Below are positions 1 to 64,000 of a stretch of DNA of 64,000 nucleotides, in pieces. The position numbers and the translations under genes are program-made. Origin of the DNA: Macrostomum lignano. Lineage: Eukaryota. The notes below the pieces were generated by a model that was given only the letters and a program-made list of their open reading frames with translations, did no database searches and was not told where the DNA came from. The DNA lies in contig NIVC01001051.1 of the NCBI GenBank assembly GCA_002269645.1, positions 124,001 to 188,000 of the forward strand, written 5' to 3'. The stretch's first letter is position 1. Every line of letters starts with the position of its first letter.

Positions 1-130
1 TTCTCCCTTCCTCTCCCTCTCCCTCACCCTATCCCCCTTCATTCTCCCCTTTTTCTCCTCTCCCTGTCTCCCTCTCGCCGTCTCCCTCGTCCCATCTCCC
101 TCTTCTCTCCCCCTATCCTCTATTCTCCTC
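1..130. repeat. CT-rich low-complexity tract
   Basis: Almost pure C/T sequence; similar tracts at ~15300-15640, 45245-45370 and 63290-64000, and as GA at 47560-48700. Confidence 0.8.
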
Positions 131-929
131 CATGAATTCATACTCCATCTGGACTGGCCCCTCGCTGCAATGTTCGTCTTGACGCCAACCGTGCTGACGT
201 CAGAACTGTTGTCAGCTGCCCCTGCGAAGCGACAAACAGCAAACTTATTTATAGATGTCTCTAACTCCTTATCAGTTGGTTGAACGCAGCTTTTCAAACA
301 CCTATTATAAAATTGTTCTCGAATTTCTTTCTGTTGCTTTCGCTAAAGCAGGTGTCAGCAGCTGAGAGCCCAGCCAAACGTAGGCACCTGAGGATCTCGA
401 GACAGCTATAAACGTAACAGCGAACAATAGCGTTATCCATTTGTAGAAGCCGCGATCTCCAGCCCCTCAGACTGGCCTGTTGCATCAAGGAGGCAGCTGT
501 GTTGCCCTCACCGAGATCCCAATTTACGGCAAAGTATTGGCAAAATATTGAGGCGAACAGAACGCGGTCCGAGAGACCTGACTGTGACGCAACCAGCGGT
601 TGGGCGAACACCTTTTGCGTCATTTCTCCCATGGCGCCGCACGTTGCAGAGTCGAAATAAATGAAAAGAAGTCGTTTGAGCAATAATTTTGCAATAATTC
701 CAAGCCTCAAGTGGCCCCTCCCTAATCGGCGTAAGAAGAAATTTCGGATCTGGAAAACTGGAAACAAATTTGATGGGATACAGCCAACTATATTTGCCTT
801 TCGTGAGCAGCTGCCTCTGCTTGGCTTCAAACGGATTTGAATTGCTTCTGAGGGAATCCCCATGTAACTTGCGGGATGGCGACTTTTAGAGATGGGAAAT
901 GGAATTTTTTTTAATTACGCTCGTATGTG

Positions 930-1150
930 ATGGGGATTGGGATTTGAGATTTGCATAGTTGAGATGCAAAATGGGATTTGCATAGCTGTGAGATGGGAAT
1001 TGGGATTTGCATAGCTGTGAGATAGGAATTGGGATTTGGGAGTTGCATAGCTGTGAAATGAGAAATGGGATTTGTGATTTGCATATCTGTGAGATGGGAA
1101 ATGGGATTTGGAATTTGCATAGCTGTGAGATGAGAATTGGGATTTGCAGT
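930..1150. repeat. degenerate tandem repeat (gggatttgcatagctgtgagatggg-like)
   Basis: Motifs tttgcatagctgtgaga and gggatttg recur about 5-6 times. Confidence 0.7.
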
Positions 1151-1834
1151 AGCAGATGAAGCTGGTTTTACCGAGGTGACAGGCAATCTGCAATCACTAA
1201 ATCCCTGTGTACATTGCCTTATCTTACATGTACTCGTACCCTGTTCACTTCATCAGTTCATGGCCTCAGGGAAAAGTTATCAAGCTCTGATTTGGTTTTC
1301 AATTTTATCAAGGACACACAGCACAGTGTAAAGAAACATGAAAACAAATAATACATGCACAATGGTTGCCATGCGGTTTAGTTTTGAATTGATTAAGAGA
1401 AAAATACAACCTGCCCGAATCAGATGGAAGTCAAACAGGTAGCCTTGGCTGATGGATGTGTAAAAACACACAGAGGCCACTGTTGACATTTTAATCTCAT
1501 TCTCCTTGAGGCTAAATGAACCTATGATTACTACATGTATGGCTAAATCAGAGGATTAACACCTTGTTTGCGTTGTCGGCCATTGCAGGTTGCGAGTGAC
1601 CTGTTGTTAATGTCAAAATCGAAATCACGCCCATAGCAACACAGAATCGGTTTAGAAATTTATGGCTGCCCATATACGACGCTTTTTATACATGTAAGCT
1701 ACATCGTAGTTACTAAGCAAAATGAAAAAACTTTATTGAACTGGTTCAACACGATCCAATTTCAGATAGTCAGGTCCCCCGACCACCTTGTGACCTACCC
1801 GTTATGGATATCAAGAGTTTTGCTACAGGGCCGC

Positions 1835-2315
1835 AAAATGAGTGTCTGCGGCGCTAAAATGAGTGCCCAAGGGCGCCAAAAATGAGTGCCTGCGGCGCTA
1901 AAATGAGTGCCTAGGGCACCAAAAATGAGTGCCCGCGGCGCTAAAATGAGCGCTAAAATGCGTGCCTGCGGCGCCAAAATGAGCGTGGCGCTAAAATGAG
2001 TGCCTGCGGCGCTGAAATGAGTGCCTGCGGCGCCAAAATGAGTGCCTGCGGTGCCAAAATTAATGCCTGCGGCGCCAAAATGAGTGCCTGTGGCGCCAAA
2101 ATAAGTGTGGCGCAAAAATGAGTGCCTGCGGCGCTAAAATGAGTGCCTGCGGCGCTAAAATGAGTGTTTTTTGTGATAAAATGAGTGCCTGCGGCGCCAA
2201 AATGAGCGTGGCGCTAAAAAGAGTGCCTGCGGCGCCAAAATGCGTGTGGCGCTGAAATGAGTGCAAGTGGTGTAAAAATGAGTGCCTGCGGTGCCCAAAT
2301 GAATGCCTGCGGCGG
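1835..2315. repeat. 21-bp minisatellite (aaaatgagtgcctgcggcgct), left half
   Basis: Tandem 21-bp units and 17-bp variants; the same array resumes at 3727. Confidence 0.9.
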
Positions 2316-2319
2316 TAAT

Positions 2320-3592
2320 GATATCCAGCTTGACCCTGACAGCCTTGTGACTGAAAACTGACACACATCCAATATCCAGCTGACAATGACCCTGACAGCC
2401 CTGTGACTAAAAACTGACATACATCCAATATCCAGCTGACAATGACTCTGACAGCCCTGTGACTGAAAACTGACACACATCCAATATCCAGCTGACAATG
2501 ACCCTGACAGCCCTGTGACTGAAAACTGACACACATCCAATATCCAGCTGACAATGACTCTGACAGCCTTGTGACTGAAAACTGACACACATCCAATATC
2601 CAGCTGACAATGACCCTGACAGCCCTGTGACTGAAAACTGACACACATCCAATATCCAGCTGACAATGACCCTGACAGCCCTGTGACTAAAAACTGACAC
2701 ACATCCAATATCCAGCTGACAATGACCCTGACAGCCCTGTGACTGAAAACTGACACACATCCAATATCCAGCTGACAATGACCCTGACAGCCCTGTGACT
2801 GAAAACTGACACACATCCAATATCCAGCTGACAATGACCCTGACAGCCCTGTGACTGAAAACTGACACACATCCAATATCCAGCTGACAATGACCCTGAC
2901 AGCCCTGTGACTGAAAACTGACACACATCCAATATCCAGCTGACAATGACCCTGACAGCCCTGTGACTTAAAACTGACACACATCCAATATCCAGCTGAC
3001 AATGACCCTGACAGCCCTGTGACTGAAAACTGACACACATCCAATATCCAGCTGACAATGACCCTGACAGCCCTGTGACTTAAAACTGACACACATCCAA
3101 TATCCAGCTGACAATGACCCTGACAGCCCTGTGACTGAAAACTGACACACATCCAATATCCAGCTGACAATGACCCTGACAGCCTTGTGACTGAAAACTG
3201 ACACACATCCAATATCCAGCTGACAATGACCCTGACAGCCCTGTGACTGAAAACTGACATTCATCCAATATCCAGCTGACAATGACCCTGACAGCCCTGT
3301 GACTAAAAACTGACACACATCCAATATCCAGCTGACAATGACCCTGACAGCCCTGTGACTGAAAACTGACACACATCCAATATCTAGCTGACAATGACCC
3401 CGACAGCCCTGTGACTGAAAACTGACACACATCCAATATCCAGCTGACAATGACTCTGACAGCCTTGTGACTGAAAACTGACACACATCCAATATCCAGC
3501 TGACAATGACTCTGGCAGCCTTGTGACTGAAAACTGACACACATCCAATATCCAGCTGACAATGACTCTGACAGCCTTGTGACTGAAAACTG
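2320..3592. repeat. 56-bp satellite (ctgacacacatccaatatccagctgacaatgaccctgacagccctgtgactgaaaa), ~22 copies
   Basis: Near-perfect 56-bp period; same unit as the array at 12270-13070. Confidence 0.95.
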
Positions 3593-3624
3593 AAGTTGGA
3601 CACATTGGAAACACACATTGGAAA

Positions 3625-3726
3625 CATTGGACAAAAAGGACAACACTCTAGTGACCCTGAATAGTTGGAAACCTCAACCATTCATGATTCAGTTTCCATA
3701 GTTTTCAAAGAACTTCGCAAGACTTT
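3625..3726 (-). pseudogene. duplicated fragment of the G-protein gamma 3' end (KSCEVL-stop plus 3' UTR)
   Basis: Near-identical direct copy of 13075-13177 (cattggacaaaaagg...gaacttcgcaagacttt). Confidence 0.9.
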
Positions 3727-4265
3727 GAGTGTTTTTTTGTGATAAAATGAGTGCCTGCGGCGCCAAAATGAGCGTGGCGCTAAAATGAGTGCCTGCGGCG
3801 CTAAAATGAGTGTGGCGCAAAAATGAGTGCCTGCGGCGCTAAAATGAGTGTTTTTTGTGATAAAAGAGTGCCTGCGGCGCCAAAATGCGTGTGGCGCTAA
3901 AATGAGTGCATGCGGTGCAAAAATGAGTGCCTGCGGTGCCAAAATGAATGCCTGCGGCGCTAAAATGAGTGTGGCGCTAAAATGAGTGTGGCGCTAAAAT
4001 GAGTGTGGCGCTAAAATGAGTGCCTGCGGTGCAAAAATGAGTGTCTGCGGTGCCAAAATGAATGCCTGCGGCGCTAAAATGAGTGTGGCGCTAAAATGAG
4101 TGCCTGCGGTGCAAAAATGAGTGTCTGCGGTGCCAAAATGAATGCCTGCGGCGCTAAAATGAGTGTGGCGCTAAAATGAGTGTGGCGCTAAAATGAGTGT
4201 GGCGCTAAAATGAGTGTGGCGCTAAAATGAGTGTGGCGCTAAAATGAGTGCCTGCGGTGCCAAAA
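3727..4265. repeat. 21-bp minisatellite, right half
   Basis: Same unit as 1835-2315. Confidence 0.9.
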
Positions 4266-4914
4266 ATCAGTTTTAGCAAGAGGGATTTCCCAAAAAGATA
4301 GGAAATTTTTGTTTAAGATTCTTAGTTTTGTGCCCCCTCCCCCTGCCACCATAGAATCCATGGCGACACACCCTGGATACAGTCGTTCAGATTTCAATTT
4401 CATAAATGTAACGTATTGCAAGCACAATTCTGTACAGAATTGTGAAGTTGGGCCAGTAACAATATAAATGTATTCTTTCATTTCATTCAGCAACAGTGGC
4501 AGTAATGGTTGAGTGGGCAGGCCATCGCCAATTCAGGTTCCACCAAAGGTATCGAATATCGACAAATTCGGGTTGGACAAAAAAATCTGTAAGTAAAAAA
4601 GTTGAGAGTCGAATTTGACAGCCTATTTAAACAGCTTAAAGAGTCGCAACTCCAGACTGAAGACCACATGAGATCGTAAAAAATATTGATTCCGAATTAT
4701 GATCAGATCTAATCAATTTGGATAGGAAAAACTGACAAACCTTGTTGACTTATGGGCCAGACCGATTCAGAATACAGCAAGTATTCCCACCCCAGCCCCC
4801 AAAACTTTTTTAGCTATCATAAAATATTCAGTAGAAAAAAATCCATATTGAATTGTCTGAGGGAATTCAGTTAGACTACCGACAAAAATAACTTTGAAGT
4901 TCCAGAATTCTTCG

Positions 4915-6120
4915 GAATAAAGGCGATTCTTGAAGGGAATAAAGGCGATTCTTGAAGGGATGGAGAGCGATTCTTGAAGGGATTGAGGGCGATTCTTGAA
5001 GGGATTGAGGGCGATTCTTGAAGGGATTGGAGAGCGATTCTAGAAGGGATTAAGGGCGATTCTTGAAGGGATGGAGAGCGATTCTTGAAGGGATTAAGGG
5101 CGATTCTTGAAGGGATTGAGGGCGATTCTTGAAGGGATGGAGAGCGATTCTTGAAGGGATTGAGGGCGATTCTTGAAGGGATGGAGAGCGATTCTTGAAG
5201 GGATTAAGGGCGATTCTTGAAGGGATTGAGGGCGATTCTAGAAGGGATTAAGGGCGATTCTTGAAGGGATGGAGAGCGATTCTTGAAGGGATTAAGGGCG
5301 ATTCTTGAAGGGATTGAGGGCGATTCTTGAAGGGATGGAGAGCGATTCTTGAAGGGATGGAGAGCGATTCTTGAAGGGATGGAGAGCGATTCTTGAAGGG
5401 TTTGAGGGCGATTCTTGAAGGGATTGAGGGCGATTCTTGAAGGGATTGGAGAGCGATTCTTGAAGGGATTAAGGGCGATTCTTGAAGGGATTGATGGCGA
5501 TTCTTGAAGGGATTGATGGCGATTCTTGAAGGGATTGAAGGCGATTATTGAAGGAATTTAGGGCGATTCTTGAAGGGATTGAGGGCGATTCTGGAAGGGA
5601 TTGATGGCGATTCTTGAAGGGATTGAGGGCGATTCTTGAAGGGATTGAGGGCGATTCTTGAAGGGATTGAGGGCGATTCTGGAAGGGATTGATGGCGATT
5701 CTTGAAGGGATTGAGGGCGATTCTTGAAGGGATTGATGGCGATTCTTGAAGGGATTGAGGGCGATTCTTGAAGGGATTGAGGGCGATTCTTGAAGGGATT
5801 GAGGGCGATTCTTGAAGGGATTGAGGGCGATTCTTGAAGGGATTGGGGGCGATTCTTGAAGGGATTGAGGGCGATTCTTGAAGGGATTGAAGGCGATTAT
5901 TGAAGGAATTTAGGGCGATTCTTGAAGGGATTGAGGGCGATTCTTGAATGGATGGAGGGCGATTCTTGAAGGGATTGATGGCGATTCTTGAAGGGATTGA
6001 GGGCGATTCTTGAATGGATGGAGGGCGATTCTTGAAGGGATTGAGGGCGATTCTTGAATGGATGGAGGGCGATTCTTGAAGGGATTGAGGGCGATTCTTA
6101 AAGGGATGGAGGGTGATTGA
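4915..6120. repeat. 22-bp minisatellite (gattgagggcgattcttgaagg), ~55 copies
   Basis: Period 22 (e.g. 4981 to 5003), with variant units ggagag and tgatgg. Confidence 0.95.
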
Positions 6121-6880
6121 TTCTCTTGAGCATGTAAATGAAAAACAGGAGAAAACACGATATCAGAAATAGTTTTAGTCTTATTTCAGAATGTCAGCGG
6201 ACTTCCAAGTGCTATTCATATATATTTATAATGTTGCAAAGCATCATATCCAAGCATTGACGTTGACAGAGTAAAACACTGCACAGACACCAATAAAAAT
6301 TACCAGTAGCAAAGCGAAGCAAACAGGGAAAGACATCTTATAGCTAGATTTGGCTAACATGAAGGACATTTAATGAACCCGAAAGCATAGAGAATGAGGA
6401 TTTGCTAACGCGCTCGAGCCTCAAGCCAACAGGTCCTGGGTTCGATTCCTCTGGCTTTTTGGACTTTTTTTGCAATTCAGACAGTGCAATGTGGATTGCA
6501 ACTTTGGGGTTTTCAGCCCGTGGGTCTGAGACAATGCAACGGGATAAATGGGGATCTGTTTTGTTGCCAAGGAGAACAAAATAAGAAGCAAAATGTTTGT
6601 TTGGAATGTGTTTAGCTGCTGTTCAGTCATATCAGGCAAGAACAGAACCGAGAGGCAAAGAACGACACAATTGACATATAAAATTAAAATTTTACAAAGT
6701 TATAAAAGTTTGATTCGATCGCGGGCAAATACAAGGCCACCAAGTAGAATATAAGAAGCTAACATTTAACTTCAAGAATAGAAAACCATTTATATTACTG
6801 TCAAGACAGAATTAGTAGTACAGTAAGAATTTCCACTGACTAGTGGTCCTAATTATCATTAAATTGATTAATGGATGTTT

Positions 6881-9800
6881 CTAGAGCCTTTGCCACGCGG
6901 TCAACGCGGTGAAGGCGGCCGCCAGCAGGACAGCGCCGAGAAAGTCGCCAACGCCGGTCAAATAGGGAATGGACGCGCTGTCCGGGTCGTGTCCGAACGA
7001 CCAGATCCAGTACACCACCCAGTTGGCTAGCCACAACAGGATGGCCACCTGTGAATTGCATGAAATTAATTGTATTTATTTCCCAATTCCCAACAATCCT
7101 ATTAATAAAACTTCTCGAACCAATCTAAATAAGCAGGGCAAATGCCGATGATCAAATAAATAATAAGGAAATTTCCATATCCATGTCAATAGAAATGAAA
7201 AGGGATAATCCCCTATACTGAAATAGGTACAGGAAACATTCCAGTGACTAAAAAGAGAACAAGGGAAATCCCATCACTTAAAAGGAACAGAGGAAATCCA
7301 TTCACTTAAAAGGAACAGAGGAAATCCATTCACTTAAAAAGGAACAGGGGAAATCCCATTCACTTAAAAGGAACAGGGGAAATCCCATTCACTTAATAGG
7401 AACATGGGAAATCCCATTCACTTAATAGGAACATGGGAAATCCCATTCACTTAATAGGAACATGGGAAATCCCATTCACTTAATAGGAACATGGGAAATC
7501 CCATTCACTTAATAGGAACATGGGAAATCCCATTCACTTAATAGGAACATGGGAAATCCTATTCACTTAATAGGAACATGGGAAATCCCATTCACTTGAA
7601 AGAAACAGGGGAAATCCCATTCACTTAAAATAAACAGGGGAAATCCCATCACTTAAAAGGAACAGGGGAAATCCCATTCACTTAATAGGAACAGAGGAAA
7701 TCCCATTTACTTAGAAGGAGCAGGGGAATTTCAGAAACTCCCATTGACCAAAAACGGAAATAGGCAGAATACCAGTACAATGCCCTCAAGGACCAACACA
7801 CAATCAACGAGATGAAAGCGTACCTGCAGCAGGCAGGCGGCCAGGTAGCACGCTAGAAATGCTGCTGAAATTGAGAAAGCCCCGTCGGGCGCCAGTGCCA
7901 GCACGCAGCAGATGGCCAGCAGGTGGCAGGGCACCACCAGGCCCAGCAACAGTCGGGTGGCGCGGCTGCCACCGGCTGCGCCGCAGAACAGCTGCTGACA
8001 GGCTGGCGGCAGGTCGGCCGTGGACTCGTCGGGCAGTCGGTGAGCGCAGGTGGACAACCGGCTAGCCTGTGAGCGCGAGGGTCAGTAGGAGTGACAGCCA
8101 AGATGACAGGCTGAGTGACAGCCGGGATGACAGGCTGAGTGACAGTAGGAGTGACAACCAGGATGACAGGCTGAGTGACAGCCAGGATGACAGGCTGAGT
8201 GACAGCAGGAGTGACAGCCAGGATGACAGGCTGAGTGACTGACAGAGTGACAGGCTGAGTGACAGCCAGGATGACAGGCTGAGTGACAGCCAGGATGACA
8301 GGCTGAGTGACAGCCAGGATGAAAGGCTGAGTGACAGCCAGGATGACAGGCTGAGTGACAGTAGGAGTGACAACCAGGATGACAGGCTGAGTGACAGTAG
8401 GAGTGACAACCAGGATGACAGGCTGAGTGACAACCAGCATGACAGGCTGAGTGACAGTAGGAGTGACAGCCAGGATGACAGGCTGAGTGATTGACAGAGT
8501 GACAGTGAGTGTGACAGTCAGGATGACAGACTAACAGTAAGTGTGTAAGGGTGACAGACAGAGTGACAGAAGTGAGACAGTAAATGTGACAGCAGCGGAG
8601 AAGCTCACACCTGTATAGCGGCAATATTGCCGCCGATGCCGTTAATGACGGGCTGGAACAGGGCCAGCAGAGGCAGCCGACTGGCGCACCGGCGGAACAC
8701 GAGGCCGCCCAGACTGCTGGCCAGCATGGCGGCCAGCACGGGCAGCCAGCTCTGACGGAGAGCCGCCTGGGCGAACGGATTGCGCGCGGCCGCGGCGGCC
8801 AGAACGGGCAGCAGACAGGCGTAGCCGGCCAGCAGGCAGGACATCGGCCACATCCCGGAGCCGTCCAGCTGCCTGGCCAGCCAAGCCAGGGCCAAGAGGC
8901 TGGCGAAGTCGCCAAGGCTGGCCGCGATCGGAGTGGCCAGGTTGTCCGGGTTCAGACGGCAGCGTTCGGAGGCGACGATTACTGCGCTCACCTGTGGGTT
9001 TTGGGGAGGCGTTGCAGTGTGCTGAGACGGCGGGTGGGTCACGGTGCCAGGAGATGCGGGTCATGGACTCATAGAAGCTAGTCAAGCTGTGATAAGTAGG
9101 TCCTTGAAGTGGATCAAGCTTGGATCAGTAGGTCACTGAAGTGGGTCAAGCTGTGATAAGTAGGTCACTGAAGTGGGTCAAGCTGTGATAAGTAGGTCAC
9201 TGAAGTGGGTCAAGCTGTGATAAGTAGGTCACTGAAGTGGGTCAAGCTGTGATAAGTAGGTCACTGAAGTGGGTCAAGCTCGGATACGTAGGTCATTGAA
9301 GTGGGTCAAGCTCGGATAAGTAGATCATGGAAGTAGGTCAAGCTCGGATAAGTAGGCCATTGAAGTGGGTCAAGCTCGGATGCGTAGGTCATTGAAGTGG
9401 GTCAAGCTCGGATAAGTAGATCATGGAAGTAGGTCAAGCTCGGATAAGTAGGTCATTGAAGTGGGTCAAGCTCGAAGAAGCAAGTCATGGAAATCGGTCA
9501 AGCTCGGATAAGTAGGTCATTGAAGTGGGTCAAGCTCGGATAAGTAGGACGCCACTGTATTTCAAGTTTATATTGCTAGGATGAAGTGAGAAATAAAGCT
9601 ACCTAAGATACAATGTAATTAGTCACACCAAGGCGCGAAGCTCACACTCACCACCAACCCCAGGAGCAGAGAAGCCAAGGAAGCGGTCGCGGTGCTGGTG
9701 GCCAGCAGGAACAGGCCTCGCTCTAGCGCGCTGGACGAGCCATGAGGCGCGCCACCTCCTCCGCCAGTAGAGTTCAACAGGATGGCCACCAGAGCCGCTA

Positions 9801-11036
9801 AGAAGCCAACAAGAACCGCTTGCAGCTGGGTGAGCACCAGGTTGCCCCAGACTAGAGATCGGAGACGAGAAGTCTCGTTGAATGTGCCCAGATGAGCCTG
9901 GTTGATCAGATTGGCAGATAGATTTTTTATTGTTCAGTTTTTGTTAAATAGCTGTGCCACAAATTGAGAGATTTTTTAACTTTAAATTTAATTGGAGAAT
10001 AAATTTGAATTCGATGGCAATTTCACCAATATATCCATCAAGATTCTTTCATAATGTCTCAAAAAATCTTACCAAATACACCAAAATCTCAGTAAAGAAT
10101 TTTACCTAATTTTATCAGCACAAGAATCTTCGTAAAAATACCCTTAGCCCGTTCAGAACCTTCCTAACTCTGTCATAAGAATCTTCTAATTCCCCCTAAA
10201 AGAACTTCCCTTATTCCCCTAAAAGAACTTCCCTTATTCCCCCTAAAAGAACTTCCCTTATTCCCCTAAAAGAACTTCCCCTATTCCCTCAGAACTTCCC
10301 TTATTCCCCTAAAAGAACTTCCCCTATTCCCTCAGAACTTCCCTTATTCCCCCTAAAAGAACTTCCCCTATTCCCTCAGAACTTCTCTTATTCCCCCTAA
10401 AAGAACTTCCCTAATTCTCTCAAAAGAATTTCCCTAATTTCCCGAAAAGAATTTCACTAATTCTCCCAAAGGAATTGCTTTAATTTTTCCAAAATAATTT
10501 CTCTAATTCCCTAAAAGAACTTTTCTAATTCCCTCAAAAGAACTTTCCTAATTCCTCCCAAAGAATTTCCCTCAATTTATTTCCCAAAAGAACTTCCCTA
10601 ATTCCACCAAGAGAATTTCCCGAAATTCCCCAAAAGAAGTCCCCTAATCCCCCCCCCCAAAGATAGTGAGCAGTCCAACCTGAGTAGACAGCCTGGAAGC
10701 CAGGGTCATCTCCAGGTTGCCCTTCAATCCGATGATAGCCGGCACCATGACCAGCAGCTCCGGGTGGCGGACAAACTCCGGCCAGCGCTGCAGCTCGTCA
10801 AGCACCAGGCCGGCCAGAGACATACCCAGGCCCGCCACGGCCAGCGGCGGAGCCATCTGCAGCGCCATGGAAACGGTTGACTCCGACAAAGCATGATGCT
10901 GCTGTAGATGAAGCTGCTGATGCAGCTGCTTAGAAGGCTGCTGCTGCTGCTGATGCATCTCCGAGTCTTGCTGACTCGAGCCGCGCTGCCTCAACGCACC
11001 GCCGCTTAAAGCACTACCGGCTTCTCCATCTAGCAT
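6881..11036 (-). CDS. SLC41A: SLC41/MgtE-type Mg2+ transporter, 5 exons, ~464 aa
   Basis: Exons 11036-10680, 9897-9652, 8991-8611, 8066-7824 and 7048-6881; all GT-AG, all phase 0. Family motifs: [74 protein letters not shown]. Confidence 0.93.
7255..7730. repeat. 29-bp minisatellite in SLC41A intron 4
   Basis: Unit aataggaacatgggaaatcccattcactt, repeated in tandem. Confidence 0.9.
8088..8520. repeat. 24-bp minisatellite in SLC41A intron 3
   Basis: Unit gacagccaggatgacaggctgagt, with 36-bp variants. Confidence 0.9.
9075..9548. repeat. 32-bp minisatellite in SLC41A intron 2
   Basis: Unit agctgtgataagtaggtcactgaagtgggtca. Confidence 0.9.
10190..10645. repeat. ~22-bp minisatellite in SLC41A intron 1
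   Basis: Unit aaagaacttcccttattcccct, decaying to the right. Confidence 0.85.
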
Positions 11037-11156
11037 AACACCGGCTTACGAAGCTGGGCAGGAATGTTTTAATTAAACCGGCTTTGCTACATCAATCAGC
11101 ACTGTGTGGCGGCCTTATGTCCGTATCGACTGTACCACTAGGAAGTTATAAAGAAT

Positions 11157-11636
11157 TCGGTCATTTGGAGCTGTAAACTGTAGGACTTCCGGTTCGGGAT
11201 TCGGTCATTTGGATCTGTAAACTGTAGGACTTCCGGTTCGGGATTCGGTCATTTGGATCTGTAAACTGTAGGACTTCCGGTTCGGGATTCGGTCATTTTC
11301 ATTGGTAAACTGTAGGACTTCCGGTTCGGGATTCGGTCATTTGGATCTGTAAACTGTAGGACTTCCGGTTCGGGATTCGGTCATTTGGATCTGTAAACTG
11401 TAGGACTTCCGGTTCGGGATTCGGTCATTTTCATTGGTAAACTGTAGGACTTCCGGTTCGGGATTCGGTCATTTTCATTGGTAAACTGTAGGACTTCCGG
11501 TTCGGGATTCGGTCATTTTCATTGGTAAACTGCAGGACTTCCGGTTCGGGATTCGGTCATTTTCATTGGTAAACTGTAGGACTTCCGGTTCGGGATTTGG
11601 TCATTTTCATTGGTAAACTGCAGGACTTCCGGTTTA
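11157..11636. repeat. 44-45-bp minisatellite just upstream of SLC41A, ~11 copies
   Basis: Unit ggacttccggttcgggattcggtcatttggatctgtaaactgta; period 44 (11161 to 11205). Confidence 0.9.
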
Positions 11637-12269
11637 TGACTTTTTGAAATACCCCAATAAATGGTGAATTCTGGTTCGGGATAGGGAACTAAAGAAAAGG
11701 CAAAGCTTTGATGAAAGAAATGTAAATTGCTAAATAGCTGATAACATTGATAAAGAAAAGACTCAGATGCCTGGCTATAGTTAAGTCCGATATGCATTCA
11801 ATACATTGCACGATGTCAGTTAGCAAACCCGATAAACTTTCCGGGTTATCCAAGGAACTACAAGCCGACAAAAATTATATAAATGGTGTAAATGAATCAG
11901 TGGACAATTGCTGCACATAATTAGTCCGCAAAAATAAGCCAGAAGGAATTAGTAACTGCGAAACAGATTAATCATTAAATACACATTGATTAGCACACGG
12001 AAATTGAATGCTTCGTAACTGTAAGCAATTTCGGAGTTGGAGTCTTATATACTCCGGCTTAATAAAAAGGTAATAAAATATTGAAATGGGTAAACAGGCT
12101 GACAACTTAGCAGGCAAAAACATTTGGAAAACGACCAAAAAGCACCGAGAATTCGTTGCGATTGAATTTGACAAGAAAAACTTTTAGAAGCAGAAATGAA
12201 GTAGCACGATTGGGAAAAATACAAAAATCAAATTTATATTGAACGAATTCCTTGGTTTACTTGGGAAAT

Positions 12270-13070
12270 GACTGACACACATCCAATATCCAGCTGACAA
12301 TGAACCTGACAGCCCTGTGACTGAAAACTGACACACACACATCCAGTATCCAGCTGACAATGACCTGACAGCCCTGCGACTAAAAACTGACATACATCCA
12401 ATATCCAGCTGACAATTACCTGACAGCCCTGCGACTAAAAACTGACATACATCCAATATCCAGCTGACAATGACCTGACAGCCCTGCGACTAAAAACTGA
12501 CATACATCCAATATCCAGCTGACAATGACCTGACAGCCCTGTGACTAAAAACTGACATACATCCAATATCCAGCTGACAATTACCTGACAGCCCTGCGAC
12601 TAAAAACTGACATACATCCAATATCCAGCTGACAATGACCTGACAGCCCTGCGACTAAAAACTGACATACATCCAATATCCAGCTGACAATGACCTGACA
12701 GCCCTGTGACTAAAAACTGACATACATCCAATATCCAGCTGACAATGACCCTGACAGCCCTGTGACTGAAAACTGACACATCCAATATCCAGCTGACAAT
12801 GACTCTGACAGCCCTGTGACTGAAAACTGACACACATCCAATATCCAGCTGACAATGACCCTGACAGCCCTGTGACTAAAAACTGACATACATCCAATAT
12901 CCAGCTGACAATGACCCTGACAGCCCTGTGACTGAAAACTGACACACATCCAATATCCAGCTGACAATGACTCTGACAGCCCTGTGACTGAAAACTGACA
13001 CACATCCAATATCCAGCTGACAATGACCCTGACAGCCCTGTGACTGGAAACTGACACACATCCAGCTGAT
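12270..13070. repeat. 55-56-bp satellite in or just below the G-gamma 3' UTR
   Basis: Same unit as 2320-3592, with 1-2 nt variants. Confidence 0.93.
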
Positions 13071-13155
13071 GACCCATTGGACAAAAAGGCCTACACTCTA
13101 GTGATCCTGAATAGTTGGAAACCTCAACCATTCATGATTCAGTTTCCATAGTTTT

Positions 13156-13359
13156 TCAAAGAACTTCGCAAGACTTTTTCGGACTAAACGGATTATCCTT
13201 AGTCGGGTTGACTAGAGCGTCCTCATTGGAATGGCTGGTGATGTACTGCACCAGCTCAGGAATGGTGATGGAGGCCCTGACCCGCTGCTGATGATAATGT
13301 CGCTTCAGGTCTGAGAGCTCGCGCTGAAGTCGGGCGATCTGCTCTTCCCGGTGTGGCAT
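13156..13359 (-). CDS. GNG: heterotrimeric G-protein gamma subunit, 67 aa
   Basis: MPHREEQIARLQRELSDLKRHYHQQRVRASITIPELVQYITSHSNEDALVNPTKDNPFSPKKSCEVL: GGL-domain pattern (RV.AS...EL..Y......D.LV....NPF) and C-terminal CaaX CEVL. Real ATG at 13359; the ORF track starts it at an upstream non-ATG codon. Confidence 0.9.
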   Translation of the reverse strand: MPHREEQIARLQRELSDLKRHYHQQRVRASITIPELVQYITSHSNEDALVNPTKDNPFSPKKSCEVL

Positions 13360-15741
13360 CACTTTGCTTTGATAATTAATTGGCTCTACAATACAAGGTA
13401 ACAATGATTTATGCTTTAAACTTGAGATAGGATAAGGTAGGATGGGATTCTAATCCCAATTCCAAAATCTCAGGAATTCAGTATCTTAAAATTTTAACAA
13501 TCCTATTTTGCTAGTGCTAAGCTACAAGTATATTGAACATATTGAATATAGCTGTTTGAGACACAACTTTACATTATGAAAATCAATACAGTTGAGCATT
13601 CGCCTCAATGCATGCCATGCTATTTTTTATATCATAGCATATGTTATGACATATCAATAATAATTTAAAACTACTGGGATTCTTTCAACTTCAAGAAATC
13701 TGCAACATATGGTTCTAAGAGGTTTTAATAATATATAGGGTAGGTAGAGATGAGAGCTATTTATATTTAATTTTATTATGATTTTTTGACTGATGCCAAT
13801 GAAAATCCCAGTTTTCAATTTGAAATTCTGAATTTTGACCAAGGATGTCAATGGCACTGCCACTATGATTATAATACTTTGTATCCATACCAATGAGAGT
13901 TCAACACCTAAGCAAATTTGGTTGCAACTATCACCCAAAGCTATTCACTATTGATAGAACTTGGCTTTGTTCCAATGCTTGCTACAATTCAATGTAACGA
14001 ACGAGCATGGCAGAATTAAAGATTGCCCTTATACTAGAAGCCGACTTGCTACTTGTTAAAAGCTAACAATTAAGCTCTTAGACAATGAAGAATGATGATA
14101 AAATGGTCCAAGTTGCAAGCTAAATTAGATAAGCACTAAAATACTAGCCAAGCATAAGAAGGCTAAGGCAAGAATATGATTGGGAAAATGAAGATTTCTG
14201 AAAATAAGAATTTTCAATCTTATTCAATCTTATTTCAAGCAAAAATAAAACATTTTCCTAAGGCACAAAAGAAAGCACTTTAAGAAAAAAGCCATGGTTA
14301 TAGTAGTCACTCCATGCTTATAGATTTAAATAAATAGTAAAAACCTTGATTTGTTTGATTTTAACACATTTGATTAGTTTTAACAAAACTAATATCAACT
14401 TGATCAAATAATACTATTACTAGAACTAGAATCAGTTTTGATTTTTTTTATAAACAATACAGTGAAGCTTTCTTGTAACTTATAATAAGATAGTAGGTTA
14501 AATAGTCTAATGGTAAATGTATACCCATTGAGAAATAATTGTTTCTTAACTATATCAAATGATACATGAAAAATAAATAGAAACAAATGAAAAAATATTT
14601 GTCACTTAGTAACAAAAATTTGCTTACTTGACAATTATGGCATACCTAATTATAATATAATTTTAACTATTCCACAACTATGTCTTGTTCTTTTTGGTAT
14701 AGTTATATGTTGATTAGCATAATTATATCCTAATTGTGCCAACTATGTCAAAAGACAATTTAAGGAAAATTATAAATTTGTCAATTGAAATAGTAGTGTC
14801 AGTGGCATAGTTAGAAGAATTGTAGATTTTGCTAAGACACTTATTTCCCTATGGGTATATGAAATCAGCTGTGTTGAAATACATTTTAAAATGGAAGGCT
14901 ACTAGTAGGGGGGCATATTGCATATGGTTTTTTAAACCTAAGCCTAAGGGCACCATAGGGGCCTAACTCTTATTATTATGTCAGTTTGTAACATTAGTTG
15001 TGACAACTAGGCCAATATTTAATTCTGTGTTGGAAGTGGCCAAAAGTTTGAAAAATGTTCAAATTTTTCAACTAATTCAAACATTGCGCAGTAGCACTAC
15101 ACTATCAATTTACAAGTATTTAATAAATATCTCAAATGAATAAAAATTGCTAGGACAAGACCAGTAGTTTTCTAGATCTCTTGCCTACCTCCTGCTTGGC
15201 TGCTTGCCACTTGGCGCTATCTCTTTATTCTTTTATCTAATAGTATTTTAGTGCTTTTAGTTGCAATATCCTGAAGGCCAAATGTTGGCTGGCCCTTGGG
15301 TCCAATTTAAATCTTCACAATAGCAATCTAGCCTACTTAATGTTTGTGTCTCTTCTCAGCTCTCTTCCCTTACCTCTCTCTTATTATATTCTATTATCTT
15401 ATCTTCTCCTTTCTTTTCTTCTCCTCTCCTCTCCTCTTATCTCCTCTCCTTTCTTATTAGCTCTTCTCCTCTTTTCTTGACTTCTCTTTACCTCTCTTTT
15501 CTTTTCATTTATCTCCCCTTTCCTCTTTTCTCTCCTATTTTATCCCTCTTCTTGTATACTTTTTTCTCTTTTATTCCTTTGTCTTTCCTTTATCCTATGC
15601 TTATATTTCTCTTATCTATTCCCTATCTTTTCTCCCTGTAGCCTGCAGTCATCAAGGACTCCTAAGCGCACATTTTGCTTAAGGGGCTTAGCAAAGAGGA
15701 GCCAGTAAGGCAGTCATGCCCTATTCTCAATCTGGCCTTTA

Positions 15742-16346
15742 CTATATAGAATGATAGTTGGCAATTTTCCTTTTCCATTCATTAAATTATTTTTTCAATA
15801 GAAACGTATTGGTAACATTGTGAAACACTCAAAAATGATGTAATTGAACAGAACAGAACAGAATGAGTGTAGTGTTTACTGGTTGCACTTGAGCAGGGGG
15901 CACAATAAACGTTGGTGCAGCAGGGCATCCAGCCATGTTGTTCAAGATACGATGATCCACACTCAGGAAGGTGTCACATGTGCACGGGAATATATTTCAG
16001 TGTATTTTTGGAGTGTGCGCTATGCGCGAAGCTAAAATATGAATTTGTGCACCGAGGTCTACATTCATTTATTGACAATTACATAATAGAGTACTAATGC
16101 GCCCTAGCACTAAAAACTCAGTAAAAGTCCAATTAAAACAAAACTGCGCCATGTGCGCCACTTTGCGCACATTTTTTGTTGATGTGCGCCGGAATTTTCC
16201 ATTATAATATACACCTTCCTGAGTGTGGACGATGATCAGGCTGTTTAGTTACATCATTTTTGAGTGTTTCACAATGTTCCCAATACGTTTCCATTGAAAA
16301 AATAATTTAACGAACGGAAAAGGAAAATTGCCTAATAGTTATATAG
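15742..16346. mobile_element. MITE with ~110-bp terminal inverted repeats
   Basis: ctatata...ggcaattttccttttcc...aaacgtattgg.aacattgtgaaacactcaaaaatgatgtaa at the left end is mirrored at 16235-16346; an internal ccacactcaggaaggtgt is also inverted. TA-rich ends. Confidence 0.8.
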
Positions 16347-19300
16347 AAGAACTATTATATTAGCTGGTACCTTTAATGGCAATCTTTCGGTTTCCTGCTC
16401 TAAATTATTCAAACCCCTTTTTGAACTCCCTAAGTTCTACATAGGATAGCGAGTCCCGTGAGCTATATACAAGGTAGGAAAAATTGAAAAAATGTAAAAA
16501 AGTATCAACTTTAAAAATGAATAAAATAAAAACTATAAACAGAATAAAGAAGCCACAATATAAACTAAAAAGCTGATGAATGCTAATTTCTGGTGAGTGT
16601 CTGACTGTTTAAATTGTGCAAGTATGAAAAAAGTTACACTTGTTCAAACTTTATACATTTTGTACTTAATTTATAAAATGAAGCCGCCGAAAAATGGGAA
16701 AAACATATGCTTCTTCTAGAAAATTGAAAATCATTGCAAAATTAAAGGACTATAACACAAGGTAGTGAACACAATATAATATAAACATATTTGGCTATAA
16801 AAAATTATTTAATTATTATTATATATAGCTGAATTATATATTGTATATTATATATTATATAGCTGAATTAGTAGTAACCTCATGCGTACATGTACATAAT
16901 GTTCAGTATTTCACGACTCCTACGGCACAGAGTTACAAACATATTTTACTACTAAAATTAAAAGATTAAAATTGAACTGCTCAACAATTATTTTATGATC
17001 TGACCTGCAAACTTCCAACTTGTTCACATCAAATTATACTGATTCGTATTCGTGTACATATAATAATAATACACAGTATTCGATTTTATACCAATTAGCT
17101 TGTGCCAGCGCGGTTCGAATTGAAGTCAGACAATCACACTAATATGCATTATGCATTTATCGCCACCAATACTCGGGCTTGGCTTTTGCTAGTAACATTT
17201 TAAAGAATAAAGATCAACCCTGTCGTAATGAAATTCCATGGTTAGCTAGCATCTCTACCCATAGTGTCCAGCCCAGCAGAAAATCTGCACAAAGACATTG
17301 CTCAACTAACTGTTTGTGCCTCATGACAGCATGAGGGGGTTAATAGCTGTTGCGGAGTATACGAGCGATACATGATAATAAACTTGCTATATCGAATAAA
17401 CCGCACACAATGAATAAAACATTTTACTGCTCAAGAATGTATCGTACGTAAGAGTATGTCAGACTATCGGAATCCAGTACATGTACTCGCTTTAAACGCA
17501 TTTGGTTACCTCGGAAAGGCTCTTTCTTAATTCCTACCGAAAGGATCGATGGATATCTTTACGGCCTTGGCGACCTTGAAAGATTTCTGCTCTTTAAAGA
17601 AATATAAGCGGGAAGATGCGATAGTTTATTCAGCACCAGTATCAAACGATTTACTTCAAGTGTCTCAATTGCCGCGCGTGTATTGTTATTATAGTTAATT
17701 AAACATTTTTGATAGATTTTGATTCCAGTCTCAAAAAACAAAATAATTTTTGGTTTTCATTTTCAAGACACAAAGTTGTAAGAGCGTGCCGTGGGGGTCG
17801 GTGATACAGTTACACGTAAGATGCGGATTAAAAGACAAAATTACCAGAGTTTAAAACTACAAAAACTGAGGAAAAACGCAATGATATAGTAGTGTGTGCT
17901 AGTATAGCACAGCGTAACATGTACGATCTTGGGCTTGGCAAGCCCCAAAGCCAATGCACCAATGCGTGAATTTATAATTAATAATATAACGAATTAACCA
18001 GTTAAACCAGGCGTCACCAAAACGGGGGTTTTAATGAGACGAGCGCCGCACTGCCTAAATCAAATTTGTTTATTGATCAGGCGATTCGCATTCATAGAAA
18101 AAAATGCAAACTTGTTTGATATGCCGATCGACAAAAGAAACATGCAAGCCCTCTTTGCCTGGATATAGTAAAAGGTAGATTATACCGGTGCCAATTGGTG
18201 AACTAGATAGTGGACTCATTGCATCGGCTGTTATAAACTCATACAGCTTTGTTATTTTATTGTTCCCTGCAACGATATTTTGGCTGTCAACTATGCAACA
18301 ACAAAAACCGATTGCTAGCAATCTGCTATTTTGCACACCCGGCAAAATCTGTCGGGCTCCCACAGCGGCTCAGTCATAAAAAATGATAGTGCGGCGCACG
18401 GACTAAAGCTACGAGTACAACAAGGATCACAAATAGTAATTGCTTTTTGTTTGTCAAGCATGCGCAGTTTTTTTAGTGCCAGTTTTGCTTGCTAAATAAC
18501 AATTAGTAGTAATAACATATGATGCGCAGTGTGGGGTCATTAAACACAAAAAACAATTAATTACGAGTGCGACAAGGAGTTATGCAGAAAGGGGGTGGCA
18601 CATATTCGCAGAAGAAGTCACAAAAATTGTTTTTATGCTTGCGGGAGTGACAAACTTAAAAAAGAGAATTTTTAGTTTGTCAATAATTATTGTCAGTTAA
18701 AGGCCGAGCACGTGACGCATTATGAACTATGAGAATTATGATGCGCTAAATCTAGAACAGATGACAAAACAACAGGCATGTGTAGATTATAAGCAGTGAT
18801 TAATCAGAGTAAAAATGTTAATCTATCCCGCCACCCGATTACAGAGGGGCGGCAGTTGAACCCGCCAATTAAATTAGAAGCCGCCCCCCCCCACCCCAAA
18901 GAGAAGAGAGAACTGAAAGCAGAACAGGGACTCCAATAAAATTAATTCAAGATATGAATCTGAAAAATTAGCGTAAAATATATGCCAGTTACTGACCATA
19001 TAATTGACGAGGTCATGAAAAAATGTATCCAGGATGCAAAACTACAACAGAACAGACGAACAGAAGTTAGTATTATATAACAGTAGTAAATGGCAGCAAT
19101 CCGATCTGTCGAAAAAAAGATAATCCTGCTTTGCTTAAACTCGCCAGAAAAACGCGGATCTCTACAATAAATAGATTTTTGATATAAAATATTCATATAA
19201 TGATAACAACAATCAGAAAAGATTTAATTTGACCAATCCATGCGATTCAAGAATATTGTGCCAACATGACTGGCGACAGGGACTAACAGGGGGACTACGA

Positions 19301-21910
19301 AGTCAAGCAATGATTGAGCAATGATAATGAGAGAGAGCGAGACCGAAAATTAACGACAGACCAAAGAGAATTAGGTCATTTTTTTAATTAGAAATTATTT
19401 AATAAAAGTAGATCAGAGCAATTTTATTCTAGACAGAAAAAGGCACAGAAGTAAAATCGCGAAGAGAATAGAGCTGGCTGATTATTGCTGCGCGCATCTG
19501 ATGTACCATTCAAATCTATTTATTAACCGTTCAACACGCAAGTGTGTGATTTAGTCAGTAGTATAAGTCGAGGTTAAACTATTTAAAGTTATTCGGCGCC
19601 AGAAGCAGCTGTGCGTGAACTAAACTGAACGAACGCTGACTGTGAAAAATTGTGCTGATCTGTTAAATTTTCAACCCCAACTCCGCCTTGGCCGCCTACA
19701 GTCAGCAAAAGTTATTTTGCCCCTCGCTATCGCGGCACTGCAAAGCGCGAGCACTGAGCAGCAGAGAACGTGCGCTGGCTGGGGGTAAAATGCAACTGGC
19801 GCTGCTTGGGGGGGGGGGGTTCTAAAAAACGCGCAAAGCCAAGGCTTCTCAGTCACTTGAGAGTGAGAGAGCAAGGAGGGGGTTGGCCATGCATGAGGGG
19901 AGCCGCGGTGTGCCAGGCTGCAGATAAGAAATCGCCTGGCTTTGACTTTAAGGCGGAGGAAGGGGCGGGCCGGTTTCAGCTGACTCTGCCTGGCTACTGA
20001 ATACAAGTTGAAGTCAAATAAGGTAGACAAGAAATCGCCCCCGCCAGTGGGTTGCTAAAGGACTTAACACTGCTAGCTGCCTAGACTGGGCTGGAGAGCG
20101 AAACTGCCAAGTCATATTCGCTAAGCGCCTTTATTGTCTAAATTCGACTGTTAGAGAAGCCTGCGCCTCCCAACAAATGCTAGAATAAAAGCTCCAGACT
20201 TTTCAGGGGAGCGGGGCTGGGGCCGGGAGGGAGACAGAGAGACAGCTGAGCAGGATCGATAGCAACTCGCCCCAGCTGGAATCCTAACAGACAGCGGACA
20301 TGACGGGAGGCCGGGCACACTGTACAGCTGTTGTGCCGGCAGCGCAGCCACCTAGATCAACAGAAACAAAACCGCACGAGGGGCAAGAAAAAATGCCCCA
20401 TGACTATAGAGCAGAGCTGGCTAGCGCCAATATCCGGAGTGCGCCTTAAACAGCGCTACTGTTATTTGCATGGGATTTAACTCCGCTATAGAACTAGTGC
20501 AGCTCAGCAACTATTGTAGGCATTATTACATTCTAATTCTGTAAAAGTTAGCTTCCGCCCGCCCTTCAATTTGCTACCAGTTTCATTCCCCAGCTAACTA
20601 AAGCTGAATATCTCCCCAGGCTCGGGCATTGTTCATCGCCCGCCCACCTTCTCTCGCGCGTGCACTGCAGCCTTTCTAGACAAGTGCCTCAGCCAGCCCT
20701 AGCAGCTAGTTGAATGAAGCAAAACCCGAACAGGCAGATGCGCGGGAGATGAGGCAAATTTTCAGACGGGGAGCTGAAAGGGGAGAGGGAAGCGTCAGTG
20801 TACTGCCTGAAGAACAATGGGCAACTCATTTCATTCTCTTCCCATCGCAACAGAGACAGGGAGCTTGTACAGGATGCGGCATACGGAGAAAAGGTCGCCT
20901 CAAAGCCCTGGGAATTCTCTCCCTACTACCCATCCCACCCACCTCCCCATCGTATGTTTTGATAGCCGTAGCTAAGACAGTGGCAAGGGCAACAATGAGA
21001 AAACAGTGACATTTTCAAGCCCCTAGGCGGCGGCGATAAAAAAACAACACTAAAAAAACCCTATCAACGAAATTCCTCTCCCAGCAGATTAGGCCACCTA
21101 ATCTACATATTTTGAAGAATTCCAACACAACTAACTAAAGAAAGCCTGACGAGCAATAGAGAGAAATAAATGGGTGGACAATAGAGTTGAGAATAGAGAA
21201 AGAAGTGTGCATGCCGCACGGGGGCGCAGCAGCGCAGTCGCATGACGCACAAGGCCAAGGCCTGCAACTAGATAACTATTAGGAAATTTGCTAGTCACGC
21301 TGCGAACTGCAATGGCAAGAAAAACAGCCGGCTCTGGCTTTGCAGCTGGCTTGTGTTGCACACAGCTAATCTAAAACTTGCATATAGCATAGGCGCCACG
21401 TGCGTTCTACACACCTCACCCTGTCCCTACAGGAGCAGCTTTAGAGGCGCAGTGTACGCTGAGCAGTTCTGTTTCCATTTACGGCAATCCATAAAGCCAG
21501 TGCACAATGCTGCATGCTACAGTATATAGTATTATTAATAATTCTTTTATAATAATAAAATCATCTAACAATGAGCGCAGATATTGGCTAAGACAACAGA
21601 ATGCAACATGTTCTATTTCTTCAATTGTTGTTTGCTGTTTTGCTGGATGGAAACAAAATTGGGCATAAAGAGGGAAAACCAAAACGATTTTGAAGGGTTG
21701 AAAATTTGTATGAAGGAAAATTAGATGAGAAGCATTTTCATAAGTAATGAAGTTGAGTCGTATCACACTGTAAATAATGAGTCTGTGTTTACTGAATTTT
21801 TTGTCTTAATTTTCAAGTGCAAATCATTATTTAACCGCCACCCAGCGAAGCGAGAAAAAACAATTGTTATTCTAGGTTTGCCTTCCAGTTATTAGTGCTT
21901 GATATAATAA

Positions 21911-24900
21911 TTAATTATGATTACTTGGTCCGGACCAGGCGGACGGCTTGGCGGTGCCGTTGCCGCTGGCTGGCGGCGGGGCCGGGCCGCCGTTGCCGCC
22001 GCCAATGGACGGGAAATGCTCGCTAGAGGCCAGCTGCTGCTGGTCCCAAGGAGCGTCGCGAACAACAAATCCCGGCCCGCTGCCGCCATGCTGCTGCTGC
22101 TTCTTGCCCTGCTTCTGCGGCTGCTGCTGCTGCTGCTGCTGCTGGGCCTGGGCTGGCTGCTCGGCCTGCTCGCTGACGGCGTCCGGACGGAGCGAGCGCG
22201 GGTCCAGCTCGCCGCGCTCGATCATCCTGTCAATCACTTCGCCGGCCAGGTCAAGCAGGTGATCGCAGGCGTTGTCAACATCGGCCTGGGCGCCGCGAAC
22301 AACAACGGTGTTCTGCGCGTCTGACGGCGCGTTCCGGCCGGGCATGTCGATAGCGACGTCGAATTTCTCCACCAGGGAGCGCAGATTCTTGCCGCGCTGG
22401 CCTAGTTGGATAAATAACAGCAGATGGCGAGGATTAATAGCACGGTAATCTGCAGTAAGCAGCTGCGTAGGCGTAACAGTAGGAAAAGCTGCTGGCGCCT
22501 TATACTCCAGCTAAAGCAGTTCAGGACCAGGGGATTAGGGATCTAAATATAGTAGGAGCCGAGGGATCAACGGGCCAGATTAGCCAAGTCGTGCGTCACT
22601 TGAAACAGCACGAAAAAAAGAACTTATGCACTCACCAATAATGATTGGGTGCACCTGGTGCGTGATGAACAGTTCGGCCGACACCTGGTTCTCCAGCTTG
22701 TCCTTAATGGCCATCAGCTCTTTAGCGGCGGCCTCGGCCTTGTCCTGATAGCCGATTACAACAATTTCGTTAGAGTTTTTGTCCGGATTCGGTATGTTGA
22801 CGCGAACTTCGTACTTCTGCTGCAGGGCGCGCACGTTGGCACCCTTGGGCCCGATGATTTCGCGATGATACTGGGCCGGTATGTCCAGCTTGCATTCGAA
22901 GCTGCGAGCCTCCTGGTCGGCTTTCTCGGCCTCCAATTCCTTCAGGCGCTCCTGTAGACGGATTTTGGCAGCTTCCACGCGTTTCGGCGTACCGTTGAGC
23001 ACGATGTGCTCAGCCTTGCTCGGGATAGTGATGGCCATGTTCAGCTCGTTAGTCAGGCGCCGGATGCCTTCGCCGTTGCGGCCGATCAGCTGGCCGTGAA
23101 ACTCGGACGGGAAGTCCAGCTGCTCCTCGATTGGCACCAGGTCTAGCAGGGCCTGGCGGGCCTTGTCGCACTGCTCCTGACGGCCGCTGATGGACACCAG
23201 ATCCGCCTTGGACGGCGTGGCATCGCCGGAGCCCTCCGGATTGCTGCTGGTCTCCGAGCCGCTGGCTGCGGCGTTTTCGCCGCCACCGTTGGCCGTGACT
23301 TCAGCGGCTGCAGGGGCGGCGTTGGCGTCGCTAGGCTGCGACTGCTGTCTGTTGAACTCGGGGAATTTGATGCTCACGTCGAATTGGTCGCAGATGTCGC
23401 GCACATTGTCGCCGGAGCGGCCAATCACGCTGCGGTGATGAATGGCCGGGATGGCCACCTCGATGGTGACGCGGGCGGCCAGATCGTCAACAATCTCGCG
23501 GATGCGGGCGATGGCGCCCTGGACGCAGTCTTTCGGTCCCTTGACAACAACCCGGGAACTGCCCGGCTCACGCGGGAAGCTCAACTGAACGCCGCCAAAG
23601 TCCTGACTAATCTGGGTGATGTAGAAACCGCGGCGCTCCATGAAAGCCTTGTGCCAGCGGGGATCAACCTCGACAGATTCCTCGGTGGTGTTCTCCAGGT
23701 CCTTCACCTAGTTGGAGAAAGCAAAGTACATTAGTTATTAGGTCTACCGAGGGAGATTCAGAGAGAATCACAAAATTCAAAATAATAATAATAATAATTA
23801 TAATATAGTAATAATTGATTACACTTGCCCTAATGGGCAGATGTGCAACCGACAGCTCAGCCGCAGCTATTGCGCGGCGCATCTGAAGGCTGCGTTCGGC
23901 TGTTCAGTCCAAGGACTGGGGGGGGGGGTCGCCACACACCTTCAATTACCCCAGCTAATGCTGGCACCCATTTTACAGCTGGGGTGAACTGAAGCAATGC
24001 AGAGTCAAGTGTCTTGCTCAAGGACACAAATTGTTCCAGTAGGATCGGGAATCGAACCCCCGACTTTTCAGTCGTGAGTCCGAGGCTCTAAGCACTAGGC
24101 TACAACCCCCTGCTAGGCTACATCCCCTAGCTCTCTATAATTCTCTATAAAATATAATCCATCTACTGTGTTTTATACCCTTAAGAATGGAAGATACTAA
24201 AAACAATTTCAATACATCCAACTCGCAATTAGACAAAAAAATGATGGGCCAACCTGTTTCTCGAGCATCTCCTTGGCCTTAGCAACGGCCTCCTTGCGCC
24301 CAATAATGGTGATAATATCGCCGCCCTCTTTGCCGCGCTCGTCCAAGCTAGGGAACACTAGCCTGGCGCCAGTGGCCTTGCGCAGCTGCTCAGCATTCTG
24401 GCCCTGCCGGCCGATGAGGAACGGGTGGAACTCGGGCTTGGCGTGAATCACAGCCTCCTGACTGTCTTCCAATCGCTCCTCGGCCAGCTGCTGCAGAGCG
24501 GCCTTGGCTTTCTTCACCTCGGTTTTGGGGCCGCGCACGGTGACGCGATCGGATGGCTGAGAGGCCGGCGGGAAGTGCACGCGTACGCCGCTGTGCTGGT
24601 CCTGCAGCTGGCGGATCAGCTTGCCACCGTGGCCGATCAGGCCCTGGTGCAGGCGGGCCGGAATCTCCACGACCTGCGTAGTGTCACACATGTGATTTAT
24701 TACTGTGGGTGCAATTTATAGGGGGCGTAGGGGAAATAGGGGAGATTTCCAAAAGGGATGGGGAGATTCTTAAGGGGGATGGGAGAGATTCTTTAAGGGG
24801 ATGGGGAGATTCTTCAAGGGGATGGGGAGATTCTTAAAGGGGATGGGGAGATTCTTAAAGGGGATGGGGAGATTCTTTAAAGGGATGAGGAGATTCTTAA

Positions 24901-27900
24901 AAGAGGACGGGGAGATCCTTTAAAAGGATGGGGGATTTTCAAAAAGCGGATGAGGGAGATTCCTAAAGAGGATGGGGGAGATTCCTAAAGGGGATGGGGG
25001 AGATTACTAAAGGGGATGGGGAGATTCTTAAAGGGGATGGGGGAGATTCCTAAAGGGGATGGGGGAGATTACTAAAGGGGATGGGGAGATTCCTAAAGGG
25101 GATGGGGAGATTCCTAAAGGGGATGGGGGAGATTCCTAAAGGGGATGGGGGAGATTACTAAAGGGGATGGGGAGATTCTTAAAGGGGATGGGGGAGATTC
25201 CTAAAGGGGATGGGGGAGATTACTAAAGGGGATGGGGAGATTCCTAAAGGAGATGGGGGAGATTCCTAAAGGGGATGGGGGAGATTACTAAAGGGGATGG
25301 GGGAGATTACTAAAGGGGATGGGGGAGATTCCTAAAGGGAATGGGGGAGATTACTAAAGGGGATGGGGGAGATTCCTAAAGGGGATGGGGGAGATTCCTG
25401 AAGAGGATGGGGGAGATTCCTAAAGGGGAATAGGGGAGTCTCATAAGGTGAATGGGGGAGATTCGTAAGGGGATGAGTGAGTTTCTTAAGGGAATAGGGG
25501 AGTCTCATAGGGAATGAGGGAGATTTTTAAAGGGGAATAGGGGAGTCTCTCAAGGGGGTGTTAAGGCCAATGGGGGAGATGCTTAAAGGGGAATAGGGGT
25601 CTTTTAAGGGGATGATAATTTGCTATAATGAGAAATTTGAGGAGGGCCAAAGGTAAAAAATACGATTATGGAGCGGGTAGCAAAAAGGTTGCAGGTAACA
25701 GTAAGCGTACCTCTTCCACAATATTAGCGGCCACTTTCTCAATGTCGTTAATTTGTCGGACAGCCTTCTGCACATCTTTCTGTTTACCGACAACAGTGAT
25801 GACATCCGATTGGGACCCGGAGTCCGGCATGATAATGCGGGTGTTTGTCTCCTCGCGTATTTTAGCGATAGTCTGGCCTTTGCGACCAATAATGTCCTTG
25901 TGATAGGCCTTGCCAATTCGAACCTTCTCCTCGTAGCTGGAGTCCCTCAAATCGGTGTGCGCTTTCTTTAACAGTTTCTCAACGTTAGCGAGCTGGTCGC
26001 GCGGGCCGCGCAGCTGGACAACATCGCTATTCTGATCGGCGTTGGGGAATTTGATCAGCACATCCGGGTACTTGTCGCGAATCTCGGCAATCTTGGCGCC
26101 GCCCTGGCCGATGAGGGCCCGATGGAACTGGTGCTCAATGATGAGATCCTTGGAGCGCTCGTTGGCCTGCTTGTTGACAATCTGCATCAGCTCCTCGCGA
26201 GCCAGGTTCACCTTGTCGCGCTCGCCCTCAATTCGGACAACGTCCTCGCCGTCGATGTCGGCTGGCACTCGAACGGTGCAGCCGGTGGTCTCGCGAATTT
26301 TATTGACTGTGCCGCCGCTCTTGCCAATAATATGGCGATGAAACTCGCGCGGCACGGCCACTTCAACCATGGTGTTGCGCTTCACGTAGTCGTCCACCCA
26401 GGCTTTGAGGTTCTTGTGAATTACAACAACCTGGGAAATTTGTTTAGGAGAGGAATCAAGATTTCTATATTTTATTAATTACAATAAAATGTTGAAAAAC
26501 AAGAATATTTGGTTGCATACAGGCGCAATACCTGGCCGATCCGGCCAGCTTGCGAGGGGTCCAGCCAAGGTAAGTCGCAAAAATGGCCACACGGAAAATA
26601 CGTAGTACTTATTAGATGATGAGGCATTTAGCCTTAATATTACAGTAAAAGTTACTCCCGCCGTTTACCCAGAGTAACGTTAATCACGTTTATCAGGGGG
26701 TTGCGCATGCATATTTAGTTGTAAAAATAAAAAAGCCTCACCTGCTCTTTTGGCCCGTCAATCTCGATCTTGTCCTCGCCGCGCAGGAAATTAATCTGGG
26801 CTTTGTGCGTAGGCAGACCGACAACTTTTTGCAGATTCTCGCCGCCGGGACCAATGAGATGCCGGTGCATCCAAGTTGGCGCCAGTACGGTGCAGGTAGC
26901 GTAGGAGTCGGCCTTCTCGTACACCTTGGTCAGAGCAACGCCTAGCTTGGTGCCCTCGCCGCGGAGCACGATTGTCTCTGATGGATCCTCGGCTGGCGGC
27001 ACCTCCACGCTGACACCGGTGGCCTCGAGGATCTCTTGAAGGCCGGCGCCGCGCGGACCGATGACGAATTTGTGAAGCGACTTGGACACCTCGATGTTAA
27101 CCTGTCAAATGCGGAATCAAAACAAAATTGATGGTGTGATGGAGCAGCAGACGGGTAACGTGACTAACTAGCGGGAATTAATTGGAATTTTGAGTGCAAT
27201 GATGGTGTCTCAAGAGACACAAAGGTTTGTGTCCCTTCTCTCTTCTCCACTTCCCTCTTCTCTCCTCTCTCCTCTCCTATTTTATCTCTCCCTTTTTATC
27301 GTCTCCTCTCCACTTTATTCCTTCGCCTCTCTCTCTGGCCCTTAAGGAAAAAGTTTGCCGATACCTGGTCTAGGTATATCGTGCGCATATGAAACATAGG
27401 AAACACTCCTCACCGTTTGGCAGCGCTCCAAAGCGTCCTGGTACAGTTGGCGAATAATCCGGCAGGCATTGACAACGCCGTCTTTCTCGCCTGACACGCG
27501 AACTATATCAACATCGTGCTGGGCGTGCACCGGCGGTATGTTGACGCGAACGCCGTTCTCAGTCATAATCTTCTCCAGCTGACGGTTGTAGGGCCCGGCA
27601 ATGAACGGATGGTAAATCTTTGGTATCACGAGGCGCTCGGTGGCCTTCTTGGAGACTTCGTCGTAGATGCATAGAATCTCGTGCCGGGCTTTGTCAATGT
27701 TCTCCTTCGGTCCAATTAGGCGAATACTGTTCGGATTAGCATCGTTCTCGCGCGGGATGAAAATTTCGCAGCCAGACTTTAGTTTGATCTCTTTCAACAC
27801 GCCGCCCTGCTTGCCGATCAGGTGGCGGTGGAACTCGGCGGGGACGGTCACTTCCGACTGAGGGACCGGGTTGAGTTATTGCTGATCAGTTTAATGTTGA

Positions 27901-29284
27901 TATGCTGATAGACTGCTGATGGACTTGGGGAGGGTAGCACACCTGATGATGGACTTGGGGAGGGTAGCACACCTGATGATAGACTTGGGTGGTACACCTG
28001 CTGATAGACTGGGGAGGATAGCACACCTGCTGATGGACTGGGGAAGGGTAGCACACCTGCTGATAGACTGGGGAAGGGTAGCACACCTGCTGATAGACTG
28101 GGGAAGGGTAGCACACCTGCTGATAGACTGGGGAAGGGTAGCACACCTGCTGATAGACTGGGGAAGGGTAGCACACCTGCTGATGGACTGGGGAAGGGTA
28201 GAACACCTGATGATAGACTGGGGAAGGGTAGCACACCTGCTGTCTGCTGATAGACTAAGGAAGGGTAGCACACCTGAGGATAGACTGGGGAAGGGTAGCA
28301 CACCTGCTGATAGACCGGGGGAGGATAGCACACCTGATGATAGACTGGGGAAGGGTAGCACACCTGCTGATAGACCGGGGGAGGATAGCACACCTGATGA
28401 TAGACTGGGGAAGGGTAGCACACCTGCTGATAGACCGGGGGAGGATAGCACACCTGATGATAGACTGGGGAAGGATAGCACACCTGCTGATAGACTGGGG
28501 AAGGATAGCACACCTGCTGATAGACTGGGGAAGGGTAGCACACCTGATGATAGACTGGGGGAGGGTAGCACACCTGATGATAGACTGGGGGAGGGTAGCA
28601 CACCTGCTGATAGACTGGGGGAGGGTAGCACACAAGCTGAAAGATTAGGGTAGGGTAGCACACATACAAGAAAGGGTAGGTAAGCTAGATAAGTCTAAAT
28701 AAAGGAAGAAATAGGTGTACAAACCCTAGAAATTCAAAGCAAACAATATCAAGAAGGCAAGCATGCAAGGCAAGATAAGCCATTCTGTGACAACTCACCT
28801 GAGCCTGTGTCTGCAGACGCTTGCGCAACTCGGAAACGGCGTTGCTAACCTTATCGAACCGGCCAGTAACCAGCAGAGTGAGGGAGCGGGCCCGAACGTT
28901 GTTGGAAATTTCAATCTTCACCTCGTGCTCCTGCTGCACCTGGGCGCAGATCTTGTTCTGGTCCGAGCCGAACTCGTTCTGCGTATCCTTGAAGCGCCGC
29001 TCCTCAAATGAAATCTCAACAATCTGGTAGCAAGAATATAATTATGAAAGCAAATAATTTAGGCTCATATAAGATTTAAGTTTAAAAAACCAAGAATTTA
29101 CCAACAGCTTTACCTGGGTGGTTACCGAAGTTTTAATAGGGGCAATCTTAGAGGGCGCCTTAGGCCAATGGTTGCCATTCAGCTCAGTTGACGATCCAGT
29201 CGCCAGAGGAGGGAAAGCCTCCGAGTAAAGCTGCACGCTAGCGCTGGCAGTAATGCCATCCTGGTGATTGTCCAATGTGTCCAT
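21911..29284 (-). CDS. HDLBP: vigilin (multi-KH RNA-binding protein), 8 coding exons, ~1300 aa
   Basis: Exons 29284-29114, 29023-28799, 27857-27414, 27101-26742, 26430-25711, 24673-24254, 23707-22636 and 22401-21911; all GT-AG. Contains YSEAFPPL, APIKTSVTTQ, HPFIAGPYNR, 14 GxxG-type KH loops and the terminal GFVVRDAPW motif, collinear with known vigilins. Confidence 0.96.
23880..24110 (-). mobile_element. tRNA-derived CORE-type SINE in vigilin intron 6
   Basis: Minus strand: A-box tagcctagtgctta, B-box ggttcgattcc, then gtgtccttgagcaagacacttgac...cagctgtaaaatggg, which resembles the MIR/CORE domain. Confidence 0.75.
24735..25612. repeat. 22-23-bp G-rich minisatellite in vigilin intron 5
   Basis: Unit aaaggggatgggggagattcct, ~35-40 copies. 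Confidence 0.9.
26510..26712. mobile_element. short MITE-like family, copy 1 (others at 32664-32956 and 57096-57327)
   Basis: Shared core ccaaggtaagtcgcaaaaatg...agttactc...tttaccc, and the gttgcgcatg terminus. Confidence 0.6.
27905..28645. repeat. 30-bp minisatellite in vigilin intron 2
   Basis: Unit tagactggggaagggtagcacacctgctga, ~24 copies; it explains the 10-aa periodic ORFs in the track. Confidence 0.93.
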
Positions 29285-30488
29285 GATCCTATTAGCAGTG
29301 GTCGAGACAATTCCAGTCTGTGTAGGAGTAGCCAAATTCTCTTATCTTCCTAAAATAATAAATCAGGTGTGCAATAGTACAAATTTCTGCTTGCGTGTGT
29401 AAAGGCGATATATAAATTATAGGCACTGGACTCGTTTAAAAAAAACAGCTGCTTGACAATACAGAAATGTAATTTTGATATTCAGAAACTTTAGCATAAT
29501 GCATAGCGAATCACTGCTAAGAATTTAATATTGTTCTTGTAATTTCTACTAACATGTTTTCCTTATGATAACCAATACGAAACATGACTTAAACACATAA
29601 ACAAAGCCTAAACTAAGTGCTAAACCTAAAGATATGATAGGGGTAGAAGAATTATGGCCAGATACAATAAATTATGAATACCCATGATAACTTATAGATA
29701 TATCTTACACAACAAATGTAACTCTATAACAAAAACAATGTATAGTTAGTTACAGTTTTTATAGATTACTATTAAACATTTTTCTTAATTTTAAATTAAT
29801 TAAAAAAATTTAAACACAAACATGATCCAATATATTACATCTAATATGTTATTATATCTAACATATTATGATGTTTCACCTTATATGACTAATACCCAAT
29901 ACTATATTTACATAATTCAAAAATATTATATCTTAAAATGCTTACCCATGTCACTTTTTAATATTTCAAATAATTTGTATAGCTTTTTATTTTTATCTAC
30001 CGACTTGTCAATTTAGTTTTTTCTCTTATGACACTATAAGAATATGACTTATAGTAAATAATAAGTAAGTACTAAGACTAAATAATAACTAAATAATATA
30101 GTAAGAATACCAGGTAAGACTATGGAGAACAAATAAATAGAAAAACTTTAACATCTATTTCACTTCAAATAATTTTTAATTAACAAATAATTAACAAATT
30201 TATTTAAATAAAAACATTAGTTTTTCCCTAAAGTGATGATTTATTTATATTTTGTATAGTATCTCTATTTCTAAAACCTTTGGCTTTGCACAAGAATATA
30301 TTTTAGCATATTTTTTTAATGTGCTATGCACAAAGCTAATTATAAATTTATGTACAAATATATTCATTATTGACAATTTTATGACTATATTATGTTTTAT
30401 ATAGCTATAATGGCATTAGTATTAAATCCAATAAAACATAGAAAACTGATTTAAAATAATAAATCAATATCTATACCTTTATTATCAT

Positions 30489-30661
30489 ACATGCACAACC
30501 TTGGGAATCACTTGGCCATTTCTATTGGCAACACACACACACACATGTAAGTTGCTATTGGCTGAGAGCAATCATCTGACTACTATTCCATCCAATAGCA
30601 ATTTACATGTGTGTTGCCAATAGAAATGGCTAAGTAAATCTCTAAGTTGTGCCCAAGCATG
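30489..30661. mobile_element. hairpin (fold-back) MITE-like element; second copy at ~59690-59826
   Basis: Arms gccatttctattggcaacacacacatgtaagttgctattgg and ccaatagcaatttacatgtgtgttgccaatagaaatggc are reverse complements. Confidence 0.7.
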
Positions 30662-30889
30662 TTTATTATGCATTTAAAATTAAAAACTCTCTTTAGTCTA
30701 AATCACCTTCAAAATCATCAAATTAGAATCAATTCAAAAGTTTTAGAAAATGCAATTTCAGATTTTATGTTTTATTTACTTAAATATGCTATCATTGGCA
30801 TATTTATCAATTATTGGTTTAAAATATTATAATATACAAAAATGCAATTCATGCTTTGTATATTTTGATAACACACTTTGGCTTGGGTA

Positions 30890-31503
30890 TACCACTGTGA
30901 TATAGAGCTCGAATGGGATCCCAATCCCGATCTTGAATTCTCGGGATCCCGAAGATTTTTCAGGAATTCAGGATTGGGATCCCAAAGGCTTAGAGAACTC
31001 GGGATTCAGGAGCACAATAGATTGATAATGAAGATGATGCTTTCAACAATCAAGAGCAGTAATCAATACTAAGCTAATTTTTGTAACAGCAACTATAAAT
31101 ATGTTGAAAGTTTGACCTTGAATTCACCAAATAAAGCAGCAGATTTTTACTTAGTAACAGGTTTGTAAAGAGTTGTACTCGTAAATAACAAACTAACGAG
31201 TATGAGGCTTTTCACGAAGAAATTCTAGAAACAGAATTTTACAAGAAAAATGCAGTATAACTAATGCAATTCAATATTACATTAATGTGGAACAGTCGCT
31301 TTTCGTGCGATCAAGGCTGAATAGCATAGATAGTCAGATAAAACTATCCTTGAATCCTTGATTCATTAGTTAGTAAGTAATATATTCCCAGATCCCAGAT
31401 TCCAGAATCCCGAATACTAATCCCAAATCCCGAAATTATTTTCAATCCTGATCCCGCCCGATCCCAAAAATTCTGCTCCCATTTGAGCTCTACAGTGTGA
31501 TAC
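30890..31503. mobile_element. degenerate MITE-like element with gggatccc-rich termini
   Basis: gagctcgaatggga at the left is mirrored by tcccatttgagctc at the right; clustered gggatt/aatccc motifs. Confidence 0.45.
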
Positions 31504-31539
31504 AAACTTTTTTATTCAATTTTGCTGTGTACCACTATA

Positions 31540-32425
31540 TACAAGGGGTGTTCAAAAAGTAGTGATACTTTTAACCGTAGCTCTTGTTCTATAGCTTCCT
31601 GTGATTAAAAATTTTATGAACTGATAGTGGCAAATCTTTTCTACAGACTGCTTTTTGAATTTTTAAAATTGATACCAGAGAACAAAAGTTATACCCATGA
31701 AAGTAACAGTACCTGTACCATTGAGTTACAAATTATAGGCTAAGCTTCATGAGATCCATGCCAAGTAAGCTATGATGAATGGTTGATTTCAGCTTGTCCA
31801 ACTTGTCAGCAATCTCTCTAATGGTAATTTGGGAGTCCTTGTCAAGAAGATCCAGAATGGAGTCTGCCAGTACATTAGGTTGATGAACGTATGGCCGTCC
31901 TGTCTGATGCTGATCTGCCAAGTCAGTCCTTCCCTTGCTGAACTGCTCCATCCATTGATAAACTGTCATTTTGCTGACCACAAATGATCTATGTGCAGAG
32001 CAAAGTTTTGCATGAATTTCTGAGGCACTATGGCCAGCGCCCCAAAGAATGAAGATGGCAATTTGCTGAGCAACAACTGAGTGCACATTCATGTGTGTTG
32101 TCAAGTATAGGCAATGAAATCATGAACGAATCGCAAAATGCAAGCTCCTCTATTTGCAAGTAAAGTAATGAATTTAATGCTTTATTTTTCTGCATATGAT
32201 CCTGTCCATAGACAAATTTCAGTCAGTCACAGTGAGCATCATTTTGCAATTGTGCTTTGGTACTGCTTAAACAGGACATTTATTGATGCCTTCTTAATGA
32301 ATGAGTACAGAAGTTGACTTCTGTGCTGTTACTTTTATGGGTATAACTTTTGTTTTCTTGTTCACAGAAAGCTATAGAACAAGAGCTACAGTTAAAAGTA
32401 TCACTAATTTTTGGATACTCCTCTA
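31540..32425 (-). mobile_element. internally deleted mariner (Tc1/mariner) element
   Basis: TIRs aggggtgttcaaaaagtagtgatacttttaaccgtagctcttgttctatagct at both ends, bounded by TA. ORF 32092-31733 encodes the mariner N-terminal HTH region (GHSASEIHAKL...VYQWMEQFSKGRTDLAD...GRP...ITIREIADKL). No DD34D domain. Confidence 0.85.
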
Positions 32426-32663
32426 AAGAAATGATGTAGTAACAATGTTTTAAGCAATTTCTATGGTAAGGTTTCCAATGAGATTCCTTAAATTTAAAAA
32501 ATTGTAACTATTTGCATTTCATAGCATAGATTTATTTGAGAGGTTTTTAAAAAAAATTAAGATTAATAAAAATTAGTCTAGTAAAATAAATAAGTTATGA
32601 CCACTTTTGTGATTTTTTATTTTTATAGTGTTATTTTGCCATATATAAGACCAAAGGACTATG

Positions 32664-32956
32664 ATCATACATGCGCAACAGTTAGCCAATCTGGCTGACT
32701 GATTTGGTAGCCAACCAAGGTAATTTGCAAAAATGCCCACCCAAATAAATACCCAAGTAGTACTAAATAGTTAATGAGGCATTTTGGCTTAATAAGACAG
32801 TCATAGTTACTCTTGCCATTTACCCAAAATTGTATTAATTTTGCTTTAGGGTTTTTTTACATATAAGTTACATTTTTGGCCAAAAACTATATTGCATTTT
32901 TTTGCTTAAACTTAGTTGCACAGCTGACTGAATTTTGGAGGTTGCGCATGTATGAC
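32664..32956. mobile_element. MITE with 15-bp TIR tcatacatgcgcaac
   Basis: tcatacatgcgcaac ... gttgcgcatgtatga; internal similarity to 26510 and 57096. Confidence 0.7.
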
Positions 32957-33692
32957 TATATTCATGATAATTTGATAAATTGTTAGACAATATGAATCAT
33001 AAGTGTATGAACATTTTAAAAAAGTAACAATAAAGAAAATAGATACAAAACATTTGTATATAATATTTCATATTAAAAATTAAATACTTAGATATATTTC
33101 AATATACCTTATAGCAAATATAAAAAAACTATTTTATACCTCCATGGCACTAAGTACAATAGTAGCATTAAATTGTAACATCCTATATACTAAAAATGAA
33201 AATTTTTTACTTTAACCAAAAAGCAATTTTATGCTTTTAAATAGTTTTATATGCAAAGCATTATGTCTAAAATGGTAAAAAATCATTATGACAATTTCAA
33301 ATAGAAGATTTATTGCAAGAAGAATTTGTTAAAAAATATAGATATGTAAGATGAAATATGTTTATTGCATTTTAGCCATTAGGACTAAAATATTTTTTAC
33401 TATAAACATAAAATTACTGACTAAAAGGTAGAACTTATCAAAGTAATGCTTTTCAAAGACTATGTTATAGATCTGTTACAGACCCTAACTTAAATTAGTG
33501 TCTTATGTCATAATAAGTAAAAAATATAATATTATTATATATGACATGATCAAAAAATGCATTTTTTCTAAATCATTATAGTTTATAATCACCTAGAATA
33601 ATAAGCATAAATATATAAAACATTTATTTGTTAGATATGTACACACTATTTAACTAATTTAACAAAATTAAACAAAAAGTAATACTATCTTA

Positions 33693-33773
33693 GTGATTGT
33701 CCAATGTGTCTATGATCCTTTTAGTAGTATCTGAGACAATTCTAGTCTACAGGTGTAGGAATAGCCAAATTCT
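33693..33773 (-). pseudogene. decayed copy of the vigilin acceptor and start-codon region
   Basis: Aligns to 29264-29340; ATG is changed to ATA and an in-frame TAA follows DTLDNH. Confidence 0.75.
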
Positions 33774-34140
33774 GTTTTGTATGTTTATATACAATAAAAA
33801 CAAAATAATTTGGCCATAGACTTTTGGCAGCTTTCTAGTATTAAATTCAAATATATGATAACAAGTTTTGAAGTGTAGAAGTAGTGTTTACTGTAGTGGA
33901 CTTATTTTGCTCTTGGCTTAAGTCCCTTAAAATTAGTTTTCTTATAACTTAAGGATTAACTTCATAGAAGCAAAACAATTTAACAAATAGAACTTGACAA
34001 CTGCTCATTTTATAATTTTTTTCTAAATAACTTGAAATTTATACTTACTTGACAACTGACTATTTACTTATATTTACTGACTATATCAATAGTCAGTAAT
34101 AGCTATGGTATGGCAGTCTTGGTGGGTAATGGTTAGAATT

Positions 34141-34398
34141 CTGGCACCGGAACCCATTTTCTAATAGCTAAGGATCTGGCAGTGCCATATAGAAGCATAT
34201 AAAGACTGCTAAGAATATATCTTAAGAAGTCTGAATATTAGAAGTATCTCGTCCCGAATCTTATCATATTGTCTTAAATTTTAATCTAGAACAAAATCTT
34301 AATATCAGCCACCTACAGAAAGAAAAATATAATGTTCCATCTATATTATAATGGCACTGCCAGATCCGTAGCCATTAGAAAATGGGTTCTGGTGCCGG
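34141..34398. repeat. inverted repeat, ~48-bp arms (probable MITE)
   Basis: ggcaccggaacccattttctaatagctaaggatctggcagtgccat versus its reverse complement at 34351-34398. Confidence 0.75.
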
Positions 34399-34610
34399 AG
34401 CCATTGCCGTTTTGTTGTGTGGAAATCTTAGTCATGTACCCATAATTTTATGGCACAAAAAACCTAACTAAAGATTGCTGCTTTAAATATATTAGCTTGT
34501 TTCTCATTTTAAAACACTGTAAGGCCTTAACTTATAGCAAAGCCCTTTTTGACATATCTTATTCATCTTAGGCTTAGCCTTAGCTTAAGCACACACAGAA
34601 TTAAGCTAAA

Positions 34611-35065
34611 GGCAGTGCTTATCCCCACAGTACTGTAGGAATAATTTTTGTCTTATTCCAACAGTACCGTGGGAATAATTTGCTGCTTATACGCACGACA
34701 CTCTGACAAGATAGCTGCCCCATCTTCTACATTATGCTGTGGGAATAATTTAGTTTATTACTTACGGTTTAAGTGCAATATAACAACATAACTTTGCTTG
34801 ACAATTTGTTTAATAGAAGTAAAGATTTAATGGCCTTTTTATGCAAAAAACGCTGGTCGTGGTGTTGATCCAGATCAACAGCTTCTTAGTATCCTCAATT
34901 CAAATTCCCTTTCAAAAAGCTATAAACTATTCACGTACAGCATATATATGTAGAATTGCAGCTATCTCGTCAGTGTGCCGTGCGGATAAGCAGAAAATTA
35001 TTCCCACGGTACCATTGGAATAAGACAGAAATAATTCCTACGGTACTGTGGGGATAAGCACTGCC
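34611..35065. mobile_element. MITE with ~110-bp TIRs
   Basis: ggcagtgcttatccccacagtac...gataagcag/agatagctgc is mirrored at 34957-35065. Confidence 0.8.
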
Positions 35066-36493
35066 TAAGCTAAAATTTAAAATCACCAAAATGACAAACA
35101 CAATAGTGCATTGCATTGCCATTGTTAGTAGATCCATTTTAAGTACACTAGCTTGCTAGATAGAAGTTACAATATTCCCTCGTTACACTGAGGTTTTAAA
35201 GTTTTAAATTTAGTAGTTTTCTGTACCCTATGCTTTGGCTAACGCTAACGCCTAAAACGAACTGAAGACAAAAAGTTAACTAAATATTTTTTGCGTCGTT
35301 TACCCATAACATATACGAAATTCGTTGAAGATAAAACTATCAATATTATATCATTTACCTTAGACAACTCAGTTCATAAGCCGTGCGACGATGACACTTG
35401 AAGAAGTTGGAAACCTGTATAAGGTCTGTTTGTCTTCCTTGTTGTAAGCGAAAGTGAAATTTAACAGTAAAATGTTTCGAGTCAAATTGTCGCCAGTTTT
35501 TTACTCAGAACATTTTGTAGCCACGATAGTTGAAAGTAAAGCCGTAAAACACCGGAAATATCAAATAAGTTTTATTCAATTTAAGACTTTCAGCTGTCTT
35601 TTCAACTCTCTTTTTTGTCTTCAGTTTACCTTTTGATTGTATGAGTAATGAATTCACTCATAGTTATGAGTGCTTTAGCATTTACATTTTTTTGTTTTGT
35701 ACCTTGTTTCACAAGAAGATTCGATAATTCGTGATAAAAAGCAGTTTCAAAAATTGCTGAATTTTTGATTTTTTAATTTGCAATAAATATACTATTCAGC
35801 ACCATGACATTCGCCAAAAGTATCAGATCCTTGACGAGCAAAACTCAAGTAGGTGGTGGTGGGGCCGTCACAGTAAAAAGCAGATTTCTTTTATGCCTGT
35901 CCTGTGTAGTGCAATTCGATTGTTATAAAATGAGGTCCTATAGGGAGTACTTTCTGCCAGTCAGATGAAAGTCTCAAGTTCAAATTAAGTCAACTGCATT
36001 AAAAAATCTTTTATATATAGTGGCACAGGGACGCAAAGCTTTTAATGTTGATTAATTATATTTCCGGTAGCGGACGAGACGATATACATGTACGCCTCGT
36101 ATACACCTCGTACACATACAGTACGTATAGCTGTGTATATACGTATGTACTTTATCGATCGTCAAACTATACATCTGTATGTCTGAATGATCGACAAACT
36201 ATGATAAAGCCTGTTAGAAGAATATAAAGAAGTGACGAAATGTTAAACTTAAAAGGTGGAGAAGCTTGTAGAGTAGGAATATAGGGAAAAAGAGACTGAG
36301 AGGAGGTGAGAACTCTTTCAAATCTGCAGATTTCAACTTTCCTATGAAAGTTTTAAATCGATTTCCGCTCCCAAAGTAACCATGCAGTCTTCATTTGACA
36401 ATAGATGTCAAAATAATACCAGTTCTCTCTCTGACCAGTACTCATTAATAAACATTACGCTCGTAATGGTGTGAAGTGACGACATGATAATTT

Positions 36494-38481
36494 TGATGGG
36501 TTTCGACCTTCGGGCTCCTTGTTAGGGAAGCCTTCGGGCCTCAGGCTCAGAAATAAATCAATTAGAGACCTGGCCCCCCACTCCTGTCAGATGGTCAGCC
36601 CCATGGTAGCTTGATCGTGTGGCGAGCAGTCTAGGTCCTATAGCTAAGAGAGGGACAGCGAGAGACGAGCAGGGAGAATTTTGAAAGTAGAAATTAGCTA
36701 ATCCGCAGATCAACTAACTTGCTGCCACCAGCCCGTACGCCCTGGCTCACCACACCGGGACTCTCGAAATCGGGCTTCCGACTAGAAGGGGCTTTGCACT
36801 TACCTGCCAACTAGTGTCTTTTTGCTGTCAATCTCGAAGTCATAGCCGATGATAAGGGACACTGCTGGGACTAGATCGCATTGGCCATGCAGGTACAGAG
36901 GGGACTTGTGCAGGGGATTCTTGCGGTGGCGAGTCTATGGGGTAGCTAAATTTACTATTACATTGCTAAATACGAGGAATTGTACTTTTGGCCTTCAACG
37001 CGCCAACTAGCCTCTCCTAGCGCTGATGATAGACTAACTCGAACTTCAGAGACCGCATGATTCATTTACCCGAGCCGCTTGGCTACCCTAGAGTGCACAA
37101 AGTACATCTCTGGCGCCGATTCTGCACTTCTGGCAGTTTTGCTCACTGATTCGATAGATTGGTCGACTGAGAACTGCCTTGCCATTGGTCCACTGTGACC
37201 GGCGCCTACTAGCTTAGCTACTCATCTGAGCCATCGGCGAACAAAGAAATAAAACCGATAAAAATAACTGTTAGATTTAACCTTCTCCTTAGTTCACTTC
37301 ACACTTCAGATTGAATTGGAGTCTTAGACTACTAGCAGTATTATTGAATGATTTCTGCCTCAGCAACAGCACTACTGAACAAAATGAGCAAAAGTGTGCG
37401 CCTAATTCAGCTACTGCAACAGGGGACAGATAAGGGATCACCCAATCAAGCAAGTCTAGGTAGCCTCTCACCCAACCAATCAGAAACTCAACAGCCGGAG
37501 ACCAGGTAATCCACAGTGACCGAATCGGCGCGATGCTCTGCAGCTGTAGACTCGGGATGATGCTGTCACACTCTTCGCTGTTAGCTAGCAGGTGATGCTC
37601 TTAACTTGATGTTCGCTGCTGTCGACCGGGGGACTCGTCCTTGATGATGATGGGGGGAAGTCGCAATCCGGGGATCAAGAAACGACGGTCGTGCTCCGGG
37701 AACCAGAAGTTGCGCGCTGGGCCCGAGCCAAAGTTGAGTCCGAGCGGGCCAAAAACTCCGGTTTAAATAGCCGCCAACTGGACCGCAGTTTGTTATAATG
37801 GAACACGTCGATTCTGATTGGCTGAGCCGTTTTGTTAAAATGAGCGCCGAATTTTCTGATTGGCTAAGCTTGTTGCTACCCAGAATCACGTGACCGAGAG
37901 ATCCTATCAGTTCCCACAGGGTCGTAAAAAGATGACAGGTGCGGCCATAAATCACTCAAAATCGCAACAAAATGATTTATGACTTTTCGCGTAGGATTGA
38001 CAGAAATTAATGAAAAAATATACATTAGAAAGCTCTTATTAAATAGAAAGTGAAGATAATTAAGAGACATCGCTAATCGCTAATCCCAAGGTACTTTTAG
38101 GGGTAAAACGCATAGCTGTCAAAGCTGTCACACGCTTGAGTGAACACGAACAATAGGCTCTGACCTCATAAATCTTGATGGCCTGTCAAAATGATGAGAA
38201 AAAAGCTACCGCCCGCATCCTCTCAGACCATCTGGCGCCCGCTTCAACACTGAGTGAGGCGCAGGTGGCTGTCAGACCAACTTTGAAAGCGATGATTTAT
38301 GACCCAAAAAGCTGCGCCTATGTTATTATGACTACTAGTATGACCAGACATTATATCTGGTATAGATTCTATGAAAATTCGCAGAAAAAGGATAAAAATG
38401 CCCATTGCCCACTGTTATTAGGCAAGTAAGTTTAGAGCCCATGTGCTAGCGCGGGATTTGGGAAAAAGTGCGTCCTCATCA
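36494..38481 (-). mobile_element. ~2-kb solo-LTR-like element, copy 1
   Basis: Homology with 60974-62998 starts at TGATGGG and ends at CCTCATCA (TG...CA ends, short inverted termini); attt flanks both sides; two CCAAT boxes plus TATTTAAA on the minus strand. Confidence 0.75.
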
Positions 38482-39048
38482 ATTTTACGAATTTTTCTAT
38501 TTTTTTCTTGATGCTTCCATGGATGACAAATTTACTTTTTCTCATAGATTTTTTCGATATAGATGATGAAGAGACCCAAATGGTAATGAGCGTGTTGTTG
38601 CACGTGTACCATAAAACGATAGAGACACTAACCATTGCCTCTTGTCAATCAACTCTACCGCTCTGTATATAGAAACACGAGAAGAAAACGTGATGCTCGT
38701 TTCTAGGAAGATATTAAAAAAAATGTCCGTTAGTAATTATTTAAATTACTGTTATGTAAGTGTTCTGTTGTTAAATTAAAGAACGCAAAAAACAAGATAG
38801 ATAATTATCCGGGCGCTCAGTGGCACCAAAAGAGGGCTTGGCCAATAGGAGGGCGGCTCGTATATTTATGCACGCGGGGAAGGAAAGTTCTAGAAAGACC
38901 GGGGAAGGAAACTTCTGGAACTATGCGTAAACAAGTCCGCGGTGGAAGTTTCTAGAAACGCTGTCCCCGAACTACCCCTACGCATCGCATGCCTTTGCAA
39001 TACACAACATTCTTCCCCTCCTTCAAGGAGTCCAACAGTCCCCAAGCT

Positions 39049-41148
39049 TCACTTTGATCGGTCCCAGCGGCAGTTCATGTAGCGTATCGGCGGGTGCCTG
39101 GCTCGCTCAGATCGGCGGGGCGCTGCTGTTCTTGCCGGAGGCTCCGCCGCCGGTGCCGCCGGTGCCGCCGTGCCGGCTCCGGTCGTTGGCGCCGAGTCCA
39201 CCAGTGGGTCGAACCGCTCTCTCGGCTGCGCCGGGTGCGGCGTTCGGATCAGCCGCTGCTGGTTCCATCTGGTGCCGTCGCTGAGCTCGACCGCGTGGTG
39301 TCCCGCCTGACGGAGCACTTGTAGTGGCCGTGAGAGGCGGGTACCCAGCTTGCCCTTCTTGGTGGGCCGTCGGATTCTCACCCACTCGCAGGGTTGGAAC
39401 GTCTCGGGGTGGGCCCTTCGCCTGGCATCGGTGTAGGCCTTGATCTGCTGCTGCCGCGCCTCGATTTGCTGCCGCAGTGCCTGAGGCGTCGCCTCGGTCG
39501 TTGTCATTCCCCCTCCGGGAGACAGCATGGTGATCGCGGTGCGCCACTTCCGACCCAGTATGAGCTCGGCCGGTGACTTGCCCGTCAGGCTGTGCTTGGA
39601 GCTCCGGTAGGCAGACAAGAAGTTGGTCACGGCGTTTTGAAACGGCCTGTTCTCCGCCATGGCCGCTCTGATGCTGGCGAGCAGCGACCGATTGAGACGC
39701 TGCTCCGTCTGGCCGTTGGTCTGCGGATGGTAAAGGGGGGGCTTGACGTGCCGGATGCCCTGCTCGACCAGGAAGTCCGAGAACTCGCTCGATGATGCCG
39801 TACTTCTCCATCTTGTCGAGTTCGGCACCGACCTGCTCCGGCTGCTGGACGGGTCGCACTGCCGGGTCGACCTTGGGCTGGTGTACAGCGCCGGCGCAGC
39901 ATCCTATCGCACCGCTGAAGGTCGTTGGGTACCGCGCCTGCAAGTCCGCCGTCAGGTCGCTGACTTTCGCGATTCCGGGTGGCTGCCCGCTAAGGTCGAC
40001 TCGGAAGCCCAGCTTCTCCATCAGGTCTCTACCGACGATGTTGTCGCCGCCTGGCGCAACGAAGAACCGGTGCTGCATCGCCTTGTCGCCGTAGCGCACC
40101 TCCAGCTCGGTGACACCACTTAGCTGGATTGGCAGTCCGCCGTAGGCACGCAGCTTCGTCGTAGTGGGAGAGGTGACTGCACCTGAGATCCGATCGGCGG
40201 TCTGTCGGGACAGCAGCGACACCCTTGCGCCGCAGTCCACCATCAGGCTGACAGCGGTCCTGTCCGGTCCGAGTTCCAGCGTCGCCCGGACCTCCCTGTC
40301 GCCACCTGGCACTGCGTAGACTGTGATCAGCTCGTCCGCGGCATTGACAGCAGCCTGCTTGCTGCGACAGCAACTCCGGAAGTGGTTCTTCTTGCCACAG
40401 GTGTCGCAGGTCTTGCCCTTGGCCGGACAGGGGGTCGTCGGTCCGTGGTCTCGCCCACAGCGTGTGCAGGCGCCGCCGGGTTTGGCTGTCCTGCCAGCTG
40501 GTGCTGGGCGGTGCCTCCTTTTTGCAGCGACCTTCTGGCCCCTCGGCTGTCGGATCGATTGGACGGCAGCCGCCGTGCTAGACGTTGATGGCGCCATCGC
40601 CTTGGCTTCTTTGGAGGCTTCCTCGATGGAGACCGCGATGCTGAGCGCTTTCGCCAGGTTGAGGTCCTCCACCTTCTCCGTCAGCAGCCTCTCTCGGATT
40701 CTGGGGTTACTGGTCTTCTCAGCCAGCTGGTCTCTGATGAGATCGTCCTGTATCGCGCCGTAGTTGCACAGCTCCGTCAGCTCCCTCAGGGCTGCCACGA
40801 AGGTCTTGACGTCCTCGCCGGGTAGCTGCTGGCGCTGGCGGAAGCGATATCTGGCCACCATCACGTTGGGCTTCTCGCCGAAGATCTTCTCGAGCTCCGA
40901 CTTAGTTGCTGCGAACGTGTCGTTCTCCTTGATTGCTTGGCGTGCTCGAGCAACCCGCTGATCTTCGAATCCAAGCAGAGGAGCAGAAGGCTCTTCTTCA
41001 GCGGTTTCGCCTCTTCCTTCCCTTCGGGCTCCTTGAATTGGGCCGCCTCGTAATAAAATTCAAAGGCCTCAATCCATCGGCTCCATGGTACTGTCGGTGA
41101 TCCGCAGTTCGCTAGGAAGGGCGTGGGTGCAGGGATGCTAGCCGCCAT
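39049..41148 (-). pseudogene. gag-pol remnant: Gag with two CCHC knuckles, aspartic protease, RT stub, C-terminal half of integrase
   Basis: ATG at 41148 (MAASIPAPTPF...WSRWIEAFEFY); frameshift near 40972; CTRCGRDH/CDTCGKKNH; VDCGA protease; ELDKMEKYGIIERV fused out of frame to SEFSDFL...YHPQTNGQTE. RT core, RNase H and the integrase N-terminus are absent. Confidence 0.88.
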
Positions 41149-41159
41149 CCTCGTCGCCA
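41145..41159 (-). other. primer-binding site complementary to tRNA-Ser(GCT) 3' end
   Basis: TGGCGACGAGGATGG is the complement of the ...CCATCCTCGTCGCCA end of metazoan tRNA-Ser(GCT) as recalled; it overlaps the gag ATG. Confidence 0.7.
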
Positions 41160-41489
41160 ATGTTCTGTTGTTGAATTAAAGAACGCAAAAACAAGATAGA
41201 TAATTATCCGGGTGCTCAGTCGTGGCACCAAAAGAGGGCTTGGCCAATAGGAGGGCGGCTCGTATATTTATGCACGCGGGGAAGGAAAGTTCTAGAAAGA
41301 CCGGGGAAGGAAACTTCTGGAACTATCTGGAAGTTTCTAGAAACGCTGTCCCCGAACTACCCCTACGCATCGCATGCCTTTGCAATACACAACAGTAAGA
41401 CTTGCACTTTGTCGAGACGTCAATCAAACGCATTTCTGACTTTATATTTCGAGGAGCCGAGTCACTTCTCCGCTTTCAGTCCCAACATT

Positions 41490-41755
41490 GGGCCTTTTCA
41501 TATTGCTTGTTCTGGTTCTAGAACCAGATCCAATTTGTAAAGTATAACTTTTTCTCTCCTTAACTACTCGAGGGATGTGTGCTTTAAAGTTGTAATTATT
41601 GATTTGCAATAGCCAAGAAGAAAGCGAAAAAAAATGTGCAACGTGAGGCTGTTAAGACAGTCGAACATTCAACAAAGTTAAATAGTTATACTGCTTTTTT
41701 TCTCGGAAGATCCAAACCGATTCTGGTTCTGGAATCGGTAGTGTGAAAAGCCTTA
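41490..41755. mobile_element. PIF/Harbinger-like MITE (uninterrupted copy)
   Basis: Termini ggccttttcata... and ...gtgtgaaaagcc; an interrupted sister copy lies at 43305-44120. Confidence 0.6.
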
Positions 41756-43424
41756 GGTCCCAAGGGACTATGCGATCGGGATCAGGTCTTAAGGGACTAT
41801 GCAATGGTCTGATGCGAGAGCGCTTTTTAAATTAAATTGGGGCGCTCTTTCGGAAATTACAACAAAATACATTACCGATAATATACAATAACAATCCTAA
41901 CCCCCAACTAAACAAAATTGCATCTATACAAAATTCAATGATGAGATTTGCTACAGTTATGGCTGGCGAATCTTTTACTTTTGCACGCATACACGCACGT
42001 GAATAATTTTATTTGAAGATTTTTAGTTAATGTTCAGTTTAATAATGAATACTATAATAGATTCATAAAAAATTGGTAAGTTTCAACAGATACATGTAGA
42101 TTGTCACCTGTCAACTAGTACAACTGTTAAACGGTGGACTCTTTACATAGTACTCTTGCTTGTGCCTTTAGAACAAATGATGAAATAAATACGAATTAGA
42201 GGATTTAAGTAGACTACAACGTCTACAACTACAATGGAGTCTAGAATATAAAGATTAAAGATAAGCAACTGGTTAAGCGATAGCGCCCACTTGGGGGGAG
42301 GGTTGGGCGGCTAAGGTCATGTCTATCATGCTTTATAGATGTCATTCCTTTATTCATGTCATTCATTCCCTCTCAGCTCTCCTTGCTGCTGGCTAGTAAT
42401 GGGAAATGGCAAGGTCCAAAATACAGATGCAGCATCTCAACATTTTTCTTTAATAAACTAGCACATTACTATGGAACATGATAAATATTTCAATATAAGT
42501 TATTTTGCCAATGTATTGTAAGGTTGAGTTGAGTTAGGCAATTAGTAGGCCTAAAGGTCAATCTTGACGCCATTTTTTGATTGATTTGCATGTTTATTGT
42601 ATAAGTAATTTCTACCTTCTAAAAATATTAATGCTAACACTAAAGTTATTATAGTGCTTTCTTCCATCTATAATAGTTTAATTACTAATTAGAGATTAGG
42701 GCCTATAAATGTCAAAATCCCAGTTTTTTGCAATCCCATGATCAGAAAAATACAGGTTTTTAAGCTTCTGGGTTGAAATTTCAAGGATAAATATGTACCA
42801 AAAGTATTTTTGCTTCTATTTTTGATTGTTATATAGAAATAATAATCTTTTTTTAGATAAAAAACAGCATTATCTTGCGACATATTTAAGTAAATAGAAA
42901 TATACTAATACTAATAGTAGTAGGCCTAAAGAAGCAAATCATAGGCCTAAAAAATTTATATTGGAATAAATTTTATATTTAAATCTATGATGCAGGGTTT
43001 AAAAGGTGCCACACAATGTGGTGTAATTAACAGAAATTAGCGCAGTATAATAAACTAATTGTGGGCCTAATTATGTTCATACCAGGGTCCAGATCGTGTA
43101 GTTGTGTATGCAAGAACAATATTAAACTTGTAGAAATTGTAATGCAAAATTTACATTTTAGCAATAATTTACACTAGTCTTTTATCTTTCAAAAGCAAAA
43201 AAAATATTACTGACTTTTTAGACTATACAAATTTTCCTTTATTTTATATAAAAACATTAATTTACATTACAATTTTTATACACAGCATAAATTTATTCAC
43301 CAAGAGGCTCTTCATATTGCTTGTTCTGATTCTAGAACCAAAACCAATTTGTAAAGTATAACTTTTTGTCTCCTTAACTAGAGGGAGATATTTGCTATAA
43401 ACTCTTAATTATTGAATAAAAATC

Positions 43425-43735
43425 CAGTGGCAGCGCAGGACCTCCAGCTAGGGGGGGGGGGGGGCGGTGGTTGGGTGGTCACCCCCCCCCAGCTGGGTGG
43501 TCATCCCCAGAAAAAATTATCAAAAAAAATCACCCTACCAGGTGACCACCCCCTGAGGTCTCAGGTGACCACCCCCATGCCCCATGGGGTGACCACACTT
43601 TAGAAAAAATATGGTAAAGTACCAATTTTTTTTAAGTGGGTAGTCACCCCCTGGGGGTGGTCACCCTCTGAGGGTAGTGAGGGGTGGTCACCCAGGGGCA
43701 GCCTGCCCCCCCCCCCCCCCCCTGCGCCGCCACTA
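43425..43735. mobile_element. hAT-type MITE nested in the 43305-44120 element
   Basis: TIR cagtggcagcgcagg / cctgcgccgccacta; 8-bp TSD taaaaatc on both sides; internal ggtgaccaccc repeats. Confidence 0.85.
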
Positions 43736-43786
43736 TAAAAATCGCCAAGAAGAAAGTGAAAAATTGTCCAAAGTGAGGCTGTTAAG

Positions 43787-44014
43787 CTGGGGGTTTTTTT
43801 GTCCATAATTTGGATACAATTTTGCACCCTGTGCTAGACTTCAGGGTGCAATTTTCAAGACCAGGATGCGCTGCACTGCTGTAGACACTAAATTGTGAAA
43901 TTCGCATCACATCCTTGCAAAAATTCTGGTGCGCTTTTTGCACCCTGAGTCAAATTTCAGGGTGCGATTTTTAAGTCCAAGATGCTATTTGCACCCATTC
44001 GCACAAAAAACTTA
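43787..44014. mobile_element. second nested insertion
   Basis: Flanked by direct repeat gctgttaag (43778-86 and 44015-23); absent from the 41490-41755 copy. Confidence 0.65.
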
Positions 44015-46414
44015 GCTGTTAAGGCAGTCAAATATTAACAGAGTTAAATAGTTATACTGCTGTTTTTCTTGGAAGATCCAAACCAATTCTGGTTCTGAAA
44101 TTGGTAATGTGAAAGGCTTCAAATTCAAAATTAGTATGCAAAAAAACTGGCATAAATTTGTATGTTGAAATTTGTATGCCAAAATATTTGCATAAATTTA
44201 TATACCAAAATTTGTATGCCAACTTTGAAAAAGGTCATTTGTATACCAGAATACATGTAACCTGGAGTCTAGCTGTCTAGTGTTCATATTACAATACTAT
44301 TTATAAAAATAATAACAAAAATTAGTCCTAGGATTTATGACCCCAAATTAGTTGGGACCTCTATATTAAGACTGGAAATCCTAATATTTGGGCCAAATCC
44401 CGGGATTTTAGGATCCTAGGATTGTATATTACCATTAAGGGTTTTTTTAGCGGCATAGCTTTAAGGCAATTTAGTGCTCTAAAATGATATACCTTAAATT
44501 ACTGATATGGATCTTATTTATAAATTGTTTTTAGTTCTCTTAATGTTAGGGTCTTATAATATTTTTTCAAATCATTATAGTTTTTAAAAAGTTAGGTAAG
44601 AATTAAATATGATTTTTTTCTAAGAAAGTATTAGAGTTATATAAGTATCATATAGTTTTAAAGAGAATATACTTTAAAGGTCTATTAAATGAATAAAAGA
44701 TATACTATCCCACACCGTACATCATGTAGTATATAACCAAAAATTTGGGTGTATATTGGCCTTGCACAATGACAAGATAGAAAAGTTCATTTTTAAGTAT
44801 TAATTTCAAGCTTTCTAGTTTTTAGGCTTGTAATAAAGCATTTAAACAAATGTTTATCATTTTGATTTTTCATTACAAATAGTATAGGCAAAAGATAAAT
44901 ATCAACCAAGAAAGGCTCTTTATATGAAGAAAAAAGGTCATTTATTGTTGCAATACAAAAAAATATAATTTATTATTGCAACACCAGCCTTGATTTGAGA
45001 ATATGGGTGTGCACTAGGGATCACGTGATTTTTGTATATGCTTGGAACTAGGGCCTAGACCAATTTTTTATCATTTTTATTGTTTGACAATGTTTTATTG
45101 TGGCTTTGTTACATCTATGTTGATTTTTTGCCATGCATGCCCAACCTCAAAATTTTACCTATCCAATGTGACTTAGTTTTGTATAGATTTGTGACTTAGT
45201 TCCTCTCAATTTCAACCTAGTTCCCCTGATTGCAACTTAATTTTCACTTTGTATATAACTTTTTTGCCTTTTTTCTTTTCTTTTCTTTTTCTTTTTCCTC
45301 TTTCCCATCTTGCTCTTATCCCTCCTTTCTTTTCCTTTTCTCTTCCTCTCCTTTCTTTTTCCCCCCAATTTTTTGTTTTTTGCATTTTCGATTTTCTGAC
45401 TTACCTTGGCCAGCTTACCTATCTGGTTCAGATAGGTTGGACAGGTGTTAGGCATGTATGTTTGTTGCAATTTTGGTTTGCTTTAGTTGTGCTGACTTGA
45501 AAAAGTAAGGTTGAATTCACGAAATTCACAAATCATGATTGGCAAAAGACTGTGCATGATTTTTTCCTTATGCTCGTAGTTTTATGATTGTGACTATGAT
45601 CACAATTTTTTGGCATGTATTTGTGACCATTCAATTTTTGTTTGGGGATGCATCCAGCATAACCTAGACTATTGGCACTATCTTATATTAGACCACTAGT
45701 TTATCCCTTAGGCTTAGTTATCAATATTAGGTGAGCTGCAGCTTTGTTTGTGTAGCTAAATCTTATATCTATCAGTGCTAACATTGTCTATCAACTATTG
45801 CTCTGCCTCATCCATTAGTTAAGGTATCTTGTCATATTGATTCTCTTGGCACTGCATTGACTAACTCTGCCTGGTACTTTAGTTAAAACTAACACTATCT
45901 TGCTTTACTTGGACTAGTGAATATAGGCTTAATGGAAGGTGGCTATTAGTGTTAGATTCTTATAATATATATTATTTTGCTGCTATCCTTTAGTTCTGCC
46001 CTTTTGGCCACCTTATCTATTGGCCTCCGTTTCTACCCTTCTAACTTAACTTTCATTTAGCTTTTAATATTCTATCACTTTGACCTTTTTATACAACTTT
46101 TTCTTTGCTTATTTTTAATCTACATAGTCATTCTATGCCCATTTAAATAGCAAATTTCTAAGAAAATAATTGAATGTTAAAAAATGCCTAAAATATAAAT
46201 TTCTTTTTAATGAGGATATAAAGACTCAATCAAAAGGAGCTTAGCTTAAAAATTTTAATGCATGTCCATCCTATTCTAAGTTTGTCAAAAAGACAAAAGG
46301 GATAGGCCCTAGATTGGCTCTTAAAATTATGCTAAATTATAAATATATATAAAAAGCTTAACAAATAGTTTCCCACGAAATTTTACTTGGTTAATTTGAT
46401 TTAGTTTTATTACT

Positions 46415-46446
46415 ATCTATACCTATACAAATCAAAACTGTGTGTG

Positions 46447-46477
<31 letters not shown>

Positions 46478-46950
46478 ATACAAATTACTTTGCTATTAAC
46501 TCCCAAACTGCTCAACCAAATCACACTAAAATTTGCACCCACCCTAAATTCACTACAAAAAGTGTCATAGGCTACTTTAAAATTTTCTAAACTTAAGTCT
46601 CCTACCTAAAAGTGCAAAAAACTGCTCAAAATGCGCAATTTTTTACTAAATCCTCCATAGCATCGCTCCATTTTTATCAATCGTCTTCAAATTTGACACA
46701 ATCATATAGAATTTCAATTCTCAAAGTTAATTCTGAATGGCACTGTGTACTTTTAAAGTTAGGCAATTTTTTTCAGCATGGCAGCCACCCCAACCTCTGC
46801 CCGCCTTTGACTTGAAACTTGACACAATTCTTCTTTAACTTATTCACTATCTAAATATAAAGTCTCAATTCTGTAACTCAATCAGAACAGAAACTGTAAA
46901 CATGTGAATTTTGTCTGCTTTTTCTGTTCTTTTGTTTGTGCCGCTCACTC
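46415..46950 (+). mobile_element. possible Helitron/Helentron-derived non-autonomous element
   Basis: a|tctatacctatacaaa followed by a (gt)/(ctgt)n microsatellite; a similar inverted motif at ~50760-50815. The 3' end is not clearly seen. Confidence 0.35.
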
Positions 46951-47559
46951 ACTCATTTCCCTAGAAAATGTACAGTTTTTGGAATAGCTTTTTTATAGCC
47001 TTCTCTGCACCCCCACGAGTGGAGAGGCTTACGTTTAGCCATTACAAGTTTAGCAAGAGATTCAAACCACTGTCCTCTGTATAGACAAGTCTGCAGCACT
47101 TTAACAGTGGATGGCAAACCAAGGCAATGTGGGATGGTTTGTAAAAATAGTGAAAAATTAACAAATAACTGATTACAATGCAATCCTACTATGAGTAAAT
47201 TAGTTACACCATGAAACTTTTTAACATTAAGTTTTACATACTTTAAAATTTAAATGGCTTTTAAGAAATACATATTTCCTTGGTTGTTAGACTGCTGCAG
47301 ACTGTGGTAGTGATCGTGGAGCTGGAGATTCCTCTCAGGCTCAGGTCTAATAATTGGCCAGAAAGATTACATGATTAAAGCATGAGAAATGATAACAACT
47401 ATGTCCCAAAAACTTGCTTTTGAAGCTGCAAAGCAGGGACAAGAGATTTTTACAAGGACAAGGCCAGATAAAGAATCCAGCTCATGGCTGTGGGTCAGAT
47501 AAGAGTGGAAAGGAGAAGGAATGACTATTAGAAGGGCAGGAGGGGCGAGAGGGGATAAG

Positions 47560-48700
<1,141 letters not shown>

Positions 48701-50995
48701 ATAAGTTTCAAATGATGCAAAGGACACGGAAAGGCAGAGGTAGAGGCCAGAGTTTGCTTGACATTCTGCATAGCACCCCAGCCAACAATATCAATGTTTG
48801 CCTCAAATCCTAATTTTACATGAATGTACTCTATTTTATGTTTAACTCTATCCTAACTATTAACAAGTTTTTTTGTTTGAGTTTGACCTCCAATTTTAGA
48901 ATACATACAAAAATAGTTCCGGGGATTAGAGTTCCCCAGGTTCAAAATCTGCAGGTTTCAATAGCTTGTCATTACTAAATAGTTGTTTTAAGTATTATAG
49001 TAGCTAAACTTTTTTTGTGCAATAAGGATGCTATAGCATCCTGACTTTCAAAATGACATCTTCAAATTAGACCTTAGAATAGATGCAATGTTGCATCCTA
49101 GTGCCAGCAAAAAACCTCAGTAGGCTATGTACTAGGGATACTGTATAATATCTTGATTTTCTAAATTGTATCCTAAAATTGGACCTTGAATATAATTTTG
49201 CATCTTAGCATCAGCAGAAAAAACCTAGTGTTAATACTAGTAAATAAATTAGTAGTAGACAAAACAGTTGTATCACAATTTGTCTATTTCCATTTTAGTC
49301 TATCAATTAGCAATTAATTTGTCTGTTGGTAGTCAAATTGGTAACAGACAAATTGACTAAAACCTTTTTTATTGCCCTATGGTTATATTTAGTCTTAGGT
49401 CTAAAGATACCATATGCAAAGTCAAAAAGGTTATTTTTGAGGAAATTTCTTGCAAGTAGCTTGCAGGGAGAACAATAATATTTTCTATATTTTGCCATAT
49501 TCCTTGTGCATTAGGCCAATTGCCTATGCTATATATGGATTTTTAGACCTTGCCAGGTTTGATAACTCATAATAATAATAGGAATAAATAATAATAATAA
49601 TAATAATAATAAATATCTAAGTGTTTGTCAATCAAAGCATTTATCAATCTACCCTATTGGTTATTAGAATGTTTTAAAAACCTATATGCAATAGGCCTAG
49701 TTTAAATTGTGTAAGCCAACTTTTTTAAAGATTTATACTAATAAATGACTTATTTTTTATTTTGCTTGCTATTTCCCTTCTGCTACTTATTTCTTTTAAT
49801 GCTATGCTTATATACCTTTATTTGCTAAATGCTATCAAAAATTAAAAAAAAACATTTTAATTATAAAAATAATAACAAAAAACCTTGAAAATAAAAAAAA
49901 ATTTTCTAAATTATTTCTAAACATGCAAAAGTAAAGAAGTTTTTCATATGAACAAAGTTTCTTATGCTCACAAATGAAAAGTCCTTAAGTTCTAGCATCT
50001 TTCTAAACAAAACATGCAAAATTTGAAAGCTAATTCTATAGGACATTTTAATGCTTATTTAATCATTTTTACTTTTATTAGAAATGATACTTTTTGTCAA
50101 AAGCAAAAACTTATATATTATTCTAGCAATATTTCTCAATACATTAGAATATTTGAAGCCCCATATATAATGGGGCTTATATATAAGCCCCATGGGAGCA
50201 TTCAAATTCAAAATTCAAACATTGAAAGCATTAAAAAACATTGTTTTTCAAATATTTGACCCAACTTCTAATTGGGGTATAAGTTTTGTATACCAATTTG
50301 CCAAATGAATATGAATTAATTGGGCTCATTTGATTCTGCCCCTATCTGCAATTGCGCCATCCTCTGTGTTATAAAGGCTGTGTTATTTCAGCTTTTTCAG
50401 CTTTATAACCCTTTTCATCAATTGTCTATCAGACTAGTTGGTAAACAATAAAATTCAGTCAACACTGCAATTAAATTGCAAGCCCACTGCACACAAAGGG
50501 TCATAAAACTCCTTAACTTTTATATGAATATGAATGTACATTTTACACTGTACATTGGCCAAGGAGAGGCCTAAATGGTTGAACTAAATAATTAGGTAAT
50601 AAAATGGAGTCCATTGAAGGCATAAAAAAGTTGATTCTTCCAATATTTGACCCCTTTTCATTTGAAATTTTTCATCAAAAAAGTTATGGAAGATTGCTGA
50701 AAAATTACAATTTTAAAAAGCTAATTTGAAAAAATTGGCCAGACAGTTCTCTAAAAAAGCAATGACAGACAGGCTGACTGACAGACAAACAGCGCAAAAT
50801 TAGTATATAGATTATTCAAAGTACTATATTTATACAGCATATACATATAGCAATGCAGCTATAAAATGTAAACATGGAATCATTATGTTGTATTTAGACA
50901 AGATTTTGATAATATACTTTTACTATTGCATGCTATTGTTCTTACAGTGCTTCTGTTCTCACAACTGATAGCCTACCCAAGAGCCCTGAAATCTT

Positions 50996-53220
50996 ATGGC
51001 CAGCAAAGTTGCAGCAAAATTCGTTTCCTATCGAGTATCTCAGGTTGCCTTAGCCAGCCACTACACTGACAAAGAGCCTGTTGTGGCTGCTGGCAGCTGG
51101 GATGAAGGCCCCAGTAACCGAATTCAACTGCTTGGTTATGGACCCAAACTGGATGCTGAGGGTAGTCCCCGACTTCTTGCCGTGCATCGTTGCCATGGAG
51201 ACGTAATGTGCCTGCGCTTTGATCCAATCTATCAGAATTTGTTTGTTGGCCTCGGCACTGGCGAGCTTGTTGCTATGGCAACGACAGCTGAAGAAGAGCC
51301 GGGTTCCAACAATGGGAGCGGAGAACGGCAGCGACCCCGGCTGCTGCGCCAGCTGGGCCAGGGCTGGCGGCCGTCCACTGACAGCTTCGGCAGCGGCGCC
51401 GTGTCCGCGCTGGCCATTCGTGACGGCTGGCACGCCCTGGCAGGCTGGGAGTCCGGCCGCCTCGTCTGCTGCTCCCTGGCCGTCGAAGTGCCCGACGGCG
51501 GCTGCAGCGATGCGGCGACACTGCGACCGGCCAGCGGTTGCGGCCGCGAGTCGGTGGGGTTGGACTCCTGCTGCGTCACCGGAGCTGATTTTATTGACCA
51601 GAATGCCGCCTGCACGGTGGGTGGCTCTGGGATTTGAGGACCCCTGTCTGGCTGTGCTGGATGCATGGTGGGGAGTAGCGGCTGCTGATTGCAGGATGCA
51701 TGATGTGGAGTAGCGGCTGCTGATTGCAGGATGTGTGGGTGGGTGGGGAGTAGCGGCTGCTGATTGCAGGATGTGTGGGTGGGGAATAGCGGCTGCTGGT
51801 TGCAGGATGTGTGGGTGGGGAATAGCGGCTGCTGGTTGCAGGATGTGTGGGTGGGGAGTAGCCGCTGCTGGTTGCAGGATGTGTGGGTGGGGAGTAGCCG
51901 CTGCTGGTTGCAGGATGTGTGGGTGGGGAATAGCGGCTGCTGGTTGCAGGATGTGTGGGTGGGGAATAGCGGCTGCTGGTTGCAGGATGTGTGGGTGGGG
52001 AGTAGCCGCTGCTGGTTGCAGGATGTGTGGGTGGGGAACAGCGGCTGCTGTGTTGCATTAACTGAGTGAGTCAGACTTGTGTAATTTTATTTTCAAAACA
52101 AGCCTCATCCGTACAACTGCAGGTAAACAGCATGGGCCAGCTGAAACTATGGGACCTGCGCACGGGGCTTGGCCAATACGACAAAGTGCTGACTGTGGCG
52201 GGCGATCCCAAGGCCATGCACTGCGCCAGGAGGCACCCCGCCCAGCCGCACCTGGTTGCCACTGGCGCTTCCGGCGGCTGCCTCTGCCTGTGGGACCTGC
52301 GCCAAGAGAAATTCCCTGTTAGCATTGTTGAACTGGATGACGGACACGTCACGCAGGTGAGGATGGGTGCTACAAGTAACTATGTGCTGCACACCCTTCA
52401 CACCAGCCCCATATAGTGTGCTGCACACCCTTCACACCAGCCCCATATAGTGTGCTGCACACCCTTCACACCAGCCCCATATAGTGTGCTGCACACCCTT
52501 CACACCAGCCCCATATAGTGTGCTGCACACCCTTCACACCAGCCCCATATAGTGTGCTGCACACCCTTCACACCAGCCCCATATAGTGTGCTGCACACCC
52601 TTCACACCAGCCCCATATAGTGTGCTGCACACCCTTCACACCAGCCCCATATAGTGTGCTGCACACCCTTCACACCAGCCCCATATAGTGTGCTGCACAC
52701 CCTTCACACCAGCCCCATATAGTGTGCTGCACACCCTTCACACCAGCCCCATATAGTGTGCTGCACACCCTTCACACCAGCCCCATATAGTGTGCTGCAC
52801 ACCCTTCACACCAGCCCCATATAGTGTGCTGCACACCCTTCACACCAGCCCCATATAGTGTGCTGCACACCCTTCACACCAGCCCCATATAGTGTGCTGC
52901 ACACCCCGTGCTCGATGTTTTTATCGAGCACGATGCTTTTCTATACTCCCATAGCTGCCCCCCGGTCACTGCAGGTGGAGTTCCACCCCGTGCAGGGCGA
53001 TCTGCTGTTCGTGTCCACCATGGCTGGCCAGCTGTACGCCATCAGGCTGAGCGACAGCGGCGGCGGCGGCTCGGCGGCTCTGACGGACAATCCGCACCTG
53101 ACGGCGGTGCTGCCAGCCAGCCAGAAGCTGCCGGTGAATTCTTTCTGTTTAGGCGAAGATTTTCTATGCGCCGGCACTGAGGATGAACTTTTATATGCCG
53201 CCGCAGGCGTTTGCCTGTGA
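50996..53220 (+). CDS. NUP43: nucleoporin Nup43 (WD40), 3 exons, ~366 aa
   Basis: Exons 50996-51616, 52123-52356 and 52975-53220; GT-AG, phase 0. Motifs AKFVS, AGSWD, HGDVMCLRF, TVNSMGQLKLWDLR, HCARRHPAQPHLVATG, LWDLRQ..PVS and VEFHP match Nup43. Confidence 0.9.
51660..52050. repeat. 36-bp minisatellite in NUP43 intron 1
   Basis: Unit gcggctgctggttgcaggatgtgtgggtggggaata, ~11 copies. Confidence 0.92.
52383..52905. repeat. 34-bp minisatellite in NUP43 intron 2, 15 apparently identical copies
   Basis: Unit tgtgctgcacacccttcacaccagccccatatag. Confidence 0.95.
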
Positions 53221-53569
53221 GGCTTAGTTGTGAATTAATGACCTAGGTAGCGATTGACATGTAGGTGATTTAAGTAATTAGATTAGTTCATATTTTCAAT
53301 ACCAGTTTCTAATTACTGTGTCTTTTGTTAAAACTTTAACTAGTTATAATAGAGTAGTGCATTTTTTCAAACTATTTTTAAAGGTTAAAATCATCTTTGC
53401 AGTCTTAATTTAGCATATAAAGTATTGAAAACATGGAAGCATTTATCTCTAATAGTATACGCAATAAAAGTTCAATTTGTGCTTATAATTGTCTATATTA
53501 TGGTGCCTGCTTAATAAAATAGTCTACTATTATCATTTCAAGCTTTTTTAAGTCTTGTAGCTTAGCCTT

Positions 53570-54520
53570 CACCCACTTACTCCTGCAGCAGCCTCTGCTC
53601 ACCCACCCAGTCCTTCAGCAAGCTCTGCTCACCCACCCAGTCCTTCAGCAGCCTCTGCTCACCCACCCAGTCCTTCAGCAGCCTCTGCTCACCCACCCAG
53701 TCCTTCAGCAGCCTCTGCTCACCCACCCAGTCTTTCAGCAGCCTCTGCTCACCCACCCAGTCCTTCAGCAGCCTCTGCTCACCCACCCAGTCCTTCAGCA
53801 GCCTCTGCTCACCCACCCAGTCCTTCAGCAAGCTCTGCTCACCCACCCAGTCCTTCAGCAAGCTCTGCTCACCCACCCAGTCCTTCAGCAGCCTCTGCTC
53901 ACCCACCCAGTCCTTCAGCAAGCTCTGCTCACCCACCCAGTCCTTCAGCAAGCTCTGCTCACCCACCCAGTCTTTCAGCAAGCTCTGCTCACCCACCCAG
54001 TCCTTCAGCAGCCTCTGCTCACCCACCCAGTCCTTCAGCAAGCTCTGCTCACCCACCCAGTCTTTCAGCAAGCTCTGCTCACCCACCCAGTCTTTCAGCA
54101 AGCTCTGCTCACCCACCCAGTCCTTCAGCAGCCTCTGCTCACCCACCCAGTCCCTCAGCAGCCTCTGCTCACCCACCCAGTCCTTCAGCCAGCTCTGCTC
54201 ACCCACCCAGTCCCTCAGCAGCCTCTGCTCACCCACCCAGTCCTTCAGCCAGCTCTGCTCACCCACCCAGTCCCTCAGCAGCCTCTGCTCACCCACCCAG
54301 TCCCTCAGCAGCCTCTGCTCACCCACCCAGTCCCTCAGCAGCCTCTGCTCACCCACCCAGTCCTTCAGCAGCCTCTGCTCACCCACCCAGTCCTTCAGCA
54401 GCCTCTGCTCACCCACCCAGTCCTTCAGCAGCCTCTGCTCACCCACCCAGTCCTTCAGCAGCCTCTGCTCACCCACCCAGTCCTTCAGCAAGCTCTGCTC
54501 ACCCACCCAGTCCTTCAGCC
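53570..54520. repeat. 30-bp minisatellite between NUP43 and RMND1, ~31 copies
   Basis: Unit cacccacccagtccttcagcagcctctgct; it is the source of the periodic 309-aa minus-strand ORF. Confidence 0.95.
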
Positions 54521-54548
54521 ATCACTCTCCAGCCGCATTTCATTCCAG

Positions 54549-55916
54549 TTGCTCTCGTCAGTCCGGCTGTGTGGCCGCCTACTGATTGGCACCCGTGGCC
54601 GCGGCCTGTGCACAGTCCAGGCCCAGCAGAGGCGCCAGCACCGCAAGCAGCAGCATTTCGATGATTCGGCAGCATCAGCGCGGGCAGTGGAGCATCCAAT
54701 CGAAGCAATGGTTCTCGGCGAACGCTTAGATCTGCGCTCATTGGCCCGAGATTTAACCCAGCACGGACTTTACCAGCTGGTGCCGCTGCCCGCTGAACTA
54801 GCTGGCACAGCTTTGATGGCCACATCGCGCGAGCCGTATACAGTTGGCGGGCAGAAGCGGGATGCTGTACTGTTTGACAATGGCGCCGTGGTGCTGTGGA
54901 ATATGTCTGATAAGGAGGCTCAGCAAGCCGTTAAACTGTTTAGCGTGAGTTGGTTGCTCTCTTTCTGGTTAAGTGTGCGTACTTCAAAGAAATGATTGAC
55001 TGACTATTCTTCATTTGAGACTCCCCAATAGCCCCCATGTCTAATCACTGCTGCCGTTGTCCCAATGCGTAGGCATACACCACTGAGCCGCACAGCCAGC
55101 GCGACATACTGGAGCAGTCTGAAAGCATGGCCTTCGTCGCTGAGGACAGCGTCGGCACAACCCGAGTCAGCGAAGATCTCATCCAGCTGCCAGCCGGCCG
55201 CGATCCCTACTCGCTGGTGCTGGAAAAATTTGCATTAAGCGACGCTCTGGCCACTTCTACTAGGTTGGGCCATCTGGAGGCTCAGCTGGATCGGCTGGCT
55301 CGTGATCTGGAGCCTTGGATTGCTAGTTTGAAGGTAATTGCGTTTTTTTCTGTAGATTATCTGGTCCTACTGCTGCCTCAGAGAACCACTGGCCCAGTGA
55401 GTCATTGGGAATGTACGAGTAGAGCGGCCGAGTGGGACCGGAATGTAAAGCGGCCCCAAAAAGATAATCCCGTAACGATTTCACATTCAGTCTCTACTGT
55501 AGTTTCCACCAGCCTAGATGCATGGCAATGTCTATAATACTACTGAACTACTCTACTGTAACACCCAGGAAGGCCAGAACGTTCGCGCACCCGGCGATCT
55601 GATTCTAAGCCGCACCGGGCAGCTCTACCGTCTGAGATTCGCCGCCAGCGTCTGCGACTCGCCGCCAGATTTCTACTGGGAGCGCGAGGACTTGGAGGCG
55701 CTCTACGGCCGCATGTCCAACGTGCTCACCGTAGCCAGGAGAGCTCGCCTGCTCAATACTCGGCTGCAATTCTGCCTGGATCTGTGCGACCTATTGCGCA
55801 ATCAGAAGCACGAATTGGAAGGCCACAGACTCGAGTGGATAATTATCTTTCTTATATTCACGGAGATTATTTTTGCTATTGTGCACCTCAGCTTGGAGTT
55901 GCGCCGTTCTGAGTAA
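54549..55916 (+). CDS. RMND1: RMND1/Sif2 (DUF155) mitochondrial translation factor, 3 exons; no genomic start ATG at the 5' end of the frame
   Basis: Exons 54549-54944, 55073-55333 and 55569-55916. Motifs FDNGAVVLWN, LEKFALSDAL, PDFYWEREDLEALY, RRARLLNTRL and RLEWIIIFLI. The frame begins right after the acceptor tttcattccag. Confidence 0.9.
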
Positions 55917-56413
55917 CTGTCAGAATTTTCACTTAGCGCTACTGTACGCGACAGAATTCACCATTTGTGTCCGCTACCAGATTATGATTCTAATAAAATT
56001 AACTTGGCTTTTTCATCATCATGTGCATTTTCGCCAATTAAAATCAATAGCAAAAAACCAATAGCCGTCTTCTCTTCGCCTTTATTGTTTGTCATATGGG
56101 TAACAAATCAAGGTGATTAACGCTTGCTTGTATATATGCAGTTCATAACTGAGGTTAGTTGATGAATTATATTTTTAGCAGATTTTTTTATTCAAAAAAC
56201 ACATTAAAAGACAGTAAATTTGCAAGTTAATTAATTAATAGAATTTGATGCCATGCATTCACGTGTTAACATTGTAAATACATTGCTGCAATGCTCAGCA
56301 CTTGTACACAGAAACGGAAATAATTGAAATAACCAGAATAAAAACAAAAACACACAATGGTTCCAATTGTCAGTGTTAAGCGCACCTTGCACTATTTAAA
56401 GTTGCCATCTGCA

Positions 56414-56638
56414 TCAGGTGCGCGAAGATTTCTCGCACTCTAGCAGGCACTCTCTGACCATCATGCGGCAGGTGTGAATATTCTTCTTCAGCCGTTCAAT
56501 AGCCATCTTGTTGCCAGCGTAGCTGGGCCGAACGTCGCGGCCCATCTCTTCGATGACCTGCAGCAGCTGGTTGTACTTGCTAGGCGGTTGGTTGCCGGCC
56601 GGCCCGTCCGGCTTCTTGGATGGCGCGGCGAGATCCAT
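56414..56638 (-). CDS. CDK2AP1: CDK2-associated protein 1/2 (DOC-1 family, NuRD subunit), 74 aa
   Basis: SKYNQLLQVIEEMGRDVRPSYAGNKMAIERLKKNIHTCRMMVRECLLECE matches the DOC-1 domain. ATG at 56638, preceded by an acceptor-like cccgcag; an additional upstream exon cannot be excluded. Confidence 0.9.
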   Translation of the reverse strand: MDLAAPSKKPDGPAGNQPPSKYNQLLQVIEEMGRDVRPSYAGNKMAIERLKKNIHTCRMMVRECLLECEKSSRT

Positions 56639-56999
56639 GCTAGCTGCGGGATGCGGCAATCAGCAAGTTTGACTTAAAACCTTCAAAATCAAGATTCTAA
56701 GGGTTAAAAGCTTACATGGGAACACAATACAAAAATGAGCAGACTTATTAGTACCCTATATTCCAGTGCCTTTGCACAGAGAGAGCAAGCACCCCAGTAC
56801 TTCTGGATGTCCCTTTATGCTATCTTTGGATTGTCCCTATATGATTTGGTAAGACACAGGTGAGAAATGAGCTTGCGACCATCTTGCAACCATTTTTGTG
56901 TCCCGAAAATGAGGCAAACTGCTGCAAGATGGGTACAAGTAAGTTTGTATAACCATTAGCCATTTAAGCTACTAAATAAGTAGAGTGAAAGAAATATGC

Positions 57000-58965
57000 A
57001 ATCACTGCAGCGGTCCATGAGGCAAATTGCTTGCCAAGCTTTTCCCACCAAGGTTTGCCCACAATGCTTTTTCCTGCAGCACATCTACTACATCAGTCAT
57101 ACACGCCCAACACTCAGCCGACACGGCTGGGTGGCGAGAGGTCTGGCCAAGGTAAGTCGCAAAAATGCTGACCCAAAAAATAGTTACGTATAGTATAGTT
57201 ACTCCTGTCGTTTACCCGAAATTGCATTAATTTTGCTTTAGGGTTTCTTTCATACAGGTAAGACGCATTTTTGGTCAAAAAGTAAGTCACACAGCTGGGT
57301 GAAATTTTGAAGTTGGGCATATATGACATCAGTAGATTTTAGATTTCAGTAGATGTAGTAGATTTTGTCCACATTGCTCCCTAATTGCTTAGCTATAATA
57401 GAGATTTAGGGGACAGTGTGACATGGAATATGCATGAATTAATAGCTCACAGATGAACCCTTTGTATGCATATGGAAATGAAAATCTACAAGAAAAATAA
57501 GCATTTATTAAGCAGTTACCATTAAAATTTTTTGATTGGGTAAATATCTTTATTAATAATTACTAAGCTTTGGGAGGCAATGCAAACAAATGTGCTACAG
57601 AAAAAAAAAGCATTGTGGGCAAACTTGGGTAGGAAAAGCTCAGTAGGCCATTTGCTCACAGGCAATTCACTCATGGGCAAATTGTATTGGAGGAAAATCT
57701 TGGCAGGGAAACTCAATGGGCAATTCACTTATAGGCAGGCACAAAGAATAAAAATATTGGGGGGGAGGCAAGACATGGGCAAACTCTAATATTTTTGGAC
57801 AGAAAAGCCTAAATGGAGAATAAAGACTAAATGCTATAATATACTTATTTGACATAACCTGGGGCCTAGTGGGCTGCATAAAAACACCTGTGCAACCCTT
57901 GGGCTCCAGTGCTGAAAAGTATATAGCCACAAGGCTTCATCCCCTAGACTTAGTTTACCTCTGTATGGTGCAGTTGCTGACATTGTAGCCAAGATCCCAT
58001 TATCTAGACAGTGGGCCCTACCAGTCACCTATGCAAGAATATACCTGGTAAAACTCCCACTAACAAGATGGGACTCCCAGTCTATAAGGCAGATAAAGGT
58101 TCTTGACCCCAATTGTACTAGAAATTTCCAATTAAGGGACTATGCAAGACATACAAAAGACAGTCTAATACTGGAAATAAGGACTTTTTCTTAGGGGGTC
58201 TTTTAGCTAGTAAATGATTCTAGACTACAATTCCCTCTTAAGCCCCAGGATCCCAAGGATGGATATTTGGATAATAGGGTAATGCCATTTTAATGTCTCC
58301 TCCTACATGGGTTTGATGTAGCAAGGCATAGGGAAGCAAAAGTCTCAGAGCTCTCTTATGGTGCACATCTTATAGGGACTTTTTTGTTATTGCTATAATT
58401 ATTTTGTTGAATTTGGCTTATATTTAGTGATCTACTTTGGTCCTGAGCTCCTATTCCATGCCTTTCAATAGGTTCACTCACTATTCCCACTTTATACTAG
58501 GACTTATGATAAATAAGTAAATAGACAGAAGCAACAAAGAGTTCAATGACTAATGCCCTTAATTGCTAGCCCTTAAACTTGGGAGCAGGAGAAATGCCTA
58601 CAGATGAATTGCCCATCAAAATTTACCTGCCAAGATTTGCCCGCAGTGCATTTTGCCCATGAGCGAATTGCCCATGGAGATTTATCTACCAAAAATTGCT
58701 TGCCAAGATTTCCCATAGTGCAATTTGCCTACAAGCAAATTGCCTGCCAAGATTTTTCCTACCAAGGTTTGCCCGCAATGCTTTTTCCTGCAGTGCATTG
58801 CCCTACCCTCTCCCAAAAAAATATGCATTTGATATGTAGTTTACTATCAAAATGTTTTGATCAGGTAAATCTCTTTATTAAAATTTACTAAGCATTAAGG
58901 AGGCAATATGCAGACAAAATCTGCCACGTGGCTAAATGTGCTGCAGGAAAAAGCATTGCGAGTTC
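57000..58965. repeat. fragments of a degenerate repeat family in both orientations
   Basis: Motif tttgcccgcaatgctttttcctgcag and gggcaaattg-type subrepeats at ~57050, 57590-57760 (inverted), 58590-58800 and 58940 (inverted). Confidence 0.55.
57096..57327. mobile_element. MITE family copy 3 (TIR gtcatacacgcccaac)
   Basis: gtcatacacgcccaac ... gttgggcatatatgac; same core as 32664-32956. Confidence 0.65.
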
Positions 58966-60660
58966 ATAGTGTGGTAGGCCAGTCTACCATTGGGGTGAAT
59001 GATAGCAGGCCTCCAGTGCGGGCAAGGCGGATGACCAAGTTCCACGGGATGACGGTTGACATCCAACTTAAATGACCATGCCGCTAAAAGACCACTCAAC
59101 TACAATTATGACTACCTTCCCCCTGGAATTGAGGACCCTAGCAGATAGAGTATCTAAGGAAAAGAATTAATACATCAATTTGTGCAATTTTCTAGCTTAC
59201 GAGTGCCAAGACTACACAAGCGGCAATTCAAGTCTAAGACCACCATTTTCTGGTGTTAGCTAATGACAGCAAACCGCCAACTGGTGACTTTCAAGTTTGA
59301 ACCCAATTTTGAACCCAACCATTTTCTATATTAATCTTCTCCACCCCCATCTCAATAGATTAGGGCCTAGTTTATAGATTAATTTCCTATAGTTAAAAGA
59401 ATTTAACAAATAGAACTTGACAATTGACAATACATTAATCTCTGCATATATATATCTATATAAAACCAGTTTTGATTATATTACTGGTATATAATATACC
59501 AGTGTCCAGTGTCAGGATTATATGCCAGTGTATGCCAAAATGAAATTTGTTTCCACAGCTTTTATATATAAATGTATGAGTACACTAATAGATTTATATT
59601 GTACACAAAAATATGCCAAGATAAAAAAATTACTAGCTATATTTTAAGCTTGTGCTTTTTTAATATTTATTTTCCCATTCTTTTTAGATCATGCTTGGGT
59701 GCAACCTAAGGATTCACCCAACCATTTCTATTGGTAACACACACATGCAAGTTGCTATTGGACAGAATAGTAGTCACGTGACTACTCTCAGCCAATAGCA
59801 ATTTACATGTGTATATTGCCAATACCATACATAGGCTCAGGTCAGGTTCTTCTACTTCTAGAACTGGTTTAGAGTGCTAAGCCTAGCTTATCATGGACAA
59901 ATGTGATCTGACGACTGACTTCCCAAAATTGTGTTGTTTGGATAAATGAAATTAATCAGTTTAACCAGACTCAAATTAAACGCAAACTCACTACTTTCAA
60001 ACCATTTGTCATTGCAGCTTTAATTGAGGCCCAAAATTACGTAATTTGTTTAGTCAAACGCACGCGCATAAACAGAAACAGCTAAACAAAATTTATTACC
60101 GTTAATATATGAAATACACATGTTAGCACTAAGCCAAATGCTCATCTGGTTTACTTAAGTAGCTTAATGCTTAATAAGCGCTTAATGAATCCAAAAAGAC
60201 AGTAAGTCGAAATCCTGTGTGCACTACAATCTACAAGGACGACTACTACACAATGACGATGACTTTTCAGTTATATTTATTGTTTATGACATTGCATTAC
60301 CCTTTTATTATGAGCATATATATAAATACACACTTGTACACTCATGTAAATTATTACCATGCAACTACATGTACGTGAAGGATACAAAATAATCTTTAAT
60401 TTTTAGTCACGAGTGCTAATAAAGGATTATTGTATGCGTGCTAGCTGACTATTCTTTCATGGGACGCAAAGCGTTTGTGATTAACTAGTCTTCACATAAC
60501 TTTTCTCCTCAATACGAGTCTATTTCGCTCTTAAAGACCAAATTTACATGTATTTCATGTACCACATGTATTATTTGCGACACGCGAGTTTTTGTAATGC
60601 GTCGACAATTTTGTGCAAATAAGCATTCAAATAAATTAAATATGTACCAGCTTATATTTG

Positions 60661-60952
60661 CCTGAAGCACCCCAGAGGATGTCTCAAAGAAATCCGACAG
60701 GCCGTCCGATGTTCGCACAACAGCGCTCGTGCCATGATACAGCGCCATGACGGTGGAAATCAGCTGCTCTTGCACGTTGTGCGCACGAAGCACCATTGGG
60801 AGCACGGCCGTCACGACCGAGTCAAAAGCCTTCCTGAAGTCAATAAAGAGAGCTAATCAGGCTCGACTGGCGGGTCCGTGCTTCCTCGATGACTCAGCAA
60901 AGATCCAGGATCTGCGCCACTGTACCGCGATGGTTCCGGAACCCGTTCTGAA
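60661..60952 (-). pseudogene. non-LTR retrotransposon (LINE, RTE-like) reverse transcriptase fragment
   Basis: QNGFRNHRGTVAQILDLC*VIEE...IDFRKAFDSV...LY..TSAVVRTSDGLSDFFETSSGVLQG: typical LINE RT domains, one in-frame stop, truncated on both sides. Confidence 0.85.
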
Positions 60953-60973
60953 CCCGTTCTGCTTATTTACTAC

Positions 60974-62998
60974 TGATGGGTTTCGGCCTTTTCGGCTGTA
61001 GAAAAGCCTCCGGGCCTCAGGTCTCAGAAATAAATCAATTAGAGTCCTGGCCCCCCACTCCTGTCAGATGGTCAGCCCCAAGGTAGCTTGATCTGTGGCG
61101 AGCAGTCTAGGTCCTATAGCTAAGAGAGGGACAGCGAGAGACAAGCAGGGAGAATTTCGAAGGTAGAGTTGGCTAATCCGCAGATTAACTAACCCGCTGC
61201 CACCAGCCCGTGCGTACTGGCTCACCAAACCAGAACTTTCGAAATCGGGCTTCCGACTAGAAGGGGCAATTAGCACTTACCTGCCAACTAGTGTCTTTTT
61301 GCTGTCAATCTCGAAGTCTGCATAGCCGATGATAAGGGACACTGCTGGGACTAGATCGCATTGGCCATGCAGGTACAGAGGGGACTTGTGCAGGGGATTC
61401 TTGCAGTGGCGAGTCTATGGGGTAGCTACATGTACTATTACATTGCTAAATACGAGGGATTGTACTTTTGGCCTTCAACGTGCTAACCAGCCTCTCGTAG
61501 CGCTGATGATAGACTAACTCGAACTTTAGAGATCGCATGATTCATTACCCGAGCCGCTTGGCGAATTTAGAGTGCACGGAAGTACATCTCTAGCGCCGAT
61601 TTTGCACTATTGGCAATTTCGCTAACTGATTTGATAAATGGATCAACTGAGAGCCGCCTTGCCATTGGTCTACTGCGACCGGCGCCTACTAGCTTAGTTC
61701 CTCATCTGAGCCATCGGCGAACAAAGAAATAAAACCGATAAAATAAATGCCGGATTTAACCTTCTCACTGATATCACACTTCAGATTGAATTGGAGTTTC
61801 AGACTACTAACAGTATTATTGAATGATTTATGCCTCAATAACAGCACTACTGAACAAAATTAGCAAAAGTGTGCGCCTAATCCAGCTACTGAAATAGGGG
61901 ACAGATAAGGAATCACCCAATCAAGCAAGTCTAGGTAGCCTCTCACCCAACCAATCAGAAACTCAAAGCCCGGAGACCAGGTAATCCACAGTGACCGAAT
62001 CGGCTTGGTGCTTCGCAGCTGTAGGCCCGGAATGATGCTGTCACAATCGCTGCAGATAGCTAGCAGGTGATGGATCTTAACTTCGATGCTTGATGCAATC
62101 AACCGGGGGGAGACGTCCTGGATGATGAGGGGGGGGGGGGTTGTTGCAATCCGGGGATCAAGAGACGACGGTCGTGACTCCGGAATGGGAGCCGCCAACG
62201 TAAAGTGGTTCGAGTCCCGGGAGCCCGAAGGTGTAGAACAGTGCGTGCCAAAAACATCGGTTTATATAGCCGCCAACTGGACTGCAATTTGTTAAAATGG
62301 AACACCTCGACGCTGATTGGCTGAGCCGATTTGTTATAACTGATGTCGAATTTTCTGATTTGGCTGAGCTTGTTGCCATCCAACCTCACGTGACCAAAAG
62401 ATCCTATTAGTTCCCTCGGGGCCATAAAATACGCCAGGTGTTGTCATAAACCACTCAAAATCGCTACATTATGATTTATGACCTTTCGCGTAGGAATGAC
62501 AGAAATTAATGAAAAAATATGCATTAGAAAGATCTTCTTAAGTAGAAGGTGAAGATGGTGAAGAGAAATCGCTAATCGCTAATCCCAAAGTACTTTTAGG
62601 GGTAAAACGCATAGCTGTCAGAGCTGTCACACGCTTGAGTGAACACGAACAATAGGCTCCAACTTCATAAATCTGATGGCCTGTCAAAAATGAAGAGAAA
62701 AAAGCTACCGCCCGCATCCTCTCAGACCATCTGGCGCCAGCCTCAACACTGAGTGAAGCGCAGGTGGCTGTCAGACAAGCTCACAAGGAATGATTTATGA
62801 CCCCAAAAGTAACGAAAACCGCGCCTATGTTATAGTGAATACAGGTATGGCAAAATCATAGCTACAGAAATCCTACTAGTATGAATTTTAGGAAAATTAC
62901 ATAAAAAGAAGAAAAATGTCCATGCCTGCTCTTAGTAGGCTAACAGGCTTGGAACCCATGTGCGAGCGTGAGATTAGGGAAAAAGTGCGTCCTCATCA
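60974..62998 (-). mobile_element. ~2-kb solo-LTR-like element, copy 2
   Basis: Collinear with 36494-38481; TGATGGG...CCTCATCA ends; flanks ctac/ccac (4-bp TSD with one mismatch); TATATAAA plus two CCAAT boxes on the minus strand. Confidence 0.75.
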
Positions 62999-63289
62999 CC
63001 ACATTTAGTTGGTCATACTGCCAAATTAAGCTATATAATATACAAGCTGTTGAAACCCGCGGATTTTGAACCCGGGGAATTCCAATAACCGGAACTACTT
63101 TTGCATGTATTCTGAAGTCTAAGGCCATACACAAACGAAAACTTGTTAATAGTTAGTAGGATAGAGGTAGACATAAAATGGAGCACATTCGTGTAAAATT
63201 AGGGTTTGAGACATTGTTGGCTGGGGTACTGCGCAGAATGTCAGGCAATGTCTGTCTGACTCTAAAACATATATTGCTAAACTCTGGTC

Positions 63290-64000
63290 TCTCCCTGACT
63301 CTCCCTACGTCCCTTGGATCCTTTAAAATTTCTATCGTCTCTTTGTTTCCTCTCATCTCTCTCGTCCCTCGTCTCTCGTCTCTCCTCTCTCCCCTCTTCT
63401 CTCGTATCTTCCCTCATCTCTCTTCTCTTTCATCTCTCTTATCTCATCCCTTGTCTCTTCTTTTCTCTCTCCTCTCCTCTCTCCTCTCCTCTCTCCTCTC
63501 TCCCCTCTCCTCTCACCCCCTCTTCTCTCTTATCTTCCTTCTCCTTTATATTCTTTTCTCTCTTCTCTTAACTCTCTCCTCTGCTCTCTCATCTTTCCCC
63601 TCTTCTCTCGTATCTTCCCTCACCTCTCTTCTCTTTCATCTCTCTTATCTCATCCCTTCTCTTCTTTTCTCTCTCCTCTCCTCTCTCCTCTCCCCCTCTT
63701 CTCTCGTATCTTCCCTCATCTCTCTTCTCTTTCATCTCTCTTATCTCATCTCTTGTCTCTTCTTTTCTCTCTCCTCTCCTCTCTCCTCTCTACTTTTTCG
63801 TTTTCTCTCTCCTCTCCTCTCTCCTCTCTCTCTCCCTCTCCTCTCTCCTCTCACCCCCTCTTCTCTCTTATCTTCCTTCTCCTTTCTATTCTTTTCTCTC
63901 TTCTCTTAACTCTCTCCTCTACTCTCTCATCTCTCCCCTCTTCTCTCGTCTCTTCCCTCACCTCTTTTCTCTCTCGTCTTTGCTCTCTCATCTTTCCTTT
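63290..64000. repeat. CT-rich low-complexity tract with internal duplications
   Basis: Blocks such as cttctctcgtatcttccctca recur; the tract runs off the window end. Confidence 0.85.

What the first reader, a model, noticed from the sequence alone, without database searches (positions are those of the whole stretch)
54530..54720. RMND1 has no start codon: its frame begins exactly at a splice acceptor, as if a spliced leader supplies the AUG
Seen: tttcattccag|TTG CTC TCG TCA GTC CGG... gives LLSSVRLCGRLLIGTRGRGLCTVQAQ, which is Arg/Leu/Ser-rich and lacks acidic residues, like a mitochondrial presequence. The first in-frame ATG is ~54 codons in, at HPIEAM, which aligns inside the conserved RMND1 region (human HCTAF). 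Starting there would lose targeting. Between the NUP43 stop and this acceptor there is only an AT-rich 3' UTR and a 30-bp array, with no convincing ATG-plus-donor exon. Established: flatworm spliced leaders end in AUG, and that AUG can act as the initiator Met (shown in Schistosoma). Inference: SL-AUG joined in phase 0 gives M-LLSSVRL..., so a mitochondrial protein would depend on trans-splicing for both its start codon and its import signal.
Basis: partly seen in the sequence, partly recalled or inferred. Interest (0 to 1): 0.85.

Follow-up and report, generated by a model that had tools for sequence, protein, structure and literature searches.

The report
Flatworm RMND1 borrows spliced-leader start codon
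The window is Macrostomum lignano DNA, and its mitochondrial RMND1 gene has no start codon of its own; it most likely takes its AUG from the trans-spliced leader, a mechanism known in flatworms since 2006, so this is a clean new example and not a new mechanism.

Summary
A consensus acceptor (CATTTCATTCCAG|TTG, 54548|54549) opens a 3-exon RMND1/DUF155 gene. No ATG lies between the NUP43 3'UTR and codon 54 of the frame.

One correction: the frame does not begin at the acceptor. It stays open for 342 codons upstream, through a stop-free, ATG-free 30-bp minisatellite.

The window is Macrostomum lignano, Mlig_3_7 scaffold NIVC01001051.1. The published SL of this species ends in ATG, and its trans-splice acceptor motif [T/C]TNCAG matches this site.

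GenBank's transcript-based annotation calls RMND1 "partial" in all three genomic copies, with the CDS starting 3-6 nt after this acceptor. Because the frame is open upstream, that places the mRNA 5' end at the acceptor.

UniProt/WormBase models fuse NUP43 to RMND1 through the same acceptor. NUP43 upstream is flagged trans-spliced, and the repeat-adjusted spacer is about 32 nt, so the pair looks like an operon.

All 19 aligned orthologues carry at least 55 residues N-terminal to the block where the internal Met lies. I could not retrieve direct SL-junction reads.

It is a new member of a known kind (Cheng et al. 2006). Interest is modest.

The parts
50936..50947 (+). Putative SL trans-splice acceptor of the upstream gene NUP43 (TTGTTCTTACAG|TG). 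An SL AUG joined here opens only a 7-codon uORF (ATGTGCTTCTGTTCTCACAACTGA) ahead of NUP43's own ATG at 50996.
   Evidence: Sequence. NUP43 (Mlig017047.g1) is flagged {TRANSSPLICED} with Length 1494 in the supplement of PMC5816591.
50996..53220 (+). NUP43 coding region, exons 50996-51616, 52123-52356 and 52975-53220. It equals PAA72926.1 (366 aa).
   Evidence: Exact reconstruction of P0156 from GT..AG exons. PDB Nup43 hits at E=3.6e-32.
53125..53139 (+). Cryptic donor inside the last NUP43 exon (AAGCTGCCG|GTGAAT, exon end 53133). The UniProt/WormBase ParaSite models use it to fuse NUP43 in frame to the 54549 acceptor.
   Evidence: P0002, P0158 and P0159 read ...AVLPASQKLP|LLSSVRL. Donor located.
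53463..53565 (+). NUP43 3'UTR end. AATAAA signals lie at 53463 and 53513, and the inferred mRNA 3' end is about 53565.
   Evidence: Signals. The 3' end is computed from the published mRNA length of 1494 and a trans-splice site at 50948.
53569..54519 (+). 30-bp minisatellite filling the intercistronic spacer (31.7 copies). It has no stops in any + frame and no ATG. Most units carry CTTCAG, and all 27 such matches are in frame 0 with RMND1.
   Evidence: TRF. Frame and motif count. Copy number is 31, 29 and 9 units in the three genomic copies.
54536..54548 (+). Pyrimidine-rich tract and acceptor CATTTCATTCCAG. This is the proposed SL trans-splice site, and TTCCAG matches [T/C]TNCAG.
   Evidence: Identical in all three copies.
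54549..54707 (+). 53 codons encoding the presequence-like N-terminus (LLSSVRLCGRLLIGTRGRGLCTVQAQQRRQHRKQQHFDDSAASARAVEHPIEA) with no genomic start codon. The first 38 residues, counting the SL Met, have a net charge of +8 and no acidic residue.
   Evidence: GC1/2/3 of 0.74/0.50/0.69 resembles the neighbouring CDS. The basic patch RRQHRK aligns to the orthologue consensus KRxxRKK.
54661..54663 (+). Out-of-frame ATG (22-codon ORF) lying between the acceptor and the first in-frame ATG. Ribosomes that skip the SL AUG would meet it first.
   Evidence: Present in all three copies.
54708..54710 (+). First genomic in-frame ATG (Met55 of the SL-initiated protein). It aligns to the Y/F of the conserved V-x-A-Y/F strand.
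54549..54944 (+). RMND1 exon 1 (donor GTGAGT).
   Evidence: Matches PAA72927.1.
55073..55333 (+). RMND1 exon 2 (acceptor GCGTAG, donor GTAATT).
   Evidence: Matches PAA72927.1.
55569..55916 (+). RMND1 exon 3 with the C-terminal hydrophobic segment (residues 308-327) and stop TAA at 55914-55916. AATAAA lies at 55992.

Best explanation
NUP43 and RMND1 form an operon-like pair in Macrostomum lignano. The downstream RMND1 pre-mRNA is SL trans-spliced at the acceptor 54548|54549.

The 35-nt spliced leader ends in AUG. Joined in phase 0 to TTG CTC TCG..., that AUG becomes the initiator. The product is a 335-aa RMND1 that begins M-LLSSVRLCGRLLIGTRGRG..., a basic, acid-free sequence that looks like a mitochondrial presequence.

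The genome supplies the presequence and the SL supplies only the start codon. Un-trans-spliced RNA has no AUG that can give a full-length protein.

Shown: gene structure, absence of any usable genomic ATG, the acceptor motif, the organism and its SL sequence (literature), 5'-partial transcript-based models in three copies, and the orthologues' need for an N-terminal extension.

Inferred: that SL is actually joined at 54549, that ribosomes start at the SL AUG, and that the N-terminus acts as an import signal.
For: 1. Organism. The window is identical to M. lignano NIVC01001051.1 (L003 = window 48552-61916). The proteins are PAA72926.1 and PAA72927.1.

2. Spliced leader. The M. lignano SL is CGGTCTCTTACTGCGAAGACTCAATTTATTGCATG, followed in the SL RNA gene by the donor GTAAG. 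The trans-splice acceptor motif is [T/C]TNCAG (PMC8629364). The site here is TTCCAG|TTG. Macrostomum SLs are conserved, and their final ATG is described as a likely translation start codon (PMC10468722).

3. Annotation. GenBank's transcript-based annotation was built with the TBONE pipeline, which sets gene boundaries from SL-read peaks and poly(A) data. It labels RMND1 'partial' in all three copies, with the CDS starting at codon 2 or 3 after the acceptor. The frame is open for 342 codons upstream, so a 5'-partial ORF call must run to the transcript's 5' end. That puts the 5' end 1-6 nt after the AG. No other AG lies between 54549 and 54562.

4. No genomic ATG between the NUP43 3'UTR and codon 54, in all three copies.

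5. Orthologues. The conserved block begins upstream of Met55, with Ala54 conserved in at least 90% of sequences. All 19 aligned orthologues have at least 55 residues N-terminal to it, and a basic patch is shared.

6. Operon context. The two genes are on the same strand. NUP43 is flagged {TRANSSPLICED}. The spacer is 983 nt, of which 951 nt is the array, which matches the published repeat-adjusted peak of about 100 bp. In the other two copies both genes carry the same transcriptional-unit prefix, Mlig030699 (g3/g2 and g4/g5).

7. Precedent. The flatworm SL AUG serves as initiator Met (Cheng et al. 2006, as cited in PMC9851317, and in PMC3510090).

8. RMND1 is an inner-mitochondrial-membrane protein in humans (PMC5264221).
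Against: - No SL-containing read or cDNA for this junction could be retrieved. No held supplement lists the RMND1 genes Mlig030699.g1/g2/g5 with a TRANSSPLICED flag.
- The annotated CDS starts are 3 and 6 nt downstream of the acceptor, not exactly at it, and I cannot explain the offset.
- The SL AUG sits in a weak vertebrate-type context (U at -3, U at +4), whereas the internal AUG at 54708 has G at -3 and G at +4. Some initiation at Met55 cannot be excluded.
- The array upstream offers 27 further CTTCAG sites in the same frame.
- No dedicated mitochondrial-targeting predictor was available. The presequence call rests on composition only, and the hydrophobic moment was unremarkable.
Confidence: 0.8

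Rival explanations
1. The mRNA is trans-spliced, but ribosomes mostly ignore the SL AUG and start at the first genomic AUG (54708). The product is a 281-aa RMND1 without a cleavable presequence.
For: The internal AUG has a strong context (GCAATGG). The SL AUG has U at -3 and U at +4 (sequence). In E. granulosus not every in-frame SL AUG is thought to be used.
Against: - Met55 lies inside the conserved first strand, and starting there removes the nearly invariant Ala54.
- All 19 aligned orthologues have at least 55 residues upstream of that block.
- An out-of-frame AUG at 54661 precedes it.
- The 53 upstream codons are open, show coding-like GC1/2/3, and share a basic patch with orthologues.
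- The first 25 residues from Met55 have net charge 0, with 3 acidic residues.
Confidence: 0.08
2. RMND1 is made as a NUP43-RMND1 fusion protein. A donor inside the last NUP43 exon (53133|53134, GTGAAT) is cis-spliced in frame to the 54549 acceptor, as in UniProt A0A1I8H443, A0A1I8FYD7 and A0A1I8HCT1.
For: - Three independent gene models of 672-674 aa use exactly this junction.
- The donor GTGAAT is as good as the gene's real donors.
- Flatworms often share acceptors between cis- and trans-splicing (PMC12582326).
Against: - GenBank's transcript-based annotation keeps two separate genes in all three copies.
- The fusion deletes the last 28 NUP43 residues, which align collinearly to the C-terminus of vertebrate Nup43 (VNSF.CLGEDFLCAGTEDELLY against VNSLDVLGQNLVCGTDAEAIY). 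That stretch alone is not statistically significant.
- The fusion buries a presequence-like segment in the middle of a nucleoporin.
- Fusing neighbours is what an ab initio predictor does when an ORF lacks an ATG.
- It could exist as a minor by-product of the polycistronic precursor.
Confidence: 0.05
3. The 5' end lies further upstream. Either SL is joined at one of the in-frame CTTCAG sites in the minisatellite, giving M-(QPLLTHPVLQ)n-RMND1, or an unprocessed RNA is translated from an in-frame CUG in the array.
For: The array has no stops, and its 27 CTTCAG matches (most units) are all in frame 0 with RMND1. An in-frame CTG occurs in every unit.
Against: - All three evidence-based models end their 5'-partial ORF at codon 2-3 after the proximal acceptor. 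With an open upstream frame they would extend further if the transcript did.
- Array length varies from 9 to 31 units between copies with no sign of constraint.
- The repeat peptide has no counterpart in orthologues.
Confidence: 0.04
4. A cis-spliced mini-exon ending in ATG at 53500-53502 (ATG|GTGCCT) supplies the start codon from an independent promoter inside the NUP43 3'UTR.
For: It is the only upstream ATG followed directly by GT in phase 0, and it is conserved in all three copies.
Against: - The donor GTGCCT lacks the +4A and +5G of the species' GT[G/A]AG consensus.
- It lies inside the NUP43 mRNA, before that mRNA's inferred 3' end at about 53565.
- No annotated transcript includes it.
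Confidence: 0.02

Closest known systems
Flatworm mRNAs that use the 3'-terminal AUG of the spliced leader as initiator methionine (Cheng, Cohen, Ndegwa and Davis, J Biol Chem 2006; 'slORFs' in the sense of slORFfinder, PMC9851317)
   Same: The SL ends in AUG. The acceptor sits at a codon boundary of the main ORF. No genomic AUG can give an N-terminus that matches orthologues. The arrangement is the one reported for more than 40 S. mansoni cDNAs, 35 S. japonicum genes and many E. granulosus clusters, including mitochondrial proteins such as a NADH-ubiquinone oxidoreductase subunit and COX6B.
   Different: This case is in a free-living macrostomorph, not a neodermatan parasite, and the SL sequence is different. 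Here SL joining and initiation are inferred and not shown by cDNA. The first 54 residues, not just a few, depend on the SL AUG.
SL-resolved operons of Macrostomum lignano (Wudarski et al. 2017, PMC5730564; Ustyantsev and Berezikov 2021, PMC8629364)
   Same: Two same-strand genes, with the upstream one trans-spliced. The spacer is inflated by a tandem repeat and is about 32 nt once the repeat is subtracted. In two of the three copies both genes carry one transcriptional-unit name, Mlig030699.
   Different: Those papers do not discuss use of the SL AUG as a start codon. I did not find this gene pair listed as an operon in any text I could read.
RMND1 / Sif2 / Mrx10 family (Pfam PF02582, DUF155), inner-mitochondrial-membrane proteins
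   Same: DUF155 at E=3.5e-32 over residues 107-282. A C-terminal hydrophobic segment. 26-40% identity to animal orthologues across the whole conserved region.
   Different: At 335 aa it is shorter than 18 of the 19 aligned orthologues (351-521 aa), with only 51 residues before the conserved block. No genomic start codon.

Membership tests
SL-AUG-initiated flatworm mRNA (Cheng et al. 2006 type) | The organism's spliced leader ends in AUG immediately before its donor site | tested here: met
   The organism was identified as M. lignano. The published SL is ...TTTATTGCATG followed by GTAAG (PMC8629364). It is conserved in M. cliftonense and M. hystrix. The SL RNA gene is not in the window.
SL-AUG-initiated flatworm mRNA (Cheng et al. 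2006 type) | The mRNA is SL trans-spliced at an acceptor directly upstream of the ORF | tested here: inconclusive
   The acceptor matches [T/C]TNCAG. The evidence-based 5'-partial CDS starts 3-6 nt after it in three copies. No SL-junction read, cDNA or TRANSSPLICED flag for RMND1 could be retrieved.
SL-AUG-initiated flatworm mRNA (Cheng et al. 2006 type) | The SL AUG is in frame with the main ORF with no intervening stop | tested here: met
   ATG|TTG CTC TCG... is phase 0 and the frame is open to the RMND1 stop at 55914-55916.
SL-AUG-initiated flatworm mRNA (Cheng et al. 2006 type) | No genomic AUG gives an N-terminus matching conserved orthologues | tested here: met
   The first in-frame ATG is codon 54, inside the conserved block. 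The orthologues all extend at least 55 residues further N-terminal.
SL-AUG-initiated flatworm mRNA (Cheng et al. 2006 type) | Translation starts at the SL AUG in vivo | not testable with these tools
   This needs ribosome profiling, N-terminal proteomics or a reporter assay.
RMND1 / DUF155 family | DUF155 domain above the Pfam gathering score | tested here: met
   PF02582, 112.3 bits against a cut-off of 27, E=3.5e-32, profile positions 2-174 of 174.
RMND1 / DUF155 family | C-terminal membrane-spanning segment | tested here: met
   LEWIIIFLIFTEIIFAIVHL at residues 308-327 of 335, aligned to the conserved RLEWMIIILI..EV.FE block. Identified from hydrophobic sequence only, with no topology predictor.
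RMND1 / DUF155 family | N-terminal mitochondrial presequence | tested here: inconclusive
   7 Arg, 1 Lys and no acidic residue in the first 38 aa, with several R-2/R-3 motifs, but an unremarkable hydrophobic moment. TargetP and MitoFates were not available.
M. lignano SL-resolved operon | Same-strand neighbours with a repeat-adjusted intergenic distance under 1 kb | tested here: met
   From the NUP43 3' end at about 53565 to the acceptor at 54548 is 983 nt, of which 951 nt is the array. The criterion comes from PMC8629364.
M. lignano SL-resolved operon | Both genes lie on one primary transcript | tested here: inconclusive
   In two copies both genes share the transcriptional-unit prefix Mlig030699 (g3/g2 and g4/g5). 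In the window copy NUP43 is Mlig017047.g1 and RMND1 is Mlig030699.g1. No read-level data were available.

The most novel reading that the evidence does not exclude
The intercistronic minisatellite is not inert. Most of its 30-bp units carry a trans-splice acceptor consensus (CTTCAG; 27 matches), all in frame with RMND1, and the array has no stop codons. Choice of SL acceptor, together with the 9-31-unit copy-number differences between gene copies, could therefore generate a ladder of RMND1 isoforms with variable M-(QPLLTHPVLQ)n N-terminal extensions that mask or alter the import signal.
Probability: 0.05. Interest if true: 0.55.

Novelty: new member of a known kind. Interest (0 to 1): 0.3.

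Why it matters
The finding is a clean case outside the parasitic flatworms in which a conserved mitochondrial protein cannot be made in full length from its genomic sequence alone.

It has a practical consequence. The reference annotations of this model organism get the gene wrong in two ways. GenBank calls it 'partial' in all three copies, and UniProt/WormBase ParaSite fuse it to NUP43. Both errors follow from ignoring the SL AUG.

The same error may affect other M. lignano genes, because 30-39% of them are trans-spliced. It could be corrected by prepending the SL AUG at mapped trans-splice sites.

It does not reveal a new mechanism.

Tried and rejected
- The genomic ORFs 50996-51637 and 54549-54995 are not on record.
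- The search for homologous proteins returned only a 28%-identical protein for the full-length query and nothing for the N-terminal query. It appears blind to M. lignano.
- The M. lignano SL 3' half is not in the window with up to 3 mismatches, and there were no Rfam hits.
- The SL-exon junction (28 nt) is absent from JGI metagenome contigs.
- Supplements of PMC8629364, PMC5730564, PMC5173321, PMC7806878 and PMC12896417 hold no entry for the RMND1 genes. PMC5816591 lists only NUP43.
- Wasik et al. 2015 (PNAS) is not held.
- The closest non-Macrostomum homologues, P0003 and P0005, have 5' UTRs of 204 and 324 nt with their own ATG, so they say nothing about SL use.
- There is no solved structure for RMND1.
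- The three genomic copies are too similar for a dN/dS test. The pre-Met55 segment shows one non-synonymous and one synonymous difference, and the rest of exon 1 shows three synonymous ones.
- Codon log-odds for the pre-Met55 segment favour frame 0 only weakly.
Full report
**What is in the sequence**

The stretch reads ...gcatttcattccag|TTGCTCTCGTCAGTCCGG, with the AG at 54547-54548. Three exons, 54549-54944, 55073-55333 and 55569-55916, have canonical GT..AG borders. They encode 334 residues ending RRSE-TAA.

The product carries a full-length DUF155 (RMND1/Sif2/Mrx10) domain at 112 bits, E=3.5e-32. It also has a C-terminal hydrophobic segment.

The first in-frame ATG is at 54708, codon 54. 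An out-of-frame ATG at 54661 lies before it.

Between the upstream gene's stop (53218-53220) and the acceptor there are only four ATGs, at 53238, 53259, 53433 and 53500. All are in an AT-rich 3'UTR, with ORFs of 1-29 codons. Only ATG|GTGCCT at 53500 is followed by a phase-0 GT, and that donor is poor.

The rest of the spacer is a 30-bp minisatellite at 53569-54519, with 31.7 copies.

The RMND1 frame does not begin at the acceptor. It runs open for 342 more codons, back to 53520. The array has no stop in any + frame and no ATG.

Most units also contain CTTCAG, and all 27 such matches are in frame with RMND1. TTCCAG at 54543-54548 is the last motif-matching acceptor. No other AG follows until 54562, which is out of frame.

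**Whose genome it is**

An exhaustive HMMER search found a 99%-identical 672-aa protein. Its cluster consists of Macrostomum lignano entries.

Fetching the encoding contigs showed that window 48552-61916 is identical to GCA_002269645.1 scaffold NIVC01001051.1:172552-185916. The window's RMND1 is PAA72927.1 and the upstream gene is the nucleoporin NUP43, PAA72926.1.

Two further copies of the gene pair exist, on NIVC01000698.1 and NIVC01000671.1. That fits the known duplications of the DV1 line.

All three copies keep CATTTCATTCCAG|TTGCTCTCG and lack any ATG after the 3'UTR. Their arrays hold 31, 9 and 29 units.

**What the public annotations do with it**

GenBank's models derive from a genome-guided transcriptome. 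Its gene boundaries were set by the TBONE pipeline from peaks of SL-containing reads and from poly(A) data (PMC5730564).

In all three copies RMND1 is labelled 'partial'. The CDS starts at LSSVRL (window 54552) or SSVRL. Because the frame is open far upstream, a 5'-partial ORF must extend to the very end of its transcript. These models therefore place the mRNA 5' end 1-6 nt after the AG at 54548. I cannot explain the small offset.

The older WormBase ParaSite/UniProt models (A0A1I8H443, A0A1I8FYD7, A0A1I8HCT1) instead fuse NUP43 to RMND1. They use a donor inside the last NUP43 exon (CCG|GTGAAT, exon end 53133) and the same acceptor, in frame...ASQKLP|LLSSVRL.

That fusion removes the last 28 NUP43 residues. 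Those residues align collinearly with the C-terminus of Xenopus Nup43, although the stretch alone is not significant. I read the fusion as a predictor's way of finding an ATG, or at most a minor by-product of the precursor RNA.

Two annotation pipelines failed to find a start codon, each in its own way, and both of them use this acceptor.

**Does the protein need the upstream residues**

In an alignment with 19 homologues of 26-40% identity, the conserved region begins with V-x-A-Y/F. In the window protein this is I52-E53-A54-M55, numbering the SL Met as 1. Ala54 is conserved in at least 90% of sequences. A basic patch (consensus KRxxRKK) aligns to RRQHRK.

Every homologue has at least 55 residues N-terminal to that block. 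Starting at Met55 would therefore cut into the conserved fold and leave no leader at all.

The 53 codons before Met55 have coding-like GC1/2/3 of 0.74/0.50/0.69, against 0.64/0.41/0.65 for the rest of the gene. With an added Met, the first 38 residues hold 7 Arg, 1 Lys and no acidic residue. [quoted passage not shown]

No targeting predictor was available. The presequence call is based on composition, and the hydrophobic moment was unremarkable.

**Mechanism**

M. lignano has one described SL, CGGTCTCTTACTGCGAAGACTCAATTTATTGCATG. In the SL RNA gene it is followed by GTAAG. About 30% of genes are trans-spliced and the acceptor motif is [T/C]TNCAG (PMC8629364). The SL and its terminal ATG are conserved in two other Macrostomum species (PMC10468722).

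Joining the SL at 54549 gives ...UUGCAUG|UUG CUC UCG, in phase 0, and so M-LLSSVRL....

The context is operon-like:
- NUP43 is on the same strand and is flagged {TRANSSPLICED} with an mRNA length of 1494 (supplement of PMC5816591).
- With its likely acceptor at 50947|50948 (TTCTTACAG|TG), that length puts its 3' end at about 53565, 4 nt before the array.
- The spacer is then 983 nt, of which 951 nt is repeat. This matches the published observation that repeats inflate operon spacers whose adjusted length peaks near 100 bp.
- In the two other copies both genes carry the transcriptional-unit prefix Mlig030699.

For NUP43 itself, the SL AUG would open only a 7-codon uORF ahead of the gene's own ATG.

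**What remains inferred**

I could not retrieve any read or cDNA carrying the SL joined to 54549:
- the contig index refuses spliced proteins;
- the word-indexed protein search does not see M. lignano;
- no held supplement lists the RMND1 genes;
- the junction is absent from JGI metagenomes.

The SL AUG has a weak vertebrate-type context and Met55 a strong one, so some initiation at Met55 is possible. My confidence that the SL AUG is the functional start of the main product is about 0.8.

**Comparison with what is known**

Use of the flatworm SL's terminal AUG as initiator Met was established by Cheng et al. (2006). [quoted passage not shown]

In E. granulosus, 143 of 187 SL clusters are predicted full length from the SL ATG. 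Some require it to match orthologue N-termini, and these include mitochondrial proteins. Use of the SL AUG is conserved for 10 orthologues of S. japonicum genes (PMC3510090). All reported SLs of parasitic flatworms end in ATG (PMC12582326).

The present case meets the testable defining features of that class, except for direct proof of trans-splicing and of initiation. It is a new member of a known kind. What it adds is a well-anchored example in a free-living macrostomorph, and the observation that both reference annotations of this gene are wrong for this reason.

Noticed in passing
window 53569-54519; L001 5676-5945; L002 5106-5975: The 30-bp spacer minisatellite has no stops in all three + frames and no ATG. 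Most units carry CTTCAG, and all 27 matches are in frame 0 with RMND1. Unit number differs between the three genomic copies (31, 9 and 29).
   Followed up: partly
window 53125-53139 and 54549: UniProt/WormBase ParaSite models A0A1I8H443, A0A1I8FYD7 and A0A1I8HCT1 are in-frame NUP43-RMND1 fusions. They use a cryptic donor (CCG|GTGAAT) in the last NUP43 exon and the RMND1 acceptor. This is probably an annotation artefact, possibly a minor cis-spliced by-product.
   Followed up: partly
window 50936-50995: The likely NUP43 trans-splice acceptor is TTGTTCTTACAG|TG. The SL AUG joined there would create a 7-codon uORF (MCFCSHN*) that ends 27 nt before NUP43's own ATG at 50996.
   Followed up: partly
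window 54552 versus L001/L002 position 6001: GenBank's 5'-partial CDS starts 3 nt after the acceptor in the window copy but 6 nt after it in the two other copies, although the sequence around the site is identical. The cause of the offset is unknown.
   Followed up: no
window 51667-52057 and 52383-52906: Both NUP43 introns are largely filled by minisatellites. One has a 36-bp unit in 10.8 copies. The other has a 34-bp unit in 15.4 copies at 100% identity, which suggests very recent expansion or assembly collapse.
   Followed up: no
window 1950-13064, 24739-25545, 27913-28663: The window is packed with further tandem arrays (periods 21, 22, 29, 30, 32, 44, 55-56 and 60), many of them creating long spurious ORFs. 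The 55-56-bp unit at 2331-3593 recurs at 12271-13064.
   Followed up: no
window 56414-56638 (-): A CDK2AP-family gene (74 aa, PF09806) converges on RMND1. The two stop codons are 497 nt apart, so the 3'UTRs may approach or overlap.
   Followed up: no
window 22580-26397 (-): Several exons of a vigilin-like multi-KH-domain gene (KH_1, KH_Vigilin), with a 22-bp tandem array at 24739-25545 in one intron.
   Followed up: no
window 39049-40864 (-): Retroelement remnant. A 585-aa ORF has a weak aspartyl-protease hit and zinc-knuckle-like CxxC motifs. It overlaps a 259-aa ORF that reads like an integrase C-terminus but has no Pfam hit. The two are in different frames.
   Followed up: no
window 47367-48771 (-) and 63178-63909 (+): Long Ser/Leu/Pro/Phe-rich ORFs that arise from CT/AG-rich simple sequence, including an (AG)n tract at 48407-48683. 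They are probably not genes.
   Followed up: no
tool behaviour (versus 34, 36): The word-indexed protein search returned no M. lignano protein, although the cluster representative (A0A1I8H443) is in the collection and the exhaustive search found it.
   Followed up: no
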